A stretch of 63,022 nt of DNA, filler included, from an uncultured Methanosarcinales archaeon (GTDB lineage: Archaea > Nanobdellota > Nanobdellia > Woesearchaeales > CAZPJY01): assembly GCA_964587045.1 (NCBI GenBank). It is 3 parts of 3 records of this genome, joined end to end, with 100 filler letters (N's around TTAATTAATTAA, not from the genome) between each part and the next. Parts side by side here need not be neighbours in the genome. Positions count along the whole stretch, not along the records: positions 1 to 29,493 come from CAZPJY010000023.1; 2 more parts are not named here. One strand, written 5' to 3'. This document shows, in pieces, positions 1 through 63,022 of the stretch. Made by a program: the position numbers and the translations under genes. How positions within the stretch are numbered: the first letter of the stretch is position 1; each line of letters starts with the position of its first letter. Under the pieces are notes generated by a model, which saw only the letters and a program-made list of their open reading frames with translations, made no database searches and was not told the DNA's origin.

Positions 1-33
1 TGCCCCGGCTGCGGAGGCTCATGCTACAAATGA
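1..33 (+). CDS. 3' end of upstream Cys-rich ORF ([10 protein letters not shown]), partial
   Basis: Frame 1 is open from the window edge; its TGA overlaps the copA ATG as ATGA at 30-33. Confidence 0.5.
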
Positions 34-2183
34 CCACCACGAATATTTCGGTGACCGGCATGCACTGCGCGAGCTGCGCGACTCTGATAGACAGGACCTT
101 ATCAAAAGCCAAGGGAGTGAAGTCGTCCAACGTCAACCTTTCCACAGAGACAGCTACCGTGACCTATGACGATTCCGTCATCGGGATCAGGGACATCATG
201 GGGCTCATCAGAAAACGCGGCTACGGTGCTTCAGTCAAGGAATCCGATCACCTTGCCAGGCAGAAGGCTGAGACTGCGAGGTTGAAGAAGACGTTCCTCT
301 TCAGCACGATTTTTGCTGTTCCCGCCTTCATAATCGGCATGGTTTTAATGTGGTTTGGGATGACCCTGCCCTACCATGATTATATCCTTTGGCTGCTCGC
401 TACACCTGTCCAGTTCATCGTAGGCTGGCCGTTTTACAAGGGTACTTGGATAGCGCTGAAGAACGGCAGCGCCAGCATGGACTCCCTTGTCGCGTTGGGT
501 ACTTCTGCAGCGTATTTCTACAGCGCATATTCAGTCATATTCGCTCCTGGCACAGGTCAGTATTTCGAGACTTCCGCCATCCTGATTACATTGGTCATAC
601 TTGGCAAGTACTTCGAGGCAAAGGCCAGAGGCAGGACTGGGGAGGCAATAAAGGAACTCATGAGCCTGTCGCCCAGGACCGCTGTTGTCGTAAGAGGCGG
701 CAAAGAGTTGAGGATTCCAATCGATGACGTGTCTGAGGGTGATCTAGTCTTGGTCAAGCCAGGAGAGAAGATTCCTGTTGACGGCGTGTTGGTGAATGGC
801 TCCTCCGCCGTTGACGAGAGCATGATAACCGGTGAGAGCATGCCTGTCGAGAAGGTAAAGGGTGACCAGGTTATAGGAGCGACTGTCAACACGCAAGGTA
901 GCTTCACTTTTAAGGCTACCAGGGTGGGAGAGAAGACGACGCTCTCCCAGATAATCAAGTTGGTTCAGGAGGCGCAGGGGAAGAAGGCGCCTGTTCAGAG
1001 GTTTGCAGATGTCGTATCGTCCTATTTCGTCCCTGCAGTCATGGTCATAGCAATCATCACTTTCATAGTCTGGTACTCAATGAGGGGTATCACTTTCGCC
1101 CTGATAACGGCGGTTGCTGTTCTGGTGATAGCGTGTCCCTGTGCTCTGGGCTTGGCCACTCCAACCGCTATAATGGTCGGCACGGGCAAGGGGGCGCGCA
1201 AGGGAATCCTCATCAAGGGCGGTGATGCCCTGGAGACCGCGCATAAGATAAAGCATCTCGTCTTCGACAAGACAGGAACGATAACTGAAGGCAAGCCAAC
1301 TGTGACCGATGTGATTGCTTTTGGACAGGAGAAAGAGGACCGTGTGCTCCAGATAGCTGCAAGCTTGGAACACGCATCCGAGCATCCCCTGGCTCAGGCG
1401 ATAATGGCCAAGGCAAAGGGAATTGCGCTCTTCTCAGCAAACAGGTTCTCAGCGGTGCCTGGAATGGGAATCAAGGCTGTCGTCAAGGGCAGGACTTACA
1501 TGTTGGGCAACCAGAAGCTTGTCAAGGTGACTCCTGAACAGAGGAGGCGGATCAGCGCTCTCGAAGCCGGGGGAAAGACCGTGATGATTCTGGGCACTGG
1601 GAACAAGGTGCTCGGCGTCATAGCAGTTGCGGATCGCATCAAGGGGTCGTCTCCTGGTGCAGTCAGGAAGCTGCAGGAAATGGGAGTCGAGGTTTACATG
1701 ATCACAGGCGACAACGAGCGCACCGCAAAGGCTGTCGCGGAGCAGGCAGGCATTAAGCACGTGTTCGCTGAGGTGATGCCTGAGGATAAGGCTGACTATG
1801 TGAAGCGCCTCCAGAAGAAGGGACCTGTCGCCATGGTGGGAGACGGGATAAATGATGCCCCTGCCCTAGCCCAGGCTGATATAGGTATCGCTATGGGATC
1901 TGGGACTGATGTCGCCATGGAGACAGGGAATGTTGTTCTGATGAAGAATGATTTGGCGGATGTGCCCAGGGCCGTTATGCTCTCTCGCCGGACCATGAGC
2001 AAGATCAGGCAGAACATGTTCTGGGCTCTTTTCTATAACGTGATGGGAATCCCATTGGCGGCAGGAGTACTGTATCCCCTGACGGGGTGGTTGCTATCGC
2101 CGATAATCGCGGGCGCTGCGATGGCAGCGTCATCAGTTAGCGTGGTCTCAAACTCCCTGCTCTTGAACTATTCTAAACTTTGA
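30..2183 (+). CDS. copA: Cu(+)-translocating P1B-type ATPase
   Basis: HMA motif [41 protein letters not shown] and MAASS in the C-terminal helices. Confidence 0.95.
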
Positions 2184-2196
2184 GTTAAACATAAAG

Positions 2197-2219
2197 TTTA
2201 TATAATGATAACGATTCTT
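2197..2219 (+). promoter_or_regulatory. TATA box overlapped by a Fur-box-like operator
   Basis: TTTATATA at 2197-2204; TATAATGATAACGATTCTT (2201-2219) matches 14/19 positions of GATAATGATAATCATTATC; ATG at 2228. Confidence 0.6.
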
Positions 2220-2227
2220 TGTTGATA

Positions 2228-2614
2228 ATGGATATTAATAAACCACGTATGACCAATCAGCGTATGCTGATACTCAAGTACATGAGGAGTGTAAACACGC
2301 ATCCGACAGCAGAGGAGGTGTACAAGAACGTGTCAAAGCAGCTGCCTAGGATAACAAGGGCCACTGTCTACAGGAACCTGCATAGCCTGGCCAACCAAGG
2401 ATTGATTTGTAGATTCGAGGTAAACAGGGAATACAGGTTCGACGCGACATGCGAAAACCACCCCCATCTGATTAACACTAACACCGGGGAAATCATGGAT
2501 ATTGATGACAAGGCGATGATGGAATACGTGATGTCCAGGGGCAAGAGGAAGGGTTTCAAGCCCACCCATGCCCATGTGGTGATATACGGAACAAGAGGTG
2601 CGCCAGATGTCTGA
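2228..2614 (+). CDS. Fur-family regulator, PerR-like
   Basis: RMTNQR, HPTAEEVY, ATVYRNL, RFD, HPH; heads a peroxide-defence operon. Confidence 0.88.
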   Translation: MDINKPRMTNQRMLILKYMRSVNTHPTAEEVYKNVSKQLPRITRATVYRNLHSLANQGLICRFEVNREYRFDATCENHPHLINTNTGEIMDIDDKAMMEYVMSRGKRKGFKPTHAHVVIYGTRGAPDV

Positions 2615-2747
2615 AAACCTGAGATTCTACAAGATGATGAGGAAACTCCAAAAGAGGCGTGACACTGTCGTCATGACCCCTGAGCATATCCATTCATTAT
2701 TCCTGACAAGGGTAATGGAGATGTCTCAAAAAACCATAGCAATGTGA
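2607..2747 (+). CDS. 46-aa small protein ([18 protein letters not shown]...TIAM), not in ORF track
   Basis: GAGGTG RBS at 2595-2600; fills the gap between the Fur gene and SOD. Confidence 0.55.
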
Positions 2748-2757
2748 GGTGAAACAA

Positions 2758-3372
2758 ATGGTACACACACTACCCAAATTGGGCTACGCATTTGACGCGC
2801 TGGAGCCCTACATAGATGAGAAGACGATGATGATACACCACGGTAAGCATCACCAAGGATACGTCGACAAGCTGAATGCCGCTCTCAAAGGCGAAGAGAA
2901 ACTGGGAGCTCTTCCTGTCGAAGACCTACTCAAGGATTTGGATTCGGTGCCTGAGTCGATACGAACAGCAGTCCGCAACAATGGAGGCGGCCATCTCAAC
3001 CATTCCATGTTTTGGCAGGTCCTCAAGAAGGATTCCGGCTCTCCAGAAGGCAAGCTTGCTGAGGCGATGAACGCGACGTTCGGTAGCTACGACAAGTTCA
3101 AGGACGAGTTCTCCAAGGCAGCGATCGGAAGGTTCGGCAGCGGCTGGGCGTGGCTCGTCGTAAACGAGGAAGGAGCTTTGGAAGTTATGTCGACCGCAAA
3201 CCAAGACAGCCCAGTGATCTACGGCAAGAAGCCGATTCTCGGCCTCGATGTCTGGGAGCATGCATACTACCTGAAATACCAAAACAGGAGGCCTGAGTAC
3301 GTCGAGAACTTTTTCAAGGTCATCAACTGGGAGAAGGTCGGCGATAACTACTCCAAGGCGATTGGCAGGTGA
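2758..3372 (+). CDS. sodA: Fe/Mn superoxide dismutase
   Basis: [31 protein letters not shown]. Confidence 0.96.
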
Positions 3373-3875
3373 ACAAAATGACGATTAGCAAATCGATGGA
3401 AAGGGCTCTGAACGAGCAGATAAACAAGGAGCTATACTCATCCTACCTGTATCTGCAGATGGCAGCCTATTTCGGTGAGAGGAGTTTCCAAGGATCGGAG
3501 AAGTGGATGCAAAAGCAGGCCAAGGAAGAGGTCTCGCACGCGATGAGGATATACCGCTTCGTCCTTGACAGGGGCGGGAGCGTGAAGCTCACCGACATCA
3601 AGGCGCCAAAGGGTGCGTGGAAGAACCATCTTGAGGCCTTCAATGCATCGCTTGCTCATGAGAGGGCTGTAACGGCCAGCATCCATGGGCTGGTTGATCT
3701 GGCTGCCAAGGAAAAGGACAAGGCAACTGAGGTCATGCTGCAATGGTTCGTGAGCGAACAGGTTGAGGAGGAGGCGTCTGTTACTGAGATTGTCGACCAG
3801 CTCAAGCTCATTGGCAACACGGCGCCATCGCTGCTGATGTTCGACAAGATTCTCGGTAAGAGAGGTGAGAAATGA
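3369..3875 (+). CDS. ftnA: Non-heme ferritin (start may be 3378)
   Basis: [35 protein letters not shown]. Confidence 0.93.
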
Positions 3876-4438
3876 TGGTCAGGATAAACGCGCAAGCTCC
3901 TGATTTCACGGCGACCGCATACCAAAATGATGACACCAAGAAGGTAAGCCTGTCGGACTACAAGGGGAAATGGGTGGTGCTGTTCTTCTACCCTAAAGAC
4001 TTCACCTATGTCTGCCCGACTGAGCTCGGGGAGCTGGCTGACCACTACAAGGAGTTAAAAGACCTGAACGTTGAGGTCTTGTCGGTCTCGACTGACACCG
4101 ATGTCGTCCACAAGGCATGGCACGACACGTCTGAGACAATCAAGAAGATACAGTTCCCGATGATTTCCGACCCCACAGGAAGAATATCGAAGGATTACGA
4201 TGTATACATTGAGGATGAGGGCGTCGCTGACAGGGGAACGTTCCTGATTGATCCTGATGGGAAGATCAAAGCCTTCGAAGTCCACGAAGATTCCATAGGA
4301 AGGAGCGCAAAGGAACTGGTCAGGAAGATTAAGGCTGCGCAGTTCGTCAGGAACCATAAAGGACAGGTCTGTCCTGCGAGTTGGGAGGAGGGCTCCAAGA
4401 CCCTCAAGCCCGGACTGGACCTTGTGGGCAAGATCTGA
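3872..4438 (+). CDS. ahpC: 2-Cys peroxiredoxin AhpC
   Basis: FFYPKDFTYVCPTE and C-terminal VCPASW, PGLDLVGKI. Confidence 0.95.
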   Translation: MMVRINAQAPDFTATAYQNDDTKKVSLSDYKGKWVVLFFYPKDFTYVCPTELGELADHYKELKDLNVEVLSVSTDTDVVHKAWHDTSETIKKIQFPMISDPTGRISKDYDVYIEDEGVADRGTFLIDPDGKIKAFEVHEDSIGRSAKELVRKIKAAQFVRNHKGQVCPASWEEGSKTLKPGLDLVGKI

Positions 4439-4490
4439 CCGCAATGATTTTATAGCATCGCTTATGACCAACTAAGTGGGGTGATCTGAA

Positions 4491-4733
4491 ATGGTGAAAG
4501 TAAGAGTTTTTTCAACTCCGACATGTCCATACTGCCACATGGCCAAGGAGTTCCTAAAGGAAAAGAACGTCGAGTTTACGGACATCAATGTTGCGACAGA
4601 CATCGAAGGCCGTAACGAGATGGTGGAAAAGACAGGCCAGATGGGAGTCCCTGTGCTCGAAATCGACGGTAGTTACATAGTCGGATTCGACAAGGAAGCC
4701 ATCGAGAATGCTATCGGAAAGGAAGCGGCTTAG
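4491..4733 (+). CDS. Glutaredoxin-like protein (NrdH/YruB type)
   Basis: CPYC, GQMGVPV, IVGFD. Confidence 0.9.
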   Translation: MVKVRVFSTPTCPYCHMAKEFLKEKNVEFTDINVATDIEGRNEMVEKTGQMGVPVLEIDGSYIVGFDKEAIENAIGKEAA

Positions 4734-5246
4734 GTGATGAAGATGGCGATCGAGATGAAGGAAGCATTGCAGATAGCTCTTGACAATGAGCAGAAAGGCA
4801 AGGCAATTTACTCAGAAACAGCTGAAAAGACATCGCACCCTTTCGTGAAAAAGGCGTTCACATACCTGGCGGATCAGGAGGAGTTCCACATCAAGGAGAT
4901 CAAGAAGTTCATGGCTGAGGAACACCCTGGCATGGAGCTTGGCGGGGACACGTTGGAAGACACCAAGCGCTTCTTCACGATGACAGTCGACGAGTTCAAG
5001 AAAAAGACCGAGCTCGCCAAGAGCGATATCGACGGCTACAACGCAGGCATACACCTGGAGAAGGAGAGCTACAAGTTCTACAAGGACCTTAACGAGAAGG
5101 CGGCCGATGAGCCGACGAGGCGTTTCTTCGCGTTCCTTATGCAGCAGGAGGCTGCGCATCATGTCTTCCTGGAGAAGTCGTTTGAGTTCATACGCGACCC
5201 TGCAGGTTTCCATTCGGAAACAGAGGATTGGATGTTTGAGGGATGA
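4734..5246 (+). CDS. Rubrerythrin/ferritin-like diiron protein
   Basis: Repeated A..xE..Y and E..H motifs (QEEFH, QEAAH). Confidence 0.8.
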   Translation: MMKMAIEMKEALQIALDNEQKGKAIYSETAEKTSHPFVKKAFTYLADQEEFHIKEIKKFMAEEHPGMELGGDTLEDTKRFFTMTVDEFKKKTELAKSDIDGYNAGIHLEKESYKFYKDLNEKAADEPTRRFFAFLMQQEAAHHVFLEKSFEFIRDPAGFHSETEDWMFEG

Positions 5247-5704
5247 ATATGACACAGGCCAAACCGTTTTGCCTTAGGGACCAAGCTGAGAATGAAGTCT
5301 GCCTGAAGGATTTCCTTGGCAAGTGGGTCGTACTGTATTTCTACCCCAAGGACAACACTCCGGGATGCACAATCGAGGCCAAGGACTTCTCAGCTGACTT
5401 CAAGGATTTCGAAAATCTGGATGCTGTCGTAATCGGAGTTTCTGCCGATTCCTGCGACAGCCACAAGAGGTTTGCCGAAAAGCACAACCTCAAGCTGAGG
5501 CTGCTCTCCGACCCGGACAAGCAGGTGCTCAAAGCCTATGGGGCCTGGGGCAAGAAGAAGTTCATGGGCAGGGAGTTCGACGGCATCATCCGAAGTACTT
5601 ATCTGATTGATCCCAAGGGCAACATTGTCAAGCACTGGCCCAAAGTCAGCGTCAAGGGCCACGCTGCCGAGGTCAGGGCTGCCATTGAAGCATCTACCAG
5701 TTGA
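5243..5704 (+). CDS. bcp: Bcp/PrxQ peroxiredoxin
   Basis: LYFYPKDNTPGCTIEA, IIRSTYLIDP. Confidence 0.92.
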   Translation: MNMTQAKPFCLRDQAENEVCLKDFLGKWVVLYFYPKDNTPGCTIEAKDFSADFKDFENLDAVVIGVSADSCDSHKRFAEKHNLKLRLLSDPDKQVLKAYGAWGKKKFMGREFDGIIRSTYLIDPKGNIVKHWPKVSVKGHAAEVRAAIEASTS

Positions 5705-5734
5705 GTCCCTAAAAAAGGCAGGGAACCGGAGGGA

Positions 5735-6985
5735 TCAGGACAGATAATCGCTGATATCCTGTGCAATCTTGGCCAACTGGATCCTCATGGCTCCTCTGGC
5801 CGTGACCCTGAACTTGTTGACACGTTCTGAGCAGTAGCTTGGATCCTTGACCTTGGTGGCTTGATAATCCCGTTCTAGCATCAGGGACATGTCGCAGAAA
5901 TGCTTTTTCATGATGGAATACCCCTCAATGACCATCTTTTTCCTCATTTCAGATGGATAGAGCCTTGATGGTGTCAGGACGAAGAGGCATTTTCCGTCTC
6001 GAGCTAGGGGGGTGGTCCAGTTGGCATTGCTCCAAAGGTACTGCAGATCCATCTCAGTGTTGATGTTGTAGGATTTCTTGAGCTTGATCAGCTGTTCCAA
6101 TGGGTTCGAATGGGAGAATGCTGTTTGCTGCCTTAATGAATAGAGCTTTTTTGGGTCAATGACAAAGGACTTGCCGTGGTACCTGATTGGAATCCTGAAA
6201 TCGAATGGGCGTTTGAACTGCGTCTCGCCTATTGTTCCCCTCACGACATATTTTGCCTTGTTGGCTCCACGTTTTCCGTATATCCCTTTTAGCATATTGG
6301 GGATGGTGTTCCCTTTCCTTATGCGGGCGATCTCCTTGTACAGCCTGCTGAACTTCTTTACCTCAGCATCCTCTGGGGTCAGGCGGTAGGAGGAAATTAT
6401 CGCTCCTGCGGCCTGCAGCTCCTCCATTATCGAATCCATGTTCCTTGGACGCAGCTCCCCGTCGCTCAATGGGGCGATTTCTACGAGCATTGTGGGAAGG
6501 GACAAATTGCCAAGCAGATAGAGGGAGGTGAAATCCATCATGGGCGATATGAGGGTTAGGTCCTTTCCCAACCTGGCCAGGATGTCTCCTCCTGCATCTA
6601 CCCCGACAATCAGCTCATAGCCCTTTGCCTTGGCCAGATTCTCGACCTCTTCGACGAGTCGTTCCGTGCCGAACCTGGTGGAGAGGTTGTAGTAAGAAGA
6701 TATTTCGACATGCTTGACCGCGGCGGGCAGATGGGCATCGATGAAACTCGCCTGGGAAACCTCCTTGGAAGGGATTATCCTCCTTATGTCACCTTCTATC
6801 CTGTTTATCACGCGCTCGTGGCTCTTGCCGTATGAGTGCAGCTTCGCCGGGTTCAGAACGCCAGCTATATCTGTCGCGACGCCCTGGCGCTGCAGATAGG
6901 ATGCGATAAGCACCGCGCTCACGATGTCATTGCCACCCCCAGTGCCGAAGACAAGAGCGCGTCCCACCCCTAAATCTGGGAACAT
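5735..6985 (-). CDS. DUF1152-family protein
   Basis: GTGGGNDI, GVDAGGDIL and DGEL motifs. Confidence 0.7.
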   Translation of the reverse strand: MFPDLGVGRALVFGTGGGNDIVSAVLIASYLQRQGVATDIAGVLNPAKLHSYGKSHERVINRIEGDIRRIIPSKEVSQASFIDAHLPAAVKHVEISSYYNLSTRFGTERLVEEVENLAKAKGYELIVGVDAGGDILARLGKDLTLISPMMDFTSLYLLGNLSLPTMLVEIAPLSDGELRPRNMDSIMEELQAAGAIISSYRLTPEDAEVKKFSRLYKEIARIRKGNTIPNMLKGIYGKRGANKAKYVVRGTIGETQFKRPFDFRIPIRYHGKSFVIDPKKLYSLRQQTAFSHSNPLEQLIKLKKSYNINTEMDLQYLWSNANWTTPLARDGKCLFVLTPSRLYPSEMRKKMVIEGYSIMKKHFCDMSLMLERDYQATKVKDPSYCSERVNKFRVTARGAMRIQLAKIAQDISDYLS

Positions 6986-7031
6986 GTGACCCGCTGGTCT
7001 GTTGTTATATTTAAATATAACCTGCCATTAC

Positions 7032-7397
7032 ATGGTGAGCATGCCAAAAACAGTGGTCTACGCCTTAGTCGTCCTCGGCAAGAGCATAATTCTTGAGCGC
7101 GGGCAGATTCCCAATACTCTTATGGGAGGCGACGAGACGCTCATCAACGCTGCTAAGAGGAAAATTCTGGAACTAACCGGCAAGATGACCTTCCTGTATC
7201 GGGAGCTCGGCTTAAGGACCGATGTCAAGGCGCCAGATCATGACAGGGAGATCCACCAATATGTTTACACGAGGTACAGCGACGAATTGAAGTCCAGTCC
7301 AAGGTTTGAGCTGGTGGGGATACCTGAAGCTGTCGAGAGGCTTGATGGAGAGCAGAGGGAGGCGGCCCAGAGGCTCTCTAGGATTACTACCATGTAG
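7032..7397 (+). CDS. Degenerate NUDIX-like protein
   Basis: P...GGDETLINAAKRKILELTG resembles a Nudix box with acidic residues lost; TATA-like sequence upstream. Confidence 0.5.
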   Translation: MVSMPKTVVYALVVLGKSIILERGQIPNTLMGGDETLINAAKRKILELTGKMTFLYRELGLRTDVKAPDHDREIHQYVYTRYSDELKSSPRFELVGIPEAVERLDGEQREAAQRLSRITTM

Positions 7398-7445
7398 TGG
7401 TAAAATAACGAAACATTTATAAAGTCCGGAGCGATAACACGCAGC

Positions 7446-8660
7446 ATGGGAAAATACTTCAACTCTCTGCTTGTAGGCTTAATGGTTATGGGCTGTGCTT
7501 CCACCAAACAACCCGCTAAAAAGGCTTCAATCCCCGAGATTTTCACGGATTACCAGGACTTTGTGGGATGGGAAGTTCTCAGCGAACAGGCGGATATGAC
7601 AATATCAAAACTGAGAGAGAAATACAACCGGCCTATGAGCCTCTTGCCTGTCGTAAACGACCTGTCGAAATTGGAATCCTTCGAGACGTTCGGCATATAC
7701 GCATCAGATATCTTCTTAGAGTACACGCAGTATAATGACAGCCCAAAAAAGGAGGTTTTGCACATACCAATGCCCGGATTCGATGCCCAGTTCGATTACA
7801 AACTTGACATGGAAATCGATATATCCCAGATGATATCAGATGATGATGGCATGAAAAGGCTCCCCTGCCTTGATGTTATCTTTGAGGTGTCTCCTCTTTT
7901 CAGTCCATCGGTGAAAACTAAGAAAGTCAACGTTGAAGGGGACAGCATCCCAACAGCACTGGTGAAATCCGTAGACAGGCTTCCAGGAGAAACGCTGATA
8001 CAAAGACTCAACCTGATAGACCTGATCCCTAAATACATAAAAGCCGAGCACCTCAAAGACGGACATCTCAGCGTCTCTATGCAGGGCAGCCTGAGTCTGA
8101 ACGAGTACCAAGACCCCGACCCGGAGAGCATCCTTGACATGGCAGCGTATGGCAGCAGGGAAATCCAGCGAAGCGAGTTTACCGACGCGGCAAACACCAT
8201 AAAGGGTGAAATGCAAAACCCTTACGAGATATCAAAGAAGATAGTGGAATTCATAGGCAATAAGATTGAATATGAATCGAAGGAGAACTTCTTCAAACCA
8301 TTCCAGGCCCTGACTGCGGGAAAGGGAGATTGCGACGATTACGCAGAGATCAGCAAGGAACTGCACAAAGCGGCGGGAATACCATCCAAAAGCAGGGCAG
8401 GATATGTCATGAGCCCTGACGGCGAGATCCTCGGTGGCCACAGATGGGTCGAAGTTTTATACCCCGCTGCTGACGGGTTCAGATGGGCCCTGCAGGATCC
8501 CACATGGGCGGATGACGAAATTGACGACACTGAGAAGTACCTGATTTTCAACAGCAAGGACCCAAAAGCAGACAAGCACATGCCGGAAATGTACGTGTTC
8601 CCCAAGCTTACAGGTATGATAGGGATCGTTGAACTCTCCTCGACGTGGAAGCGCAAGTGA
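7446..8660 (+). CDS. Lipoprotein with transglutaminase-like (Cys-His-Asp) domain
   Basis: Lipobox-like VMGC; GDCDDYA, GHRWVEV, QDPTW; TTTATAAA at 7416-7423. Confidence 0.82.
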   Translation: MGKYFNSLLVGLMVMGCASTKQPAKKASIPEIFTDYQDFVGWEVLSEQADMTISKLREKYNRPMSLLPVVNDLSKLESFETFGIYASDIFLEYTQYNDSPKKEVLHIPMPGFDAQFDYKLDMEIDISQMISDDDGMKRLPCLDVIFEVSPLFSPSVKTKKVNVEGDSIPTALVKSVDRLPGETLIQRLNLIDLIPKYIKAEHLKDGHLSVSMQGSLSLNEYQDPDPESILDMAAYGSREIQRSEFTDAANTIKGEMQNPYEISKKIVEFIGNKIEYESKENFFKPFQALTAGKGDCDDYAEISKELHKAAGIPSKSRAGYVMSPDGEILGGHRWVEVLYPAADGFRWALQDPTWADDEIDDTEKYLIFNSKDPKADKHMPEMYVFPKLTGMIGIVELSSTWKRK

Positions 8661-8724
8661 ATAATTCTGAATATTTCCTCACAACACCATAGGGTATAAA
8701 TACAAGTGGGTTATCACAGATACT

Positions 8725-9084
8725 ATGCAAAAAGCAAAACTCATGCTTTTCACAAGTCCGACGTGCCCGCACTGCCACAGCGCCCGCAGGATTACGGGCG
8801 AGCTGGCTTCTGAGAGGAAGGATTTCGACTATGTCGAGCATTCCACAGCCAGCCCTCAGGGCGGCAGGATAGCCAAGCACTTCAACATCATGTCAGTACC
8901 TACGACCATCATCCAGGGTCCGGGATATCTCGAGCCCATAGGCCTTGTCGGGACGCAGACCAAGCAGGTCCTGCACAAGTACCTCGATGTCAGCCTTGGT
9001 CTGCGTGATATCGATGAGAGGACAGGTCTGATGGATAGGTTCCGGGAAGGCATCAAGCTGGGCAAATTACGCCTGAAAATCTGA
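8725..9084 (+). CDS. Thioredoxin/glutaredoxin-family protein
   Basis: FTSPTCPHC, IMSVPT. Confidence 0.85.
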   Translation: MQKAKLMLFTSPTCPHCHSARRITGELASERKDFDYVEHSTASPQGGRIAKHFNIMSVPTTIIQGPGYLEPIGLVGTQTKQVLHKYLDVSLGLRDIDERTGLMDRFREGIKLGKLRLKI

Positions 9085-9086
9085 AA

Positions 9087-9461
9087 ATGGATGTCCCAAA
9101 GGAGCTGAACTATGCTATTGTGGGAGCATCTAATGACACTTCTAAGTACGGCTATATCGTCATGAAGGATTTGATGGAATCAGGATACGACGTCGTACCA
9201 ATCAACCCGAGGGGCGGAAGCATCCTTGGCATGCAGGTTTACACAGCGCTCGAATTCTACGATGGAGACATCGATGTGGTAGTGATCATCGTCCCTCCGG
9301 CCGTAACCGAAAGGATTGTTGAGCAGTGCGCCAAGCTCAAGATCAAGAAGGTATGGATGCAGCCAGGGGCTGAAAGCACGAAGGCGGTCGAATTCTGCGA
9401 GAGGAACGGCATAGAATGCGTTCATGGCAAATGCATCATGGTCGCCCGCAGGACCGGATGA
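9087..9461 (+). CDS. CoA-binding protein (YccU-like)
   Basis: AIVGASNDTSKYG, VPINP, VWMQPG, KCIMV. Confidence 0.9.
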   Translation: MDVPKELNYAIVGASNDTSKYGYIVMKDLMESGYDVVPINPRGGSILGMQVYTALEFYDGDIDVVVIIVPPAVTERIVEQCAKLKIKKVWMQPGAESTKAVEFCERNGIECVHGKCIMVARRTG

Positions 9462-10379
9462 TTACCTGTACCACATCAGGTGGGGTTCCTTTTGGGCCAC
9501 GACCCTCGATGCGACAAAGCTTGCCCAATGGCCGCACTCAACCCAGCTGAACCCCCTCAAGACTCCGTAGAGGAATCCTGCAGCATAGCTGTCACCAGCG
9601 CCATTGGTATTCACGACCTTCGCTGGATAAACTGGAATCACTTCCTCAACCGCCGCATTGCGGCATATTGACCCTTTTGCGCCCATCTTGTATGCAACCA
9701 GCGGGACGTCCACCTCCCACATGGCCCTGCGGTCGCCAATCCCTGTGAATTCCTCACCCTCCTCCTCAGTCATGAACAGCAGGTCAGAGAGCCCTACTGC
9801 CTCTGTTACCTGTTCCCGGTTCCTCCTGATTGCAGCCGGGCTGGCTAGATCGAAGCTCATGAGCAGGCCTTTCCTCTTCGCAACCCTCATGGCCTCGATG
9901 GTGTTGTTGCTAGCGTCGATCTCGTAGGAGGAGGTGTGGAGGATTCTGGGACTCTCAAGCGTTATAGGGTGGATTGTGAACCTGTCAGCGACACCCAAAT
10001 CAGCGTACATGGTCCTCTCGAAATCAGGCGTGACGAATATGACGCTGATGCCGCTGTGCCCCTTCAGGTACTGCACCCAGGTCTCGATGCTCAGGTGCTT
10101 GAGATGGGCCATATATGCATGGCCGTACTCATCATGGGCGAGGGAACCGACGAGCCCGACCTTTTCTCCCATGCTGGCCAGGTTCATCATCGTGTTAGCC
10201 GGCGAGCCTCCAGGGATTACTAAGGCCTTGGACTTTGAGACCAGAAGGTCGATTCCATCACGAGGGACAGAGTTGCTGGGGTTCCACTCCCCCTTGACCA
10301 TCCCTGTTTTGTCCAGCTCTTCATTAGTAACATTGATTATCAGGTCAGTAAGCAGGTTGGATATGCCAAGTATCTCCAT
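9462..10379 (-). CDS. PfkB-family kinase (adenosine kinase-like)
   Basis: PGGSPAN, DEYG, VNTNGAGDSYAAGFLYG; start reassigned to MEILG. Confidence 0.88.
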   Translation of the reverse strand: MEILGISNLLTDLIINVTNEELDKTGMVKGEWNPSNSVPRDGIDLLVSKSKALVIPGGSPANTMMNLASMGEKVGLVGSLAHDEYGHAYMAHLKHLSIETWVQYLKGHSGISVIFVTPDFERTMYADLGVADRFTIHPITLESPRILHTSSYEIDASNNTIEAMRVAKRKGLLMSFDLASPAAIRRNREQVTEAVGLSDLLFMTEEEGEEFTGIGDRRAMWEVDVPLVAYKMGAKGSICRNAAVEEVIPVYPAKVVNTNGAGDSYAAGFLYGVLRGFSWVECGHWASFVASRVVAQKEPHLMWYR

Positions 10380-10414
10380 GTTGGATAGTCGAGAGAGGTA
10401 ACCTATAAACGTTT

Positions 10415-11182
10415 CTACAAGAGGCTGGCGACAGCGTTGATAGTCTTGGATGGGATGTCTTTCATCAGCCTCCAGCTCCTCGCGGGCAGGTCGATGAGCG
10501 TCAGCCCGAAGCATATCAGGATGAACTCTGCGTATATTTGCCAGGGAAGGATCCTCGCTGGTTCGAAGATTGCGTCAGGCAGGGAGTGGTTCAGGATGTG
10601 CACCAAAGAGAACTCGCCAACAAACACTGCTGTGAAGCCTAATAAGTCGCTGTATTCCTTGGCCAGGGTCTGCTTGTTCTTCTCAAGGAAGTGGATCAGC
10701 TTGGCAGGATTCTGGAAATGCTGCAACTGGTGGTTGACAGATGCGCTGAACCGGCCGATCGTTCCGAAATACATCTCCATATGCTGCTTGAACTCCTTTG
10801 CGTCCATCTTCCCCTCAAGGAAAGAGGCTTCCTGCTCCAGGAATGCGTGCTGGGCTGAGAGCAATTCAGAATAGTAGCTGTCGATAAGCTTAAGATGGGC
10901 CTGCTGCTCAGACCAAGTCCTGTCAATGCTGTTGATGAAGCTTTCCACATAGGCCTTGCCGTTCCTTAGGATCTCTAGGACATGCTTCTCCCTCTTGTTC
11001 AGCTGCTTGAGTCTTTCGACGGTGTGGGCCCTCCGTTGGGGTCGGAGACGGGATAGGTAGCTGTTTAGGGATTTGTAGTGTTTGAGCCTCTCCCTGTATA
11101 CCATGTCGTAAATCCTGATGGCCTGATGTGTCTTCTTCTGGATGTGCTCGAAACCTCTCAATGCTTCCATTACACTGCTCAT
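10415..11182 (-). CDS. Hypothetical helical protein with C-terminal hydrophobic segments
   Basis: 255-aa ORF filling the gap; AT-rich promoter region upstream. Confidence 0.6.
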   Translation of the reverse strand: MSSVMEALRGFEHIQKKTHQAIRIYDMVYRERLKHYKSLNSYLSRLRPQRRAHTVERLKQLNKREKHVLEILRNGKAYVESFINSIDRTWSEQQAHLKLIDSYYSELLSAQHAFLEQEASFLEGKMDAKEFKQHMEMYFGTIGRFSASVNHQLQHFQNPAKLIHFLEKNKQTLAKEYSDLLGFTAVFVGEFSLVHILNHSLPDAIFEPARILPWQIYAEFILICFGLTLIDLPARSWRLMKDIPSKTINAVASLL

Positions 11183-11261
11183 GCAAGAACCTTAGTTATT
11201 ATAATTCAAATATTTTTCCATAATCAGAGAATTTTTAAAGCAAGTCAGATTCTCACCTGTC

Positions 11262-12983
11262 ATGAGGGACAATATTTCTGTCATAGGGGTGATACCGCAG
11301 TATCCATCCCATTCCCAGCACAACATTTACGCAAAAGTAAGAATGCCGCCTGTCGGAATCATCTCCGTCCTGAGCCAGCTCGAGGACATGGATATCTATG
11401 CCATAGACGAAAACAACTACGGCGGGCCGCGAGACTTCACTGGGATGCCGGACCACTTCTTCCTGCAGAAGAACAATCCAGCCAAGGTCGCCATGTTCTA
11501 TGGTGGCATGAGCAACTCTGTGCCGCGGCTTTTTTCTGTTGCGCAGCAGTACAAGAAGTGGGGCGCGCTGACCGTGGCTGGAGGCAGCCATGTCGATGCG
11601 CTACCCAAGGAAGCATTGGGCTCGGGAATCGACATAGTCGTCCACGGCGAGGGCGAGGAGACCATTAAGGAGGTTATGGGAAGCATATTCACAAGCGGTG
11701 AGCTCGTCGAGGGCTACAAGAATTTGCTGCGAAGCATTAAAGGGATAAGCTTCATAGACGACAACCAGGAGTACAGGTTCACAGGTGTCAGGGAGCCCAT
11801 CCGGGACCTTGACGGCCTGAAACCCACTGACCTGACCCTCATCAAGCACCTCAGGAAGAGATGGACTGCTATACCTGTGAACCGCGGACGGGGCTGCAAC
11901 TTCAACTGCGAGTTCTGCGTGGTCAACAAGCAGTACGGACGCTTCAAGAGCGCCTCCATCAATTCAGCGCTCCAGCAGGTCATCAAGCATGCTGATATAG
12001 GATACAAAAGTTTCTTCATGACCGACGACAATTTCGCCCAGAACCCCGCGGAGGCCATCGAGCTGTGCAACGCCATAGGAGACTACAAGCGTCAGTTCAA
12101 CAAGAAAATCAGCATAACAGTCCAGGTGAGGACTGAAGTAGCCTACAACGACAAGCTGCTCGAGGCTATGAAATACGCCGGAGTGAATACGCTGGCAATA
12201 GGATATGAGAGCCCAATCAACGAAGAGCTCAAGGCCATGAGGAAGGGTGTGACTGTCGAAAAGCTCATCGAGAGGTCCAAGAAGCTCTCTGAGCACTTCT
12301 ACCTGCATGGCATGTTCATCTTTGGGTACCCGACTTTTAAGGATTCCAAATACAGGTCCAGCTTAACTCTTGAGGAGAGGGCCAAAGCGTACTATAGCTT
12401 CTTTCGGGCCGCAAGGATTGACACGATACAGGTCCTGAACGCCGTCCCCCTTCCTGGTTCAGAGCTCAGGCGCAGGCTCGTGGATGAGGGCCGCATTTTC
12501 CCTCTGGAGATGGTGGGATGGGACAAGTACGATGGCGCCTTCCTCTGCTACGACCCAACCCCTGAAGGGCTGGATGCCTACACCCTCCAGCACCTGCCTC
12601 GGCATCTCATGAAGAAGAGGTATCTGGGCAACTTCGCATCCCGCAACCTCAACTACGGCAACTGGATGACTTGGGTGGGCAACGCCTTGGGCTTCCCGTT
12701 GCAGTTCAGTGCTTTCTATGTCTCAAGGTTCGTCCATGACTCGGTGGAGAGGATGAGGGAGAGGAGGGTGGAGCTGCCGGACAGTAACCTGTTCCATCAG
12801 GCTCTCGTGGAGGCATGGGGAGACATCAAACGGAGATGGAGGAATCTGGGGATCAAAACTTACGCAGGGGAGATTGTCAGAGGATGGATGCGCGAGTACA
12901 AGAAGAGCGACCATGGGAAAAGACTCAGGGAAGCTATATCACAAAGTAAAGGCAAATCGATACCAACGCAATCAGCCCTGTGA
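11262..12983 (+). CDS. B12-binding-domain radical SAM protein
   Basis: RGRGCNFNCEFC, GGSHV, VHGEGE, TDDNF, GYES. Confidence 0.88.
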   Translation: MRDNISVIGVIPQYPSHSQHNIYAKVRMPPVGIISVLSQLEDMDIYAIDENNYGGPRDFTGMPDHFFLQKNNPAKVAMFYGGMSNSVPRLFSVAQQYKKWGALTVAGGSHVDALPKEALGSGIDIVVHGEGEETIKEVMGSIFTSGELVEGYKNLLRSIKGISFIDDNQEYRFTGVREPIRDLDGLKPTDLTLIKHLRKRWTAIPVNRGRGCNFNCEFCVVNKQYGRFKSASINSALQQVIKHADIGYKSFFMTDDNFAQNPAEAIELCNAIGDYKRQFNKKISITVQVRTEVAYNDKLLEAMKYAGVNTLAIGYESPINEELKAMRKGVTVEKLIERSKKLSEHFYLHGMFIFGYPTFKDSKYRSSLTLEERAKAYYSFFRAARIDTIQVLNAVPLPGSELRRRLVDEGRIFPLEMVGWDKYDGAFLCYDPTPEGLDAYTLQHLPRHLMKKRYLGNFASRNLNYGNWMTWVGNALGFPLQFSAFYVSRFVHDSVERMRERRVELPDSNLFHQALVEAWGDIKRRWRNLGIKTYAGEIVRGWMREYKKSDHGKRLREAISQSKGKSIPTQSAL

Positions 12984-13191
12984 ACCACATGAGGAGGGTT
13001 ATCACTCTCGTTTCTGAAATTCCCTTCACCATCTGACGTGAGGTTACCGCTAAGAAGACGGCGATGATGGCTAGGAAGGGTGCGAAGCCGTAATCCCCAA
13101 AGGTCAGCCAAAGCCCTGCAAGTGATATCAGAAGTCCGAGTCCTGCCGCTATGGCCCCAGTGGTGCGCATGTCCTTTTCAAAACTATCCAT
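12934..13191 (-). CDS. Small membrane protein
   Basis: Three hydrophobic segments in 85 aa. Confidence 0.55.
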   Translation of the reverse strand: MDSFEKDMRTTGAIAAGLGLLISLAGLWLTFGDYGFAPFLAIIAVFLAVTSRQMVKGISETRVITLLMWFTGLIALVSICLYFVI

Positions 13192-13277
13192 ACCAGGTTT
13201 TCCAGTTCTGCAGGTTTAAAAAAGTTGGCTTTTGGTTAAATAAAAATTTAATATACCAAAAGGCATCCCCATTTGGC

Positions 13278-13478
13278 ATGTTCGACTGGAAGACAGTGCT
13301 GGATCCCGAGCGGTTCAAGGAGCTCTACAGGAATGGAGCCGGGAAAGGTGTCTATGAGTGCGGGGCTTGCGGAACTCAGCTGTTTGCGAAGAAATACGGA
13401 AAGGATGACGGAATAGAGGTCTCGTGCAGGACCTGCAATGCGAACCTGGGCTATCTGCCCCACTCTTCCGTGAAATAG
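13278..13478 (+). CDS. 66-aa MsrB-like zinc-binding miniprotein
   Basis: WKTVLDPERF, GVYECGACGTQLF, EVSCRTCNANLG follow MsrB motifs in order; TATA-like sequence about 25 nt upstream. Confidence 0.6.
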   Translation: MFDWKTVLDPERFKELYRNGAGKGVYECGACGTQLFAKKYGKDDGIEVSCRTCNANLGYLPHSSVK

Positions 13479-13610
13479 TTGCACGTGCTCACGGCTCCGT
13501 CGAAAACCGCTGCCACATCTGCGTGCCGCGATTCTGTATTGCTAGTTTCGGCATGGCCTGGAGCCGGGCTCACCGATACTTTTTTATTCCAAATGCTCCC
13601 AGTCCTGCCC

Positions 13611-13940
13611 ATGGCCCACCCGCCGGCGTTTTTCTTCGTCCTGATTGTCGGAGAGAGCATGCTCCACTTCCTTGCGCCGGAGCAGGTGCTGCACAGGTAC
13701 GTAACCTACTTGGGATTGATTCCACTCGCCCTTGGCATCTGGCTCTACATCTGGGGCAACAAATCCGCCCGCATCGGCAGGCATCCGACCTACCTGGCCA
13801 TGCTCTCTATACTAATTGGGGAGGCCATCCTGCTCGGCTCGGTAGTGAGCTTCCTCGGCCCTGCTATGTTCGTCATAGTCATCGAGTTACTGATCATGCG
13901 GGGCAAGAAGCAGATCCTGGATTTCCTCTTCGGGATTTGA
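13611..13940 (+). CDS. Internally deleted ICMT/PEMT-like membrane protein
   Basis: RHPTYL..LIGEAILLGS resembles the paralog at 18732; GPFR and C-terminal motifs are missing. Confidence 0.55.
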   Translation: MAHPPAFFFVLIVGESMLHFLAPEQVLHRYVTYLGLIPLALGIWLYIWGNKSARIGRHPTYLAMLSILIGEAILLGSVVSFLGPAMFVIVIELLIMRGKKQILDFLFGI

Positions 13941-15170
13941 CTACTCATACCTCAATGCGTCGACAGGCTTCAGCCGAGAGGCTTGGTATGCTGGAACGAT
14001 TCCTGCGAGGATTCCCACTCCCATGGACACGGTCAAAGCGAGCACCATAGAGTTGACTGACACCACAGTGTTTGCAAACATCCTAACTCCATTCATGAGT
14101 GCCGGCAGGAAGCCGGAAAGGATGATCCCAAACATTATTCCGAGTATCCCGCCCACCAGCCCGATGAGCATGGAGTTGAACAAGAATATGAGCATGATGT
14201 CCCTGTTCCTGGCGCCTATCGCCTTCATGATCCCTATCTCCTTGGTCTTCTCCAGCACCGACGTGAACATCGTATTCGCTATACCGACGGCGCCGACTAT
14301 CAACGACACGCCGGCAATCGCTAGGAGGAATGTGTTTATCGAAGACATCATCGAGGTCCGCGTCTCGTTGAACTGGGCGTTGGAACTGACGGTGAAATCC
14401 TTGGTCTTCTCGGTCACATGCCTGCTGATCATGAGCTTATCCGTAATCTTGGTGACTGTCTCGTCCAGCTTGTTCTCATCCTTAATCTTCACGATTATGG
14501 AATCGTACACGCCGTTCTCTTTGTCCGTCAGGAGGTTGTAAGCCATCTGGATTGGCATGTAGATACTGGTGCTCGTATCGTCTAGGATGCCGACTATCCT
14601 GTAGATGTTGCCCTCTATGGTGAGCATCTTGTTGACGCCCAGGGGCTGGTCGAAGTAGGTGTCAGCGAGCCTGCCCCCGATGACGATCGTGTTTTGGTCT
14701 GCCGGCCCGAGCATGCGGCCGTCCCTTATTTTTTCTGTCGTTATCTCAGACCAGACCTTCTGGTCGACTCCGGTAAGGCTCACGGTTCCTGATTTCCCGA
14801 GGTAAGTGACCTCGACGTTGCCTCTGACTTGGGGGTCTATCAGCTCGATTTCCGGTATGCCGCGCAGCACTTGGACATCCTTTCTGTCGACCACGACCTT
14901 CTCAGCCGTCGCTGAGGCGCTGCCGAAGCCGCTGTCCCCGAACCTGCCCATCATGTTGAACCCCCTCGAGAAGCCCGCGGTGATGGTCACGATGTCCATG
15001 CCGAAGTCCCCGAACTGGGTGTTCATCTCTGCTTCCATGCCCGCGCCTAAAGACATGATGGCAACGACCGCACCAACTCCTATCACTATGCCGATGATGG
15101 TCAGCCAGCTTCGCAGCCGGCTGTGCAGGACCATGCTGAAAGCATGCTTGAGCACTTTGTGTAGCTTCAT
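13941..15170 (-). CDS. MacB/FtsX-family ABC permease
   Basis: LRSWLTIIGIVIGV, SVLEKTKEIGIMKAIGA, ASRLKPVDALRYE. Confidence 0.93.
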   Translation of the reverse strand: MKLHKVLKHAFSMVLHSRLRSWLTIIGIVIGVGAVVAIMSLGAGMEAEMNTQFGDFGMDIVTITAGFSRGFNMMGRFGDSGFGSASATAEKVVVDRKDVQVLRGIPEIELIDPQVRGNVEVTYLGKSGTVSLTGVDQKVWSEITTEKIRDGRMLGPADQNTIVIGGRLADTYFDQPLGVNKMLTIEGNIYRIVGILDDTSTSIYMPIQMAYNLLTDKENGVYDSIIVKIKDENKLDETVTKITDKLMISRHVTEKTKDFTVSSNAQFNETRTSMMSSINTFLLAIAGVSLIVGAVGIANTMFTSVLEKTKEIGIMKAIGARNRDIMLIFLFNSMLIGLVGGILGIMFGIILSGFLPALMNGVRMFANTVVSVNSMVLALTVSMGVGILAGIVPAYQASRLKPVDALRYE

Positions 15171-16426
15171 CTGCGCCTGAATAGCCTGAACTGCGGGTTT
15201 CGCATCTTCTTCTTGCGGTACCATCCCCTGAAAACAAACAGGAGAACCAAGGCTGCGAAGCCGAGGATGTACCATCTGTACTGGTCCCACGGGCTCGACT
15301 GCTGGACAAATGTGCCTCTCTGCCTGAAGTTACTGCTGAACTGGGTTGCATTCGCAGTGCTTGTGGTGGCACCGTAATCTACCTCTTTGATTACAGTCTG
15401 CCTTGCGCCCTTGGTATCCGTGTAGTCGACTCTGATATCGATTGTTGATTGCAGCTGCCTGTTATCGGTCGGCTTCCGCTGAATAGTGTAGCTGGCCACA
15501 GTGTAGTCGCCTTTGTCGAGGTTGCCGATTATTGCGGAGCTTGATCCGGTCACAGCCCACCCGTCCTGGTTTGGCACCGATACGACGACTGAGTAGGAGG
15601 GGTTGGAACCGATGTTTGCGATGCTGAACGAAGTCTCTCCGTCGCTGGTATCAGAGTATGAAACGTCGAAGTCGGTCGCGCCTCCGACATATATCCCTGC
15701 GATGGTGTTTATCACCTTGTCAGAACCTGTTGACGACTCCTCATACGCAAGCGAGAGGTCAAGCCTGTACAGGCCCGGGACCGCGTCTGAGTCTGCCACG
15801 ACCTCATAGGTCACGTCCTGACTCTGTCCGACGTCGAGATTATTGATGTACTTCATGTTGTCGCTGCCGACGGGGAGGATGACGCTGTCCTCGTTTTGCC
15901 AGGAGAACGACAGGTCACGTAGGGACGAGCTTCCCACGTTGGTGATCCTGAAGGTCAGGTTGGTGTTCTTACCTGGGAGCAGGTCAGTCTTGTCGATGTG
16001 GATGATCTCAGCGCTCTCTTTGTTACGGACATCTAGCATTATGCTCTGCTCGAGCATGACATCCTGGTTGGCGCTTTTGGTTCCAACTGTGAGTGAGTAA
16101 GTCCCTGCAGAGGCTTCCGGGTCGATCTTTACCTTGAACTTCACTATCTTCGATTGCTCATCGCTTTGGTAGGCCGTGAGTGTTCCAACATTGATAGTGC
16201 TGGCCTGTCCCGAAGGTATGGAGAAAGGATATGTGGGAATGATCTGCATCACTATGTCTTCTATAGGGTTCTTTCCAGTGTTTTCGAAAGCGAGCCGGAG
16301 TTCGACCAGATCACCTGCATCGCCGGGGTCCGGGTTCTGGTTGACCAGGCTTACTGACAGCGCGCCTTGCACCATTGGGACCATCAGGACGATTAGTATT
16401 CCGATTATTAATAGGTGTGATTTCAT
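15167..16426 (-). CDS. COG1361 S-layer-domain protein
   Basis: Signal peptide, NQNPDP..GD.VELR, Ig-like repeats, C-terminal TM and basic tail. Confidence 0.8.
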   Translation of the reverse strand: MKSHLLIIGILIVLMVPMVQGALSVSLVNQNPDPGDAGDLVELRLAFENTGKNPIEDIVMQIIPTYPFSIPSGQASTINVGTLTAYQSDEQSKIVKFKVKIDPEASAGTYSLTVGTKSANQDVMLEQSIMLDVRNKESAEIIHIDKTDLLPGKNTNLTFRITNVGSSSLRDLSFSWQNEDSVILPVGSDNMKYINNLDVGQSQDVTYEVVADSDAVPGLYRLDLSLAYEESSTGSDKVINTIAGIYVGGATDFDVSYSDTSDGETSFSIANIGSNPSYSVVVSVPNQDGWAVTGSSSAIIGNLDKGDYTVASYTIQRKPTDNRQLQSTIDIRVDYTDTKGARQTVIKEVDYGATTSTANATQFSSNFRQRGTFVQQSSPWDQYRWYILGFAALVLLFVFRGWYRKKKMRNPQFRLFRRR

Positions 16427-17106
16427 GATGACACCTCCTTGATTATTTGTCCATCTTTGAGTTCTATCCTTGTATGAGCGTACTTGGCAAGATTGAGGTC
16501 GTGCGTGACCATGATGATGGTCTTGCCGTCCTTCCACAGCTTGGTCAGGGTCTCCATCAGGTTCTTCCCGGTGACGCTGTCCAGCGCGCCCGTGGGTTCG
16601 TCTGCCAGTATAATCTCCGGGTCAGCTGCGAGACTTCTCGCTATGGAGACCCTCTGCTGCTGGCCGCCTGAGAGCTGCGTCGGAAGGTGGTGTGACTTGT
16701 CTTCGAGATCAACGACTTTGATTATCTCCTTGACCCTCCTGACAGCCTCGCGCTCCGGCATCTCGAGGAACTCGAGGGGTAGCATGATGTTTTCGAATGC
16801 TGTGATGGACGGGATCAGGTTGTACTGCTGGAAGACAAATCCGATTGTATGCCCCCTGAAGAGGGCAAGGTTGGATTCGGATAGCTTGCTGATGTCCTTG
16901 CCCTTGAGAAATACCTTCCCTTGGGTTGGGATGTCGAGGCATCCGATCAGGTTCATGAGAGTTGACTTGCCGCTGCCTGAAGCGCCTATCACCACGACGA
17001 AATCTCCCTGTTTTATCTCAAGGCTGATGTCCTTAAGGGCGGGCACCTTGACCTGGCCCATCTTGTAGGTCTTCCACACGTTCTCAAGCTTTATGAGTGG
17101 GGCCAT
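16423..17106 (-). CDS. LolD/MacB-type ABC ATP-binding protein
   Basis: GASGSGKST, LSGGQQQR, ILADEPTG, VTHD. Confidence 0.95.
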   Translation of the reverse strand: MAPLIKLENVWKTYKMGQVKVPALKDISLEIKQGDFVVVIGASGSGKSTLMNLIGCLDIPTQGKVFLKGKDISKLSESNLALFRGHTIGFVFQQYNLIPSITAFENIMLPLEFLEMPEREAVRRVKEIIKVVDLEDKSHHLPTQLSGGQQQRVSIARSLAADPEIILADEPTGALDSVTGKNLMETLTKLWKDGKTIIMVTHDLNLAKYAHTRIELKDGQIIKEVSS

Positions 17107-17186
17107 CGCATCTGCACCTTTTGTAGCAAGCAATCACTAGGAACTTATAAATCAGATGGACTTTAGGTTCATAGAAATAAAAAAAA

Positions 17187-17648
17187 TTAGTTGAGACACC
17201 CTTCCCTGGGGAAGCCGCCGCCCATCCTGCCTCGCTGGATGCCAAGCTCTTCGGACAGCTCATGTACCCTTTCGCTCGCCTGGTGCATCTCGACATACTT
17301 GCCGAAATTTTCTGCGGTTATCTGGTCAGCGAAAGGCGGTGCGTGGCCAAGCTTGTCTATCGCAGCTTTCCATGCATCATAGCCCTCATCCATTGCAGCC
17401 GCGATCTGGGCCTGTGCCTGCTCCCTTTCCTGGAGGAAAACGACACGCTCCTGGAACTGCTCTTCGGTAAGCTTTTGCCTCATGAACGGCCTGTCGCTGT
17501 CATTAAAAGCCTGCAGGTACGTTTCGTAATCGCCAGATTCCAATGAGGACTCGATCCCGCCGTTCCTCCACTGAAACGCTGCTGCTCCCACAGACACGAT
17601 CCCCATGATGAAGATCGCGAGGAGAGCATATGCCATTGTTTTCTTCAT
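17187..17648 (-). CDS. Secreted helical hypothetical protein
   Basis: Signal peptide; GAGGTGA RBS; Gly/Met-rich tail. Confidence 0.7.
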   Translation of the reverse strand: MKKTMAYALLAIFIMGIVSVGAAAFQWRNGGIESSLESGDYETYLQAFNDSDRPFMRQKLTEEQFQERVVFLQEREQAQAQIAAAMDEGYDAWKAAIDKLGHAPPFADQITAENFGKYVEMHQASERVHELSEELGIQRGRMGGGFPREGCLN

Positions 17649-17772
17649 TTCCTCTCACCTCAGGTTATGTTGGTAAGGGAAAACCTGCTGATAATATTTA
17701 AGCTGGAAGAAGCTGGAATGTACACTGATAATCCATTTATTTTAAATAATGAGGCTCATTTTCGCGTTTTGT

Positions 17773-18420
17773 ATGGCATTACCTCCATTCTTCGATCCGA
17801 CACAATGGGGAATAGAACTTGTCTATACTATGGTCGTTGTAGTTCTTTGCTTCTTTATATACCTGCGAACCAGGGAAATGGCAGAGCTGACACGTTATAA
17901 GGGCATCGGTTACTTCAGGACTGCATTCCTGCTATTCGGGCTGACCTTCGTTTTGAGGTTCGTGCTCCACCTGTCGCGCATTGGAAGCTTTGGAATGCCG
18001 CCGCACCCAGGATTCTTCCTGTTTCCCCTCCTGATGGTGCCTGTGAGCTACCTGAGCACCCTGGCCCTGTTCTACCTGCTTTACAGCACGATGTGGAAGA
18101 GGCTGCCCTACAGTCGATTCGTCTGGGTAGCGAATGTTGCGGCTTTCCTGGTGATGGTATTCGCCTTCTTCACGAGATCGCCTGAAATCGTGACCTTCCT
18201 TCAACTGGTGCTGATGGTTGTAATCCTGGTGATGGCAGCGAGGGCCAAGAAGAAACGCCACAGCACTGTCCTCTACACACTAGTCGTCGCGGCGTGGCTG
18301 CTGAGCCTTCTCGCGCTTGGCAGGTACAGGATGATTTTCGAGTTCAAGCTGCTGGCCCAGCTAGTATCTGTAGTCGCATTCATAGCTGTGTATTTCAAGG
18401 TTCGCAAGTGGACAAAATGA
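17773..18420 (+). CDS. Polytopic (about 7 TM) membrane protein
   Basis: About seven hydrophobic segments; ATGA-coupled to a wHTH gene. Confidence 0.7.
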   Translation: MALPPFFDPTQWGIELVYTMVVVVLCFFIYLRTREMAELTRYKGIGYFRTAFLLFGLTFVLRFVLHLSRIGSFGMPPHPGFFLFPLLMVPVSYLSTLALFYLLYSTMWKRLPYSRFVWVANVAAFLVMVFAFFTRSPEIVTFLQLVLMVVILVMAARAKKKRHSTVLYTLVVAAWLLSLLALGRYRMIFEFKLLAQLVSVVAFIAVYFKVRKWTK

Positions 18421-18692
18421 GTAGGAAAAGGGAGCGCTTGGAAGTAATATATGACATCCTAAAGATCATCAGGGACAGGAAAAACTCGATCAAACCCACT
18501 CCGCTCCTGCGGTATTCGAACCTTTCATCCGCAAGCTTCTCCGACTACTACAAGGAACTGCTGGACAAGGAGCTCGTAAAGGAGATAGGCGACAAGAAAG
18601 GAAGGAAATATATAACCCTGACGGACAGGGGCTTCCGCTACCTGGAGAAGTACAAGACTATCCTCGGGTTCATCGAGGAATTCGACCTCTAG
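18417..18692 (+). CDS. Archaeal winged-helix regulator (HTH_45-like)
   Basis: KRERLEVIYDIL, PTPLLRYSNLS, YITLTDRGFRYL. Confidence 0.85.
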   Translation: MSRKRERLEVIYDILKIIRDRKNSIKPTPLLRYSNLSSASFSDYYKELLDKELVKEIGDKKGRKYITLTDRGFRYLEKYKTILGFIEEFDL

Positions 18693-18731
18693 CCGATACC
18701 TTTTTATCCCTTAATGCCCACCCAAGCCGGC

Positions 18732-19163
18732 ATGCTACCGCCAACATATTTCATTGCGCTTCTCATACTTGAGCCCTTTCTTTGCCTTATTCTCCCGTAT
18801 AAAATATTGGGATGGCCGTTGGCCCTCGTTGGAATCGTCCCAATGGCCTTCGGCGCCGTCCTCAACATCTGGACCGATCTCATCTTCAAACGCGCTGGGA
18901 CGACGGTGAAGCCTGGGGAAAATCCCTCACGGCTGATCACGTGGGGCCCTTTCAGGATCAGCAGGCACCCCATGTACTTGGGGATGGCTGCAATCCTCTT
19001 CGGCGAGGCCATTCTCTTAGGTTCCGCCTTCACCCTCCTAGCCCCATCGGTCTTCATCGCTATAATGGAGCTGCGCTTCATACCTTTGGAGGAGGGAAAT
19101 CTTGAGAAAGCTTTCAGGAGTAGCTACGGCGCCTACCGAACTCGGGTCCGTCGCTGGCTCTAG
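18732..19163 (+). CDS. Isoprenylcysteine carboxylmethyltransferase-family protein
   Basis: LITWGPFRISRHPMYLG, EEGNL..F..SY.AY..RVRRWL. Confidence 0.88.
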   Translation: MLPPTYFIALLILEPFLCLILPYKILGWPLALVGIVPMAFGAVLNIWTDLIFKRAGTTVKPGENPSRLITWGPFRISRHPMYLGMAAILFGEAILLGSAFTLLAPSVFIAIMELRFIPLEEGNLEKAFRSSYGAYRTRVRRWL

Positions 19164-19399
19164 TCCTTGCGCCTGGCTCCGGCCAAAGCGGCGAACACAG
19201 ATATGAATATCGCTACCTTAAAGGATGTCCACCACGTGATGGTGCCAGCAATAAGCCCCCCAGCGACTGCTCCTGGGAAGATGTCTGGGATGGTCCAGGC
19301 CCACAGCAGCTTGATGAGCAGCAGCGAGACTATCAGCACGACCGCGAAGATTATCAGACCTGTGCCGAAGACGAAAAGCCATGGTCTTCTTCTTGCCAT
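19160..19399 (-). CDS. Small membrane protein
   Basis: 79 aa, two hydrophobic segments flanking WAWTIPDIFPGAV. Confidence 0.65.
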   Translation of the reverse strand: MARRRPWLFVFGTGLIIFAVVLIVSLLLIKLLWAWTIPDIFPGAVAGGLIAGTITWWTSFKVAIFISVFAALAGARRKD

Positions 19400-19431
19400 G
19401 CAGTGGGGGGAAATGGTTTGATATTTAAACG

Positions 19432-22116
19432 TTACCAAGTAAGGTACTTCTCGATGAAGCGGTTGCCCCTCCTGTAGAGGATTTTCCTGATCACGTCCCC
19501 GAAGAAGATGAGGAAGGCGAATGGCAGGGATAACGAGATGTCGAGCAGGGAAAGGGGCGCGGTTCCGAAGAAAGTGTTCGCAGCAGGCACGTATGATATT
19601 ATTGCCACTAGTCCTAATTCCACGAAGATGCCCAGCAGCACCATGCGGTTGGAGAAAAGTCCGGCATCGAACACCGACTGCTTTCGGGTACGGCATATCA
19701 TCACGTCCGCCACCTGGCAGATGACAACGCTTGCGAAGAACGCGGTCGTCGCACGCATATACAAGGGGTCGGAGAATGCAAGCTCCTGCCCCCAGCTCCA
19801 TCCTCCTCGGGTCAGTATGAAGAAGAACGAAAAGAAGCCTGCGGCAGCCTGCAGCATACCTACTATGCCGTAAGATATGAATAACAACTTACCAGTCAGG
19901 AGCCTCTCCTTCCTCGAGCGGGGGGGCTTGCTCATCACATCAACTTCAGGCTTCTCGTTGCCCAGTCCCAATGCCGGGAGCAGATCAGTCCCCAAGTCAA
20001 TAGCCAGGATGAGGACCACAGTTATCGCGAGAGGCGAGTTGAGCAGCACGAAGGCTATGAAAGGCAGGATCTCAGGAACGTTGCTGGTTAGTATGTAGGC
20101 GATGAACTTCTTGATGTTCTCGAATATCGTGCGGCCGCTCTCGACAGCCTTCACGATGGTTGCGAAGTTGTCGTCCAGCAGCACCATGTCGCTCGCCTCC
20201 TTTGCGACATCTGTTCCTCCAAGGCCCATTGCGACCCCCATGTCTGCGTTCTTTATCGCAGGCGCATCATTCACGCCGTCGCCAGTTACCGTCACGACCT
20301 CTCCCAATGACTGGAGGCCCTGGACAATCCTGAGCTTCTGGATAGGGTTGGTGCGCGCGAAGATTATGGGATCTTTTTTCAAAATCTCTTTGAGGTGGTA
20401 GTCACCCATCTCAGCCAGCTCTTCACCTGTGACGATCGTGGCCTTCTCCTTTAGTCCCACCATCCCGACCTTGCGTGCGATCGCCTCGGCTGTCAGGCTG
20501 TAGTCGCCTGTGATCATGATGACCCTGATGCCGGCCCTCCTGCAGGTCGCGATGGCGTCGGCGATCTCAGGCCGCGGAGGGTCGAGCATGCCGGCTAGGC
20601 CGATGAAGGTGAATCCCTTCTCGATGCTCTTGCCCCTGATGGTCGGCTTGAACGCGAATGCGAGCACCCTCTCCCCGCGGGAAGCCAGATGCTCGTACTC
20701 GGAGTTTATCCTCTTGTGGTCGTCAGGGGTCAGTGGGAGCTCGACCCCCTTGACCATAATCCTGTCGCACTTCTTGATTACCACCTCAGGGGCCCCCTTC
20801 ATGAAAGCGATGTTGCCCTTCTTCTGCGCGTTGGTGGTTATCATTCGCTTGGTCTTGGAGTCGAAGGGCGACTCGTGGACGCGCGGCTCCTTGGCAGAGA
20901 CCTCATCGATGTCGATCAGCTTCGAGGCGAACTCCAGAAGGGAGGTCTCGGTGGGATCGCCGTGGAAAGTTCCTTCCTGCATGTGCGCGTTGTTGCAGAG
21001 GACCATCGTGCGGAGGAGCAGCGGCATGGTCTTGGTGTGGTCCAGCTCCCTCTCGAAAACCTTGACAGACTCGTTGTCGATGAAGATGGTGTTCACGCTC
21101 ATCTTGTTCTGCGTTATGGTCCCGGTCTTGTCTGTGCAGATGACAGTCGTCGAACCCAAGGTCTCAACCGACTCGAGGTTCTTGATCAAGGCGTTGTTCT
21201 TTGCCATCTTCTTTGCCGCGATGCTCAGAGAAAGCGTGACAGTGGGAAGGAGCCCTTCAGGGACGTTCGCCACGATGATGCCGATGGCGAAGATGAGGCT
21301 TCCCATTAATTGCTGGCCCATCGCTACGCTTATGAGGAAGAAGAGGATGCCCAGGAAAATGGCAATCGATGATATTATCTTTATGAAGTAGCGCAGCTCC
21401 TTGTGCAGGGGGGAGTCGACCTGCCTGGTCTCCTTGGTCAGCTTGAGGATCTTCCCAATCTCGGTGTGCATGCCTGTGCCGAAGACCACCGCCTCGCCGT
21501 TGCCGGACTGGACCAGCGTTCCGGAGAAGACCATGTTCCGCGACTCGAGGATGTTTTCGTGAGTGCATTCGAGCTTTCGCAGCTGCGGCTCGGACTCGCC
21601 AGTGAGGGATGAGTTGTCTACCTTCAAGGCGTTCTCCCTGATAAGGCGGCCGTCTGCAGGGATCTTGTCGCCTTCGCTCAGGAAGATCACGTCTCCAGGG
21701 ACAAGTTCTTCTGCGCGTATCTCCTTCTTTTTGCCATCGCGCAGGGTCTCGACCATGCTGGGCAGCATCTTTCGGAAGGATTCCATGATGCGCTCGCTCT
21801 CATACTCCTGTATGAAGGTAAAAGCGGAGTTGAGCAGCACAACCGCCGCCAGGGCTACGCCTATGTACAGGTTGCCATCTCCTGGTGAGAGGTATTCTGC
21901 GAAGAACGCTAGCCCCGAGCCAATCATCAGTAATACGGCAAAGAAGTTGGTGAACTGCTTTAGGAACCTGAGGATCAGCGGCACGTCCTTCTTGGTCTCG
22001 AGTACGTTTGGGCCTTTCCTGGCCAGCCGCTTGGCGGCCTCTGCGCTGCTGAGACCTTCTGGGGACGTAGAAAGCTGCTTGAAGAGTTCCTTTAATGGGA
22101 GCTTGTGCTCATCCAT
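19432..22116 (-). CDS. P-type cation ATPase, Na+/K+-ATPase alpha (P2C)-like
   Basis: VDNSSLTGESEP, GIIVANVPEGL, DKTGT, KGAPE, LTSNVPE, IDLGTD, CQVADVMICRTR. Confidence 0.92.
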   Translation of the reverse strand: MDEHKLPLKELFKQLSTSPEGLSSAEAAKRLARKGPNVLETKKDVPLILRFLKQFTNFFAVLLMIGSGLAFFAEYLSPGDGNLYIGVALAAVVLLNSAFTFIQEYESERIMESFRKMLPSMVETLRDGKKKEIRAEELVPGDVIFLSEGDKIPADGRLIRENALKVDNSSLTGESEPQLRKLECTHENILESRNMVFSGTLVQSGNGEAVVFGTGMHTEIGKILKLTKETRQVDSPLHKELRYFIKIISSIAIFLGILFFLISVAMGQQLMGSLIFAIGIIVANVPEGLLPTVTLSLSIAAKKMAKNNALIKNLESVETLGSTTVICTDKTGTITQNKMSVNTIFIDNESVKVFERELDHTKTMPLLLRTMVLCNNAHMQEGTFHGDPTETSLLEFASKLIDIDEVSAKEPRVHESPFDSKTKRMITTNAQKKGNIAFMKGAPEVVIKKCDRIMVKGVELPLTPDDHKRINSEYEHLASRGERVLAFAFKPTIRGKSIEKGFTFIGLAGMLDPPRPEIADAIATCRRAGIRVIMITGDYSLTAEAIARKVGMVGLKEKATIVTGEELAEMGDYHLKEILKKDPIIFARTNPIQKLRIVQGLQSLGEVVTVTGDGVNDAPAIKNADMGVAMGLGGTDVAKEASDMVLLDDNFATIVKAVESGRTIFENIKKFIAYILTSNVPEILPFIAFVLLNSPLAITVVLILAIDLGTDLLPALGLGNEKPEVDVMSKPPRSRKERLLTGKLLFISYGIVGMLQAAAGFFSFFFILTRGGWSWGQELAFSDPLYMRATTAFFASVVICQVADVMICRTRKQSVFDAGLFSNRMVLLGIFVELGLVAIISYVPAANTFFGTAPLSLLDISLSLPFAFLIFFGDVIRKILYRRGNRFIEKYLTW

Positions 22117-22148
22117 GACAGCTTAAAAGGGCGCGACCTTAATAAAGG

Positions 22149-22331
22149 TTACTTTGCTGTGTTGATGCCAAACACCTTGTACAGCCCGCAGAAACTCATC
22201 GCTGCCGTCGCCGCTGATATGACTGCGATAATGTAGAGCCACCATGCTCCCGTTATGAGTCCAAGTATTATCAGCAGCGCTGCCAGCACGTAGCGGACCT
22301 GCTGGTCCAGTTTTCCGACATTCTTTTCCAT
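22149..22331 (-). CDS. DUF2892 (YgaP-like) small membrane protein
   Basis: MEKNVGKLD..VR, FCGLYKVFGINT. Confidence 0.85.
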   Translation of the reverse strand: MEKNVGKLDQQVRYVLAALLIILGLITGAWWLYIIAVISAATAAMSFCGLYKVFGINTAK

Positions 22332-22363
22332 ACGTGAATGGCGGATTGTCCGGTATAAAAACC

Positions 22364-22549
22364 TTATCTTGAACCCTTCTGAAAGAGCTTGTGGATCAGG
22401 TGGAGCACCACTATAATCAGTGCTCCGTACAGCAGCAGGCCGCCGAACACGAAAGTCTGGGGAGGGGTGTTTACTATGACCCCGATGACAATCAGTAGCA
22501 AGATCAGGGCGATCTTCTCCTCCTCGACCCATCTCATGACTTGCTTCAT
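22364..22549 (-). CDS. Small 2-TM protein
   Basis: 61-aa hydrophobic ORF. Confidence 0.5.
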   Translation of the reverse strand: MKQVMRWVEEEKIALILLLIVIGVIVNTPPQTFVFGGLLLYGALIIVVLHLIHKLFQKGSR

Positions 22550-22623
22550 GTCTGCCTTAAGAGATGGAGGACGTTAAAATCTTTTCGAGTACCTTTATAA
22601 ATAATGGCTTTATCTGGGCTGTG

Positions 22624-23370
22624 ATGGCGCCAAGGATAGGCATATCGACAGTTGTGCTAGGCAGGAAATGGTTCGACCAGCTGGGAATGCTGCCGACCGA
22701 TGTAGTCGAGGTGTCCGGCAGGTATTCGAAGTTCGAGTACGACTACGAGTGGGTCCTGGCGCAGAGGAAGAGGCTCGAAGGCTTCGATGTCAGCGTCCAC
22801 TCAGGCACCAACTACGTCTTCTCAAGCCACCCTTTGTACACCCAGACCGAGCTTTACAGGCTGAGGTCTGAGGTGCTCACCTGCCATGAGTGGGGGGCGT
22901 CGCATCTCGTGTTCCACCTGAAGAACGGTATTCTCGGCCCCAAGGAGGAGGCGCAGCTAAAGGACGTCGCCGCAATGGCTGGGGAGTATGGCACGAAGCT
23001 GGTCTTCGAGTCCAACTCAAGCGCTGAAGCGAGGCTCGCCCTCGACTTCCTGGACCGCTTCCCGAATGTGGGCTACAACCTTGACATGGGCCACCTGTAC
23101 CACGGCTTTTGCAATGGCCGGCTTGGCATGGGCCTGGATGAGTTCGTCGCTTCGGTCAGGGACCGCACGGTCTACGTACACGCCCACAGCAACGACGGCA
23201 GGGCCGACCAGCATATTTCCATCGACAGGGGCAACCTGGACTGGGAGCACGTCCTCGATTCTTTGGACCGTGACAGGCTGGAGAAGGTGATTGTCGAAGT
23301 GAGGGATTTCGACGGCGCTTTCGAGACCTACTGCCTGCTCAACGACTACTTCAACAAAAGTAATAAATAA
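22624..23370 (+). CDS. Xylose-isomerase/AP-endonuclease-2 TIM-barrel protein
   Basis: SVHS, LVFH, FES, LDMGH, HAHSNDG.ADQH. Confidence 0.82.
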   Translation: MAPRIGISTVVLGRKWFDQLGMLPTDVVEVSGRYSKFEYDYEWVLAQRKRLEGFDVSVHSGTNYVFSSHPLYTQTELYRLRSEVLTCHEWGASHLVFHLKNGILGPKEEAQLKDVAAMAGEYGTKLVFESNSSAEARLALDFLDRFPNVGYNLDMGHLYHGFCNGRLGMGLDEFVASVRDRTVYVHAHSNDGRADQHISIDRGNLDWEHVLDSLDRDRLEKVIVEVRDFDGAFETYCLLNDYFNKSNK

Positions 23371-23391
23371 CCGCCCGAATTCTTTATCCCC

Positions 23392-23904
23392 ATGGAGACC
23401 CTGGAAGCCATCCGGACTCGTAGGAGCATCCGATCTTTCAAGAGCAAGGACGTGCCTGAACGCGTTCTGAAGCAGGTCCTGGAAGCCGGGATGATGGCGC
23501 CCTCAGCAGGGAACCAGCAGCCCTGGCACTTCGTCGTCATCAGGGACAGGGAGATGCTCGATTCCATTCCTTCCTTTCACCCGTACTCAATCATGGTCAG
23601 GCAGGCGCCGATGGCAATCCTGGTCTGCGCAGACCACGAGCTCGCGTCGCGGCACCACGACTTCTGGGTGCAGGACTGCTCGGCGGCTGTCCAGAACATG
23701 CTGCTCGCCATCCACGACCTTGGGCTTGCGGCTGTCTGGGTGTCTTCGTACCCGAACAAAGAGAGAGTGGCAGGCTTTCGGAAACTGTGCAGTCTGCCTG
23801 ACTCGGTCGATCCGCTCGCTTTGGTGGTGCTGGGCTACTCTGACCAGAAGGGCGGGAAGGTTGAGAGGTTTCGAGCTGAGAGGGTGCACCACAACACCTG
23901 GTGA
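23392..23904 (+). CDS. Nitroreductase-family protein
   Basis: RRSIRSF, APSAGNQQPWHF, QNMLLAIHDLGL. Confidence 0.93.
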   Translation: METLEAIRTRRSIRSFKSKDVPERVLKQVLEAGMMAPSAGNQQPWHFVVIRDREMLDSIPSFHPYSIMVRQAPMAILVCADHELASRHHDFWVQDCSAAVQNMLLAIHDLGLAAVWVSSYPNKERVAGFRKLCSLPDSVDPLALVVLGYSDQKGGKVERFRAERVHHNTW

Positions 23905-23906
23905 GC

Positions 23907-24221
23907 CTATCGCCTGCAATCGTCGCGGTAGGTTTCTAGCACGTACATGGATAGGCAAGCGTCAAGGTCAAATCTTTTTGGCCTTTTGAATACCTTACCC
24001 GTCTTCTTCTTGGCCTCATGATACTGCTTTAGGACTTGCTTTAATGTTCCTTTGGTCTCAAAGTCGCTGTAGATTTCAGATGACCTGTGGACGGTGACGT
24101 GCCTGAAGTACTCTGCCCAGCCTGGCCCATAGTCCTTTTCTGCGTAAATGTACTGGCCTATGTAGGTCAGCCCGTTTGGCATGTCGTAGGCCCTCAGCTG
24201 TATTAATTTCTTAACCATCAT
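23907..24221 (-). CDS. Small paralog 3 of tandem DMPNG family
   Basis: LRAYDMPNGLTYIG, HRS.EIYSD.ETKGTLKQVLKQYH, YVLETYRDD. Confidence 0.75.
   Translation of the reverse strand: MMVKKLIQLRAYDMPNGLTYIGQYIYAEKDYGPGWAEYFRHVTVHRSSEIYSDFETKGTLKQVLKQYHEAKKKTGKVFKRPKRFDLDACLSMYVLETYRDDCRR
24022..24059. repeat. 38-bp exact direct repeat, copy 1 (copy 2 at 24349-24386)
   Basis: tactgctttaggacttgctttaatgttcctttggtctc is identical in both paralogs. Confidence 0.9.
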
Positions 24222-24224
24222 AAA

Positions 24225-24539
24225 TCAACTTTTGTGTTGCTCGATATCGTCGCGGTAGGTCTCTAGCACGTGTATGGCAAGATAAGCATCATCATTGAAC
24301 CAATCAATGCTACCCGCTACTTTGCCTTCCTCTTTCCTGGCCGCGTGGTACTGCTTTAGGACTTGCTTTAATGTTCCTTTGGTCTCGAGGTCGCTGTAGA
24401 TTTCCCAGGACCTGTGGATAGTCACCTTCCTGAAGTATCTGTCCCAGCAGAATTGACGCTGTACGGAGATGTAGTTACCTATGTAGGTCATTCCGTTGGG
24501 CATGTCGTAGGCCCTCAGCTGTTGTATCAGTTTTACCAC
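24225..24539 (-). CDS. Small paralog 2 of tandem DMPNG family
   Basis: LRAYDMPNGMTYIG ... HVLETYRDD; GTG start 24539 inferred by alignment (track gives 24554). Confidence 0.75.
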   Translation of the reverse strand: MVKLIQQLRAYDMPNGMTYIGNYISVQRQFCWDRYFRKVTIHRSWEIYSDLETKGTLKQVLKQYHAARKEEGKVAGSIDWFNDDAYLAIHVLETYRDDIEQHKS

Positions 24540-24540
24540 A

Positions 24541-24819
24541 TCAATCGCCCTCAAGGACGTACATGGCGAGGGCCTTGCTGGGCCTGAAGTCCGGAATCCG
24601 CTCGACTGCGTGCCCTTGCCATTTCATCGACTTGTGTTGTTCCTTCATCTTATCGATGATTGTATCATAATCAGTGCTTACGTTGAGTTTCCTATCGATA
24701 TAGTTCTTAGTTGGCAACTTCACAACATCATAGAAGGTCCTCACGCCTGATGGGAAGAGGTTCATCCTGCCGATGTAGGTAAGCCCGTTGGGCATGTCGA
24801 AAGCGTAGAGTCCCATCAT
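24541..24819 (-). CDS. Small paralog 1 (divergent) of DMPNG family
   Basis: LYAFDMPNGLTYIG ... ALAMYVLE; ATGA overlap with the zinc-finger stop. Confidence 0.72.
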   Translation of the reverse strand: MMGLYAFDMPNGLTYIGRMNLFPSGVRTFYDVVKLPTKNYIDRKLNVSTDYDTIIDKMKEQHKSMKWQGHAVERIPDFRPSKALAMYVLEGD

Positions 24820-24929
24820 GCTCCCTCCTCTATCCTTTGCGGGTAGTCGAACCGCCTCTTGCATCTGGGGCAGGCTTTCGGGCTTTCCACCCTCGGTGTC
24901 CATTCATATGTGCAGTATTCGCATTCCAT
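24816..24929 (-). CDS. 37-aa CxxC..CxxC zinc finger (MECEYCTYEWTPRVESPKACPRCKRRFDYPQRIEEGA), not in ORF track
   Basis: Hand translation; GGAGTGA RBS; fills the operon gap exactly. Confidence 0.8.
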   Translation of the reverse strand: MECEYCTYEWTPRVESPKACPRCKRRFDYPQRIEEGA

Positions 24930-24934
24930 TCTTA

Positions 24935-25501
24935 TCACTCCGGTATCGGTTTTTCTGAGACGAAGCCCTCAAATGTGTAGATTGTCTTGTGCTTCGACTC
25001 GTTTGCGTTCCTATCTATGGCGTAGACCTCAAGCTGCTGCTTGCCGGTCAGGTATTCCTTCGGGACCTTGAATGACGCGCTCTCAACGTCAAACCTTCCC
25101 TTAGGAAGCTCATGTATGCTGTTGCCCTGTTTGGCGTATGAGCGCATCCCGACTGCGTTGTCGTCGAAGAATATCAGGTACCATCCGTTTGAGAAATTAG
25201 CAGGAAACCTGAATTCGGGTGCTTTTCCCGCATTCCCCCTGCCCATTTCTTGGTAATCAGTCTTTGCCTTGGGTCGGTCCATCTCTACTTTAATGGGATC
25301 AGCAGACTTGTAGCTTCCTCCGAGGAAGCCTAGCCCCAACCCTGCAAAGAATAGCGCAGCGCCGGCAAATGCGGCCCATGAAGACATTTTCTTTTTTGCC
25401 TCAAGCATTTGCTCAAGAGTCCTGTCCGTGTTTTGTAGTTGTTTGCTCAGTGGAGTGGGATCCACTGTTCCCTTATTTCTTTTCCTTCTGTGTTGTAGCA
25501 T
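24935..25501 (-). CDS. Single-TM protein with C-terminal Ig-like beta domain
   Basis: GAGGTGA RBS before ATG 25501; TM WAAFAGAALFFAGLGLGFLG; GKQQLEVYAIDRNANES. Confidence 0.65.
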   Translation of the reverse strand: MLQHRRKRNKGTVDPTPLSKQLQNTDRTLEQMLEAKKKMSSWAAFAGAALFFAGLGLGFLGGSYKSADPIKVEMDRPKAKTDYQEMGRGNAGKAPEFRFPANFSNGWYLIFFDDNAVGMRSYAKQGNSIHELPKGRFDVESASFKVPKEYLTGKQQLEVYAIDRNANESKHKTIYTFEGFVSEKPIPE

Positions 25502-25511
25502 TTTTTTCACC

Positions 25512-25814
25512 TCATTCAACATCGATACCCAACAGTAAGTCATACAGTGAGTCTGCGAGATTCTTGCAGTCCTTGTCCTGGACAGCTTTCTCTATTCTCT
25601 TCCAGTCATTAGCATAGTAGGCTACGTATGCGGACCTGGCACTGATGTCGATGTCCCTGATGGTCCGGCATGCGTCCCAGATTTCCTCCGCGCGCTGCTC
25701 CAGAGGTGGAAGTTCTTGTTTCTTCACGTTCCGACCAAGGAACGGGAACTCGCTTTTCAGCCAGTCCCTCAGCTCGTATCTGTGGTGGTACTTGTATGAA
25801 AACGTCTCCATCAT
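25512..25814 (-). CDS. Hypothetical 100-aa helical protein
   Basis: ATGA overlap with the stop of PafA-like copy A. Confidence 0.65.
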   Translation of the reverse strand: MMETFSYKYHHRYELRDWLKSEFPFLGRNVKKQELPPLEQRAEEIWDACRTIRDIDISARSAYVAYYANDWKRIEKAVQDKDCKNLADSLYDLLLGIDVE

Positions 25815-27115
25815 AATTTTCCTTTCTGATACTTTTGATACTTTTTGACCTCTTGCCTGGCCTTCTTCAGTTTTTCTGAATACGTTGAGTATGGATCTAT
25901 CATATGGAAATTGTACACCTTGAGACAATGTGTTAAGAAGCATGGCTCTGGACCTATATCCCATTCGGTGTTATAAAATACTCTATCACCAACGGTTTTG
26001 CTAATTTCCTCGGAGCACAGGAGATTGATGATGTGTCCACGGTAGTATGCCCTTGTGTCCTTTGGAGGATTTTTAGTGGCCTTCTCAATCATCTTGTCCG
26101 TTGTCAGCCGCTCCACTTTGCCCTGTTTTTGGAGCGCGTAGAAGAGGCCCCTTTCGCGGTCGGTGTCGTGGTATTGCAGGTCGATGTTCCTGAGGATTGG
26201 GTCGGACATATTGAGGTTGTGGCTTTCGGCGTACTGGTCTATCAGGGCCTTCTTGGTCACCCAGTCGAGGCGGCCCACCAGCTCTGTAGGGTTTCGGTCG
26301 AGCTTTTCAAGCGTGTCCTCCCACAGGGTAAGGATTGTGTCGGTTATCTCGTCACGCTGCTTATACCTTGTTTTAGCAGCTTTTAGGAACTCGCACTGGA
26401 TGTCCACTGCTTTGGCAGTTTTGTCGGTTCCGTGGACCATCCAGTCTGAGGTAGTCATGGCTATCTCTTCCAAGTCTTCCTCAATCTTCTCCATGTCGTA
26501 GGGAATGTTAGGCAGCGCCCCGTCCTCTGAGAGGTCCAGAACGAGGCCTGTGGTTCCGAGCTTGAGGAATCCAGCCACCTCGTTCATGTTCGCGTCTCCG
26601 TACATGTAATGGAATCGTATCTCCCTAGATGCAATGCTACTCATAGACAGCATGCCACAAAATATTTCACTGCTCCCCAGCAGCTTTTCCACCCGTTGGA
26701 ATATTTGGAATGTTCCGTGGGATGAAAGCCGGCCTGAACCGTCTATGATAGGTCTGGTCACTAGGAAGGGTATCATCTTTTCATCCCGCATCGTGAAATC
26801 ATAATTCTCATGGGTACCAAAAGTATTGCCTTGCGAGTCGATGTTGTTTTTGTATATCTTGTCTGCGTGCTTCTGTACCAGCAGCTCGCCTGCCTTGTCG
26901 TAGATTACCGCTTCGAGTGGGTTGCTGCACTCGGGCGTCGCGTACTCAATATGGCCACAGTCCACATAGATCCTACCTCCGTTGTATTGGAATTCTTGTT
27001 CCCCATCAAAATTCCAATCTGCCCCTACCGCACCGTACTCGTTCTCGATCCCGAAGATGCGTTTCCTCTTGTACTCTGGAACCTTCTTGAAAAGGGCTTG
27101 CTTGGAATGCTTCAC
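25811..27115 (-). CDS. Pup-ligase/depupylase (PafA/Dop)-family protein, copy A
   Basis: RIFGIENEYG, NGGRIYVD..HIEYATPEC, YKNNIDSQGN.FG.HENY, PFLVTR, RFH...GDANM, LKLGTT, LDWVTK, DLQYHD, PPKDTRA, W, DPY. Confidence 0.92.
   Translation of the reverse strand: MKHSKQALFKKVPEYKRKRIFGIENEYGAVGADWNFDGEQEFQYNGGRIYVDCGHIEYATPECSNPLEAVIYDKAGELLVQKHADKIYKNNIDSQGNTFGTHENYDFTMRDEKMIPFLVTRPIIDGSGRLSSHGTFQIFQRVEKLLGSSEIFCGMLSMSSIASREIRFHYMYGDANMNEVAGFLKLGTTGLVLDLSEDGALPNIPYDMEKIEEDLEEIAMTTSDWMVHGTDKTAKAVDIQCEFLKAAKTRYKQRDEITDTILTLWEDTLEKLDRNPTELVGRLDWVTKKALIDQYAESHNLNMSDPILRNIDLQYHDTDRERGLFYALQKQGKVERLTTDKMIEKATKNPPKDTRAYYRGHIINLLCSEEISKTVGDRVFYNTEWDIGPEPCFLTHCLKVYNFHMIDPYSTYSEKLKKARQEVKKYQKYQKGKL
26156..26257. 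repeat. 102-bp near-identical block shared by the PafA-like copies (other copy 28978-29079)
   Basis: Three mismatches by manual alignment. Confidence 0.88.
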
Positions 27116-27501
27116 AGTTCCATCACCTTTATCAGGTCGGAGAGCTCATCGTAGCTGATGCTCTTCCTCTCCTCGAAGATGAAGTAAAGCCTGTTCAGCA
27201 GGTCCACCCTTACCTGGTCCTTGGTCACCTTCCGGATGGCCTCGAAGTCGAGCTCTTTCTCTTCTGCTTCGTATCGAGCGTACCTCCCACACTGCTCGGA
27301 GAGGTATTTGTTCCTCTCCTCAGCTATGGCTTGCTTGAAGTGTAGCAGCCTGATAATCTCGACGCCCAGATGGTGGTCGCCGCCATCGACATAGTCATTG
27401 ATTGCCTTGTTCACAACCTTAACAGGGGCGTGCTTGCCGATCCTGTTCGGGAACTTCTCCTGAATATCCTTGTCGTAGATCCTTAGACTTTCTTCCATCA
27501 T
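27112..27501 (-). CDS. Hypothetical 129-aa protein
   Basis: 4-nt overlaps with both neighbours. Confidence 0.7.
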   Translation of the reverse strand: MMEESLRIYDKDIQEKFPNRIGKHAPVKVVNKAINDYVDGGDHHLGVEIIRLLHFKQAIAEERNKYLSEQCGRYARYEAEEKELDFEAIRKVTKDQVRVDLLNRLYFIFEERKSISYDELSDLIKVMEL

Positions 27502-28175
27502 GGTCCCTCATCTTTTGGGTAAGCTTCTCGCATTAGCGAGTGCAGGTCAAGCATTATGTCTATGAAATTTGATACCATGCGGTTCTGCGTGAGCAGCAGC
27601 TTTTCGTTGTTACTTATGATCCTCTCAATCTTCCCTTTCCTTCCCTGTTTTTTCTCAGCAATCTTCCTGAGCTTCATGTTCCCAACCCTTAAAGCCTTGA
27701 ATGCGATGTCATAGCATCCGAGCTCGGATTCGACGAACCTGTCGATGCCGTACTGGTCAAGGGCTCTTGCGAAGCTGTAGGCGAACGCATCGAATTCCGT
27801 CATCGATGCTTCGAGTTTTGCGTTTGCCTTCAGTTTCCACCTCTCGGCGCAGACTATTTCGCGGAGCTCGCATTTCTGCCGCTCGTAGGCCTTCATCTGG
27901 TCCAGGCCTTTCCTGCCTAGAGTGAGGAGCAGTCCGATCCTGGTCTGGAACGGCACGTTCGCCTTTCCCTTGTACATCTGCTTGTTGTTCTTCAGGAGTG
28001 CTTTTTCCGAGTAAGCTTCTGAGAAGATTTTACTCTCCCTTTTCGTTATCGACTTCTCCTTCACGAGGCTTTCCAGCGAGTCCTGGAGAGCCCGCCTGTC
28101 TACCTGCGTCTCCTGCTCAGCGATTCTTCCGTAGAAGGCGTCCAAGCATTCCTGGGTGAAGTTAGGCACTTGCAT
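27498..28175 (-). CDS. Hypothetical helical 225-aa protein
   Basis: Overlaps both neighbours; charged, helical composition. Confidence 0.7.
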   Translation of the reverse strand: MQVPNFTQECLDAFYGRIAEQETQVDRRALQDSLESLVKEKSITKRESKIFSEAYSEKALLKNNKQMYKGKANVPFQTRIGLLLTLGRKGLDQMKAYERQKCELREIVCAERWKLKANAKLEASMTEFDAFAYSFARALDQYGIDRFVESELGCYDIAFKALRVGNMKLRKIAEKKQGRKGKIERIISNNEKLLLTQNRMVSNFIDIMLDLHSLMREAYPKDEGP

Positions 28176-29493
28176 CACCCATTAATATTGATATTATCTT
28201 ATCCCTTCCATCAAGAACATCTTGTCGTCCCAGTATGAATTCGTCTGCTAATTCCGCGATTTCCTGTTTGATGGAGTTTGATATGGATGGGCTGTTTAGG
28301 ATGTCTTCCATATTGGCCTGTTTTGTAACCTTGTATCCCCTGACCTCCCCTGCTTGGAATTTTACGAGTTCTCTATTGTCTAACCGGGCGATGACAGCTT
28401 TGCCCCCATCTTCAACCTGCTTTATGGTGCCGAAGCTGTCCTTTTTCACGAAATTGGCATAATATCCGTGTTCACACTCGCTTTCATACCTGAAATGGTC
28501 CCCTCTTGGTCCCTTAACCTTTATCCTGTCACCTTTCTTCAGGCAGAATACCGGAGCCCAATGCAGGTTCAGCAATTTATTGTATTCGGAAGAATCGATT
28601 ATTTTTCTTTGTATTATGTCAGTCATAATTTTTTCTTCGAACGATGCCAATTCATCCTTTCCCAACACCCTGATTACAGTCTCATAGTACTTTTCAGGGT
28701 TGAATTTGATAGTGCCGCTGATGAGACTATTTACGAAATCTCTGACACTCATTGGATCGTTTTCGAAGGGGTCAACGAAGCTCGGAAAAATATTATCATA
28801 GCACTCGTACGAATCCCAATTGACATATTTAATGATATGTGGGTGACACAGCATTTTCACCCTGATATTTGCGCGTGTGTCCTTAGGAGGCTCTTGCACT
28901 GCGTGCTCTATCATCTCGTCTGTTACCAGCCGCTCGACCTTGCCCTGTTTTTGCAGCGCATAGAACAGGCCCCTTTTGCGGTCGGTGTCGTGGTATTGCA
29001 AGTCGATGTTCCTGAGGATCGGGTCGGACATATTGAGGTTGTGGCTTTCGGCGTACTGGTCGATCAGGGCCTTCTTGGTGATCCAGTCAACGCGTCCGAC
29101 GAGCTCTGACTGGTCTTGGTCGAGCTTGTCCAAGGTGTCTTGCCAAAGTTTCAGTATCACATCTGTTATTTCATCACGCCCTTCATACCTCCTCGCTTCT
29201 TTTAGGTAAGCGCGCTGGACATCGGTCGCCTTGCGTCTAGTGATCCGGCAACCCTTACTTGCCGAATTGAAATAGACCAACCAGTCTTTAGCTTGTTTTG
29301 AGATGCGCTTTAGGTCTAGTATTACCTGCATTTGGTTATAGTAGAAATACCTTCCGTCGCTGAAGGGCAATGATTTGTCCTCTATCAGGTCCATTACCAG
29401 ACCTGTGGTCCCGAGCTTCAGGAACTCAGCGACCTCTGACATGTTGGCATCTCCTAATAGTAGATGATGCCTTCTAAAGTTCACGACTTCATA
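28162..29493 (-). CDS. PafA/Dop-family protein, copy B, 5' part lost at contig end, with C-terminal extension
   Basis: RRHHLLLGDANMSEVAEFLKLGTT, VDWITK, DLQYHD, PPKDTRA, VNWD, VDPF; frame open up to the gap. Confidence 0.88.
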   Translation of the reverse strand, partial: YEVVNFRRHHLLLGDANMSEVAEFLKLGTTGLVMDLIEDKSLPFSDGRYFYYNQMQVILDLKRISKQAKDWLVYFNSASKGCRITRRKATDVQRAYLKEARRYEGRDEITDVILKLWQDTLDKLDQDQSELVGRVDWITKKALIDQYAESHNLNMSDPILRNIDLQYHDTDRKRGLFYALQKQGKVERLVTDEMIEHAVQEPPKDTRANIRVKMLCHPHIIKYVNWDSYECYDNIFPSFVDPFENDPMSVRDFVNSLISGTIKFNPEKYYETVIRVLGKDELASFEEKIMTDIIQRKIIDSSEYNKLLNLHWAPVFCLKKGDRIKVKGPRGDHFRYESECEHGYYANFVKKDSFGTIKQVEDGGKAVIARLDNRELVKFQAGEVRGYKVTKQANMEDILNSPSISNSIKQEIAELADEFILGRQDVLDGRDKIISILMGDASA

Positions 29494-29593
29494 NNNNNNN
29501 NNNNNNNNNNNNNNNNNNNNNNNNNNNNNNNNNNNNNTTAATTAATTAANNNNNNNNNNNNNNNNNNNNNNNNNNNNNNNNNNNNNNNNNNNN
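29494..29593. other. Artificial contig linker
   Basis: 100 nt of N with central TTAATTAATTAA (stops in all six frames). Confidence 0.97.
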
Positions 29594-29594
29594 G

Positions 29595-30119
29595 AAAAGA
29601 CAGAAGCTTCCTCATGTACTATCAAAAAAGGACATATTGGCCATGATTGGTTCGACAACGAATGTGAAGCACAAAATCATCGTTGAACTGCTATACTCGA
29701 CAGGGATCAGATTGCAGGAGCTAGTCAACCTGCGTTATGAGGATATAGATTGGGAAAGCAGGACAATCCATGTCAAGAATGGTAAAGGACACAAAGACCG
29801 AATAAGCATTGTAAGTCAGAGAGTCCTGTCCAGACTTGATTCCCGAGGCAAAGGCCTTGTGCTGCAGGGTAGGAAGGGTAAATACAGCAAGAAATCGGTT
29901 CAGATGGTTGTCGATAAACTGGCCCAGAAAGCAGGAATTCGACGTAAAGTGACACCTCACCTCCTTCGTCACTCATTCGCAACACATTTATTGGAGAAAG
30001 GCACTGATCTTCGATATATCCAGGCATTACTAGGCCACAGAAGGCTTGAAACAACCCAGATATATACAAGAGTAGCAAAGAACAAGCTCAGCAATATTGA
30101 AAATCCTCTGGATGGATAG
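29595..30119 (+). CDS. Tyrosine recombinase (XerA/XerD-like), 5' partial
   Basis: KLPHVLS, YSTGIR, GKGHKDR, HLLRHSFATH, LLGH, TTQIY, ends NPLDG. Confidence 0.93.
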   Translation, partial: KRQKLPHVLSKKDILAMIGSTTNVKHKIIVELLYSTGIRLQELVNLRYEDIDWESRTIHVKNGKGHKDRISIVSQRVLSRLDSRGKGLVLQGRKGKYSKKSVQMVVDKLAQKAGIRRKVTPHLLRHSFATHLLEKGTDLRYIQALLGHRRLETTQIYTRVAKNKLSNIENPLDG

Positions 30120-30300
30120 CAAAGCATAATAATACCTCTGCTATCCTAACCGCCAGCACGCCAGAAATCCCACAAATTGCTCCCAAAAAGCAACACGCCG
30201 ACGCGGGGCTATATAGCGGAGCATCAGGACGAACTCAATGCTTATCATCGCAATTTCTTCACTCCCAATACCCCATGGTTGATTATGAGCAAACTGCAGG

Positions 30301-31908
30301 CTAGTCTTTGGGCCTAAAGAGAGGCATAAGATACGCTACGACTGCTGCCAGTATACTTGCTACCAGCGTCAGTGTAAAGGCGCTCTTCGAGGCAGAAACG
30401 ATTGCTGAATTAACGTCAGAGCGAATAGCAGAGGTTATATCCTGGCTTAGTGGGAGGTTGGGAGTAACATCGCCGCTCTCGATATCAATATTTTCGAGTG
30501 CATTAATGATTTTTGACTTCATGGAGTCTGGTATCTTCGGATCCATCTGCACATTCTTCTGGATGCTCGTATGAAGTGTGCTTGCAAGTATTGCTCCGAC
30601 CAGCGCTATGCCCAGCGCAAATCCGATTTGTCTGATAGTGATGCTTGTGGCCGATGCCTCGCCTGCAACTTCTTTTGGTGCTGAAGAGATGATGACATTG
30701 TTCAGTTGTGAGAATCCCAACCCGAAACCGGTCCCAAAAACTAAAAGGGCAGGCAGCAAAGACAAAACGGTCGCTGAAACTGATATCGTGAGGATTAAGA
30801 TGCTGATACCCACTATAAGTATGGTGATACCCGATGCAATGATCCATTTAACATTTATTTTAGACGCTAAAAATCCTGAGATAGTACCGAAAATGAAAAG
30901 ACTTATCGATATAGGCAAGAGCGCAACTCCCACCTTAAGGGCCGACAAGCCCAACACGTTTTCGAAGTATATCGGAAGGATAAGAAAAGTTCCGAACTGC
31001 CCGAGCGCCAAAATCCCCAAAAGGATAAGTCCCATGGTGAATCCTCTGGACCTGAATATTTCCACTCTCAGTAAGGGGCAGCCCTTCTTCTCAAACCACC
31101 TCTCATACCTGACAAACGCATAAAGAATCGACAAGGATAAGAGGAATATTACAGGTATGACTGATATGTTAAAAGGCCAGAATGCCAGATTGGTGCTCGG
31201 CCTCCACCAGCCTAAAGCACCCCCTTCAATGAAGCCGAAGACGAGAAGGAGCAGGCTTGAGCTCGAGAGAAGCATCCCGACCCAGTCAAAGCACTTCGAT
31301 TCCTGCTTTTTTGATTCCATAATGAATATTGATCCGATGATCGCCAGTAATCCGACGACAATATTTATCCTCAGAGACCACCTCCAGGAAAAGTAGGTGG
31401 TAAGATATCCGCCAAGCAACGGGCCTATGGCCGCAGAGGCTCCTGCCACGCTACCCCATATGCCAAAAGCCACAGCCCTCTCATTCCCCGAGAAGGTGAA
31501 GGCAAGAAGAGAAAGTGCTGACGTCAGGGTTATGGCCGCGCCTATTGCCTGGATCAGGGCTCGCCCGATGAGAAGCGATATTGCCCCATTGGACTCGGAT
31601 GCAATAAATGAACCTATAACAAAAACAATAATGCCCAACAGGAACATCCTCTTGTACCCGAACATATCCCCCAGCCTCCCGACTGTTATCAGAACAGCTG
31701 CAATTGTTAGCGAGTACCCAGAGATTGCCCATTGAATCGAGCTAAAATTGATGTGCAGGTCGCGCAGTATGTAGGGTATTGAGACATTCAGTACGGTATT
31801 GTCAATAATTACGATGGCAAGCCCGAGTGCTATGAATATCAGGGCGAACCATCTGTATTTAGGAATAGCGTATTTACTTAAGATTTGCATCTGCTGAAAC
31901 AATTTCAT
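30301..31908 (-). CDS. 14-TM MFS efflux transporter (DHA2, EmrB/QacA)
   Basis: IDNTVLNVSIP, GRLGDMFGYKR, IGPLLGG.LT..FSWRW, FDWVG. Confidence 0.92.
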   Translation of the reverse strand: MKLFQQMQILSKYAIPKYRWFALIFIALGLAIVIIDNTVLNVSIPYILRDLHINFSSIQWAISGYSLTIAAVLITVGRLGDMFGYKRMFLLGIIVFVIGSFIASESNGAISLLIGRALIQAIGAAITLTSALSLLAFTFSGNERAVAFGIWGSVAGASAAIGPLLGGYLTTYFSWRWSLRINIVVGLLAIIGSIFIMESKKQESKCFDWVGMLLSSSSLLLLVFGFIEGGALGWWRPSTNLAFWPFNISVIPVIFLLSLSILYAFVRYERWFEKKGCPLLRVEIFRSRGFTMGLILLGILALGQFGTFLILPIYFENVLGLSALKVGVALLPISISLFIFGTISGFLASKINVKWIIASGITILIVGISILILTISVSATVLSLLPALLVFGTGFGLGFSQLNNVIISSAPKEVAGEASATSITIRQIGFALGIALVGAILASTLHTSIQKNVQMDPKIPDSMKSKIINALENIDIESGDVTPNLPLSQDITSAIRSDVNSAIVSASKSAFTLTLVASILAAVVAYLMPLFRPKD

Positions 31909-32054
31909 GGGCAATATAAACTTATTGTTTAATTTCCTGCCTAAAGTTTGCACGAATTTTCAATTTTACCAAGTATAGCGTCGATTTGCTACGCAAGATG
32001 GCAAGAATTACCAATCAAAAGCCTTATATACAACCAGAAAGCAACGACCTCAAA

Positions 32055-32405
32055 ATGGAACGGTCTGAGGCATTAAAATTAATCCAAGACAATTTAGAAG
32101 ATGTGGTTGATTACTTGGAAGTATTAAGGTCAACACTTGAACCTGAATTTCAGAAGAGGAATTATAGAGTTTTTGATGTCGGGGTTGACATAATCGAAAC
32201 ATCTGCCAGAGGCCATATTGATTACGCTATTAAGGTGTACAATAGCAGCGGTGATTCATCTGCTCATGATGTCGTAGAGGCTGTCCGGGCAGTAGAACCC
32301 AGATATACCAGGGTAATTGGGGTGGTTTCAAGAGCAACTCCTTATCCCTTAGATTCGCTTATAGGTCTTGAATTACTGAAAGACATGAGGCAATCAAGAG
32401 GTTAG
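32055..32405 (+). CDS. Hypothetical protein
   Basis: AT-rich ORF with CTTATATA about 25 nt upstream. Confidence 0.6.
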   Translation: MERSEALKLIQDNLEDVVDYLEVLRSTLEPEFQKRNYRVFDVGVDIIETSARGHIDYAIKVYNSSGDSSAHDVVEAVRAVEPRYTRVIGVVSRATPYPLDSLIGLELLKDMRQSRG

Positions 32406-32494
32406 CTTCGTATTCTACTGGGAGCGTCACAGACGTTAGCCAAATTCAGAAAAAGCGATAGTTATTTTAAAAAAGGGAAAATTCTGCCTGAAAA

Positions 32495-33061
32495 GTGGAA
32501 TTCACCCAAGCATTTGTATCTGGCGCAAGAGAATGCGAGGATTTCTTAGAAGCAGTGGATATCATAAAAGGGAACTCTTCTGGAAAAGCTTGGCTTGTCG
32601 GTGGATTTGTCTATAGAACGATAGCAAGTCAGTTGTATGGTTTGTCAAATCCCATAGTTGATTTTGACTTTATCATTCAAGACTCGATTAATGATTTCAA
32701 TCTACCTCCTGGTTGGAGGGTTATAATAAATGCATATGGCAATCCCAAATTTGTAAACGGCAAAAAGAAAATTGATTATGTTCCTTTAAGCAGTGTTTAC
32801 TCAATTCTCCGACGACAGGTCGAACCAACAATTGAGAACTATCTGACAGGCGTCCCATTGACTATCCAATCCATTGCCTATGATGTTGATGAGGAGAAAG
32901 TCATTGGCGAAATAGGGATCAACGCCGTGCAAAAAAGAGTCGTCGGGGTCAATAACCTTCCGCTTGCTGAATACGCTGCGAAAAGGAAAAACAAGTCCCT
33001 CAGAGCAATGATACAAGAGAAAGCGGACGGATTAGGCTTTACGCCAATATTTCCTGCTTGA
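32495..33061 (+). CDS. Stand-alone nucleotidyltransferase (class II CCA/poly(A) polymerase head-like)
   Basis: AWLVGGFV, DFDF, IDY, LTIQSIAYD. Confidence 0.68.
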   Translation: MEFTQAFVSGARECEDFLEAVDIIKGNSSGKAWLVGGFVYRTIASQLYGLSNPIVDFDFIIQDSINDFNLPPGWRVIINAYGNPKFVNGKKKIDYVPLSSVYSILRRQVEPTIENYLTGVPLTIQSIAYDVDEEKVIGEIGINAVQKRVVGVNNLPLAEYAAKRKNKSLRAMIQEKADGLGFTPIFPA

Positions 33062-33077
33062 GAATCATTCTCTGCGG

Positions 33078-33542
33078 TCACTTCCAGATCCCAAGCAACT
33101 TCCTCATGAGGATGAAAGCTCCCAGGTGGTACGCCATATGGTCAGCGGCGACCAGTATCTCCCGCAACACGGTCTGCCCGTCGCCCCATTCGATCTCCCG
33201 GAACAGGTCATCTGTTTTCGCTATCTTGATCAACTCATCGCGGTCCGCTATTATCTGCTTTATCGTCGCGTTCCAGTCCTTCTCATCCCCGTCCCGCTTT
33301 GGCCAGTAATCATCCGGCCAGGACTTCTCCTCATAGTCCTTGTCCTTGATGAACTGGAGTATGTCTTCCTGGGTCAACCTGATATGCTCCAAAAGGTGCC
33401 AGAAGGAGTAATCAATCTCGAGAGGCTTCTCGTTCATCCGTTCCTTTGGAAACCCGCCCACCGCGTCATCTATCATCGCATGGGCCTGTCTCTTCGACAG
33501 AAGGTTCACAAGGTTCTTGCGCAAAGCTTCGCTGTCTTCCAT
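33078..33542 (-). CDS. DinB-family protein
   Basis: SFWHLLEHIR, W..DYWP, LREILVAADHMAYHLG. Confidence 0.88.
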   Translation of the reverse strand: MEDSEALRKNLVNLLSKRQAHAMIDDAVGGFPKERMNEKPLEIDYSFWHLLEHIRLTQEDILQFIKDKDYEEKSWPDDYWPKRDGDEKDWNATIKQIIADRDELIKIAKTDDLFREIEWGDGQTVLREILVAADHMAYHLGAFILMRKLLGIWK

Positions 33543-33603
33543 TAATAGTTGGAAAGCATGCAAAAATAAAAAACTTGTGCAACACCGTACCTGAAGGCAC
33601 TTC

Positions 33604-33768
33604 TTATTTCTCAGATATCAGCGCAGTTATTATCAGTCCCAGACCCAGGCCGCCAAGCAGGCTTCCGATGAATGCGAAAACTGAAACCTTCAGGAAGAAG
33701 AATCCGACCCCAAGGCCCAGCAGCAAGCCCCCGCCAGTTGCCCACGTGCTCTTGTCATTCTTTGCCAT
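33604..33768 (-). CDS. Small Gly-rich 2-TM protein
   Basis: DKSTWATGGGLLLGLGVGFF. Confidence 0.65.
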   Translation of the reverse strand: MAKNDKSTWATGGGLLLGLGVGFFFLKVSVFAFIGSLLGGLGLGLIITALISEK

Positions 33769-33915
33769 GTTGAATACATATCTATGGCTTTTATAAAAAA
33801 GTTGCTTTTTCAAGGAGAAGCGACCGTGGCTCCCGGCAGATATCCCAAGAAGACCGAACTATCCAAGCATTGTCCAGAATCCAATCATCAGGCCAGGATG
33901 TAAAATAACTAAATG

Positions 33916-34320
33916 TCATTTCGGCTGGATCACCCGCATGAGCACGCCGCCAAGAAGGCTCACCACCGCGATGACCACGATGTGCACCAGGAAGAAGACC
34001 CATCCGAAGAAGCTCAGCTCAAGCACAACCCGAAAAGGCCCCATGAGCGCCTGCGCTGTCAGGAATGAGACTGCCAGAGGATTTTTAAGACCCTTTTCTT
34101 TCAGCTGTTTCAGGACGGGCAGGTATCCCATTATAGGCCCGGGCATGGCGATCCCCACAGCAGTCGCCCCGGCAAGGCCAGAGCCGCCGCTTCGGATCCC
34201 CCTGAGGTATTCCTCGTCCAGGAACATTCTCACCACCTGAGATAGCAATAAGGCGCCGATGAGTATGGGGAGGAATCTCACGAATTCCGTTAGGCTTTCC
34301 AGGAGGAGCGTCTCTATCAT
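33916..34320 (-). CDS. Permease half-subunit (ArsP/DUF318-like)
   Basis: Hydrophobic; P.L...G....AVSFL pattern. Confidence 0.55.
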   Translation of the reverse strand: MIETLLLESLTEFVRFLPILIGALLLSQVVRMFLDEEYLRGIRSGGSGLAGATAVGIAMPGPIMGYLPVLKQLKEKGLKNPLAVSFLTAQALMGPFRVVLELSFFGWVFFLVHIVVIAVVSLLGGVLMRVIQPK

Positions 34321-34739
34321 AGCAGGACCTCCATGAGGAAGCCGCCCAGTGTGACCACGACGATGCTTATCAGAATCCGCGCCTTGGCGAATCTCCAGCC
34401 AAGAAACTTCGCCTCTGTGATGTTCCTTATCAAATCCCCTACCGCCTCCCCGCTGAGGAGGACGAACACAACGCCGTACCCGGCACCGAGTCCGAATAGC
34501 GCAGCTGCTATCGGATAATCGATATACCTCGGCAGCGGTATGATTGACAATATCACCGCCAAGGCTGGTATGGCTATGAGCCAGTTGTCCTGAAAGAGGG
34601 TTTGCAGGACTCCTGGGTCGGCGTACTGCTGAATCAGTCTTGAGGCAAGGATGGCGAGGTAGAACAACGGGAAAAGGATGGCACCCTCCCTGAGCAGCCC
34701 CTTAAAGGCAGCATACGTCCCTACAGAATTTTTCATCAC
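34317..34739 (-). CDS. Permease half-subunit (ArsP/DUF318-like)
   Basis: Hydrophobic; PIAAAL..LGAGYG; coupled to neighbours. Confidence 0.55.
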   Translation of the reverse strand: MMKNSVGTYAAFKGLLREGAILFPLFYLAILASRLIQQYADPGVLQTLFQDNWLIAIPALAVILSIIPLPRYIDYPIAAALFGLGAGYGVVFVLLSGEAVGDLIRNITEAKFLGWRFAKARILISIVVVTLGGFLMEVLL

Positions 34740-35155
34740 AATTGTAGTATCACCAGGTTGGTGTAGCCCTGCTTCTTCTTCTCGACGACGCCCCTCTGCT
34801 CCAACGTTGAGATCACCCTTGATATCTTGACCGGGCTGAGGCCTGACAAGGTCGTAAGCCGCTTTTGCTCTATCTCCTTCCTATCGAACAGGATCTTGAG
34901 CACTTTGCGCTCGTCGTTTGGAAGAATTGACAGTATCTTGCCATTGGCTGATTTGCTGAACCTTTCCTGGAAGAGGTAGACAACGAAGCCCCCGACCACA
35001 AGGGATAGTATCGTCGCGCCGTACAGGAAAAGAGGGTACTGTATGAAGGCACCCCCCATATGCATCGAGTGATAGATCGAGAAGATGGTGATGAGCAATC
35101 CCAGCAGGACCACCAGGCCTGAGGACACGATAATCTTATTAGCAGATAGCTCCAT
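34736..35155 (-). CDS. Membrane-tethered wHTH (MarR-like) regulator
   Basis: Two TMs, then LPNDERKVL, KISRVISTLEQRGVVEKKKQGYTN. Confidence 0.8.
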   Translation of the reverse strand: MELSANKIIVSSGLVVLLGLLITIFSIYHSMHMGGAFIQYPLFLYGATILSLVVGGFVVYLFQERFSKSANGKILSILPNDERKVLKILFDRKEIEQKRLTTLSGLSPVKISRVISTLEQRGVVEKKKQGYTNLVILQL

Positions 35156-35177
35156 CTTATGAAGAAAAATAAAAGAA

Positions 35178-35558
35178 CTATTTATAGATTTCCGGATGGT
35201 GGCTCATATGAAGCTCCCATGCGGCATCGCTCAGCCCCTCAGGCTTCTCGCTCGGGAAATCTCCGGCCGTCATCCACTGATGCATCATCTGGAACTCATC
35301 CAAGGAGATGTCACCTTCCTCGACCAGCTCATGCATCGGACACTCGAAATCAAGCCTCTGGTGGTAGGCTTCTGCTGTCTCGAAATCGCCGGAAAACATC
35401 GCATCGTGCATCTCCTCAAAATCACCCTCATCCATCATGGCCTCGTGCAAATCGCGCATGCTGTAGTAGCTGCTCGCGCTAACCAAGATAACCGCAAGCA
35501 GCAGCGCTCCCAGAATCCCGACCAAAATCTTGTTGTTCGTGTTCATATTGATATTCAC
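35178..35558 (-). CDS. Exported His/Met-rich putative metal-binding protein
   Basis: Signal anchor; LHEAMM, MHDAM, CPMH, MMHQWM, LHMSHH. Confidence 0.7.
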   Translation of the reverse strand: MNINMNTNNKILVGILGALLLAVILVSASSYYSMRDLHEAMMDEGDFEEMHDAMFSGDFETAEAYHQRLDFECPMHELVEEGDISLDEFQMMHQWMTAGDFPSEKPEGLSDAAWELHMSHHPEIYK

Positions 35559-35568
35559 CCCAAGTGTT

Positions 35569-35615
35569 TTTGATTTCAGAAGATGAAATGAAGCATAAGC
35601 CTTGCTGAAATCAAA
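35569..35615. promoter_or_regulatory. 11-bp inverted repeat, putative operator
   Basis: TTTGATTTCAG-N25-CTGAAATCAAA directly upstream of 35558. Confidence 0.55.
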
Positions 35616-35636
35616 TAGTCAAAGAAGGGATGGTAT

Positions 35637-36044
35637 TCATTTCTTAATAAAAGTCTCAAGGCAGAGGATGTCCTTCCCCTGCAAAGCTATGGCCAAGGTC
35701 GCGAAGGCGAGCCCGAAGTCCCGGACCCCAATCTCCGTGAAACCGATGCTCATGGTGATGCCCAGCAGATGGAGCCCAAGAAGCAAAGACGCTATGCGGG
35801 TGTAGATTCCGATCAGGAGTGCGCTGCCTGCGATGACCTCAAAGGCACCGTTCAGGACTACCAAAGTCCTCGCCTGCACGGGGATGAAGGCAGTCCATGC
35901 TGGGAGCCATCCCGTGAAGGTCTCAGGCCTGATTAGCTGGGAGATGCCGAAGTAGAGGAAGACCAGCGACAAGGCTATCCTGACTACGGCTGGCGCGTAC
36001 TTCCTCATTCCGCTTCTGATCTCAGTCATTGTTGATAACCTCAT
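35637..36044 (-). CDS. DoxX-family membrane protein
   Basis: RIALSLVFLYFG, FEVIAG.ALL.G..TR, RDFGL. Confidence 0.85.
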   Translation of the reverse strand: MRLSTMTEIRSGMRKYAPAVVRIALSLVFLYFGISQLIRPETFTGWLPAWTAFIPVQARTLVVLNGAFEVIAGSALLIGIYTRIASLLLGLHLLGITMSIGFTEIGVRDFGLAFATLAIALQGKDILCLETFIKK

Positions 36045-36412
36045 GAACTCAAGCTCCCAACAAGGAAATTCTGCAGGAGCTTGTGGGCGAAAGCTGAGTG
36101 CACTCCAGTTCCCCCTTTGGTCTCGAACGCAGTGGTCGCATCCTTTCCGCAGTAACTTATTATCCTGTTCGGGCCGCCAGGATGTATTGAAATGTAAGTT
36201 GTGACATCATAGATGTTTCCGTCGATCACCAGCCAGCAGCTGTCCTGAGTGCTGTGGGCCGCAACATCCTGGAGGGTGAAGCTTTGCTGGCTCAATGCCT
36301 GGTCGGCTCCTTGCTGCGTCGGCGAGGAAATCACATTGTAGGCGATAATACCTACGACCAGCACTATAAATCCCAGGATCATTGGAGGAATTGACTTGGA
36401 GTTGAATCTCAT
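36041..36412 (-). CDS. Membrane-anchored cytochrome b5-like protein
   Basis: VAAH...SCWLVIDG.IYDVT, HPGG, CGKDAT, HS. Confidence 0.9.
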   Translation of the reverse strand: MRFNSKSIPPMILGFIVLVVGIIAYNVISSPTQQGADQALSQQSFTLQDVAAHSTQDSCWLVIDGNIYDVTTYISIHPGGPNRIISYCGKDATTAFETKGGTGVHSAFAHKLLQNFLVGSLSS

Positions 36413-36623
36413 CCCACTTCGAATGCACGGCCTCATATATAAGCGTTAGGGAGTTATGCCCTTATCGGGAAGTAGTTGAACTTGTACTCATGACCCCCTT
36501 GGGAAATGGCGCTTCATCTTCTGTAGGAAAGATCGAAGGCGCAGCCCTCGATGTCGAACTCGAAGTCGCTCCCGCCGAGGGTGATGTCTTCAAACACCCC
36601 TTTTGGGTCGGCGAAGACGGCCC

Positions 36624-37487
36624 CTAAATCGCCAGCAGGTATATCCCCACCACCACAAGCGCTGTACCGGCCATCCTGAGCCAGTAGAATTTCTCCTTCA
36701 GGAAGAACCAAGCCAGGATAAAGATGAACGCCGACTGGATGCCCTGCATGGGGTAAACCTTCGACGCATTACCTATAGACACTGCGGTGAACATGAGCAG
36801 GGTGGCGAGCGCGCCGAAGATTGCAGGTATCGACATCCAGGAGTTCTTCAGAACGAAGATTCCCTTCTCCTTGCGCTTGACAACCACATAGGTTGAGTAG
36901 GCAAGCATCACGACCGTCCCCGCAAAGTACATCATGGTGCTCAAGGTTATGGGCTCGACGTCGTAGAGGGCTTTCTTGACCAGCAGGAAGAGCAGCGTAT
37001 GCAACGCAGCAGCGATGGCGAAGAGCCAGAATTTCTTGCTGAGCTTGGGCCTTGCGAATCCTCGTTTGGCCATGACCATGTAGACTCCGGCAAGGATCAA
37101 AAGCAGACCCAAGTAATTGATCGCCGTCGCATGCTCGCCCAAGAAGGTGATAGCGCCTAGGAAAGTGAATAGTATGATTGCCGACTGCAGGTAGGGCATG
37201 ACCGTCTTGAGGTCGTCCACCCGGAGGACTGCAAAGTAGACGGTCATCGCTGTGCCGTAGAGGAAGCCGACCACCAGCGACCACCAAAGCAGCTTCGGCG
37301 TGAAAGCCATGGAAAAGAAGAGCAGGCCAACCACCAGCAGTATGACGCCGTCGAAGAAGAGTTTGAAGAGGCTCACTCCGACCGGATTGTACCCCCTGTT
37401 CATGAAGTGCTTGTCCATGGTAGTGGATACGGCTCCCGAAAGGTAGGCTAGCAGCCCAAGCGTCATCCAAAGCTCCATGAGGCCCAT
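36624..37487 (-). CDS. EamA/DMT-family transporter
   Basis: About 10 TM in two repeats ending FLGE/FLKE. Confidence 0.85.
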   Translation of the reverse strand: MGLMELWMTLGLLAYLSGAVSTTMDKHFMNRGYNPVGVSLFKLFFDGVILLVVGLLFFSMAFTPKLLWWSLVVGFLYGTAMTVYFAVLRVDDLKTVMPYLQSAIILFTFLGAITFLGEHATAINYLGLLLILAGVYMVMAKRGFARPKLSKKFWLFAIAAALHTLLFLLVKKALYDVEPITLSTMMYFAGTVVMLAYSTYVVVKRKEKGIFVLKNSWMSIPAIFGALATLLMFTAVSIGNASKVYPMQGIQSAFIFILAWFFLKEKFYWLRMAGTALVVVGIYLLAI

Positions 37488-37554
37488 ACATCACGTTTAG
37501 TATTTAAAGCTTGGCGAAACCAATTAATAGGCCTCTACCGTTTCAACCACCAAA

Positions 37555-37764
37555 ATGGACCAATTATATCCGAAAGAATCAGTACCAAAAGAAGGGGAAA
37601 ACGAAGAGAGCTCAACAGAGGACATCGCTGAAGGCGCAGACGACAAGGTAGACGCCCTTATCAACCTCTTGATAAAGAAGGGAATTATTACTGAACAGGA
37701 GTTCGACGAAGAATATGATGACCTCTTCGAGGATGAGGGGAATGAATCCCCTACTTCCCCTTGA
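37555..37764 (+). CDS. Small acidic protein (SHOCT-like LIKKGIITEQEF)
   Basis: 69 aa; TATTTAAA upstream. Confidence 0.65.
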   Translation: MDQLYPKESVPKEGENEESSTEDIAEGADDKVDALINLLIKKGIITEQEFDEEYDDLFEDEGNESPTSP

Positions 37765-37897
37765 CGAAGGTCATCATGTTGCAGTCGCATTCAATACACT
37801 TGCCCTTGATTGCATGCTTCCCGTTCGCTAGGGTGACCTCCTGGGGGTCCTTCATCTCCTTCTTCGCTTTGCATCTCACGCAGTAAGCTTGTACCAT
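37751..37897 (-). CDS. 48-aa DUF5679-like zinc ribbon (MVQAYCVRCKAKKEMKDP...KGKCIECDC), not in ORF track
   Basis: Hand translation; GGAGG RBS. Confidence 0.8.
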   Translation of the reverse strand: MVQAYCVRCKAKKEMKDPQEVTLANGKHAIKGKCIECDCNMMTFVKGK

Positions 37898-38033
37898 CTT
37901 ATCGCCTCCAAAACGCTTTCCTAACACGCCTTATACAGTTTTTAGCATCCAGTATTTATAATTGTTTCCCTCGACGACACCTTTTTTGGGCCCATCAAAA
38001 CCTTTAAATATCCATTTCAAATAGTCCTCGTCG

Positions 38034-38219
38034 ATGGATTCGGGGGGTGCTAGCAATCTAGGAAAAGCGGTCGGCTTCCTGTCAGGATACGCGCTATTCA
38101 CAGCAGCAGCGTACCTGATCGTTTCCCACCTGCGGCCAGGAGGGGCCACCCCAACAGGGATCACCCTGGTGACCATGGGGATAGTGATGGTAGGGACCCT
38201 CCTGAGGAAGGTGATATGA
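38034..38219 (+). CDS. Small 2-TM protein
   Basis: TTTAAATA upstream; ATGA overlap with the next gene. Confidence 0.6.
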   Translation: MDSGGASNLGKAVGFLSGYALFTAAAYLIVSHLRPGGATPTGITLVTMGIVMVGTLLRKVI

Positions 38220-38443
38220 TGGGGGCGTTCCTAGCAGGCTTCAAATCGGGTTTTGGAAGCTTCTCCAAGACCGTCACCATTATCATCAACACAGCCCTCC
38301 TGCTGGCAGTTTACCTCTTGGGGGTGGGTCTAACGTCTGTGGCCGCAAAGCTTGTAGGAAAGAGGTTTTTTGGGACTAGTCCCAAGGCAACGTACTGGCA
38401 CCCCACCGCCAAGCGAAAAGAAGAATACTACAGGCAGTTTTGA
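38216..38443 (+). CDS. SxtJ-like small membrane protein
   Basis: IINTALLLAVY, TYW, YYRQF C-terminus. Confidence 0.7.
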   Translation: MMGAFLAGFKSGFGSFSKTVTIIINTALLLAVYLLGVGLTSVAAKLVGKRFFGTSPKATYWHPTAKRKEEYYRQF

Positions 38444-38445
38444 AA

Positions 38446-40206
38446 ATGTATATTCTGGGACTGAGCTGTTACTACCACGACGCTTCCGCTTGCCTCGTAA
38501 AGGATGGCAAGGTAGTCGCAGCGGCAGAAGAGGAGCGCTTCACCAGGAAGAAGCATGACACCTCTTTCCCGTCAAATGCCGCAGCCTACTGCCTGGAGCA
38601 GGAAGGAATAACAATTGGTGACATCGACCATGTAGGCTTCTACGAAAAGCCCTTCCTCAAGTTCGAGAGGGTGCTATACCAGCACCTCGAGTACTTCCCG
38701 CTGAGCCTCAGGTCCTTTCTGTCATCGATGCCGTCATGGGTCGGCGAGAAGCTCAGGATCATGAGATCTGTCAGGAAGAAGCTCAAGTACAGGGGAGACG
38801 TGATGTTCATCCCCCACCATACGGCGCATGCTGCAAGCGCTTTCTATCCCAGCCCCTTTGAGGAAGCGGCTGTGGTCACGGTTGACGGCGTGGGGGAGTG
38901 GAGCACAACCACCTTCGGCAGGGCAGGGCCTGGAGGGATCATGCTGGAAAAGGAGATAAGGTTCCCCCACTCGCTGGGGCTCCTGTACTCCACCATCACT
39001 GCCTACCTGGGCTTCTCAGTCAACAACTCAGAGTACAAGGTGATGGGGCTCGCAGCGTACGGAACGATGGATCGCGAGAAGAACAGGTACTACCAGAAGC
39101 TAAAGCAGGTGATTGACCTAAAAGAAGACGGGTCGTTCAGGCTGAAATTGGACTATTTCATCTTCCAGCGGTCGACCAGGATGCCTTCGAAGAGGCTTTG
39201 CGATCTCTTGGGAGGTCCGGTGAGCAGGAGGGGGGCTTCCATGACCAAGAGGCACAAGGACATAGCAGCAGCCCTCCAGATGGTCACTGAGGATGCCCTT
39301 TCAAGGATAATCACACACGCTCACCGACAGACTGGAAGCTACAACCTGGTGATGGCAGGGGGCGTCGCCCTCAACAGCGTCTACAACGGCAAGATTCTGC
39401 GCACAACGCCATTCAAGAGGGTCTGGATACAGCCCAATGCGACCGATGGGGGGACAAGCCTCGGTGCGGCTCTTTTCGTCTACCACAGCGTGCTGGGCAG
39501 GAAAGGGAGGCACCGAATGGAAAACGCGTACCTGGGACCAGGTTTTACAAGCTCGCAGATAAAGCAGTTCCTGGATGGGAAGCGCATCAGATACCATGAG
39601 TTGAGCAACCGTGAAGAGCTGATTGCCAGGACCGCACAGATGATCTGGGAAAACAAGGTTGTCGGGTGGTTCCAGGGCAGGATGGAATGGGGCCCGAGGG
39701 CCCTGGGATCCAGGAGCATACTTTCAAACCCCTGCAATCCAAAGGCAAAGGAGGTATTAAATGAGAAGGTCAAGCACAGGGAGAGGTTCCGCCCTTTCGC
39801 TCCAGCTGTGTGCGAAGACGACGCTCCGACGTATTTCGACTGCGACACACCGATACCCGAGCCTGCAGATTTCATGCTGATGGTGTACCCTGTAAAGGAG
39901 AGGTGGCGCAGGACCCTCCCATCAGTCACTCATGTGGACGGCAGCGGCAGGCTCCAGGCTGTGAGAAGGAAACAGAATCCAGACTACTACGACCTGATCA
40001 AAGAGTTCGGCAAGCTCTCAGGCGTGCCTATAGTGATAAACACCTCATTCAACATCAGGGGCGAGCCCATAGTATGTACGCCTCAGGACGCGTACAACTG
40101 CATGATGGGCACAGGAATCGACTGCCTCGTGATGGACCGCTTCCTCATCTGGAGGTCCGAAAATCCAAAAGATTTATGGGACAGCGAGTCTTCCGCAGGG
40201 GATTAG
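38446..40206 (+). CDS. O-carbamoyltransferase (NodU/CmcH/SxtI family)
   Basis: YHDASA, EEERFTR.KH, HHTAHA, DGVGE, EYKVMGL, GPRALG, RPFAP, NTSFN. Confidence 0.95.
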   Translation: MYILGLSCYYHDASACLVKDGKVVAAAEEERFTRKKHDTSFPSNAAAYCLEQEGITIGDIDHVGFYEKPFLKFERVLYQHLEYFPLSLRSFLSSMPSWVGEKLRIMRSVRKKLKYRGDVMFIPHHTAHAASAFYPSPFEEAAVVTVDGVGEWSTTTFGRAGPGGIMLEKEIRFPHSLGLLYSTITAYLGFSVNNSEYKVMGLAAYGTMDREKNRYYQKLKQVIDLKEDGSFRLKLDYFIFQRSTRMPSKRLCDLLGGPVSRRGASMTKRHKDIAAALQMVTEDALSRIITHAHRQTGSYNLVMAGGVALNSVYNGKILRTTPFKRVWIQPNATDGGTSLGAALFVYHSVLGRKGRHRMENAYLGPGFTSSQIKQFLDGKRIRYHELSNREELIARTAQMIWENKVVGWFQGRMEWGPRALGSRSILSNPCNPKAKEVLNEKVKHRERFRPFAPAVCEDDAPTYFDCDTPIPEPADFMLMVYPVKERWRRTLPSVTHVDGSGRLQAVRRKQNPDYYDLIKEFGKLSGVPIVINTSFNIRGEPIVCTPQDAYNCMMGTGIDCLVMDRFLIWRSENPKDLWDSESSAGD

Positions 40207-40207
40207 G

Positions 40208-40903
40208 ATGGACCGTGTACAGAAGCTGCTGGCAAACTGGGGATACTGCTCAAGGAGGAAGGCAGAGGAGCTCATCAAGCAGGGCCGGGTCTCTGTGAAC
40301 GGCAAGACCATAACCATAGGCGACCAGGCAGGAGAAAACGACAGGATTTCTGTCGACGGGAAGGGCGTGGCGAAGCCCAAGAAGATCTACCTGATGTTCA
40401 ACAAGCCCACCGGGTGCGTGACTGCCCTGAAGGACCCGTACAAAAAGACCATAATGGAATACATCAAGCTAAGGGAGCGGGTCTTCCCGGTTGGCAGGCT
40501 GGATTTCAACACCTCCGGGTTGCTCCTTCTTACAAACGACGGCAGCTTCGCAAACCAGGTGATGCATCCAAGGTATGAGGTCAAAAAGACCTACAGGGTG
40601 GAGATAAACAGGCCTCTCACCCCGGAAGATAGGAAGTCAATAGAGGAAGGCATCATGCTCGGTGACAACCCGACATCCAGGGCTGAGGTGAGGATCACTT
40701 CTGGCAGTATCGTGGAGATAAGCATCCATGAGGGCAGGAACCGAATCATCAGGAGAATGATGAAGAAGCTGGGCTACTTGGTGCTCTCCCTTTCACGCGT
40801 GAGTGTGGGAGGCTTGACAATAGGGAATCTGCAGCCGGGCAAGTACCGTAATTTGACACCCAAGGAAGTGGCCAGCCTAAAAGAGGGTGTAGATAAAGGG
40901 TGA
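40208..40903 (+). CDS. RsuA/RluB-family rRNA pseudouridine synthase
   Basis: S4 domain, NKP.G, PVGRLD, GLLLLTNDG, EGRNR. Confidence 0.93.
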   Translation: MDRVQKLLANWGYCSRRKAEELIKQGRVSVNGKTITIGDQAGENDRISVDGKGVAKPKKIYLMFNKPTGCVTALKDPYKKTIMEYIKLRERVFPVGRLDFNTSGLLLLTNDGSFANQVMHPRYEVKKTYRVEINRPLTPEDRKSIEEGIMLGDNPTSRAEVRITSGSIVEISIHEGRNRIIRRMMKKLGYLVLSLSRVSVGGLTIGNLQPGKYRNLTPKEVASLKEGVDKG

Positions 40904-41038
40904 GACCGAGCTGGTCTGGGAAAGGAAGATGAGAAGCCCCACCAGCAGCAGCATGACTATGATGGGTGTCAGCCACCAAACCTTCCTCACCTTCAGGAAA
41001 TCCCATGTCTCAGCAATCAAGGACTTGTTCTTGCCCAT
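40877..41038 (-). CDS. 53-aa SxtK/DUF5989-like protein, not in ORF track
   Basis: MGKNKSLIAETWDFLKVRKVWWLTPII...SPFIYTLF. Confidence 0.85.
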   Translation of the reverse strand: MGKNKSLIAETWDFLKVRKVWWLTPIIVMLLLVGLLIFLSQTSSVSPFIYTLF

Positions 41039-41125
41039 CCCGAGCTGGAAGGCCCGAGCGGATTTATATAACTTTTCCCTGAATCAATCATAAAGCTTAT
41101 TAATCAACGGGTAGCCCCACAGACC

Positions 41126-41872
41126 ATGAAGGTTTCATGCATAATCCAGGCTCGCGTGGGCTCGACAAGGCTTCCTAGGAAGGTTCTCCTGAAGCTTGCT
41201 GGAAAGGAAGTGCTCATCCACACAGTCGAACGCGTCCTGAAATCAAAGCGCGTCGATGAGGTAGTGGTCGCGACCACCACCAACCCTGACGACGATGAGA
41301 TAGAACAGCTGATTAAGGGCTACGGCAACAGCAAAGTCAAGGTCTCCAGAGGCTCTGAGGATGACGTGCTTGACAGGTATTACCAGGCAGCCAAGCAGTC
41401 AGGCGCAGACATAATCGTGAGGGTAACAAGCGACTGCCCGCTCATCGACCCGCAGATAATCGACAAGGCAATCGCGAGACTTGTCGACGGGGGATACGAC
41501 TACGTGTCGAACGTGATGGGGATGCGAACTTTCCCAAGGGGACTCGATACCGAGGTGTTCACCTACAAAGCCCTTGAGAACATGGCCAAGAACTGCAGCC
41601 TGCCCAGGGAACGGGAGCACGTTACGACGCACATCAGGGAAAACCCAGATGATTATAAGGTTTTCACCATCAGAAATGACCAAGACCTTTCCGGACTTAG
41701 GTGGACGGTCGACGAGCCGGACGACTTCAAGCTCATGGAAGAGATATTCTCGTCCCTGAAGCCAGGCTTCAAGACAGAGGACGTACTAAAACTCCTAGAG
41801 AAAAGGCCCAGCCTCAAAGACATCAACGCTCACGTGGAGCAGAAGAAAAATGTCAAGGACAAATCAAATTAG
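41126..41872 (+). CDS. SpsF-type cytidylyltransferase
   Basis: IIQARVGSTRLPRKVL, GSEDDVLDRY, RVTSDCP, REHVT, RWTVD. Confidence 0.9.
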   Translation: MKVSCIIQARVGSTRLPRKVLLKLAGKEVLIHTVERVLKSKRVDEVVVATTTNPDDDEIEQLIKGYGNSKVKVSRGSEDDVLDRYYQAAKQSGADIIVRVTSDCPLIDPQIIDKAIARLVDGGYDYVSNVMGMRTFPRGLDTEVFTYKALENMAKNCSLPREREHVTTHIRENPDDYKVFTIRNDQDLSGLRWTVDEPDDFKLMEEIFSSLKPGFKTEDVLKLLEKRPSLKDINAHVEQKKNVKDKSN

Positions 41873-42923
41873 CATAGCGGGCCGCAAGGTCGGAGAGGGC
41901 CAACCCTGCTTCATAATAGCCGAAGCAGGTGCCAATTTCAGGATATCCGATGACCCTAAAGTCAATTTCCAGCAGGCCCTGAAGATGATCGGTATCGCAG
42001 CCGATGCCAAGGCGGACGCAGTCAAGTTCCAGCTCTACAGGGCTGACAAGCTTTACGTCAGGAAAGCGGGTCAAGCAGACTACATTGGCAAGAAGAAGTC
42101 AATCTACGACATAATAAGGGAAATGGAACTGCCGTACGAATGGCTGCCCAAGCTCAAAAAACACTGTGAGGACAAGGGAATCATCTTCTTGTGCTCCCCT
42201 TTTGATGAGGAATCCGCAGACAAGCTAGACGAAGCCGGAGTTGCGGCATTCAAGGTGGCCTCCTATACCATAACCCACTTTCCGCTGCTAAGGCACATAG
42301 CCCGCAAGGGTAAGCCCATAATACTGTCGACGGGAGCCTCAAACAAAGACGAGGTCAAGGACGCAATCAAAGCGGTCGAAAAGGAAGGGAACCGTGATAT
42401 CATCGTCCTGCAGTGCACCGCAAAGTACCCTGCTCCTATGAGCAGCATCAACCTAAAAGTTATCCAAAACCTAAGGGAGGATTTGGGGGTCATTGTAGGC
42501 CTATCCGACCATTCGAGGGAGCCTCTCATCGCGCCCCTGGGCGCAGTTGCGCTCGGAGCGAAGGTGGTAGAGAAGCATTTCACGACTGACAACTCGCTGC
42601 CTGGTCCGGACCACGGCTTTGCCATACTGCCCGAAGAGCTTAAGAGCATGGTGACAGGGATCAGGCAGCTCGAGGAGGCGATGGGCACGGGCATCAAAGG
42701 CGTGTTGGATGATGAAAAGGAGCTGCATACCTTCGCTAGGAGGTTCATCTTCTCAGCCAGAAGCATCAAGAAAGGTGAGCAATTCACCACCAAGAATCTG
42801 GCAGTGCTTCGCCCCGGCAAGCACAAGGCAGGACTCCCTCCCAGCAGATGGGATGATATTCTTGGCAAGAAGGCTAAACGCGATATCAGGGCGCAGGAGC
42901 CAATACTGGAGGACTGCATATGA
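41850..42923 (+). CDS. Nonulosonate synthase (PseI/NeuB family) with SAF domain
   Basis: IIAEAGAN, AVKFQ, LSTG, GLSDH, EKHFT, DH.F. Confidence 0.93.
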   Translation: MSRTNQISIAGRKVGEGQPCFIIAEAGANFRISDDPKVNFQQALKMIGIAADAKADAVKFQLYRADKLYVRKAGQADYIGKKKSIYDIIREMELPYEWLPKLKKHCEDKGIIFLCSPFDEESADKLDEAGVAAFKVASYTITHFPLLRHIARKGKPIILSTGASNKDEVKDAIKAVEKEGNRDIIVLQCTAKYPAPMSSINLKVIQNLREDLGVIVGLSDHSREPLIAPLGAVALGAKVVEKHFTTDNSLPGPDHGFAILPEELKSMVTGIRQLEEAMGTGIKGVLDDEKELHTFARRFIFSARSIKKGEQFTTKNLAVLRPGKHKAGLPPSRWDDILGKKAKRDIRAQEPILEDCI

Positions 42924-43378
42924 GGTACAACATATTCTTCAGGTTTGCAGATGAGCAGGACCTGGAAGACCTTTTCGAGTGGCGAAACCAGCCCAGCACG
43001 AGGAAGTACTCTTTCCAGACCGATGAGATAACCATTGACCAGCACAAGGCCTGGTTCGAAAGGTCGCTGAAGAACCCGAAACGCAACATCTTCATCGCGC
43101 TCACAGAGAAAAACGAGAAGATAGGTCAGGTCAGGTTCGACAGGGACGGCCTCGAGGCAGAGGTGAGCATCGGGTTGGCAGAGAGGTTCATGGGAAAGGG
43201 CTATGGTACGCAGATGCTGACTGAGGCTTGCGAGCTTTACTTCAACAACTACGAGGTCGACATAATCATTGCCAAGATTAAGAAGGAAAACTCAGCATCA
43301 GTCAGGGCTTTCGAAAAAAGTGGTTTCTCTCATCATTCGGACCACGAATCCTATCTTGAGATGAGGCTGAAGAGATGA
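42920..43378 (+). CDS. GNAT acetyltransferase (PseH-like)
   Basis: EWRN, QHKAWF, GKGYG, NSASVRAFEKSGF. Confidence 0.85.
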   Translation: MRYNIFFRFADEQDLEDLFEWRNQPSTRKYSFQTDEITIDQHKAWFERSLKNPKRNIFIALTEKNEKIGQVRFDRDGLEAEVSIGLAERFMGKGYGTQMLTEACELYFNNYEVDIIIAKIKKENSASVRAFEKSGFSHHSDHESYLEMRLKR

Positions 43379-44124
43379 TAGGCCTGAAGATCTGGTCAAC
43401 AAACATCAGCTCTTTCCCGCGGCTGGCCGAGCTGTATGATGAGGGCGCCATTCAGTATGTGGAGGTCTACACAGTCCCAGGTTCCGACCCAAAACCGCTG
43501 GATACGCTCAGAAGAGTTCCCATAATGCTGCACGCTCCCAACTTCAACCACAACTTCAATATAGCTGACCACAACGAAAACTACAAAGAAGGCATCTCTA
43601 CAGTCCGGGACTTCTCGGAGCATCTCGGAGTAAAGGAGATCATATTCCACCCGGGATATGTGGTTGAGGATGAAAAGGAAGACATCAAGAGATCCATCAG
43701 CAGCATCATGGACTTGAGGGACCTGGACGTGATTTTGGAAAACGTCCCGAGACTCGGAATCGACCACAAGACAGACATGCTCGCAGCAGACCCAAACACC
43801 TTCGGCGTATTCCTCGAGCAGACCGGCATCAGATGCTGCCTAGACGTCGGACATGCCATCTGCAGCGCAAACAGCTACGGAGAGGACCCAAAGGACTTTA
43901 TCAAGGCATTCTTAGCCTACAAGCCCGTTGTAATCCACCTTTCGGACGGCACATATTCAGGCAAGATAGACGAGCACCTGCACTTCGGCGACGGCGATTA
44001 CCCGCTCAGGGAGCTCTTTGCCATGCTGCCCAAAAGCAAGATAACCCTGGAGACTCCGAAGAAGGATTTCGTCAACCTGTCAGAAGATGTTATGAACATA
44101 AACAGGCTCAGATCACTGATGTAG
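43375..44124 (+). CDS. TIM-barrel (AP-endonuclease-2-like) protein
   Basis: LHAP, FHPG, LENVP, LDVGH, HLSD, DEH, LETP. Confidence 0.8.
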   Translation: MIGLKIWSTNISSFPRLAELYDEGAIQYVEVYTVPGSDPKPLDTLRRVPIMLHAPNFNHNFNIADHNENYKEGISTVRDFSEHLGVKEIIFHPGYVVEDEKEDIKRSISSIMDLRDLDVILENVPRLGIDHKTDMLAADPNTFGVFLEQTGIRCCLDVGHAICSANSYGEDPKDFIKAFLAYKPVVIHLSDGTYSGKIDEHLHFGDGDYPLRELFAMLPKSKITLETPKKDFVNLSEDVMNINRLRSLM

Positions 44125-45903
44125 TACGAATTCGGCAATCTCCTTTTCTGGATGCGCGTTCTCCTTGAACATGCGGAAGCGACCCAACCTCTGAGAAATC
44201 TCCTTCCTCGCTTCCGTATCCTTCAGCAAGCCGACAAGATCTTTTCTGAACTGTGCAGGGCTTTCTGAGGACACGATCGGCGCTCCCTCAAAGTCAATCA
44301 GGGCCGTCATGGGCTGGTCGTACCCGCCTTCGAACTTGAGAGTGATGAGGGGCTTTTTCGCCATGATAGCATCCATGCTAGTCGTGCATTCCTGACTGCT
44401 GACGACAATGTCAGCCACTGATAGCAGCTTGACAAAATCGTAAGACTTGAGGAATATCAGACCTGGGAACGTCTTTTCGAACTCCCTCCGGTCGAACTGC
44501 GTCTCGGCTGGATGCACCTTGACGATTCCCACAGCGTCGTTGCGCGACTTGATTATGCCCCAGAATTCCTTAATCCTGAAGAGGTCCCTTGTAGCAGGGT
44601 AACGGGTCGCGAAAAGGACTGCTTTCCGCCTGCCTATCCCCAACTCTTCCCGGACACCTTTTGCGTCAGCCCCCTTGAGATCTTCGGTAAGCGTCTTTTC
44701 CTTGGTCGATCCGACTACGAAGAACCTCGAAGGGTCAACACCATCATCGAGCGTCCTTGTCACGTCACGCCACGTGGCGATGAAGTCCGACAGCGGCTCC
44801 ACCCGGCAGGAAGGGTCGATGTCTTTTGCGTGCTGAATCAGGAGGGTCTTGATTCCTCCGAGTTTCGCGAGCATCACTGCAGCCCGCGCGAAGTACACCT
44901 GGTCGTTGACTGTTATCACGATGTAAGGCTTGAACTTCTCGTACGCCTTGGTCAGGCCTGCGACCATCTTCGCAATCTCGAAGAACCGCAGCCTGAAGTA
45001 TTCCTCCATCTGGTGCCTGAAGGGCGGCAGAAGGTCAATGCCTTCATACTCGAACCTTCTGGTCTGGACCCTGTCCCAAAGCTTCAAACACCTTTCCCTG
45101 AATGATTCTGCTCGCCTAAGCGAAGCAGCATCCAGCAGCGTCTGATAGTAAGCGTACATAAGGCTATCTCTTCCCAGGTAGTCAGCGCACCTGTTGCCGC
45201 GTACGCCGTCCGTGCATACTGCTATGGCATCCACATCCTTTTGTAGTTCCTCTTGTACCGGGCTTGTCTTGTCGAGCCCGTTTCCGTTGAGGACGAAGAG
45301 AGCCTTCCTCCGGCTGGTAAGAGCGTAGGATTCCATTTTGGAGCGCTGTTTGCTCCTGATCGAGTTCAGCGTCCGCATGCCGGAGCTTACCAGCGGCTGC
45401 AGGAAAGCCTGTGTGGGAGGCGTTGACAGCTCCATCTCGATGCCATGCTTTGCAGCGACGCTCTCTATCAGTTCTGGGAAGAAGATCCTGTCTCTAGGGA
45501 GGAAGTGAAGGTTCCTCACCCTGTTCGTTATAATGATATCAGGCTTTTCCTTGCGCACCACAGTCTCCAGGATTGATGCGTAGAGCATGATGTACTCGAG
45601 GTGCAGCTCTGCCGCGTCGTGCTCCACTGTCTTCCACAGGGGCAGGCCGGAAAAGGTCAGGTGTTGTGAGATGGTCTTGCTTCCTACCCTCATTTCCCCC
45701 CAGCTGCGGAAGAGGGCTATGCTTCGCTTGAATATCGGCCCGTAGTCCTGAGTCTTGATTCCGTAGTCTGTTACGCCCTTGAATTTTACCCCTTGCTGCT
45801 TTAGGAGGAAGTCCACCTCTGGTGTAAGGGATACGATAGTACCTTCCTTTCGTAATAGGGCGCGGATGCCTTTCTTTGAGTAAGCTAGGATGATCCTCTT
45901 CAT
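44113..45903 (-). CDS. Putative GT-B glycosyltransferase (nonulosonate transferase candidate)
   Basis: TLLIQH, FVVG, VKVHP.E, T..DA....KP pattern; cluster context. Confidence 0.6.
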   Translation of the reverse strand: MKRIILAYSKKGIRALLRKEGTIVSLTPEVDFLLKQQGVKFKGVTDYGIKTQDYGPIFKRSIALFRSWGEMRVGSKTISQHLTFSGLPLWKTVEHDAAELHLEYIMLYASILETVVRKEKPDIIITNRVRNLHFLPRDRIFFPELIESVAAKHGIEMELSTPPTQAFLQPLVSSGMRTLNSIRSKQRSKMESYALTSRRKALFVLNGNGLDKTSPVQEELQKDVDAIAVCTDGVRGNRCADYLGRDSLMYAYYQTLLDAASLRRAESFRERCLKLWDRVQTRRFEYEGIDLLPPFRHQMEEYFRLRFFEIAKMVAGLTKAYEKFKPYIVITVNDQVYFARAAVMLAKLGGIKTLLIQHAKDIDPSCRVEPLSDFIATWRDVTRTLDDGVDPSRFFVVGSTKEKTLTEDLKGADAKGVREELGIGRRKAVLFATRYPATRDLFRIKEFWGIIKSRNDAVGIVKVHPAETQFDRREFEKTFPGLIFLKSYDFVKLLSVADIVVSSQECTTSMDAIMAKKPLITLKFEGGYDQPMTALIDFEGAPIVSSESPAQFRKDLVGLLKDTEARKEISQRLGRFRMFKENAHPEKEIAEFVLHQ

Positions 45904-46520
45904 TTTTCGAGCAGGAACATGATGTCAGCGTCTCCATCAGACCTCTTCAAGAGCTCTTTTTTTACGAGCCTCAGGTCGGGATGGCGGTCGAGGAAGAGCT
46001 GCATGAAGTTGCTTTTCCAAAGCCTGTTCTTATGTCCCCTATATTCGAGAGCGACGTTTTTCTCAGAAAAGTACTCGTATGACCAGATGTATTTCTTGCT
46101 CGTTCGGTAGATTTCGTCGATTGCCTTTGGTAGGTCTTTTGGGGCGATGTGGATGAGCACTCCACTGGTGAATACCATATCGAAGAAACCGTCCTTGAAG
46201 GGTATGTCAAATGCAGATGCCTCGACCAGGTTGAAGGTCACGTCGGCTCTCGCTTCCATCAGGGCTTTCCTGTTAATCTCAATCCCCCAAAGGTCAGAAA
46301 ACCCGAGCCTCTTGAGAAGCTGGAGCTGAACAGCCTTATTGCATCCCACCTCGAGTATCCTCAAGTCCTTGGCAAGTCTCCCGAGGAACTTCTTGTTGAG
46401 CGCTGTTCTGGTGACGCCGTAGAAACTCTCGTACAGCTTGTCGAAATTGCCAGTGTTCCTTTCGGTATACTCATCACCGAACTCTCCCTTCCAAAACTCC
46501 ATCTGTTCAGTCTTTTTCAT
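45900..46520 (-). CDS. Pseudaminic acid biosynthesis-associated methylase
   Basis: QMEFWKGEFGDEYTERN, LEVGCN, FTSGVLIH, YRGH. Confidence 0.9.
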   Translation of the reverse strand: MKKTEQMEFWKGEFGDEYTERNTGNFDKLYESFYGVTRTALNKKFLGRLAKDLRILEVGCNKAVQLQLLKRLGFSDLWGIEINRKALMEARADVTFNLVEASAFDIPFKDGFFDMVFTSGVLIHIAPKDLPKAIDEIYRTSKKYIWSYEYFSEKNVALEYRGHKNRLWKSNFMQLFLDRHPDLRLVKKELLKRSDGDADIMFLLEK

Positions 46521-47001
46521 GATTATCCTCCAGGAAAAGCCTTTTGAAATCGTAGTCCTCGAATTTGTGGGCCGTAATTGTGAGGGATTCACTCCATGAA
46601 TTAATAATCTTTCCAAATCTGGTCCTTATATCGCTGGTTATCTTGCCCTGCTCAATCGCATCCCTCGCTATGAAGACCAAGGACAGGTCCCATTCTCCTG
46701 CCACGTCGAAGACTTGGGTCACGCGGGGATGCTGCTTTAGGAATGATATGAACCGTGTGTAGTCCTCCTTGAGGTCCAGGTTGTGAAGTTTGAGCTTGAC
46801 CTCCACCACATTGTTGAATCCGTTGTACCTGTGCCGCATTAGAATCGACGGGTGGAAGACCTTGTTGTCTATCATCTTATGTATTCGCTTGTTTACAGCA
46901 TCCACTGAGAGCCCGACGGTCCTTGCGATCTCTGACAGACTTGTCCTGCTGTTCCTATGAAGGATCTGCAGTATTTCGCAATTTTTCTCATCAATTTCCA
47001 T
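46507..47001 (-). CDS. Lrp/AsnC-family regulator
   Basis: IDEKNCEIL..L..NSR.S..EIA..VGLS, V.GEWD. Confidence 0.9.
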   Translation of the reverse strand: MEIDEKNCEILQILHRNSRTSLSEIARTVGLSVDAVNKRIHKMIDNKVFHPSILMRHRYNGFNNVVEVKLKLHNLDLKEDYTRFISFLKQHPRVTQVFDVAGEWDLSLVFIARDAIEQGKITSDIRTRFGKIINSWSESLTITAHKFEDYDFKRLFLEDNHEKD

Positions 47002-47032
47002 TTTACATTAATAAAATAAGGTAATTTTATAA

Positions 47033-47057
47033 ATTTATCTTAAAATTTAAGATAAAT
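47033..47057. promoter_or_regulatory. Perfect 12-1-12 palindrome between divergent lrp and hisH-like genes
   Basis: ATTTATCTTAAA-A-TTTAAGATAAAT. Confidence 0.7.
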
Positions 47058-47098
47058 CTGTGAATAACTTTATAAAGGACGCGCCTTCCTCCATTCCT

Positions 47099-47695
47099 AT
47101 GATTCTCGTCGTGGAATATGGGATGGGAAACCTTCGTTCCATTGAAAAAGCTCTCAAGAGGATTGGAGCCGAATACACCATCTCGCACGAGCCAAAAGAT
47201 ATCCCAAAGGCAGACAAGGTAATCTTACCGGGTGTTGGCCACTTCGGCAAGGCCATGCAGAACTTAAATGACATGGGTCTGGTCCATGCAATCAGGGAGC
47301 ATGCAAGAGCCAAACCGCTGCTAGGCATATGCCTTGGCATGCAACTATTGTTTGAGAGGAGCGAAGAGGGCGACGCCGTAGGGTTAAGCCTCATCAGGGG
47401 AGAGGTCAGGCGCTTCAGGCTCCCTGAAAAGTACAAGATTCCCCATATCGGGTGGAACAGCGCATGCGGCGACAATTTGCCTGGCCTGTTCGAAGGAATC
47501 GAGCAGGACTCAAACTTCTACTTCGTGCACAGCTACCACGCGGTGCTCGAGGAGGACCTGCCACACTCACTCACAGATTACGGTTACAATTTCGTGTCCT
47601 CCGTGGCGAAGGGAAGAATCTGGGGAACCCAGTTCCATCCAGAGAAGAGCCAGATGAAAGGACTCAGGATACTCAAGAATTTCGCGGGGCTATGA
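47099..47695 (+). CDS. HisH-like glutaminase (WbuY type)
   Basis: YGMGN, PGVG, GICLGMQ, YFVHSY, QFHPEKS. Confidence 0.92.
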   Translation: MILVVEYGMGNLRSIEKALKRIGAEYTISHEPKDIPKADKVILPGVGHFGKAMQNLNDMGLVHAIREHARAKPLLGICLGMQLLFERSEEGDAVGLSLIRGEVRRFRLPEKYKIPHIGWNSACGDNLPGLFEGIEQDSNFYFVHSYHAVLEEDLPHSLTDYGYNFVSSVAKGRIWGTQFHPEKSQMKGLRILKNFAGL

Positions 47696-48456
47696 CAATG
47701 CTCAAGATAAGGATCATCCCATGCCTGCTCTTCAAGAACTGGGGCATAGTAAAGAGCGTGAAGTTCGACGAACAGAGAGTTGTCGGCGACCCGACCACGG
47801 TCGCGAGGGTTTTCAACCAAAGGAATGCCGATGAGCTGATTTTCCTGGACATTATGGCCACAAGAGAGGGCAAGGAACCCAATTACAAGGTGATCGAAAG
47901 CATAGCCCAGGAATGCTTCATGCCCCTCACGATTGGAGGAGGCATATCAGATTCAGAATCAGCGCGGAGGCTCTTCGAGATTGGGGCTGACAAGGTGGCG
48001 ATCAACACGGCAGCGGTCACCAAACCGGAACTGATCACAGAACTGGCCTCACGGTACGGATCTCAGGCGGTGGTGGTCTCCATAGATGCAAAAAGGACGG
48101 CCGAAGGATACAAAGCTTTCATAAGGTCAGGAAAGAAGGAAACCCAGTTAACCCCAGTCGAGCTTGCAAGACGGGTTGAAGAGCTTGGTGCCGGGGAGAT
48201 ACTCCTCAACTCGATAGATCAGGACGGCACGATGGAAGGATATGACATCGGACTGATAAGGGAAGTTTCCTCATCTGTTAAGATACCTGTGATTGCCGCA
48301 GGGGGGTGCGGAAAGCTTCAAGATTTCGTAGATGCTGTCAAATCCGGAAATGCCGACGCGGTCTGCGGAGCCAGCATCTTCTACTGGGTCGGCGAGAGCA
48401 TAATCACAGCCAAGGCCTACATGGAGAAGGCAGGGCTAAATGTTAGGGTGCTATGA
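47692..48456 (+). CDS. HisF-like subunit (WbuZ/AglZ type)
   Basis: RIIPCL, ADELIFLDI, ECFMPL.IGGGI, IDQDGT. Confidence 0.92.
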   Translation: MTMLKIRIIPCLLFKNWGIVKSVKFDEQRVVGDPTTVARVFNQRNADELIFLDIMATREGKEPNYKVIESIAQECFMPLTIGGGISDSESARRLFEIGADKVAINTAAVTKPELITELASRYGSQAVVVSIDAKRTAEGYKAFIRSGKKETQLTPVELARRVEELGAGEILLNSIDQDGTMEGYDIGLIREVSSSVKIPVIAAGGCGKLQDFVDAVKSGNADAVCGASIFYWVGESIITAKAYMEKAGLNVRVL

Positions 48457-48465
48457 GGTGAAAAT

Positions 48466-49584
48466 ATGAAATACTGCAAGAGATGCCTTTTTCCAGACAC
48501 CAAACCTGACCTTTACTTCGACGATAACGGGGTATGCGATGCGTGCAGATCCGCTGACCGCAAGCACCAGGTCGAGGATGCGATAGACTGGGAAGCAAGG
48601 GCAAAGGAGTTCGAGGAGATCTGCGACAAGTACAGGTCCAAAGGCGGGCTGGAATACGACTGCCTGGTTCCAGTCAGCGGCGGCAAGGACAGCTGCTTCC
48701 AGGTGTATGCCATGAAGGTGATCCACAAGATGAACCCCCTGGCTGTCACCTTCGATCAGTTCGATCAGAGCCCGACAGGCCTTCACAACCTGGAGGTTCT
48801 GAGGAGCATTGGCGTCGACCACATCCACTTCACCATGAATCCCAACATCGTAAAGAAACTCGTCAAGAAGGGGTTCGGGATAGTCGGTGATCCGCACTGG
48901 CTCAACCATGTCGGGATATTCACTGTGCCTGCGCACATAGCTGTCAATTTCAAGATTCCGCTGATAATCTGGGGAGAGAACTCGCAGCTGGAATACGGCG
49001 GACCTGCGGCGAGCAGGGACAACAGGTACCTGGACAAGAGGTGGAGACAGGAGTTCGGATGCATGAGGGGCTTTAGGGAGGAGGACATGGTCGATGATGA
49101 GATATCCTTAGGAGACCTTAAGATCTTCATATACCCCCAAGACGATGCGATAAAGGAGGTTGGCGTGACAGGCCTCTTCTATGGATACTTCCACAAGTGG
49201 AACGCAATAGAGCATCTCAAGGTTGTCGAGAAGTACGGCTTTCAGCACCTGCCAAAGCCTTGGCCGGGATCATGGCTGGATTGGGAAAACTGCGATATGC
49301 GATTCCTCGATATCCGAGAGCACCTCAAGTGGGTCAAGTACGGCTACGGGCGGACAACCGACCAGGTTAACATCTATATCAGGAACGGGAAGCTCACGAG
49401 GGAGGAGGCCGCAAAGATTGTGCGCGAGCGGGATGGGAAGTTCAGCAAGGAACACAAGAAAGAGTTCTGCGACTACATCGGGATAACTGGTGAGGAGTTC
49501 GACCGAATCAGGGATACCTTCGTCAACACTGACCTTTTCGAAAAGGACAGAAACGGTGAATGGAAGCTCAAGAATCCACCCTAG
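48466..49584 (+). CDS. N-acetyl sugar amidotransferase (WbuX/PseA type)
   Basis: YCKRC..PDTKP, VCDAC, VPVSGGKDS, KYGYGR. Confidence 0.92.
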   Translation: MKYCKRCLFPDTKPDLYFDDNGVCDACRSADRKHQVEDAIDWEARAKEFEEICDKYRSKGGLEYDCLVPVSGGKDSCFQVYAMKVIHKMNPLAVTFDQFDQSPTGLHNLEVLRSIGVDHIHFTMNPNIVKKLVKKGFGIVGDPHWLNHVGIFTVPAHIAVNFKIPLIIWGENSQLEYGGPAASRDNRYLDKRWRQEFGCMRGFREEDMVDDEISLGDLKIFIYPQDDAIKEVGVTGLFYGYFHKWNAIEHLKVVEKYGFQHLPKPWPGSWLDWENCDMRFLDIREHLKWVKYGYGRTTDQVNIYIRNGKLTREEAAKIVRERDGKFSKEHKKEFCDYIGITGEEFDRIRDTFVNTDLFEKDRNGEWKLKNPP

Positions 49585-50690
49585 AAGAATTCGCTTATCG
49601 CACTGATGACCTCTTCTTGCTCTTCAGAAGTAAGGCTCGGGTACATCGGGATGCTAATCTCTTGGCTGTAAAACTCTTCAGCTTTTGGGCACATGCCCTG
49701 CTTGTACCCCAAATCGAGGTAATAAGGGTTCAGGTAGACAGGCATGTAATGCACCTGGCAGCGAATATCTGCCTTTTGGAGGTGCATGAAAAGACTCTTC
49801 CTCAGAGCTGCGGGCACGCGGATTGGGAAAAGATGGAAAGCGTGAGTCCTGTCTTTCGGCACCTTGGGAATCATAATTGATGGGTTCTTGGAAAACGCCT
49901 GCCTGTATCTTGATGCTATCATCCGTCTCGCCTTCAGGAACTGGTCAAGCCTACCCAGCTGGCTAATCCCCAAGGCGCATTGGATGTCAGTGATCCGGTA
50001 ATTGAAGCCCAGTTCAGTCATCTCCCTGTGCCACGGGCCAATCTCCTCCTTTCCGGGACTTATACCATGGTTTCGGAGCCTCTTGAGCCTTTCATAGAGC
50101 CGCTTTGAGTTGGTCGTAACCACCCCTCCCTCACCTGTGGTGATGTGCTTTACAGGATGCAGGGAAAAGCAGGCCATGTCCGAATAAGTGCAGGCCCCGA
50201 TGGGCCTCTTTTCGTAGGTGGCCCCGAGTGCGTGGCATGCGTCTTCGATTACGATGGCATCTAGATCTTTTGCTATTGAACCAATATTTTTCATATCACA
50301 CGGGAGGCCTGCGTAGTGGACAGGAATGATTGCCTTTACCCTTGGCGATGATGCTTTCCTTATCTCCTTAGGATCTATCAGCCCATATTCGTCAATGTCT
50401 GCAAACACCGGCTTGGCTCCGCAATACAATGCGCAATTGGCAGACGCAAGGAACGTCAGAGGAGTCGTGATCACCTCATCACCAGGACCTATACCGGCTG
50501 CGAGGCATGCGAGATGAAGGGCGGCGGTGCCGCTCGAAACCGCCACTGCATACTTGGCACCGACGGTTTTTGCGAATCTGCGCTCGAACTCAGCGACCCT
50601 CGGTCCTGTCGTCAGGAAATCGCTTTTGAGGGAAGCTACCACTTCCTTGATATCTTCTTCAGATATTGATTGCTTGCCGTATGGAATCAT
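49581..50690 (-). CDS. pseC: PLP aminotransferase PseC (DegT family)
   Basis: MIPYGKQSI, EDACHALG, FSLHPVKHITTGEGG, GFNYR. Confidence 0.88.
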   Translation of the reverse strand: MIPYGKQSISEEDIKEVVASLKSDFLTTGPRVAEFERRFAKTVGAKYAVAVSSGTAALHLACLAAGIGPGDEVITTPLTFLASANCALYCGAKPVFADIDEYGLIDPKEIRKASSPRVKAIIPVHYAGLPCDMKNIGSIAKDLDAIVIEDACHALGATYEKRPIGACTYSDMACFSLHPVKHITTGEGGVVTTNSKRLYERLKRLRNHGISPGKEEIGPWHREMTELGFNYRITDIQCALGISQLGRLDQFLKARRMIASRYRQAFSKNPSIMIPKVPKDRTHAFHLFPIRVPAALRKSLFMHLQKADIRCQVHYMPVYLNPYYLDLGYKQGMCPKAEEFYSQEISIPMYPSLTSEEQEEVISAISEFF

Positions 50691-51709
50691 GATATCAATC
50701 CATATTTCTTGAATATGGTCTCTACCTGGTCCGGTGGGATTATCTCATCCTCGGAGCTGTATTCAGGCATCACCCTTTCAGAGAGCTTATTCTTGGGATT
50801 CACGTACTTGGGCTTGGCAATGTAGTCCTGGTATTTCTGTATCTGGGAGGTTATCACATACATTCCCTTGAATCCAAAAGTGCGTGACACCTCTGATGCA
50901 TTTACCATCAGCTCGTGTATCTTCTCTCCGGGCCTGAGCCCAATTATTTCTATATCGTTCTTTGCGTCGTACTTGTTCTTGAGTATCCCTATCAGATCAG
51001 TTATCTTGAATGCGTGAAGCCTCGGGACGAAGATCTCACCTCCGACAGAATACCTGAGAGCATCGAAGATCAGCTGCACAGCCTGCTTGGGGCTGATGAT
51101 GAACCTTGTCATCCTAGGGTCAGTAAGCGGAATGGGATGTCCGCTCAGGATCTTCTCAGTAAAGAAAGGTATCACAGATCCGGTGCTTTCGAGAACATTG
51201 CCATACCTTACAACAGTGAAGACTGTCCTCGCGTCCCCTTTGCTGAAGTTGCTCTCCGTGAATATCCTCTCGGAAACGAACTTGCAGGCCCCGTACGTGT
51301 TGACTGGCGAGCAAGCCTTGTCGGTCGATACGAAGACCGCTTTCTCGACATCATACTCAAGGGCCGCCTTGACCACGTTGAGCGTCCCGAGTATGTTGGT
51401 CTTGACCGACTCCTCTACGTTGTACTCGAGTATGTCCAGACGCTTGAGAGCTGCTGCGTGGATGACAATGTCAACACCACGCATGGCGGTCTTGAGGCGT
51501 TCGTAATCCCTCACATCACCTATGAAATTCCTAATGAGCAGGAGATGATCCTTGAACTCCTCAGCCACAAGATGGTGCTTGACCTCATCCCTGGAAAATA
51601 TCCTGATGCTCTGCGGCTCATATTTGAGTATCTCCCGGACCAGGTGCCTCCCGAGGAATCCCGTGCCTCCTGTTATGAGCACAACTTTGCCTTTGAATAT
51701 GTTCTTCAT
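50687..51709 (-). CDS. pseB: UDP-GlcNAc 4,6-dehydratase (PseB/CapD family)
   Basis: GGTGFLG, SRDE.K, HAAALK, STDKA, YGACK, RYGNV, RPGEK. Confidence 0.82.
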   Translation of the reverse strand: MKNIFKGKVVLITGGTGFLGRHLVREILKYEPQSIRIFSRDEVKHHLVAEEFKDHLLLIRNFIGDVRDYERLKTAMRGVDIVIHAAALKRLDILEYNVEESVKTNILGTLNVVKAALEYDVEKAVFVSTDKACSPVNTYGACKFVSERIFTESNFSKGDARTVFTVVRYGNVLESTGSVIPFFTEKILSGHPIPLTDPRMTRFIISPKQAVQLIFDALRYSVGGEIFVPRLHAFKITDLIGILKNKYDAKNDIEIIGLRPGEKIHELMVNASEVSRTFGFKGMYVITSQIQKYQDYIAKPKYVNPKNKLSERVMPEYSSEDEIIPPDQVETIFKKYGLIS

Positions 51710-51774
51710 CTATATTTCCCTTTTCGACGGCAGGATATTAAGTTATTTAAAAATCTTATGCATTATTTTAGGGC

Positions 51775-53253
51775 CTAAATCCAGGCGGATACAGCTTTCC
51801 TTACAAGGGTGACGGCCTTGGTCTTGCGTTCGAGAAACACAACCAAAGGCACAGAGAAAATTGCCAGCACCGCCAGCTTCACAAGCAGTATCAGTGAGTC
51901 GGCCAAGATTCTTCCCTTCAATGGCACCATATTGACCAGGAGAAGGATTATCACAATGTATGCCAGTGGAGCAATGAGCTTTCCTATCTCGCCGGCAACT
52001 CTGGCCCAACCGTAATAGTGGGAGATCGAGTAGCCTGTTAGGAAAACGCCGTAGGTGAAATAGCTGATTAGGGTGGCAATTGAGACTCCCACAATACCAT
52101 ATCCCATCCTGATGGCAGCGTAGTTGAGCACTGCAGATATGATGGTGAAGACGAACAGGGCACCTAGCATCTTCCACTCCTTGTTGATGGCTATAAGGTG
52201 GTTTGCCACCATGGCGACTAGACCCATGAGAGCAGTGCCGCACAGCAGCACCTGTACAGGCGTTATGCTTAGGATGTACTGGGAGAACAGGTACGATATG
52301 ACATAAGGTGATATCACGAACATCACGCCAGATATGATCGGAACGATGATGGACATGATCAGCAGTGACTGGAAAAGGTATCCCTTGATGTCCTCCTGCC
52401 GTCCGTGCTCTCCATACCTCTCAAGTGTGAACACCATGATAACCGAGCTTATCACTGAAGGAAGCATGAGGATCACGTTGGCGATGAATATTGCTATGGA
52501 ATAGAGCCCGAGCTGGACCTTGTCGAGGAAGTTCAGTATCATTATCTGGTCGATGCTGGTGAAGAGCAGGGAGGTCAGGGCTATGGAAAGCAACGGGAAC
52601 CCGATGGCAACTAGCTTCCTTGTGGACCTTAGGTCAAACAGCAATTCAGTGCTGCATTTTGAGGCGAGAATGATGTAAGCCAAAGTCACCAGGTATCCTG
52701 CAAGCATGGAGATGAGCACACCCAAGAGTCCCCCACCTAATAGGACGCTCAGCAGCAGCACCCCCACAAGATAGGTCGACGAGTAGAATATCAGGCTCAG
52801 CCCGTAGGACCGAAAATCCTTTATCGCCCGCAGCTGGAACTGCAGGGCTGAGAGGACCATGTGGGCCGGGATCACCACCGCGACCAGGCGAATGCCAATT
52901 CGCGTGGACGGATCGACATTGGACACGAAAAACGAAACCACCAGCACCCCTAAAGAAACCAGGAAGCCCATGCTCACGGCGCTGGTGAACGACACCTTCT
53001 TCGTCCTCTCTGCGGCCTTGCTGTCCCCCCGCCCCCTGAAGATTGGGACCATCTTGATCATGGCGTGGAGGACTCCCAAGTGGGCGTAATTGCTGTACTT
53101 CTCCAGGAGCAGGAGCGCTGAGAAGACACCGAACATGGCAGGCCCGAGGTATTTTGCTATCACCAAGCCGTTGACGAGGCTGATTGCAAACGAGATGTAT
53201 TGGAGGACGACATACTGGGACGTCTTTGAGGCTATCTCCATCTCCTGTGCCAT
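51775..53253 (-). CDS. Oligosaccharide flippase (Wzx/RfbX)
   Basis: About 14 TM; AKYLGPAMFG, IDQIMI...LGLYS. Confidence 0.88.
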   Translation of the reverse strand: MAQEMEIASKTSQYVVLQYISFAISLVNGLVIAKYLGPAMFGVFSALLLLEKYSNYAHLGVLHAMIKMVPIFRGRGDSKAAERTKKVSFTSAVSMGFLVSLGVLVVSFFVSNVDPSTRIGIRLVAVVIPAHMVLSALQFQLRAIKDFRSYGLSLIFYSSTYLVGVLLLSVLLGGGLLGVLISMLAGYLVTLAYIILASKCSTELLFDLRSTRKLVAIGFPLLSIALTSLLFTSIDQIMILNFLDKVQLGLYSIAIFIANVILMLPSVISSVIMVFTLERYGEHGRQEDIKGYLFQSLLIMSIIVPIISGVMFVISPYVISYLFSQYILSITPVQVLLCGTALMGLVAMVANHLIAINKEWKMLGALFVFTIISAVLNYAAIRMGYGIVGVSIATLISYFTYGVFLTGYSISHYYGWARVAGEIGKLIAPLAYIVIILLLVNMVPLKGRILADSLILLVKLAVLAIFSVPLVVFLERKTKAVTLVRKAVSAWI

Positions 53254-53284
53254 TGGTTGCTCTAAACCAGCCTCATTTATAAAG

Positions 53285-54022
53285 CTAGTGAATTTTACGC
53301 CTGTTTTGATACACGCCAACCAAGCCTATGCCGAAGGGGAATCTCACCCCTTTTGAGATGAGCAGGTTCTCAAATGACATCACGCTTCTCAGCAGGAAAT
53401 TCAGAGGCCTGGGAGTCATGGTCAAGGAGTTTACCTGCTTTCCTTTCTTCTTGCTTTGCGCCTTCTGGAACTTGAAAACAGCAATCGAGGGAAGGTATAT
53501 GAAGAAATATCGATAACCGAGATATTTCTTGGTAAAATTCTTGCCCAGAAGTTTTTGGATACTCTCCTTTGTGTACCTCCTCTGATGATGCGCGAGTTCA
53601 TCATCGCTGGACCAAAGCTTCTCGTTTGCCGGCACTGTGAAAACGAGTCTTCCTCCAGGCTTGAGTATCCTTCGTATCTCCTCAACTGCCCCTTCGTCAT
53701 CTTGGATGTGCTCCAGCAGCTCTATAGCCACCACAACATCGAATGTGCTGTCATCAAAAGGAGTTTTGGTCGCATCAGCGCAGTAGAGGTTGGTGATTCC
53801 CTTCTCCTCGCATGATTTTAAGGCCCTGCTATCGATGTCGAGATTGAACACTTCGCCATGCTTTTCCAGGGTCTCGTAGTTGAAGCCTGTGCCGCATCCC
53901 AAGTCGAGTATCTTGCCAGCCTTCTGCTCGGAGAGCAGCCTTTCCAGTAGGTCCCTTCTCGAGTGGATGTACCAAAACCCGGGCGGGAACTTGTCATACT
54001 CGTCGAAGTTGGATTCTTCCAT
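53285..54022 (-). CDS. Class I SAM methyltransferase
   Basis: ILDLGCGTG, LLEHI, LKPGG, H.RRY. Confidence 0.9.
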   Translation of the reverse strand: MEESNFDEYDKFPPGFWYIHSRRDLLERLLSEQKAGKILDLGCGTGFNYETLEKHGEVFNLDIDSRALKSCEEKGITNLYCADATKTPFDDSTFDVVVAIELLEHIQDDEGAVEEIRRILKPGGRLVFTVPANEKLWSSDDELAHHQRRYTKESIQKLLGKNFTKKYLGYRYFFIYLPSIAVFKFQKAQSKKKGKQVNSLTMTPRPLNFLLRSVMSFENLLISKGVRFPFGIGLVGVYQNRRKIH

Positions 54023-54024
54023 TG

Positions 54025-55386
54025 TCAACCACACCGCACCACAGAGGCCTTGAAGGTGCCTGCTGATTCGAAAAGGCAGCTGCACCTGCATCCGCCCTGG
54101 ATGACTAAGTCACCAGCCGAGCTTGAGACGCACGGAAGGAGCTCCTCAAGGGAGGCCCGAAGCGTTTCGTCAGCGACATCGAGGGACACGCAGGTCTGTC
54201 CGACGAAATCCCTCACCTGCAACGCAGCGTCCGCCTTCTTGACAAAAGTGGTAGGGCCTCCTACTGAGTTTTGAATATAACCGAATGTGTAGAAAGAAGA
54301 GAAGACCAGCAGCAAAACCGCATAGACCCATAACAATTTGGATTGGCCAAGGCTCCTCTTAAGCATCGCGCCAATCATGACTGTCAGGATTGGTATGTAC
54401 GGGACGAAGTACCTTGAAGCGAACAGGGAGTTGAGCAGAAGACCCTTGAGGTTCACGCTGATGGATGCTGAGTAGGGGTTCTGTATCAGCCCGGCATGGT
54501 TCACCAGGTCCCAGGCCAAAACACCCACCACGATGCATGCGGCGACAGATAGCATGACGAGCCTCCAGTATTCGCTCTTCCACGCCTTCCTCCCTGCTGA
54601 TAGCAGGAAAGGCAAGGCTCCCAGGAAAGCGACCGGCAGCACTATCAATCCGAAGTAGAGGATCCCATAAGGGAATGAAGCTAGGGAGTGTGATATGTAA
54701 TCTATGTAGCCAGAGCCTGAAGTCTTGACCAGAGCGTTCCTCACTGTCCAAATTAGGAAGGGAGCACAGGAAAGCACGATGAACGTTACGCCGTCCGTGA
54801 ATCTCCTGTCCCTGACAATCTTGTACAGAAAGCTTATGGAAAAGACCATGATGAGAGCGAGGAACACCGATCGCATCATGGAAGCAGCTCCGAGGGAAAG
54901 GGCCGCAAGGGACAGCATGCCGGTCGACTCCTCTTTAAAGTAGAGGTAGAGGAAGAAGAGTCCAAGCAGTAGGAAGAATGAGCCCGCACCCTCAGACAGG
55001 CTCAGCACTGTCGTGAAGTAGAGGAACCATGGGTTGAAGAGTATTATTGCCGACAGCACAGCCGCAAGATCCCTCCTGACTGACAGATGTCTCATGAAAA
55101 GGAACGCAAGGGCAATGGTCAGGCTTGAGAACAGCACGCTGATCAGCCTGACCGCTGTGCCCGGCTTCACGAAATCGACGAGAAACGAAGCCAGCAAAGG
55201 CGTTCCTGGAGGATACTTGATGTGAGGCTGTCCTTCGTACCAGTACCTGCCGCTGTCATGCAGCTGCTCTGCAAGACCGGCATATATCGCTGAGTCCTGC
55301 ACGACAGGATACCCCATCACAGGCAGCCTGATCAGCAGCGCAAATAGGAACAGTCCAACAATGATGTAGAGGTCTGCGCGTCTCAT
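54025..55386 (-). CDS. GT-C (PMT/ArnT-like) membrane glycosyltransferase
   Basis: QDSAIY, YPPG, LSE, RYF.P; multiple TMs. Confidence 0.75.
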   Translation of the reverse strand: MRRADLYIIVGLFLFALLIRLPVMGYPVVQDSAIYAGLAEQLHDSGRYWYEGQPHIKYPPGTPLLASFLVDFVKPGTAVRLISVLFSSLTIALAFLFMRHLSVRRDLAAVLSAIILFNPWFLYFTTVLSLSEGAGSFFLLLGLFFLYLYFKEESTGMLSLAALSLGAASMMRSVFLALIMVFSISFLYKIVRDRRFTDGVTFIVLSCAPFLIWTVRNALVKTSGSGYIDYISHSLASFPYGILYFGLIVLPVAFLGALPFLLSAGRKAWKSEYWRLVMLSVAACIVVGVLAWDLVNHAGLIQNPYSASISVNLKGLLLNSLFASRYFVPYIPILTVMIGAMLKRSLGQSKLLWVYAVLLLVFSSFYTFGYIQNSVGGPTTFVKKADAALQVRDFVGQTCVSLDVADETLRASLEELLPCVSSSAGDLVIQGGCRCSCLFESAGTFKASVVRCG

Positions 55387-57275
55387 TTTATGAAGGTCTC
55401 ATGCCATATGTTGAAGTTGACGAGCGACCACAGCTGCCTCGCGTAGAACAGGCGCGATCTCGAGAACCTCGAAATTATCCGCTCGACTTCCTCTTTTCGG
55501 AAATACTCCTTTAGATTTTTGATGTTCTTTTGGAGCATACCTTCTGCCGAGCCCTTGAACTCCCTGTCGAACCAGATGTCGATTGGGACGTTGAAGGTCT
55601 GCTTGCCCCTCCTCTTGATCTCCGGGGGGAAGTACCTGGAGAAGGCTTGCTTCATGATAAGCTTGGTCTTTGTCCCACTTATCTTCATATTTGGAGGTAT
55701 TCTGAACGCGAATTCGACCAGCCTGTGGTCCAGCAAGGGAACCCTGGACTCGACAGCGTGCGCCATGCACATCTTGTCCGGCTTCATCAGCAGGTCCTCT
55801 GGAAGGTAATGCCTGAGGTCAAAGTGGCACACCTGGTTGAGAAGGGGAGTGTCCTTTTCGAAGAAGGGCGCTATCCTTTCATGGTTGGTGAAGTCCCCAA
55901 TCTTGGAGAATGTCTCCTGTGTGAAAAGGCTCCTCCGCTCCTCGTCGTCGTATATGGACATCATCTCCAAGTAAGCCTCAGGGTAGCTGTCGGTCGACAT
56001 GAATTTCCTGAATCTCGTGAACATCTCATCGCCGGTATCTTCACTGTACTTGTAGATCCGCTTGAGCAAAAACACGGGGATGAGCTTGAGCGTTGGTGAT
56101 ATCACCTTGTGCCTGAAAGGACGGGGGAGGAACTGCATCTTCGACTTCCATTGCAGGTATTTGTACTGGTCGTATCCCCCGAAGATCTCGTCGCCCCCAT
56201 CGCCCGTCAGTATGATCGTGACCTTCTTCTTGGCTTCCCTTGCCAAGACGTAATTCGGGATGACTGCAGGATCAGAGAGCGGCTCGTCCAGATGCCACAC
56301 TATCCTCCCAAGCTCCCTCATGACGTCATCTGTGATGGTGATTTCGGTGTGGTCTGTTCCGTAGTGTTCGCTCACAGCCCGTGCGAAGGGCAGCTCGTTT
56401 GATACCCTGTCGCCGACGAAACCAACCGAGAAGGTCTTGACCGGCTCCTCAACATGCCTGCTCATCGCGCCGACCACTGCAGTTGAGTCGAAGCCGCCTG
56501 AGAGGAAGGCTCCGAACGGCACGTCTCCCATAAACCTGTCCTTGACCGCCCGTTCGAACTTCACCCTTACCAGCCTCTTGGCCAGCTCCTTGTCCCTTAT
56601 CATCGGCTTCGCTGGAAGGTGGTAATACCTCCTCTTCTTGAAAGTGTTGGAGGCGAGCGAGTAGGTGGCCATCTCCCCAGACATTAGTTTCCTGATCCCT
56701 TGGAACATGGTCTCATCCCACGGCGAGAACCGCCTCATGAAATAATCGTTGAGAACCTGGATGTTCACCGCCCTGGGGATCTCTTCATCCTCAAGTATGG
56801 CCTTGATCTCTGATGCGAAGATGAACTTGCCGCGGTCGTGGTAATAATACAGGGGCTTGATCCCAATCCTGTCCCTGGCGAGGAACATAGTCCTGCTCCT
56901 CAAGTCATATATGCAGAATGCGAACATGCCTTGGACCCGATCGAGGAGGCCGTCGATTCCCCATTCCTTGTAGCCGTAGATGAGGACCTCAGTATCAGTG
57001 TTGGAGGAGAAGTCGTACTTCCCCGATAGCTGCCCCTTGAGCTCGAGGTAGTTGTATATCTCGCCGTTGAAGACAACCGCGACGTCCCTTTCCTTGGATA
57101 GCATGGGCTGCTTTCCCCTAGGGCTCAGGTCGACGATCGAAAGCCTGACGTGGCCAAGGGACACGCCCTTGTCGAAGAACGTTCCTGACTGGTCAGGCCC
57201 CCTATGCCTGATTACCTTGACCATCCTTCGAATAAGCGCGGGATTCTCCCAGTTGAACCCAATTATTCCACACAT
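55383..57275 (-). CDS. asnB: Asparagine-synthase-like amidotransferase
   Basis: MCGI, HRGPD, NGEIYN, RDRIGIKPLYY, LSGGFDS, GDGGDE, E.RVP.LD. Confidence 0.92.
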   Translation of the reverse strand: MCGIIGFNWENPALIRRMVKVIRHRGPDQSGTFFDKGVSLGHVRLSIVDLSPRGKQPMLSKERDVAVVFNGEIYNYLELKGQLSGKYDFSSNTDTEVLIYGYKEWGIDGLLDRVQGMFAFCIYDLRSRTMFLARDRIGIKPLYYYHDRGKFIFASEIKAILEDEEIPRAVNIQVLNDYFMRRFSPWDETMFQGIRKLMSGEMATYSLASNTFKKRRYYHLPAKPMIRDKELAKRLVRVKFERAVKDRFMGDVPFGAFLSGGFDSTAVVGAMSRHVEEPVKTFSVGFVGDRVSNELPFARAVSEHYGTDHTEITITDDVMRELGRIVWHLDEPLSDPAVIPNYVLAREAKKKVTIILTGDGGDEIFGGYDQYKYLQWKSKMQFLPRPFRHKVISPTLKLIPVFLLKRIYKYSEDTGDEMFTRFRKFMSTDSYPEAYLEMMSIYDDEERRSLFTQETFSKIGDFTNHERIAPFFEKDTPLLNQVCHFDLRHYLPEDLLMKPDKMCMAHAVESRVPLLDHRLVEFAFRIPPNMKISGTKTKLIMKQAFSRYFPPEIKRRGKQTFNVPIDIWFDREFKGSAEGMLQKNIKNLKEYFRKEEVERIISRFSRSRLFYARQLWSLVNFNIWHETFIK

Positions 57276-57277
57276 CT

Positions 57278-58144
57278 TCATTTCTTGCTGATTATGTCAG
57301 CAATCAGACCGAAGAAAAATATCTGGATGGAGAGCACGAACAGCCCGACAGCCAGGTTACCCAGATGCTGGTCTGCTGTCACCATCAGGTCCCTCACTCC
57401 CCGAAGGACCGCAATAATCAGCACCAGGACGGAGAGCGGGATGAACGTCCTCATTGGATTGAAGTAGAGGCTGAGCCGGAACAGCAGGGTGAAGAACCTC
57501 AAGGTGTCCTTGAGGGGATGTATGCCAGACTTGCCCTCCCTCTTGTTGTAGTTGATGGGTATAAAGAGCGTCTCGTAGCCCTTGGTCGCGCATATCATGG
57601 TCAGGGTCGATGTGAATGAGAACCTTTGAGGGAACAGGTTCCAGTACCTCATTACAATCTCTTTTTTGAAGACCCTGAGTCCGGAGTTGAGGTCAGGTAT
57701 CCTCTGCCCGGCCAGGTAGGAGCTGAAGCGGTTCAGGATGTGCTTCACCGGCCTTCGGAGCAACGGGATCGACACCTTCCTCCCAATCCTTGCACCCACC
57801 ACCATGTCATGGCCGGGCCTCCTGTCGAGGAGCGTGCCCATCATCCTTATAGGGTATGTGCCGTCGGAGTCGGTAATCATGATCCAGTCGGATTTGGATT
57901 CCCTGATGCCAGTCTTGAGGGAGGCGCCATACCCCTTATTGGTCCTGTGGTGGATTACCCTTGTGAGGGATTTCTCTGCAAGCTTGTCGAGAATGCCTCC
58001 GCTTCCGTCCTCGGACCCGTCGTCTACGCAGATCAGCTCGAACTCCCTTCCCTTGAGGGCATCATTGATGCTGAGAACTGTCTTCTCAATCGACCTCCTC
58101 TCGTTGTAGACAGGCACTACAATAGTTACTGATGGGTTTGCCAT
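57278..58144 (-). CDS. GT2 glycosyltransferase (DPM1-like)
   Basis: VPVYNE, VDDGSED, NKGYG, DSDG; two C-terminal TMs. Confidence 0.92.
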   Translation of the reverse strand: MANPSVTIVVPVYNERRSIEKTVLSINDALKGREFELICVDDGSEDGSGGILDKLAEKSLTRVIHHRTNKGYGASLKTGIRESKSDWIMITDSDGTYPIRMMGTLLDRRPGHDMVVGARIGRKVSIPLLRRPVKHILNRFSSYLAGQRIPDLNSGLRVFKKEIVMRYWNLFPQRFSFTSTLTMICATKGYETLFIPINYNKREGKSGIHPLKDTLRFFTLLFRLSLYFNPMRTFIPLSVLVLIIAVLRGVRDLMVTADQHLGNLAVGLFVLSIQIFFFGLIADIISKK

Positions 58145-58221
58145 TTAAATGCAAGCAAAATGGGCACTATTTATATGGTTTTCCCAGAAGAATAATAAAT
58201 CCGGGGGAATTCCCAGAATGC

Positions 58222-58623
58222 ATGAAAGCGATAGCCCAGGGGGCAGAGGCGGTAATCTACGAGGATGCCAAGACGATAATCAAGGACAGGGTGCCAAAGA
58301 GGTACAGGCACCAAGAGATAGACTCCAGGCTGCGAAGGTTTAGGACGCGCAGGGAAGCAAAGGTCATAGGCACCATGCGCGAGATAGGCATCGCCGCCCC
58401 ACAGCTGCTCGGGGCAGATGACAAAGGCATGAGGATAACCATGTCCAAGATTGAAGGCCCGAAGCTCCGCGACGCCTTGAGCAGGACCAACTACAGGAAA
58501 CTGTGCAGGGAGGTAGGTTCAGCTGTGGCGAGGATGCATGAAAACGGAGTCATCCACGGCGACCTGACCACGAGCAACATGATCCTCTCTGAGGGCAAGG
58601 TATTCTTCATCGATTTCGGGCTG
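58222..58623 (+). CDS. bud32: KEOPS kinase Bud32, truncated after DFGL
   Basis: QGAEA, KRYRH, RTRREA, HGDLTTSN, IDFGL; unrelated sequence follows. Confidence 0.88.
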
Positions 58624-58732
58624 GTCTATCCATCCCGTCGACTCGCCCGTGATGATAATGCGATTAGGCTTGTCGATAGAGCGAGATACTGAGAGTCTCT
58701 TGCCAGCCAGAGAGATCTCAAGTGAGCAGATC

Positions 58733-58832
58733 NNNNNNNNNNNNNNNNNNNNNNNNNNNNNNNNNNNNNNNNNNNNTTAATTAATTAANNNNNNNNNNNN
58801 NNNNNNNNNNNNNNNNNNNNNNNNNNNNNNNN
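58733..58832. other. Artificial contig linker
   Basis: Same 100-nt N/TTAATTAATTAA spacer. Confidence 0.97.
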
Positions 58833-58931
58833 ACCCTCGCGTTCTCCTACGTGGTCGGGACAATCTCAGGCATCATGCCTGCGAGGCAGGCGTCGAGCCT
58901 CAAGCCTGTTGATTCACTCCGCTATGAGTAA
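58833..58931 (+). CDS. 3' end of MacB-family ABC permease, partial
   Basis: GIMPARQASSLKPVDSLRYE*. Confidence 0.85.
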   Translation, partial: TLAFSYVVGTISGIMPARQASSLKPVDSLRYE

Positions 58932-58966
58932 TAAAAAATATATACTGAACCAGCTTCCCCCTTCAT

Positions 58967-59773
58967 ATGCCATTGCTGCACAGACCAAAAGTCGGACTAG
59001 CGCTTTCGAGCGGCTCTGCCAGGGGGCTTGCCCACATAGGCGTTTTAAAATGCCTTCTCTCGCACAATATCCCCGTTGATATGATAGCAGGCACCAGCAT
59101 GGGCTCGTTCATAGGCGCAGCTTACGCTCTCGGGAGGCTTGACCAGGTTGAGGCAAAGGCCAAATCCATCGACATGAAGACTCTCACACGGCTCGTAGAT
59201 CCGATAATACCCCGCGAAGGGCTCATCAAGGGGGAGAAGGTAAAACAGCTGTTCTATGACATCCTTGGCGACGCTAAGTTCTCCGACCTCGACATTCCGT
59301 TGGCAGTGGTGACGACCGACCTCTCCCAAGGCAGGGAAAAGGTGATAACCGAAGGAAAAATAATTGATGCCGTTCGTGCGAGCATTTCCATCCCCAACCT
59401 CTTCTTGCCTGTCATATCCGGCGATTCCATCCTGGTCGATGGGGGAATCACTAACCCCCTGCCTGTCAGCGTGCTCCTTGACATGGGCGCCGATGTGACA
59501 ATCGGGGTGGATGTGATATCAAGGAGCAAGCTCACCTTGAGCGTTCATGAGCACAGGAACCTATTCAACATCGCTATGGTGTCAGTGGGAATCATGGAAA
59601 AGGAGGTTATGGAGAAGCGCTTGATAACCAACCATCCAGACATCCGCATATCGCCAAAGATCAGTGACCTCAACCATGTCGATTTCCATAAGGCTGACAC
59701 ATTCATAAAACAGGGGATCGACGCTACTGAGGAGAAGATCCAGCAGATAAAGAGGCTCTTGGGAAATCCTTAA
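58967..59773 (+). CDS. Patatin-like phospholipase (RssA-like)
   Basis: SSGSARGLAHIG, GTSMG, ASIS.P, VDGG. Confidence 0.92.
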   Translation: MPLLHRPKVGLALSSGSARGLAHIGVLKCLLSHNIPVDMIAGTSMGSFIGAAYALGRLDQVEAKAKSIDMKTLTRLVDPIIPREGLIKGEKVKQLFYDILGDAKFSDLDIPLAVVTTDLSQGREKVITEGKIIDAVRASISIPNLFLPVISGDSILVDGGITNPLPVSVLLDMGADVTIGVDVISRSKLTLSVHEHRNLFNIAMVSVGIMEKEVMEKRLITNHPDIRISPKISDLNHVDFHKADTFIKQGIDATEEKIQQIKRLLGNP

Positions 59774-59798
59774 ATATTATGGCTGTTAAGACCGTAAG

Positions 59799-60263
59799 AT
59801 GGCAGAATTCACAGTAAAGAACCTCGAACCGGGGGTCAATCTCTACATCGCGAGGAAGAACATTGGTAACGCTAGCTTTGGCCCATCGTATAAGGTGACC
59901 ATAGCGCTCTTCGAACGCATGTTCCTCGATGGGATGGCCTCTACCATATACGACCTGATCCATTCTGGTGAGATAAGTAGGAACAATTTCGTAAAGAAGG
60001 ACTTCTACTGGTTCATCGACAAGAAGATGGCTTCCAAGTTCGACAAGTACGATCCCAGCTTCAGGGACCTGATACTGTCAGGATACCAGGTGTCTGGCAG
60101 TGCGATAACTGATGCCAGGAATTTCTATCGTAAGCTCGTCAATTCTGATTTTGAGAACACGGAAGGTTTTTTCGAAAAGGTTTTTTGCGGTTCCGTCAAG
60201 CCGGCAAGGGCGAGCGACGCACTTGAGCTCATCCTCACGAACAAGCCGATTGACAGCAACTAG
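59799..60263 (+). CDS. Hypothetical protein
   Basis: 154-aa ORF with TTAAATA upstream. Confidence 0.6.
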   Translation: MAEFTVKNLEPGVNLYIARKNIGNASFGPSYKVTIALFERMFLDGMASTIYDLIHSGEISRNNFVKKDFYWFIDKKMASKFDKYDPSFRDLILSGYQVSGSAITDARNFYRKLVNSDFENTEGFFEKVFCGSVKPARASDALELILTNKPIDSN

Positions 60264-61537
60264 TACGACCTCAAGTGGAACTTGGTGAAGCCGGCGTCAA
60301 GGAATCTCTTGTTGACCTCAATCTTGAGCACGTTGTCCCAAATCATCTTCAGGGCGTCGATGTGGTCGTCCAGGTCCTTGATGCCCTTCTTGTAATTGGC
60401 AAGGTTCTCCCTTCCGATATACTCCTGCATTGGGATGGAGGCACCTGCTATGCCCACGTGCCCCAGGATATCGTGGCTCCTGCCGCCCCCGTAGGAGATC
60501 TTGTTGCCGTCCTCTCCATTCTTGTAGAAGAGGTCATGGAAGAGCTCCTCGATCTTTATCTCGTTGTTGTTCTCTGTCCTTCCGGAGGCATCCAGGTCGA
60601 CGTAATAGATCTTGTCTGCGATGGTCTCATAGGTCAGACCGAACACTATTACTGTGTTGATCGAAGAGTAGAAACTCTTGGTTACCAGCTTAAGCATCTC
60701 GTGGGAAACGTAGGAGTATATGCCGTTGTCGGGAACGACGCCTAGCCCGATGATCGCCACATTCTTGTCGTACTTGTCGACGTCCCCGCTGGTGGCGAAT
60801 CCCAGGGCGCTCATCCAGTGGAAAGGGGCCTTCAGCTGGCTGATGCGTTCGATGTCCTCCTTGCTCGCGTCTGTAAGATGATGTTCAAGGTAGTCTAGGG
60901 CGAACTGGTCGATGTCATTGAGCTGAGACAGGTCCTGGGTGTCAGTCTGTAGGCCGCGGTATGCGGCAGCGAGTATGCCCTGATGGTCATCCTTGAAGGG
61001 GATGCCGAGCCTGTCAATCAGGGAGGTGAGGATCGAAACGGTTGACCCAGCATTTTCCAATACGATGCCGTTGTCCCCGTTGCCGTTCTTGTGATGGTCT
61101 ATTGTGAAGATGTTCTTCTTCCCGTCATGGTAGGACGGATTTTCCAGGACCGATGAGAAGTTGTTGACGTTCTCGTAGCAGGATGTGTCAATAAGCATCG
61201 CACCTGCTGATGACTCGATCATGCCTGGAAGGTCCTCCACCAGCTCTTGTCTTTGAAGCAGTCCTTTTGGCAGGAAATTGGCGTCAATATGCCTGTTCTC
61301 CAGGTATGCCATCCTCTTTGAGTACAAACAGGAGAAACTTCTACCATAATGGTCCATTATTATGCTCATCAGGCCTGCTGATCCTTCTGCGTCTGGGTCC
61401 GGCCGGTTATGCGTCCAACCTAGCACGCTTTCGCCCTGCAGTCCTCCGATGAAGTCCTGGAATTTCTCGACGTAGTCTCCAGATAGCATCTTTCCTCTAT
61501 AAACCCGTAATTTTTCGGTTCTTTTAAACGTTTTCAT
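60260..61537 (-). CDS. DHH-family phosphoesterase, divergent
   Basis: THNRPDPDA, LIDT, IDHH, TDT, SGR, GGGR. Confidence 0.82.
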   Translation of the reverse strand: MKTFKRTEKLRVYRGKMLSGDYVEKFQDFIGGLQGESVLGWTHNRPDPDAEGSAGLMSIIMDHYGRSFSCLYSKRMAYLENRHIDANFLPKGLLQRQELVEDLPGMIESSAGAMLIDTSCYENVNNFSSVLENPSYHDGKKNIFTIDHHKNGNGDNGIVLENAGSTVSILTSLIDRLGIPFKDDHQGILAAAYRGLQTDTQDLSQLNDIDQFALDYLEHHLTDASKEDIERISQLKAPFHWMSALGFATSGDVDKYDKNVAIIGLGVVPDNGIYSYVSHEMLKLVTKSFYSSINTVIVFGLTYETIADKIYYVDLDASGRTENNNEIKIEELFHDLFYKNGEDGNKISYGGGRSHDILGHVGIAGASIPMQEYIGRENLANYKKGIKDLDDHIDALKMIWDNVLKIEVNKRFLDAGFTKFHLRSY

Positions 61538-61845
61538 ATAAACTTAGAGCAGGTAAATAGTGAAGGTTTGTGATTTCACGGCATTCCCGCGTTTTTCGAG
61601 CCCCGCCCCAAATGGGAAAAAATCAAAGGAAATTGCATATCTTTTGGAGGTATTTCAAGCCTTTTTTTCCAAAATAAGCCACATTTTACCTTCTTTGTCT
61701 TTTCCACCTAATATATTGTTCCTTTTCACAAAACAAAGGCATAATATCACGCAAACCTGCAAATAATGTAAATTAGCCTGCAAGCATGAGTGACCTGAAC
61801 TTTAAAGGATAATTTAAAATAGGAATGACCTTTAATCTGCTAACT

Positions 61846-62367
61846 ATGGGGGTAGACCTTAACGCGTTCCACAAGCTCACCTATGGGCTTTATCTAATAA
61901 CATCTGTCAAGGGGGAGGCCAAGAACGGCATGACAGCGACAGCAGCTTTCCAGGTTACCTCTGAGCCCGCAAGAATCGCTGTTGCAATCAACAAGGGGAA
62001 TCTCACTCACGATTTCGTGGAGGCAAGCGGCCTCATAGGAATATCTGTCCTGGAGAAGGAGACTCCTTTCCCCTACATTGGGAGATTCGGCTTCCAGTCT
62101 GGGAGGGACACCGACAAGTTTGCTGGCATACAGTATGATACTGGCGAGACGGGTGTCCCCCTACCGACAGAGCACACGATCGCCGTTTTCGAGCTCAAGG
62201 TTAGGGACAGCTTGGATGTCGGCACCCACACCCTGTTCATTGGGGACCTGATCGCATCGAGAAAGCTTAGTGATGCCGAACCCATGACTTACTCATACTA
62301 CCATGTGATCAAAGGCGGGAAGTCTCCGAAAAGGGCGCCCACTTATATAGCGGAGGGAGGTGAATAA
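61846..62367 (+). CDS. Flavin reductase-family protein
   Basis: [30 protein letters not shown]. Confidence 0.9.
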
Positions 62368-62369
62368 TC

Positions 62370-62528
62370 TTGGACAAATATGTTTGTGGTGTTTGCGGAT
62401 ACGTATATGACCCTGAGCTCGGCGACCCTGAGGGTGGAATCAAGCCCGGGACACCTTTTCAAGATTTACCCGAAGACTGGGTTTGTCCGGTCTGCGGAGC
62501 AGCGAAGGAGGAGTTTTCTAAGCAATGA
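62370..62528 (+). CDS. Rubredoxin, not in ORF track
   Basis: TTG start after [20 protein letters not shown]...[11 protein letters not shown]. Confidence 0.93.
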
Positions 62529-63022
62529 TAGCAAGGGAGATAAGACCTGGCGTCTTTGAGGTAGGGGCAAAGGACTGGACTAGGACCACGTTCGACGCGC
62601 TGATACCGCTCCCCAGCGGGACGAGCTACAATTCGTACCTGGTGCAGGGGACCGACAAGACAGCTTTGATAGACACGGTCGATCCTGAGAAATGGGAGGT
62701 CCTGGAAAAAAACCTTGAAGGGTTCACGATTGATTTCGTCATATCCAACCACGCAGAGCAGGACCATTCGGGAAGCCTTCCCAAGGTGCTAGCCAAATTC
62801 CCTGATGCGAAGATTGTGACGAACGAGAAGTGCAAAAACATGCTGATCGACCTGGTTGGGATAGGCGTCGACAGGTTCATCACCATCCAGGATGGGGAAA
62901 CCCTCGACTTGGGGGGAAAGACCCTTGAGTTCATCTTCATGCCTTGGGTGCATTGGCCCGAGACCATGGCAACCTACCTTCGCGAGGATAAGATACTGTT
63001 CTCCTGCGACCTGTTCGGAGCC
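62525..63022 (+). CDS. fprA: Flavodiiron protein (FprA), 3' partial
   Basis: [35 protein letters not shown]. Confidence 0.92.

Follow-up and report, generated by a model that had tools for sequence, protein, structure and literature searches.

A probable Pup-type protein-tagging operon with several Pup-ligase-family paralogs in a DPANN archaeon

Gene content of the locus and a contig break inside a ligase gene

The locus occupies positions 23907–29493 of the window, by which we mean the whole 63,022-nt stretch of DNA analyzed, filler included, from the genome of an uncultured archaeon (G000). It comprises ten co-oriented minus-strand open reading frames (ORFs) running from 29484 to 23907, in the order originally predicted, and is bounded on one side by an artificial spacer.

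29494..29593, no strand: spacer, an artificial contig joiner (N44-TTAATTAATTAA-N44), not genomic
28162..29493, minus: PL3, a paralog in the Pup-ligase family, represented by its C-terminal 443 codons and truncated at the C23 contig end (PF03136 E 2.7e-52 for ORF 28162-29484)
27498..28178, minus: p226, 226-aa protein of no named family, with a homolog in the E1-like cluster of G293
27112..27501, minus: p129, 129-aa orphan protein, no family
25811..27115, minus: PL4, full-length 434-aa Pup-ligase-family paralog of the 'PL2-type' clade (PF03136 E 2.4e-85; trees; aligned to Dop structure 4B0R)
25512..25814, minus: p100, 100-aa all-helical protein ending IDVE (family profile; AF2 pLDDT 96.5)
24935..25543, minus: p202, single-pass membrane (TM) protein with a ~120-aa C-terminal domain (hydrophobic stretch WAAFAGAALFFAGLGLGFLGG in the translation)
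24816..24938, minus: 40-aa zinc-ribbon protein, CxxC...CxxC, 71% identical to an ORF in L122
24541..24903, minus: DMPNG paralog 1 (alignments; likely start 24819)
24225..24554, minus: DMPNG paralog 2, ~63% identical to paralog 3
23907..24221, minus: DMPNG paralog 3, the last operon gene (alignments)

Junctions as tight as first described (4-nt overlaps or 3–10-nt gaps) are obtained when the TM protein and DMPNG paralog 1 are given internal starts, while the longest ORFs give some overlaps of 14–32 nt. A nitroreductase gene (23392–23904) lies convergent with DMPNG paralog 3.

Window positions 1–29493 are the entire contig C23. Because an artificial spacer stands at its end, the integrase fragment and MFS transporter found after 29493 are not true neighbors. 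The gene at this end, named PafA-like B in the original prediction, does match Pup_ligase but is a fragment covering PF03136 positions 223–439 of 441. A profile search of the contigs returned exactly five PF03136 matches in the genome. One of them, comprising the N-terminal 162 codons of PL3, is found at the C15 3′ end (C15:44654–45139); it is 3′-truncated (profile 70–212), the C23-end match is 5′-truncated and their orientations agree. We infer from these matches that the C15 3′ end joins the C23 end within PL3. Two findings count against the join: the contig ends share no sequence overlap, and another assembly of this organism likewise breaks inside PL3.

The joined gene order reads ARC-like AAA+ unfoldase, PL1, Pup, PL2, PL3, p226, p129, PL4, p100, TM protein, zinc ribbon and three DMPNG genes. 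The operon had been described as lacking pupylation machinery, a claim that falls once C15 is joined to C23: directly upstream there are then genes for an ATPase resembling ARC, an enzyme resembling Dop and a Pup with the terminus ...GGQ. None of these neighbors is visible within the window, as stated at the time, but their apparent absence is an artifact, because the window strings contigs together and 29493 is the end of C23. Of the canonical upstream block of pup, ARC and prcBA that had been considered, ARC-like, Dop-like and Pup genes were found on C15, and prcBA is absent from the block.

Candidate Pup, ARC-like ATPase and Dop-type enzyme

The candidate Pup is a 60-aa ORF ending ...QYKQQGGQ, located between PL1 and PL2. 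Pup has been recognized by a length of 50–90 aa, a C-terminal G[EQ] and a gene adjoining a PafA-family gene (excerpt of PMC2588565), and the candidate conforms in length, C-terminus and gene adjacency. Homologs ending in GGQ, SGQ or SAQ occur in L121, L122, L124, L125, G394 and L040. Single-sequence searches of Pfam and PDB gave no match, which counts against the assignment. At the profile level, seven archaeal Pup-like ORFs aligned with a bacterial Pup profile of nine sequences, the match spanning the final 31 residues and reaching the C-terminus (hhalign 91%, E 1.1e-6). UBact was also considered as the identity of the archaeal modifier and rejected, its profile (58 sequences from fetched loci, ending ...RQRTG[EQ]) reaching just 23% by hhalign.

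Among NCBIfam models, the ARC-like ATPase is best matched by TIGR03689 (pup_AAA) with 381.6 bits over positions 29–509 of 512, short of the equivalog cut-off of 504.75 bits; PAN models gave at most 221 bits. It also shows weak matches to proteasomal-ATPase OB domains. PL1 (PF03136, 451.6 bits) scores best with the Dop model TIGR03688 (413.0 bits), the PafA model lying 82 bits lower at 331. The score is below the TIGR03688 equivalog cut-off (492.3 bits), as are those of Dop-type genes from Nitrospirota, Nitrospinota and Desulfobacterota (414–485 bits). A Dop loop of 40–65 residues before strand β2 is described for all Dop and as missing from PafA (PMC8599861, in part). In PL1, 94 residues separate the GxExE and YxD motifs, and PL1-type loops at this site range from 74 to 121 residues, versus 72–87 in bacterial Dop; a long insert thus occupies the expected place and is a putative counterpart of the Dop loop. 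PL1-type enzymes carry a second insert of 74–97 aa, and PL1 retains the phosphate-binding motif NTRDEP.

No prcB or prcA lies beside pup: in a genome search, PF00227 matches occurred on C14 and C38 only, the contigs that carry archaeal-type 20S α and β genes unlinked to the cluster. PAN and Cdc48 genes are also encoded in the genome.

Three paralogs of an archaeal clade without a Dop loop

Both ligase-like genes of the window match Pfam PF03136 Pup_ligase, as predicted, at the E values listed above. The scores of PL4 (287.6 bits), the PL3 fragment (178.7 bits) and PL2 (337.3 bits) all exceed the gathering cut-off of 25 bits. In AcelDop numbering, and with residue roles taken from an excerpt of PMC8599861, the Mg/ATP ligands E8, E10, Y92, E99, H155 and H241 and the catalytic Asp D94 are conserved in PL1, PL2 and PL4, together with R205 and R239, and each half of PL3 bears the catalytic motifs within its span. 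R90 is retained in PL1 and PL4 and is a Lys in PL2. R227, in the motif NTRDEP, is called a 'highly conserved' phosphate-binding Arg in the same excerpt; its site holds Lys in PL2 (CTKKES) and in PL3 (YNIK, at the contig end), and PL4 is without the NTR(227)DEP segment, with 25 residues there versus 31–34 in the others. Loss of this segment would bear on activity, not on homology.

At the Dop-loop site, PL2-type enzymes have 20–29 residues and no Dop loop, and bacterial PafA-like enzymes have 43–57 in 10 of 11 rows, the eleventh being N-terminally truncated. PL2 and PL3 carry C-terminal extensions of ~200 aa (~215 aa in PL3). PL2 (262.6 bits) and PL4 (209.9 bits) do not reach the PafA cut-off of TIGR03686 (551.3 bits), and both score slightly higher with the Dop model, which counts against ligase identity; second paralogs of Nitrospirota and related bacteria also fall far under the PafA cut-off (312–346 bits). 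In trees, PL2, PL3 and PL4 lie inside the starred PL2-type clade (98/94), and PL1 belongs to a separate archaeal clade (100/99). The former stands apart from bacterial PafA-like clades in an unrooted tree whose backbone is poorly resolved. Distinct archaeal clades, separate from bacterial PafA and Dop, had been anticipated. Because the Dop model scores higher and grouping with bacterial PafA-like clades is lacking, PL2-type enzymes could act in either the ligase or the hydrolase direction. As judged from profiles, loop lengths and trees, the operon contains a single Dop-type enzyme, and its other three paralogs belong to an archaeal clade without a Dop loop; PL2, PL3 and PL4 appear to have arisen by recent duplication, with differing C-terminal domains.

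Host, recurrence and orphan genes

The SSU rRNA scored 775 bits with the archaeal model versus 570 with the bacterial one, and C15 carries archaeal informational genes of aIF5B, Trm1 and ABCE1 type, in agreement with the archaeal origin first proposed for the operon. Because C15 bears these genes as well, the Pup-type system is assigned to a DPANN (Nanoarchaeota-like) archaeon.

The expected conserved neighborhood was found in other DPANN contigs. ARC, a Dop-like gene, Pup and a PL2-type ligase are kept in G394 and in metagenome loci L121, L122 and L124; L125 has the Dop-like gene, Pup and the PL2-type ligase, with no ARC in the stretch examined. p100 is additionally kept in L122, L124 and L125, and the core order ARC, Dop-like, Pup, ligase and 100-aa protein recurs in metagenome contigs. 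According to NCBI records, close relatives come from metagenome-assembled genomes (MAGs) of Nanoarchaeia, Nanoarchaeota and Aenigmarchaeota, and annotation pipelines already tag relatives in Nanoarchaeota MAGs as 'PafA2 family protein'. Outside DPANN, the nearest named relatives are from Nitrospirota, Nitrospinota, Actinomycetota and Desulfobacterota (31–38% identity). Occurrence is sporadic (1 of 40 further genomes in the order, 8 of the 400 sampled from the phylum), a point against the pathway proposed below.

No family matched p129, and none of the loci fetched contains a homolog; for p202, too, no family matched, and related clusters encode TM proteins with no detectable homology to it. 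The ORF in L122 that resembles the zinc ribbon is also 40 aa long and adjoins the ARC gene; the two CxxC pairs bear out the zinc finger first noted. The three DMPNG genes are true paralogs, as proposed (34–63% pairwise identity), with dN/dS of 0.29–0.41 (paralogs 2 and 3: 62–63% identity, dN/dS 0.30). They have no relatives outside this genome and are orphans under purifying selection.

Such a composition could indicate a conflict (antiviral or host-interaction) system, in which the ligases would tag foreign proteins and the DMPNG, p129 and TM proteins would serve as fast-evolving specificity or effector parts. We give this reading a low but appreciable probability. It is consistent with the patchy distribution, the lineage-specific triplication of ligases and the orphan tandem paralogs unique to this genome. 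Immediately upstream of the cluster, C15 encodes two Ser/Thr kinases, a vWA protein and AAA proteins, and a kinase also stands beside it in L122; the kinases match defense-associated kinase models, but as generic hits, and these neighbors suit a conflict role and a housekeeping role equally. Arguing against it, PADLOC and PHROG models match neither the ligases nor the small proteins, and no relative turned up in viral contigs. Likewise, on both C15 and C23 the flanks of the cluster are free of integrase and tRNA genes and of any abrupt change in composition, and GC dips mildly (0.45–0.51 versus ~0.53).

A p100–p226 module shared with E1-like clusters

p100 founds an undescribed family of helical proteins with a near-invariant C-terminal Glu or Gln, represented by 65 sequences at E ≤ 1e-3. 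p226 belongs to no Pfam, NCBIfam, PADLOC or PHROG family but matches a 217-aa protein encoded immediately before the G293 homolog of p100, on its upstream side (BLASTP 30% identity over 210 aa, E 1e-20), where both homologs sit in an E1-like (ThiF) cluster. Together, p100 and p226 make up an accessory module that also occurs in E1-like conjugation systems of related archaea and that may act as an adaptor or a second tag.

Taken as a second Pup, the DPANN p100 family, folded four-helix proteins ending [ILV]-[DE]-x-Glu-COOH, would be a new kind of protein tag: its terminal Glu or Gln would be activated by the adjoining PL2-type ligase, from a dedicated clade of Pup-ligase homologs, and linked to lysines, different paralogs serving different tags. 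Elsewhere, where Pup ligases are absent, an E1-like enzyme would handle the family, in one cluster alongside a JAB gene. Among the 45 representatives aligned to the profile end, 41 stop there, 39 on E and 2 on Q, reminiscent of the E/Q alternation of Pup (PMC2588565, excerpted). In G000, L122 and L124, p100 comes straight after a PL2-type gene, and in L125 it comes straight before one, but L121 and G394 have the ligase without p100, and the neighbor here, PL4, is the copy lacking the R227 segment. Neither G293 nor G117 has a PF03136 match; in G117, p100-family genes lie beside ThiF-type E1-like genes, a JAB gene and an ARC-like AAA gene, and the first 8 kb of the G293 contig bearing the cluster hold no 40–130-aa ORF ending in Gly. 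The C-terminal domain of PL2 is homologous to an N-domain that occurs in G117 in fusion with p100-like modules (E 1.9e-11), but these fusions do not end in Glu. The AF2 model of p100 is a compact helical bundle that lacks a flexible tail of the Pup or ubiquitin kind, because its final helix extends to residue 99, and the operon already holds a canonical Pup gene. We regard p100 as a doubtful tag. If it were one, Pup and p100 would be two tags shared out, along with several classes of target, among the three ligases; such a pupylation-type network would be the first with multiple ligases and tags and the first from archaea.

Proposed pathway

Taking the evidence together, we consider it probable that the ten genes are the distal part of a single operon of ~16 genes, with the assembly gap inside one gene, and that this operon provides a DPANN archaeon with a protein-tagging system of Pup type. 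Points against this reading include the equivalog cut-offs, which the ARC-like ATPase, PL1, PL2 and PL4 all fall short of, the altered R227 site in PL2, PL3 and PL4, and the location of the proteasome genes away from the cluster. From the observed gene content, homology, residue conservation and recurrence, the following activities, proteasome link and division of labor would be predicted. By homology with the actinobacterial pathway, PL1 would convert the Gln at the Pup C-terminus into Glu by deamidation. A PL2-type enzyme, with its short loop and PafA-like architecture, would phosphorylate the γ-carboxylate with ATP and then join it to target lysines. The ARC-like ATPase would bind Pup and unfold targets, probably feeding the archaeal 20S proteasome of the cell, and PL1 might also strip Pup off. 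PL2, PL3 and PL4 would be ligases with divided target ranges, among which PL4, without the phosphate-binding arginine segment, may be a weakened or regulatory copy. A further tagging function beyond Pup is possible.

The original prediction had envisaged PafA/Dop-like enzymes repurposed without Pup, ARC or proteasome. No such genes lie inside window positions 23907–29493, but given the ARC-like, Dop-like and Pup genes upstream on C15 and the proteasome, PAN and Cdc48 of the genome, repurposing is very improbable. Bacterial contamination or a chimeric bin, suggested by the bacterial identity of the nearest named non-DPANN relatives (31–38%), is scarcely credible against the archaeal/eukaryotic-type aIF5B, Trm1 and ABCE1 of C15, an estimated genome contamination of 0.53%, homologous clusters in other genomes of the order and class, close relatives in the DPANN MAGs named above and the placement of the archaeal enzymes in clades of their own.

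Significance and comparison with known systems

Pupylation is regarded as a bacterial invention. Reports concern Actinobacteria and a sporadic handful of further phyla of bacteria (PMC2588565, in excerpt), and our full-text literature search found no paper describing it in archaea. A complete ARC–Dop–Pup–ligase set in a cell whose genome also encodes an archaeal 20S proteasome, PAN and Cdc48 raises the question of how a bacterial tag couples to an archaeal proteasome. Three ligases with different appended domains contrast with the actinobacterial single-ligase rule, and such paralogs offer a natural experiment on target choice by Pup ligases. The p100/p226 module, found with Pup-ligase and E1-like systems alike, makes a concrete candidate as a tag or adaptor of a new kind and could be tested cheaply.

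The actinobacterial Pup–proteasome system (Mpa/ARC, Dop, Pup, PrcBA and PafA) resembles the archaeal cluster in its ARC-type ATPase, a ~60-aa GGQ Pup beside the Dop gene, a Dop-type enzyme whose Dop-loop site bears a long insert, ligases without a Dop loop, and conserved Mg/ATP ligands and catalytic Asp. The archaeal cluster differs in its host, in having no prcBA, with 20S, PAN and Cdc48 genes of the host's own elsewhere, and in its three ligase-like paralogs, which form a separate clade with a still shorter loop; the actinobacterial literature presents PafA as the only ligase (excerpts of PMC6476560 and PMC12053664). It further has C-terminal extensions of ~200 aa in PL2 and PL3, the second insert of PL1-type enzymes and additional p100, p226, TM, zinc-ribbon and DMPNG genes.

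The UBact/Pup loci of Nitrospirota, Nitrospinota and Desulfobacterota contain the nearest named relatives of the ligases (31–38% identity) and have two PF03136 paralogs and a small E/Q-terminated modifier after the Dop-type gene. Their two paralogs lie ~2 kb apart, compared with four paralogs in this operon, and their modifier ends ...RQRTG[EQ], whereas the archaeal profile fits Pup (91%) and not UBact (23%). In Plesiocystis and Rhodopirellula, Pup ligases are linked to membrane proteins rather than to proteasome genes (as excerpted from PMC2588565). The archaeal cluster likewise has Pup and ligase unlinked to proteasome subunit genes, with membrane protein genes nearby; however, the ligases of those bacteria bear inserted TM segments, unlike the separate TM genes and ARC-type ATPase found here.

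Prokaryotic E1-like/JAB conjugation operons include archaeal SAMP/UbaA-type systems. No β-grasp modifier was identified in the window's operon. The likeness to these operons lies in related DPANN, where p100 and p226 homologs cluster with tandem-ThiF E1-like enzymes and, in G117, also with a JAB peptidase and an ARC-like AAA protein; the present operon differs in using glutamine-synthetase-fold ligases instead of E1.

The operon is cut at a contig boundary

The ten-gene operon was found in the order originally described, as ten tightly packed ORFs on the minus strand from 29484 to 23907. It had been predicted to contain two PafA/Dop-like ligases; both match the Pfam Pup_ligase profile (PF03136), but only PL4 is a whole gene. 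The other, here termed 'B', is a contig-end fragment representing the C-terminal part of a further paralog, PL3.

25811-27115, minus strand: PL4, 434 aa; PF03136 E 2.4e-85, profile positions 71-430 of 441
28162-29484, minus strand: 'B' (PL3 C-terminal part); PF03136 E 2.7e-52, profile positions 223-439 only
29494-29593 and again 58733-58832: artificial spacer N44-TTAATTAATTAA-N44

The spacers identify the window as a chain of three concatenated contigs. Contig C23 of the source genome (G000) corresponds in its entirety to window 1-29493, and its end interrupts 'B'. For features spanning either spacer, adjacency is not real. A truncated integrase at 29637-30119 only appears to face the ligase fragment across the spacer; it and an MFS transporter lie on another contig and are not neighbours of 'B'. 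Elsewhere, window 2219-5704 carries an oxidative-stress block (Fur, Fe/Mn superoxide dismutase, ferritin, two AhpC/TSA peroxiredoxins and rubrerythrin) in what is a small genome.

A second contig very likely supplies the upstream half of the cluster

Exactly five PF03136 matches were present in G000 (1.6 Mb, 50 contigs, completeness 100, contamination 0.53), three on contig C15 and two on C23. The final match of C15 leaves the contig at its 3′ end after profile positions 70-212, and the C23 fragment leaves its own contig end in the matching orientation. Aligned to the paralogs, the two PL3 halves lie no more than a few residues apart; the contig ends share no exact overlap. Loci L120 and L123 (99.9-100% identical), from another assembly of this organism, likewise break inside PL3 and do not bridge the gap. 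The break probably arose because the ligase paralogs have stretches of 85-93% nucleotide identity in common. Taken together, we regard the joining of C15 to C23 as very likely. Sequencing runs matching window 28900-29493 comprised two DNA runs (word shares 0.19 and 0.12), with no RNA runs listed.

Across this inferred join, the sequence upstream of 29493 contradicts the original prediction that pupylation machinery is absent, as C15 supplies ARC-like (AAA ATPase), Dop-type and candidate Pup genes on the same strand:

C15, upstream, same strand as PL1, Pup, PL2 and PL3: AAA ATPase (ARC-like), 481 aa
C15, after the AAA ATPase: PL1 (Dop-type), ~599 aa
C15, after PL1: Pup candidate, 60 aa, C-terminus ...LADQYKQQGGQ
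C15, after the Pup candidate: PL2, 582 aa
C15 end, after PL2: PL3 N-terminal part, 162 codons

The best NCBIfam model for the ATPase is TIGR03689 (pup_AAA), at 381.6 bits over positions 29-509 of 512 and below the model's cut-off of 504.75, and PAN models reach at most 221 bits. Its C-terminus (...AAYR) resembles the HbYX motif and is not kept among relatives. PL1 scores 413 bits with the Dop model versus 331 with the PafA model.

The 60-aa ORF, unrecognised by Pfam and PDB sequence searches, has homologs in the corresponding position at six further loci (G394, L121, L122, L124, L125 and L040), with C-termini of GGQ, SGQ or SAQ. In hhalign, seven archaeal sequences matched nine bacterial Pup sequences at 91% (E 1.1e-6), reaching the last residue, and the archaeal profile matched 58 UBact sequences at only 23%. 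Iyer, Burroughs and Aravind (PMC2588565) give Pup as 50-90 residues long, ending in G[EQ] and encoded next to a PafA-family gene; the ORF agrees with that account in size, ending and neighbor. On the short L040 contig (CAYUKJ010000178.1, 2368 bases; bin 'uncultured Methanosarcinales'), a gene of the PL1 type with 57% identity to PL1 stands before a Pup whose C-terminus reads ...SYIQQGGQ; the contig is probably a misbinned DPANN fragment.

Preceding the ARC-like gene on C15 are a divergent AbrB/PhoU-like regulator, two Ser/Thr kinases, a vWA protein and more AAA and unknown proteins. Immediately 5′ of the Pup cluster, G000:C15:25172-38447 (L008:33-13308) forms a co-oriented block. Its products are proteins of 316 aa and 598 aa (the latter an AAA protein), three unknown proteins (460, 760 and 212 aa), a vWA protein and a protein of 219 aa, and two Ser/Thr kinase genes come next; a related kinase also borders the Pup cluster in L122. 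The block could constitute an NTPase/vWA module in its own right, or it could regulate the Pup system.

Two types of ligase homologs

Residues and loops were measured in an alignment of 33 sequences, with residue roles taken from the excerpted text of PMC8599861. The Mg ligands E8, E10, Y92, E99, H155 and H241, the catalytic D94, and R205 and R239 are kept in PL1, PL2 and PL4; PL1 and PL4 retain R90, and PL2 has Lys there. The phosphate-binding R227 (motif NTRDEP), called 'highly conserved' in that excerpt, is intact in PL1, Lys in PL2 and PL3, and missing from PL4, where the segment has 25 residues versus 31-34 in the other enzymes. Judged from its sequence, PL4, encoded beside the small operon gene p100 and devoid of R227, may be a weakened or regulatory copy.

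Length of the Dop-loop site in archaeal and bacterial enzymes
Archaeal PL1-type: 74-121 residues
Bacterial Dop: 72-87 residues
Bacterial PafA-like paralogs: 43-57 residues (10 of 11 rows; one row is truncated at its N-terminus)
PL2-type: 20-29 residues

PL1-type enzymes carry an additional insert of 74-97 residues. In agreement with the expectation of a distinct archaeal group, two unrooted trees with unresolved backbones (quick, 43 rows; careful, 27 rows) placed the archaeal enzymes in clades of their own, neither of which falls within the bacterial Dop or PafA-like groups. The first (archaeal, 100/99) unites PL1 with homologs from G394, L040, L121, L122, L124 and L125; the second (98/94) contains PL2, PL3 and PL4, the second PF03136 genes of G394, L121, L122 and L124, and solitary genes on L127, L130 and L142. 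PL2, PL3 and PL4 group together in both trees (SH-aLRT 96 in the quick tree, only 88/40 in the careful one), suggesting a lineage-specific triplication. The differing domains appended to the triplicated ligase suggest that target ranges are divided. The C-terminal extension of PL2 contains a domain (RNLG...YYGG...VPLxxKG) homologous to the N-terminal domain of those proteins from the genome G117 that have a p100-like N-terminal half (E 1.9e-11). The solitary homologs (L127:9199-10596, L142:9959-11284 and L130:4235-5605; ~40% identical), on metagenome contigs with no ARC, Pup or p100 nearby, indicate that the PL2-type clade also exists outside Pup clusters.

Host affiliation and recurrence of the cluster

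The SSU rRNA fragment on C34 scored 775 bits with the archaeal versus 570 with the bacterial model, and C15 itself carries archaeal-type genes (aIF5B-type, Trm1 and ABCE1-type). G000 further encodes archaeal 20S alpha and beta subunits (C14 and C38), a PAN-like ATPase (C40, 488.8 bits) and Cdc48 (C21). The host phylum is DPANN/Nanoarchaeota-like, and this archaeal host contradicts bacterial contamination as the source of the Pup genes. Near relatives in MAGs of Nanoarchaeia, Nanoarchaeota and Aenigmarchaeota are labelled 'PafA2 family protein' at NCBI; since pipelines already label these homologs, the genes are already in databases.

A neighbourhood survey, proposed with the original prediction, found the core order to recur. 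Among metagenome contigs, L122 and L124 have ARC, PL1-type, Pup, PL2-type and p100 genes in this order, L121 has the same order without p100, and in L125 ARC is missing from the stretch covered and p100 precedes the ligase. Identities to G000 are 57-63% for ARC (L121, L122 and L124), 39-48% for Pup and 48-57% for the ligase (all four). L122 further has in common with G000 the regulator, a kinase and the Zn ribbon of 40 aa (71% identity). A third PF03136 gene in L125 (747 aa) shows that surplus ligase-family copies are not unique to G000.

PF03136 is distributed patchily, occurring in 1 of the 40 other genomes from the order and in 8 of 400 in the phylum sample. PADLOC and PHROGs gave no match for the ligases or small proteins, and viral contigs yielded no relatives of the PL2-type ligase. 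We consider it less likely that the entire cluster serves conflict instead of housekeeping. A mobile island was rejected, as no tRNA or integrase lies beside the cluster on C15 or C23 and the integrase fragment belongs to another contig.

p100 and p226 are shared with E1-like systems

25512-25814, minus strand: p100
27498-28178, minus strand: p226

Homologs of p100 lie 3′ of the ligase gene in L122 and L124, 5′ of it in L125 and by a ligase remnant in G335. This last cluster (L031, G335:C65, 4469-5294), with a remnant of 76 codons, one in-frame stop nearby and intact p100, TM and regulator genes, is a decaying copy.

Searched against 1.84 billion representatives, the p100 profile retrieved 65 proteins at E<=1e-3 and 36 at E<=1e-10; a word-indexed protein search returned only the window's own protein. 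Three repetitive proteins (P0024, P0036 and P0060) are probably spurious members, a TIGR04358 'XXXCH domain' hit in 1 of 36 members (E 4.8e-4, below cut-off) was taken as chance, and Pfam revealed no informative fused domain in the long members. Where matches reach the profile end, 41 of 45 stop there (39 with Glu, 2 with Gln) and four run on. The AF2 model (pLDDT 96.5) is all-helical, its final helix extending to residue 99, and Foldseek (PDB) and a VIA-align wide search found nothing beyond generic helical bundles (best Z 7.8); the Mycobacterium tuberculosis proteasome activator Bpa (rank 32, Z 6.7) was dismissed as helical-bundle noise. We consider it unlikely that p100 is a second tag, a role that would be compatible with a conflict function of the cluster.

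Within the phylum sample, 8 of 401 genomes, including G000, encode the p100 family. Two strong cases, G293 and G117, lack any PF03136 match, and their p100-family genes cluster with tandem-ThiF E1-like enzymes, in G117 together with a JAB peptidase and an AAA ATPase whose best G000 match, at 36% identity over 465 aa, is the ARC-like gene. p226, with no usable match in the ESM Atlas, is homologous to the protein encoded directly 5′ of p100 in G293 (30% over 210 aa, E 1e-20). Together, p100 and p226 thus make up a module common to Pup-ligase and E1-like conjugation systems.

The G117 cluster (L212, G117:C1:10000-29999, at ~8800-16800), with tandem ThiF, JAB and ARC-like AAA genes, contains the p100 N-terminal half in five ORFs (six matched places), and three of these ORFs (282-290 aa) start with an 'RNLG-YYGG' beta-rich domain. 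The cluster has the look of a conjugation system not yet described, in which an adaptor or substrate family has expanded. G000 itself has tandem-ThiF E1-like clusters at C11:16719-21288 and C6:17299-19876, whose enzymes are homologous to those beside p100 in G293 and G117; the C11 cluster also encodes a partner resembling the JAB-domain protein of G117. The genome carries one more p100-family gene, a divergent one (G000:C7:2974-3255, L213; 93 aa, ending IKWE), which adjoins a TrmB-type regulator, remote from any ligase gene.

Orphan small genes

p129, the TM protein p202 and the three DMPNG paralogs had no detectable relatives in any search made, nor similarity at E<0.1 to neighbours in related clusters. 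The DMPNG paralogs are under purifying selection (dN/dS 0.29-0.41). Their alignment retrieved only the window's own proteins in a word-indexed search, DMPNG-2 had no usable match in the ESM Atlas, and an AF2 model of paralog 3 from three sequences was unusable (pLDDT 46).

Proposed system and comparison with bacterial pupylation

The best-supported reading is that a DPANN lineage acquired, or has long harboured, a Pup-type tagging system, its activities all being predicted. PL1 would serve as deamidase/depupylase and the PL2-type enzymes as ligases, and the ARC-like ATPase would serve as the receptor for Pup and as an unfoldase that probably feeds the 20S of the cell itself.

Full-text literature searches found no paper on pupylation in archaea. 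The pupylation lineages given in the excerpt of PMC2588565 are bacterial only, and a 2025 review (PMC12288473), as excerpted, names archaea only in connection with proteasomes. The archaeal Pup-cluster genes are present in databases and, as far as searched, undescribed. Outside DPANN, the closest named relatives belong to Nitrospirota, Nitrospinota, Actinomycetota and Desulfobacterota (31-38% identity), and most of the loci fetched from these phyla contain two paralogs at a distance of ~2 kb, the Dop-type one being followed by a gene for UBact or Pup.

Follow-up and report, generated by a model that had tools for sequence, protein, structure and literature searches.

The last ligase paralog of a pupylation-type gene array in an archaeal genome, here called copy A, keeps every core residue of the Pup-ligase family and has lost the loop that docks target proteins in the bacterial enzyme. 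With some hesitation, we favour the reading that copy A is a ligase that still activates Pup, has its target-binding surface stripped away, and would act on few targets or on targets supplied by a partner; this reading draws on sequence comparison and on analogy with point mutants of PafA.

The window (the whole stretch of DNA that was analysed, 63,022 nt) joins contigs C23, C24 and C48 by runs of N, the first of which occupies 29494–29593. Contig C23, from a genome of 1.6 Mb, fills positions 1–29493 in its entirety and contains the following features.

28162..29493, minus strand: copy B, the C-terminal half of a ligase with an extra C-terminal domain, cut at the end of C23
27498..28178, minus strand: ORF226, function unassigned, overlapping the stop of copy B
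27112..27501, minus strand: ORF129, an orphan and candidate partner or target, whose stop overlaps the start of copy A
25811..27115, minus strand: copy A, a Pup-ligase-family gene of 434 aa, the last ligase paralog of the array
26591..26803, minus strand: residues 105–175 of copy A, the zone of focal divergence, from the comparison of consensus columns
26609..26698, minus strand: Q140–H169 of copy A, the alpha-loop and extended loop, 8 residues short, with read support over 26522–26691
26081..26320, minus strand: residues 266–345 of copy A, a helical block homogenised with copy B, judged by identity to B
25512..25847, minus strand: ORF111, which follows the single ligase in locus L113 and a ligase remnant in genome G326

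The copy A ORF is intact, with a GTG start preceded by a GGTGA motif and 434 codons on the minus strand, and from copy B through ORF111 adjacent genes overlap at their stops and starts. An integrase gene at 29637–30119 belongs to C24 and hence is no neighbour of copy B. Three tandem small ORFs of one family (120, 109 and 104 aa; 23907–24903, minus strand) lie at the operon end; they are 74–86% alike in DNA blocks and occur nowhere else in the genome.

Copy A scores 287.6 bits against the Pfam model Pup_ligase (PF03136; cut-off 25) and contains a glutamine-synthetase-type cradle and the PafA/Dop C-terminal domain. Every motif named in the original prediction is found, including G22-x-E24-x-E26, Y50-V-D52-C-G-H55-x-E57 and T60-P-E62 in the N-terminal part, followed by KNNxDSxGN (89–97), HENY (102–105), Q140-R141, R167-x-H169, T354-R-A and W385. 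The predicted preservation of the ATP and metal core is also supported: the residues are in register, and copy A keeps 12 of 12 core positions (E8, E10, D94, His, E99, H155, E156, Q204, R239, H241, the TRA Arg and Trp). To place copy A in its family, we gathered 410 sequences, 400 of which cover the core and 296 of which were left after a <90% identity filter; all 12 core residues are kept in 239 of these 296 relatives. Close homologs include P0011 (50% identical), labelled 'Candidatus Nanoarchaeia archaeon' at NCBI. Judging by such labels, and by the two proteasome subunits and the PAN-like ATPase that the genome encodes, the host is probably a DPANN archaeon of the Nanoarchaeota.

Comparison with PafA and Dop bears out three further traits claimed for copy A. 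Its YVDCGHIEY sequence has the D-x2-H spacing of Dop (YVDHAH) and not the D-x3-H spacing of PafA (YLDVGSH), its KNNxDSxGN motif matches C. glutamicum PafA, and it has no long Dop loop, with 22 residues in the interval between the E10 and R90 columns versus 72–123 in Dop-slot proteins. Copy A falls under the cut-offs of both NCBIfam models, with 209.9 bits for TIGR03686 (PafA; cut-off 551.3), which the intact ligase on contig C15 also misses (262.6), and 245 bits for TIGR03688 (Dop; cut-off 492).

The combination that had earned copy A the name of a PafA/Dop hybrid is not its own. Of the 296 members, 69 combine Dop-type spacing with an N-terminal loop that is short, the Dop-loop interval being no longer than 36 residues, and 39 more with this spacing have 37–64 residues, among them proteins of Poribacteria, Gemmatimonadota and Latescibacterota encoded downstream of a Dop; bacterial proteins in the ligase slot can also have Dop-type spacing. 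Copy A lies inside a 25-member clade (support 0.92) with the same traits, as sister to its own C15 paralog (0.89), and the clade is separate from bacterial PafA and from Dop (the branch between them has an SH-aLRT of 98 in a quickly built tree of selected sequences, without a defined root). Because the whole clade has them, the hybrid traits were inherited. On the aligned sequences, Dop-type spacing with a short loop is a mark of the clade, and the loss of the docking loop alone is specific to copy A.

The segment from the QR glutamine to the RxH histidine measures 36–44 residues in 290 of the 296 members and exactly 38 in 237, versus 30 in copy A, the second shortest of the set. Only P0235 is shorter; it has all core residues and just 16 residues from QK to RxH, its entire loop being gone. 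The hydrophobic-hydrophobic-x-x-R/K motif, which carries the NTRDE arginine, was found by an anchor-based pattern in 286 of 296 members, copy A being among the 10 without it, and a segment free of threonine occurs in 8 of 296, copy A included. Among the 239 core-complete relatives, the loop arginine motif is missing only in copy A, P0008 and P0235. Within the clade, the position holds Lys or Arg in 23 of the other 24 members, and P0008 has an insertion there. No second species with the loop of copy A was found among the family sequences gathered.

Aligned to a profile of the 24 other clade members, copy A has an 8-residue deletion in the alpha-loop that removes both threonines and the first arginine (R201 in PafA), while the remainder aligns ungapped and carries substitutions in register, with M155 in place of the Arg/Lys that corresponds to R207 in PafA and R227 in Dop, and S157 in place of Glu. 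The original prediction had the RxIINTRDEPHA block replaced: the change is real and rare, but it is an 8-residue deletion plus in-register substitution and no simple replacement. The exact register of the loop is not certain from the alignments. One MAFFT run places the gap after R164, and the AlphaFold model suggests a shifted register that may bring R164 nearby; every register leaves a shortened loop without the Thr pair. The fold of copy A is confidently predicted, with its main internal dip at residues 151–170 (block pLDDT 66 and 76), where the model has a short helix (150–155) and a strand (158–160) at low confidence.

The divergence is concentrated around this loop. Within residues 105–175, 23 of 46 consensus columns are changed in copy A versus 27 of 184 elsewhere, and departures there are A-only in 17 cases versus paralog-only in 3 (p = 0.003); four other regions are not significant. 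The zone includes Q122P, A125D, L168F, L170Y and I171M, and with the Thr pair the equivalents of R201, R207 and R218 are gone.

An assembly error or a compensated frameshift is a barely credible origin for the odd segment. C23 does break at the matching position of copy B, but the copy A DNA is identical over 3094 of 3094 bases in a separate metagenome contig (L114), and a contig from a public run covers 26522–26691 with no difference, both possibly from the same sample as the window; the other two reading frames of the segment hold stops and do not restore the motif.

Characterised enzymes indicate what such a loop does. The cryo-EM structure of PafA with PanB has T197, T198, R199, R201, R207 and P210 facing the target, and PafA loop 196–216 contacts the target protein (bioRxiv 10.64898/2026.04.10.717840). 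M. smegmatis PafA pupylates more slowly when it carries T183A or T184A (PMC7947786), and its R193A variant has no detectable activity on FabD (PMC7947786) and produces no pupylome (PMC7947786, PMC10465538). In C. glutamicum PafA, R207A abolishes pupylation of FabD and halves that of PanB; phospho-Pup still forms, and free lysine is ligated at high concentration (PMC10465538). A PafA site-2 triple mutant is slower, with free lysine included (PMC10465538), and losing the Thr pair or R201 lowers or nearly abolishes PafA activity (PMC7947786, bioRxiv 10.64898/2026.04.10.717840). On the donor side, a weak salt bridge joins R201 of PafA with the end of Pup, Dop T217 bonds the last residue of Pup and Dop R227 holds phosphate (PMC8599861); R227, the same arginine as R207, is essential in Dop (PMC10465538). 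The loop arginine is common to carboxylate-amine ligases except GatB/GatE (PMC2588565).

Because of these structures and mutants, we regard the loop as mainly an acceptor-side surface in the ligase, with a smaller donor-side contact. With the loop lost, copy A therefore cannot work as an ordinary Dop; if it is a ligase, the ordinary targets should be out of its reach. The predicted change in substrate recognition is supported. PafA R207A, which lacks the very arginine that copy A has lost, still forms phospho-Pup and ligates free lysine (PMC10465538). A second Dop-type deamidase or depupylase would suit the D-x2-H spacing and the better score to Dop (TIGR03688, 245 bits versus 210 for PafA), but copy A has neither the Dop loop nor equivalents of T217 and the essential, phosphate-holding R227, and a genuine Dop is present on C15, which makes this role most improbable.

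That R207A fails on FabD yet accepts free lysine when the concentration is high also speaks for an enzyme that caps or discharges Pup, passing phospho-Pup to a small amine, ammonia or water and thereby controlling the ligatable tag pool. The shorter loop, which leaves no protein-docking surface, would fit such a role; the new loop may equally close the site, the reaction would waste ATP in a small genome, and no precedent was found in the literature searched. We consider capping improbable.

Copy A may instead be dead or nearly so, either a pseudoenzyme that binds Pup or ATP as a buffer or regulator or a spare copy in early decay, and this we hold to be a serious possibility, if a somewhat doubtful one. 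The equivalents of the Thr pair, R201, R207 and R218 were lost together, so that the losses exceed R207 and count against the favoured reading; the other two ligases of the genome keep the basic residue that copy A lost; and M. smegmatis R193A neither pupylates FabD nor yields a pupylome. The earlier reading gave the dead-enzyme option too little weight in view of that inactive mutant. Furthermore, genome G236 has an open 699-aa ligase paralog (L025:11528–13627) before its intact ligase that is without E10, D94, H97, E99 and R239, and therefore dead copies do persist in such arrays; G326 carries a decayed ligase remnant.

Against decay, the metal, nucleotide and catalytic-base residues of copy A all survive with synonymous sites near saturation relative to the paralogs. 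The dN and dS are 0.35 and 1.67 versus the C15 ligase and 0.33 and 1.48 versus copy B, pairwise values that also average in the time preceding the loop loss, and they indicate that the gene is under purifying selection. In addition, the parts of copy A outside residues 105–175 have diverged no further than is usual in its clade (27 of 184 columns changed; clade range 19–73).

The most conserved part of copy A is the block that it shares with copy B. Residues 266–345, which we take to be the Pup-binding groove, are 85% identical to B in amino acids (dN 0.09, dS 0.49), with a 41-nt identical run and a 300-nt repeat at 82%. In G582, the same block is homogenised between Dop and ligase (190 nt at 91%), the genes at 5314–7005 (Dop) and 7384–9348 (ligase) of locus L212 sharing a near-identical stretch, and in P0027/P0011 about 50 identical residues are shared between Dop and ligase. 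The near-identical Dop/ligase blocks suggest gene conversion between hydrolase and ligase, with mis-assembly as the alternative.

The other components of the pathway lie elsewhere in the genome, which holds five Pup-ligase-family matches. The end of contig C15 carries, in this order, an ARC-type ATPase (best NCBIfam match TIGR03689, 381.6 bits, below 504.75), a Dop (413.3 bits, below 492.3) with the long loop and an intact NTRDE motif and arginine, a 60-residue tag ORF with YKQQGGQ at its C terminus, a ligase of 580 residues and the opening 162 codons of a further ligase (C15:44654–45139), which from their sequence are probably the N-terminal half of copy B. The two contig ends have no overlap and no read support for a join; the break is in frame at the K-x-E of the family, C15 stopping at the Lys and the second residue of C23 being the Glu. 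ARC, Dop, tag, ligase 1, copy B, ORF226, ORF129, copy A and ORF111 would thus probably form one operon, and the linkage of copy A to the tag rests on this presumed C15–C23 join.

The related locus L113 has ARC, Dop, tag, a single ligase and an ORF111 homolog (E 7e-29); copy A therefore occupies the ancestral position before ORF111. In L224 (G099), homologs of ORF226 and ORF111 are direct neighbours, and no ligase separates them. Upstream of the Pup operon, C15:29308–38447 (L034) encodes a protein of 760 aa bearing a Walker-A-like motif, one coiled-coil and one vWA-like protein, and two Ser/Thr kinases, and a kinase homolog precedes the operon in L113 too. Other layouts occur: in L026 (G156) and L027 (G354), the ligase is divergent from ARC-Dop-tag and is followed by genes that are putatively proteasome-beta-like by motif, and L029, L032, L030, L213 and L214 hold lone family members from further genomes of the phylum, neither ARC nor tag being seen in the stretch fetched. 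The family is patchily distributed: with the genome itself counted, it occurs in 10 of the 401 genomes sampled from the order and in 9 of the 401 from the phylum. Proteasome alpha and beta are encoded on C14 and C38, outside the operon, together with a PAN-like ATPase in the genome.

The tag belongs to a family of 7 members and is single-copy in the genome. It scores below the cut-off of the Pfam Pup model, as does a relative (E 0.008), and in a search of the PDB with the family profile, Pup chains rank 2–5 with weak end-aligned matches (E 0.14–0.44), behind one chance match. In six other loci (L113, G236, G392, G582, G156 and G354), the gene after Dop is a small ORF whose last residue is Q or E. 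ORF111 and ORF202 finish in Glu, and the Pup-like G-G-Q/E terminus is absent from ORF226, ORF129 and ORF111.

These termini bear on the earlier suggestion that the acyl donor may not be Pup, under which copy A would activate some other carboxylate, be it free glutamate, a different peptide or a protein of the operon. Small ORFs of no assigned function surround copy A, and it lacks the equivalents of Dop T217 and PafA R201, which contact the last residue of Pup (PMC8599861). The lost segment, however, contacts the target in PafA, QR and RxH are kept, the C-terminal helical block held in common with B is the best-conserved part of the protein, none of these three ORFs has a G-G-Q/E end, and just one Pup-like tag gene was found in the genome. 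We did not retain the suggestion, and a different donor seems a poor prospect.

The favoured reading, a Pup-activating ligase with few or partner-supplied targets, can be set out as a pathway. The C15 operon supplies ARC, Dop, tag and ligase, as seen in the sequence, with copy A as the likely third ligase; the half ligase on C15 would continue as copy B and be transcribed together with ORF226, ORF129, copy A and ORF111. By analogy with PafA/Dop biochemistry, Dop would deamidate the tag Gln to Glu, and copy A with ATP and Mg would form phospho-Pup. Broad tagging would be done by the two long paralogs, copy A would pass the tag on only where something else brings a lysine near, and ARC would feed tagged proteins into the 20S proteasome of the cell, whose two subunits the genome encodes alongside the ARC-type ATPase, Dop, tag and ligase.

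Both long ligases, the C15 ligase and copy B, have a changed Thr pair, a different loop and about 190 extra C-terminal residues. Part of the ligase 1 extension matches stand-alone proteins of G237 (E 2e-8) and the extension of the G236 ligase (E 6e-10). The 699-aa paralog in G236 also has an extension that matches that of the C15 ligase. In L229 (G237:C1 ~21000–24000), tandem proteins start with the C15 ligase-extension domain and have weak ORF111-like parts, and the adjacent gene is, we presume, ThiF/E1-like.

Because the tag surface is shared while the target surfaces differ, a bolder reading suggests itself, in which the three ligases are split in the manner of eukaryotic E3s. The Pup-binding surface would be held in common by gene conversion, target loops and C-terminal domains would diverge, and copy A would be the loop-less extreme with its target chosen by a partner such as ORF129; we think this possible but on the unlikely side.

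A single PafA selects hundreds of targets that have no motif in common, and the explanation offered so far rests on this loop (PMC10465538; bioRxiv 10.64898/2026.04.10.717840). Three natural paralogs with a shared tag and differing loops, one of them loop-less, would offer a direct test of loop specificity and of multi-ligase pupylation. Should copy A be dead, it would be a minor pseudoenzyme, with the interest shifting to the operon. PafA is employed for proximity labelling, and a ligase that needs tethering to act could serve this purpose more cleanly.

Compared with PafA (C. glutamicum, PDB 4bjr/4b0t; TIGR03686), copy A is without T197/T198, R201, R207, R218 and R442/K444, has D-x2-H spacing, is 8 residues short in the alpha-loop and extended loop, has an archaeal host, and scores 210 bits against a cut-off of 551; PafA has been described as the sole Pup ligase, whereas copy A is one of three ligase paralogs. 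Compared with Dop (A. cellulolyticus, PDB 4b0r/7oyh; TIGR03688), it is without the Dop loop, T217 and R227 (245 bits against 492). It shares with the PafA R207A and R193A mutants the loss of the same arginine, with which the mutant keeps activation and loses target docking; unlike these point mutants, it is a natural gene with a larger lesion (a deletion plus ~20 substitutions). The operon has the same ARC-Dop-tag-ligase order as the Pup/UBact-proteasome operons of Nitrospirota, Methylomirabilota and Poribacteria, and ligase-slot proteins of Poribacteria, Gemmatimonadota and Latescibacterota share D-x2-H with copy A; unlike the Pup/UBact operons, this one has several ligases and is without proteasome genes. 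The literature describes the Pup system as bacterial with PafA as its sole ligase, and our search, covering listings and passages of papers, found no publication on DPANN pupylation genes or on multiple ligases (e.g. PMC8204110, PMC2948915, PMC11354881, PMC3511204, PMC12053664, bioRxiv 2024.12.16.628271). Relative to these systems, what is new is an operon probably extended to three ligases and, within it, the loop-less copy A.
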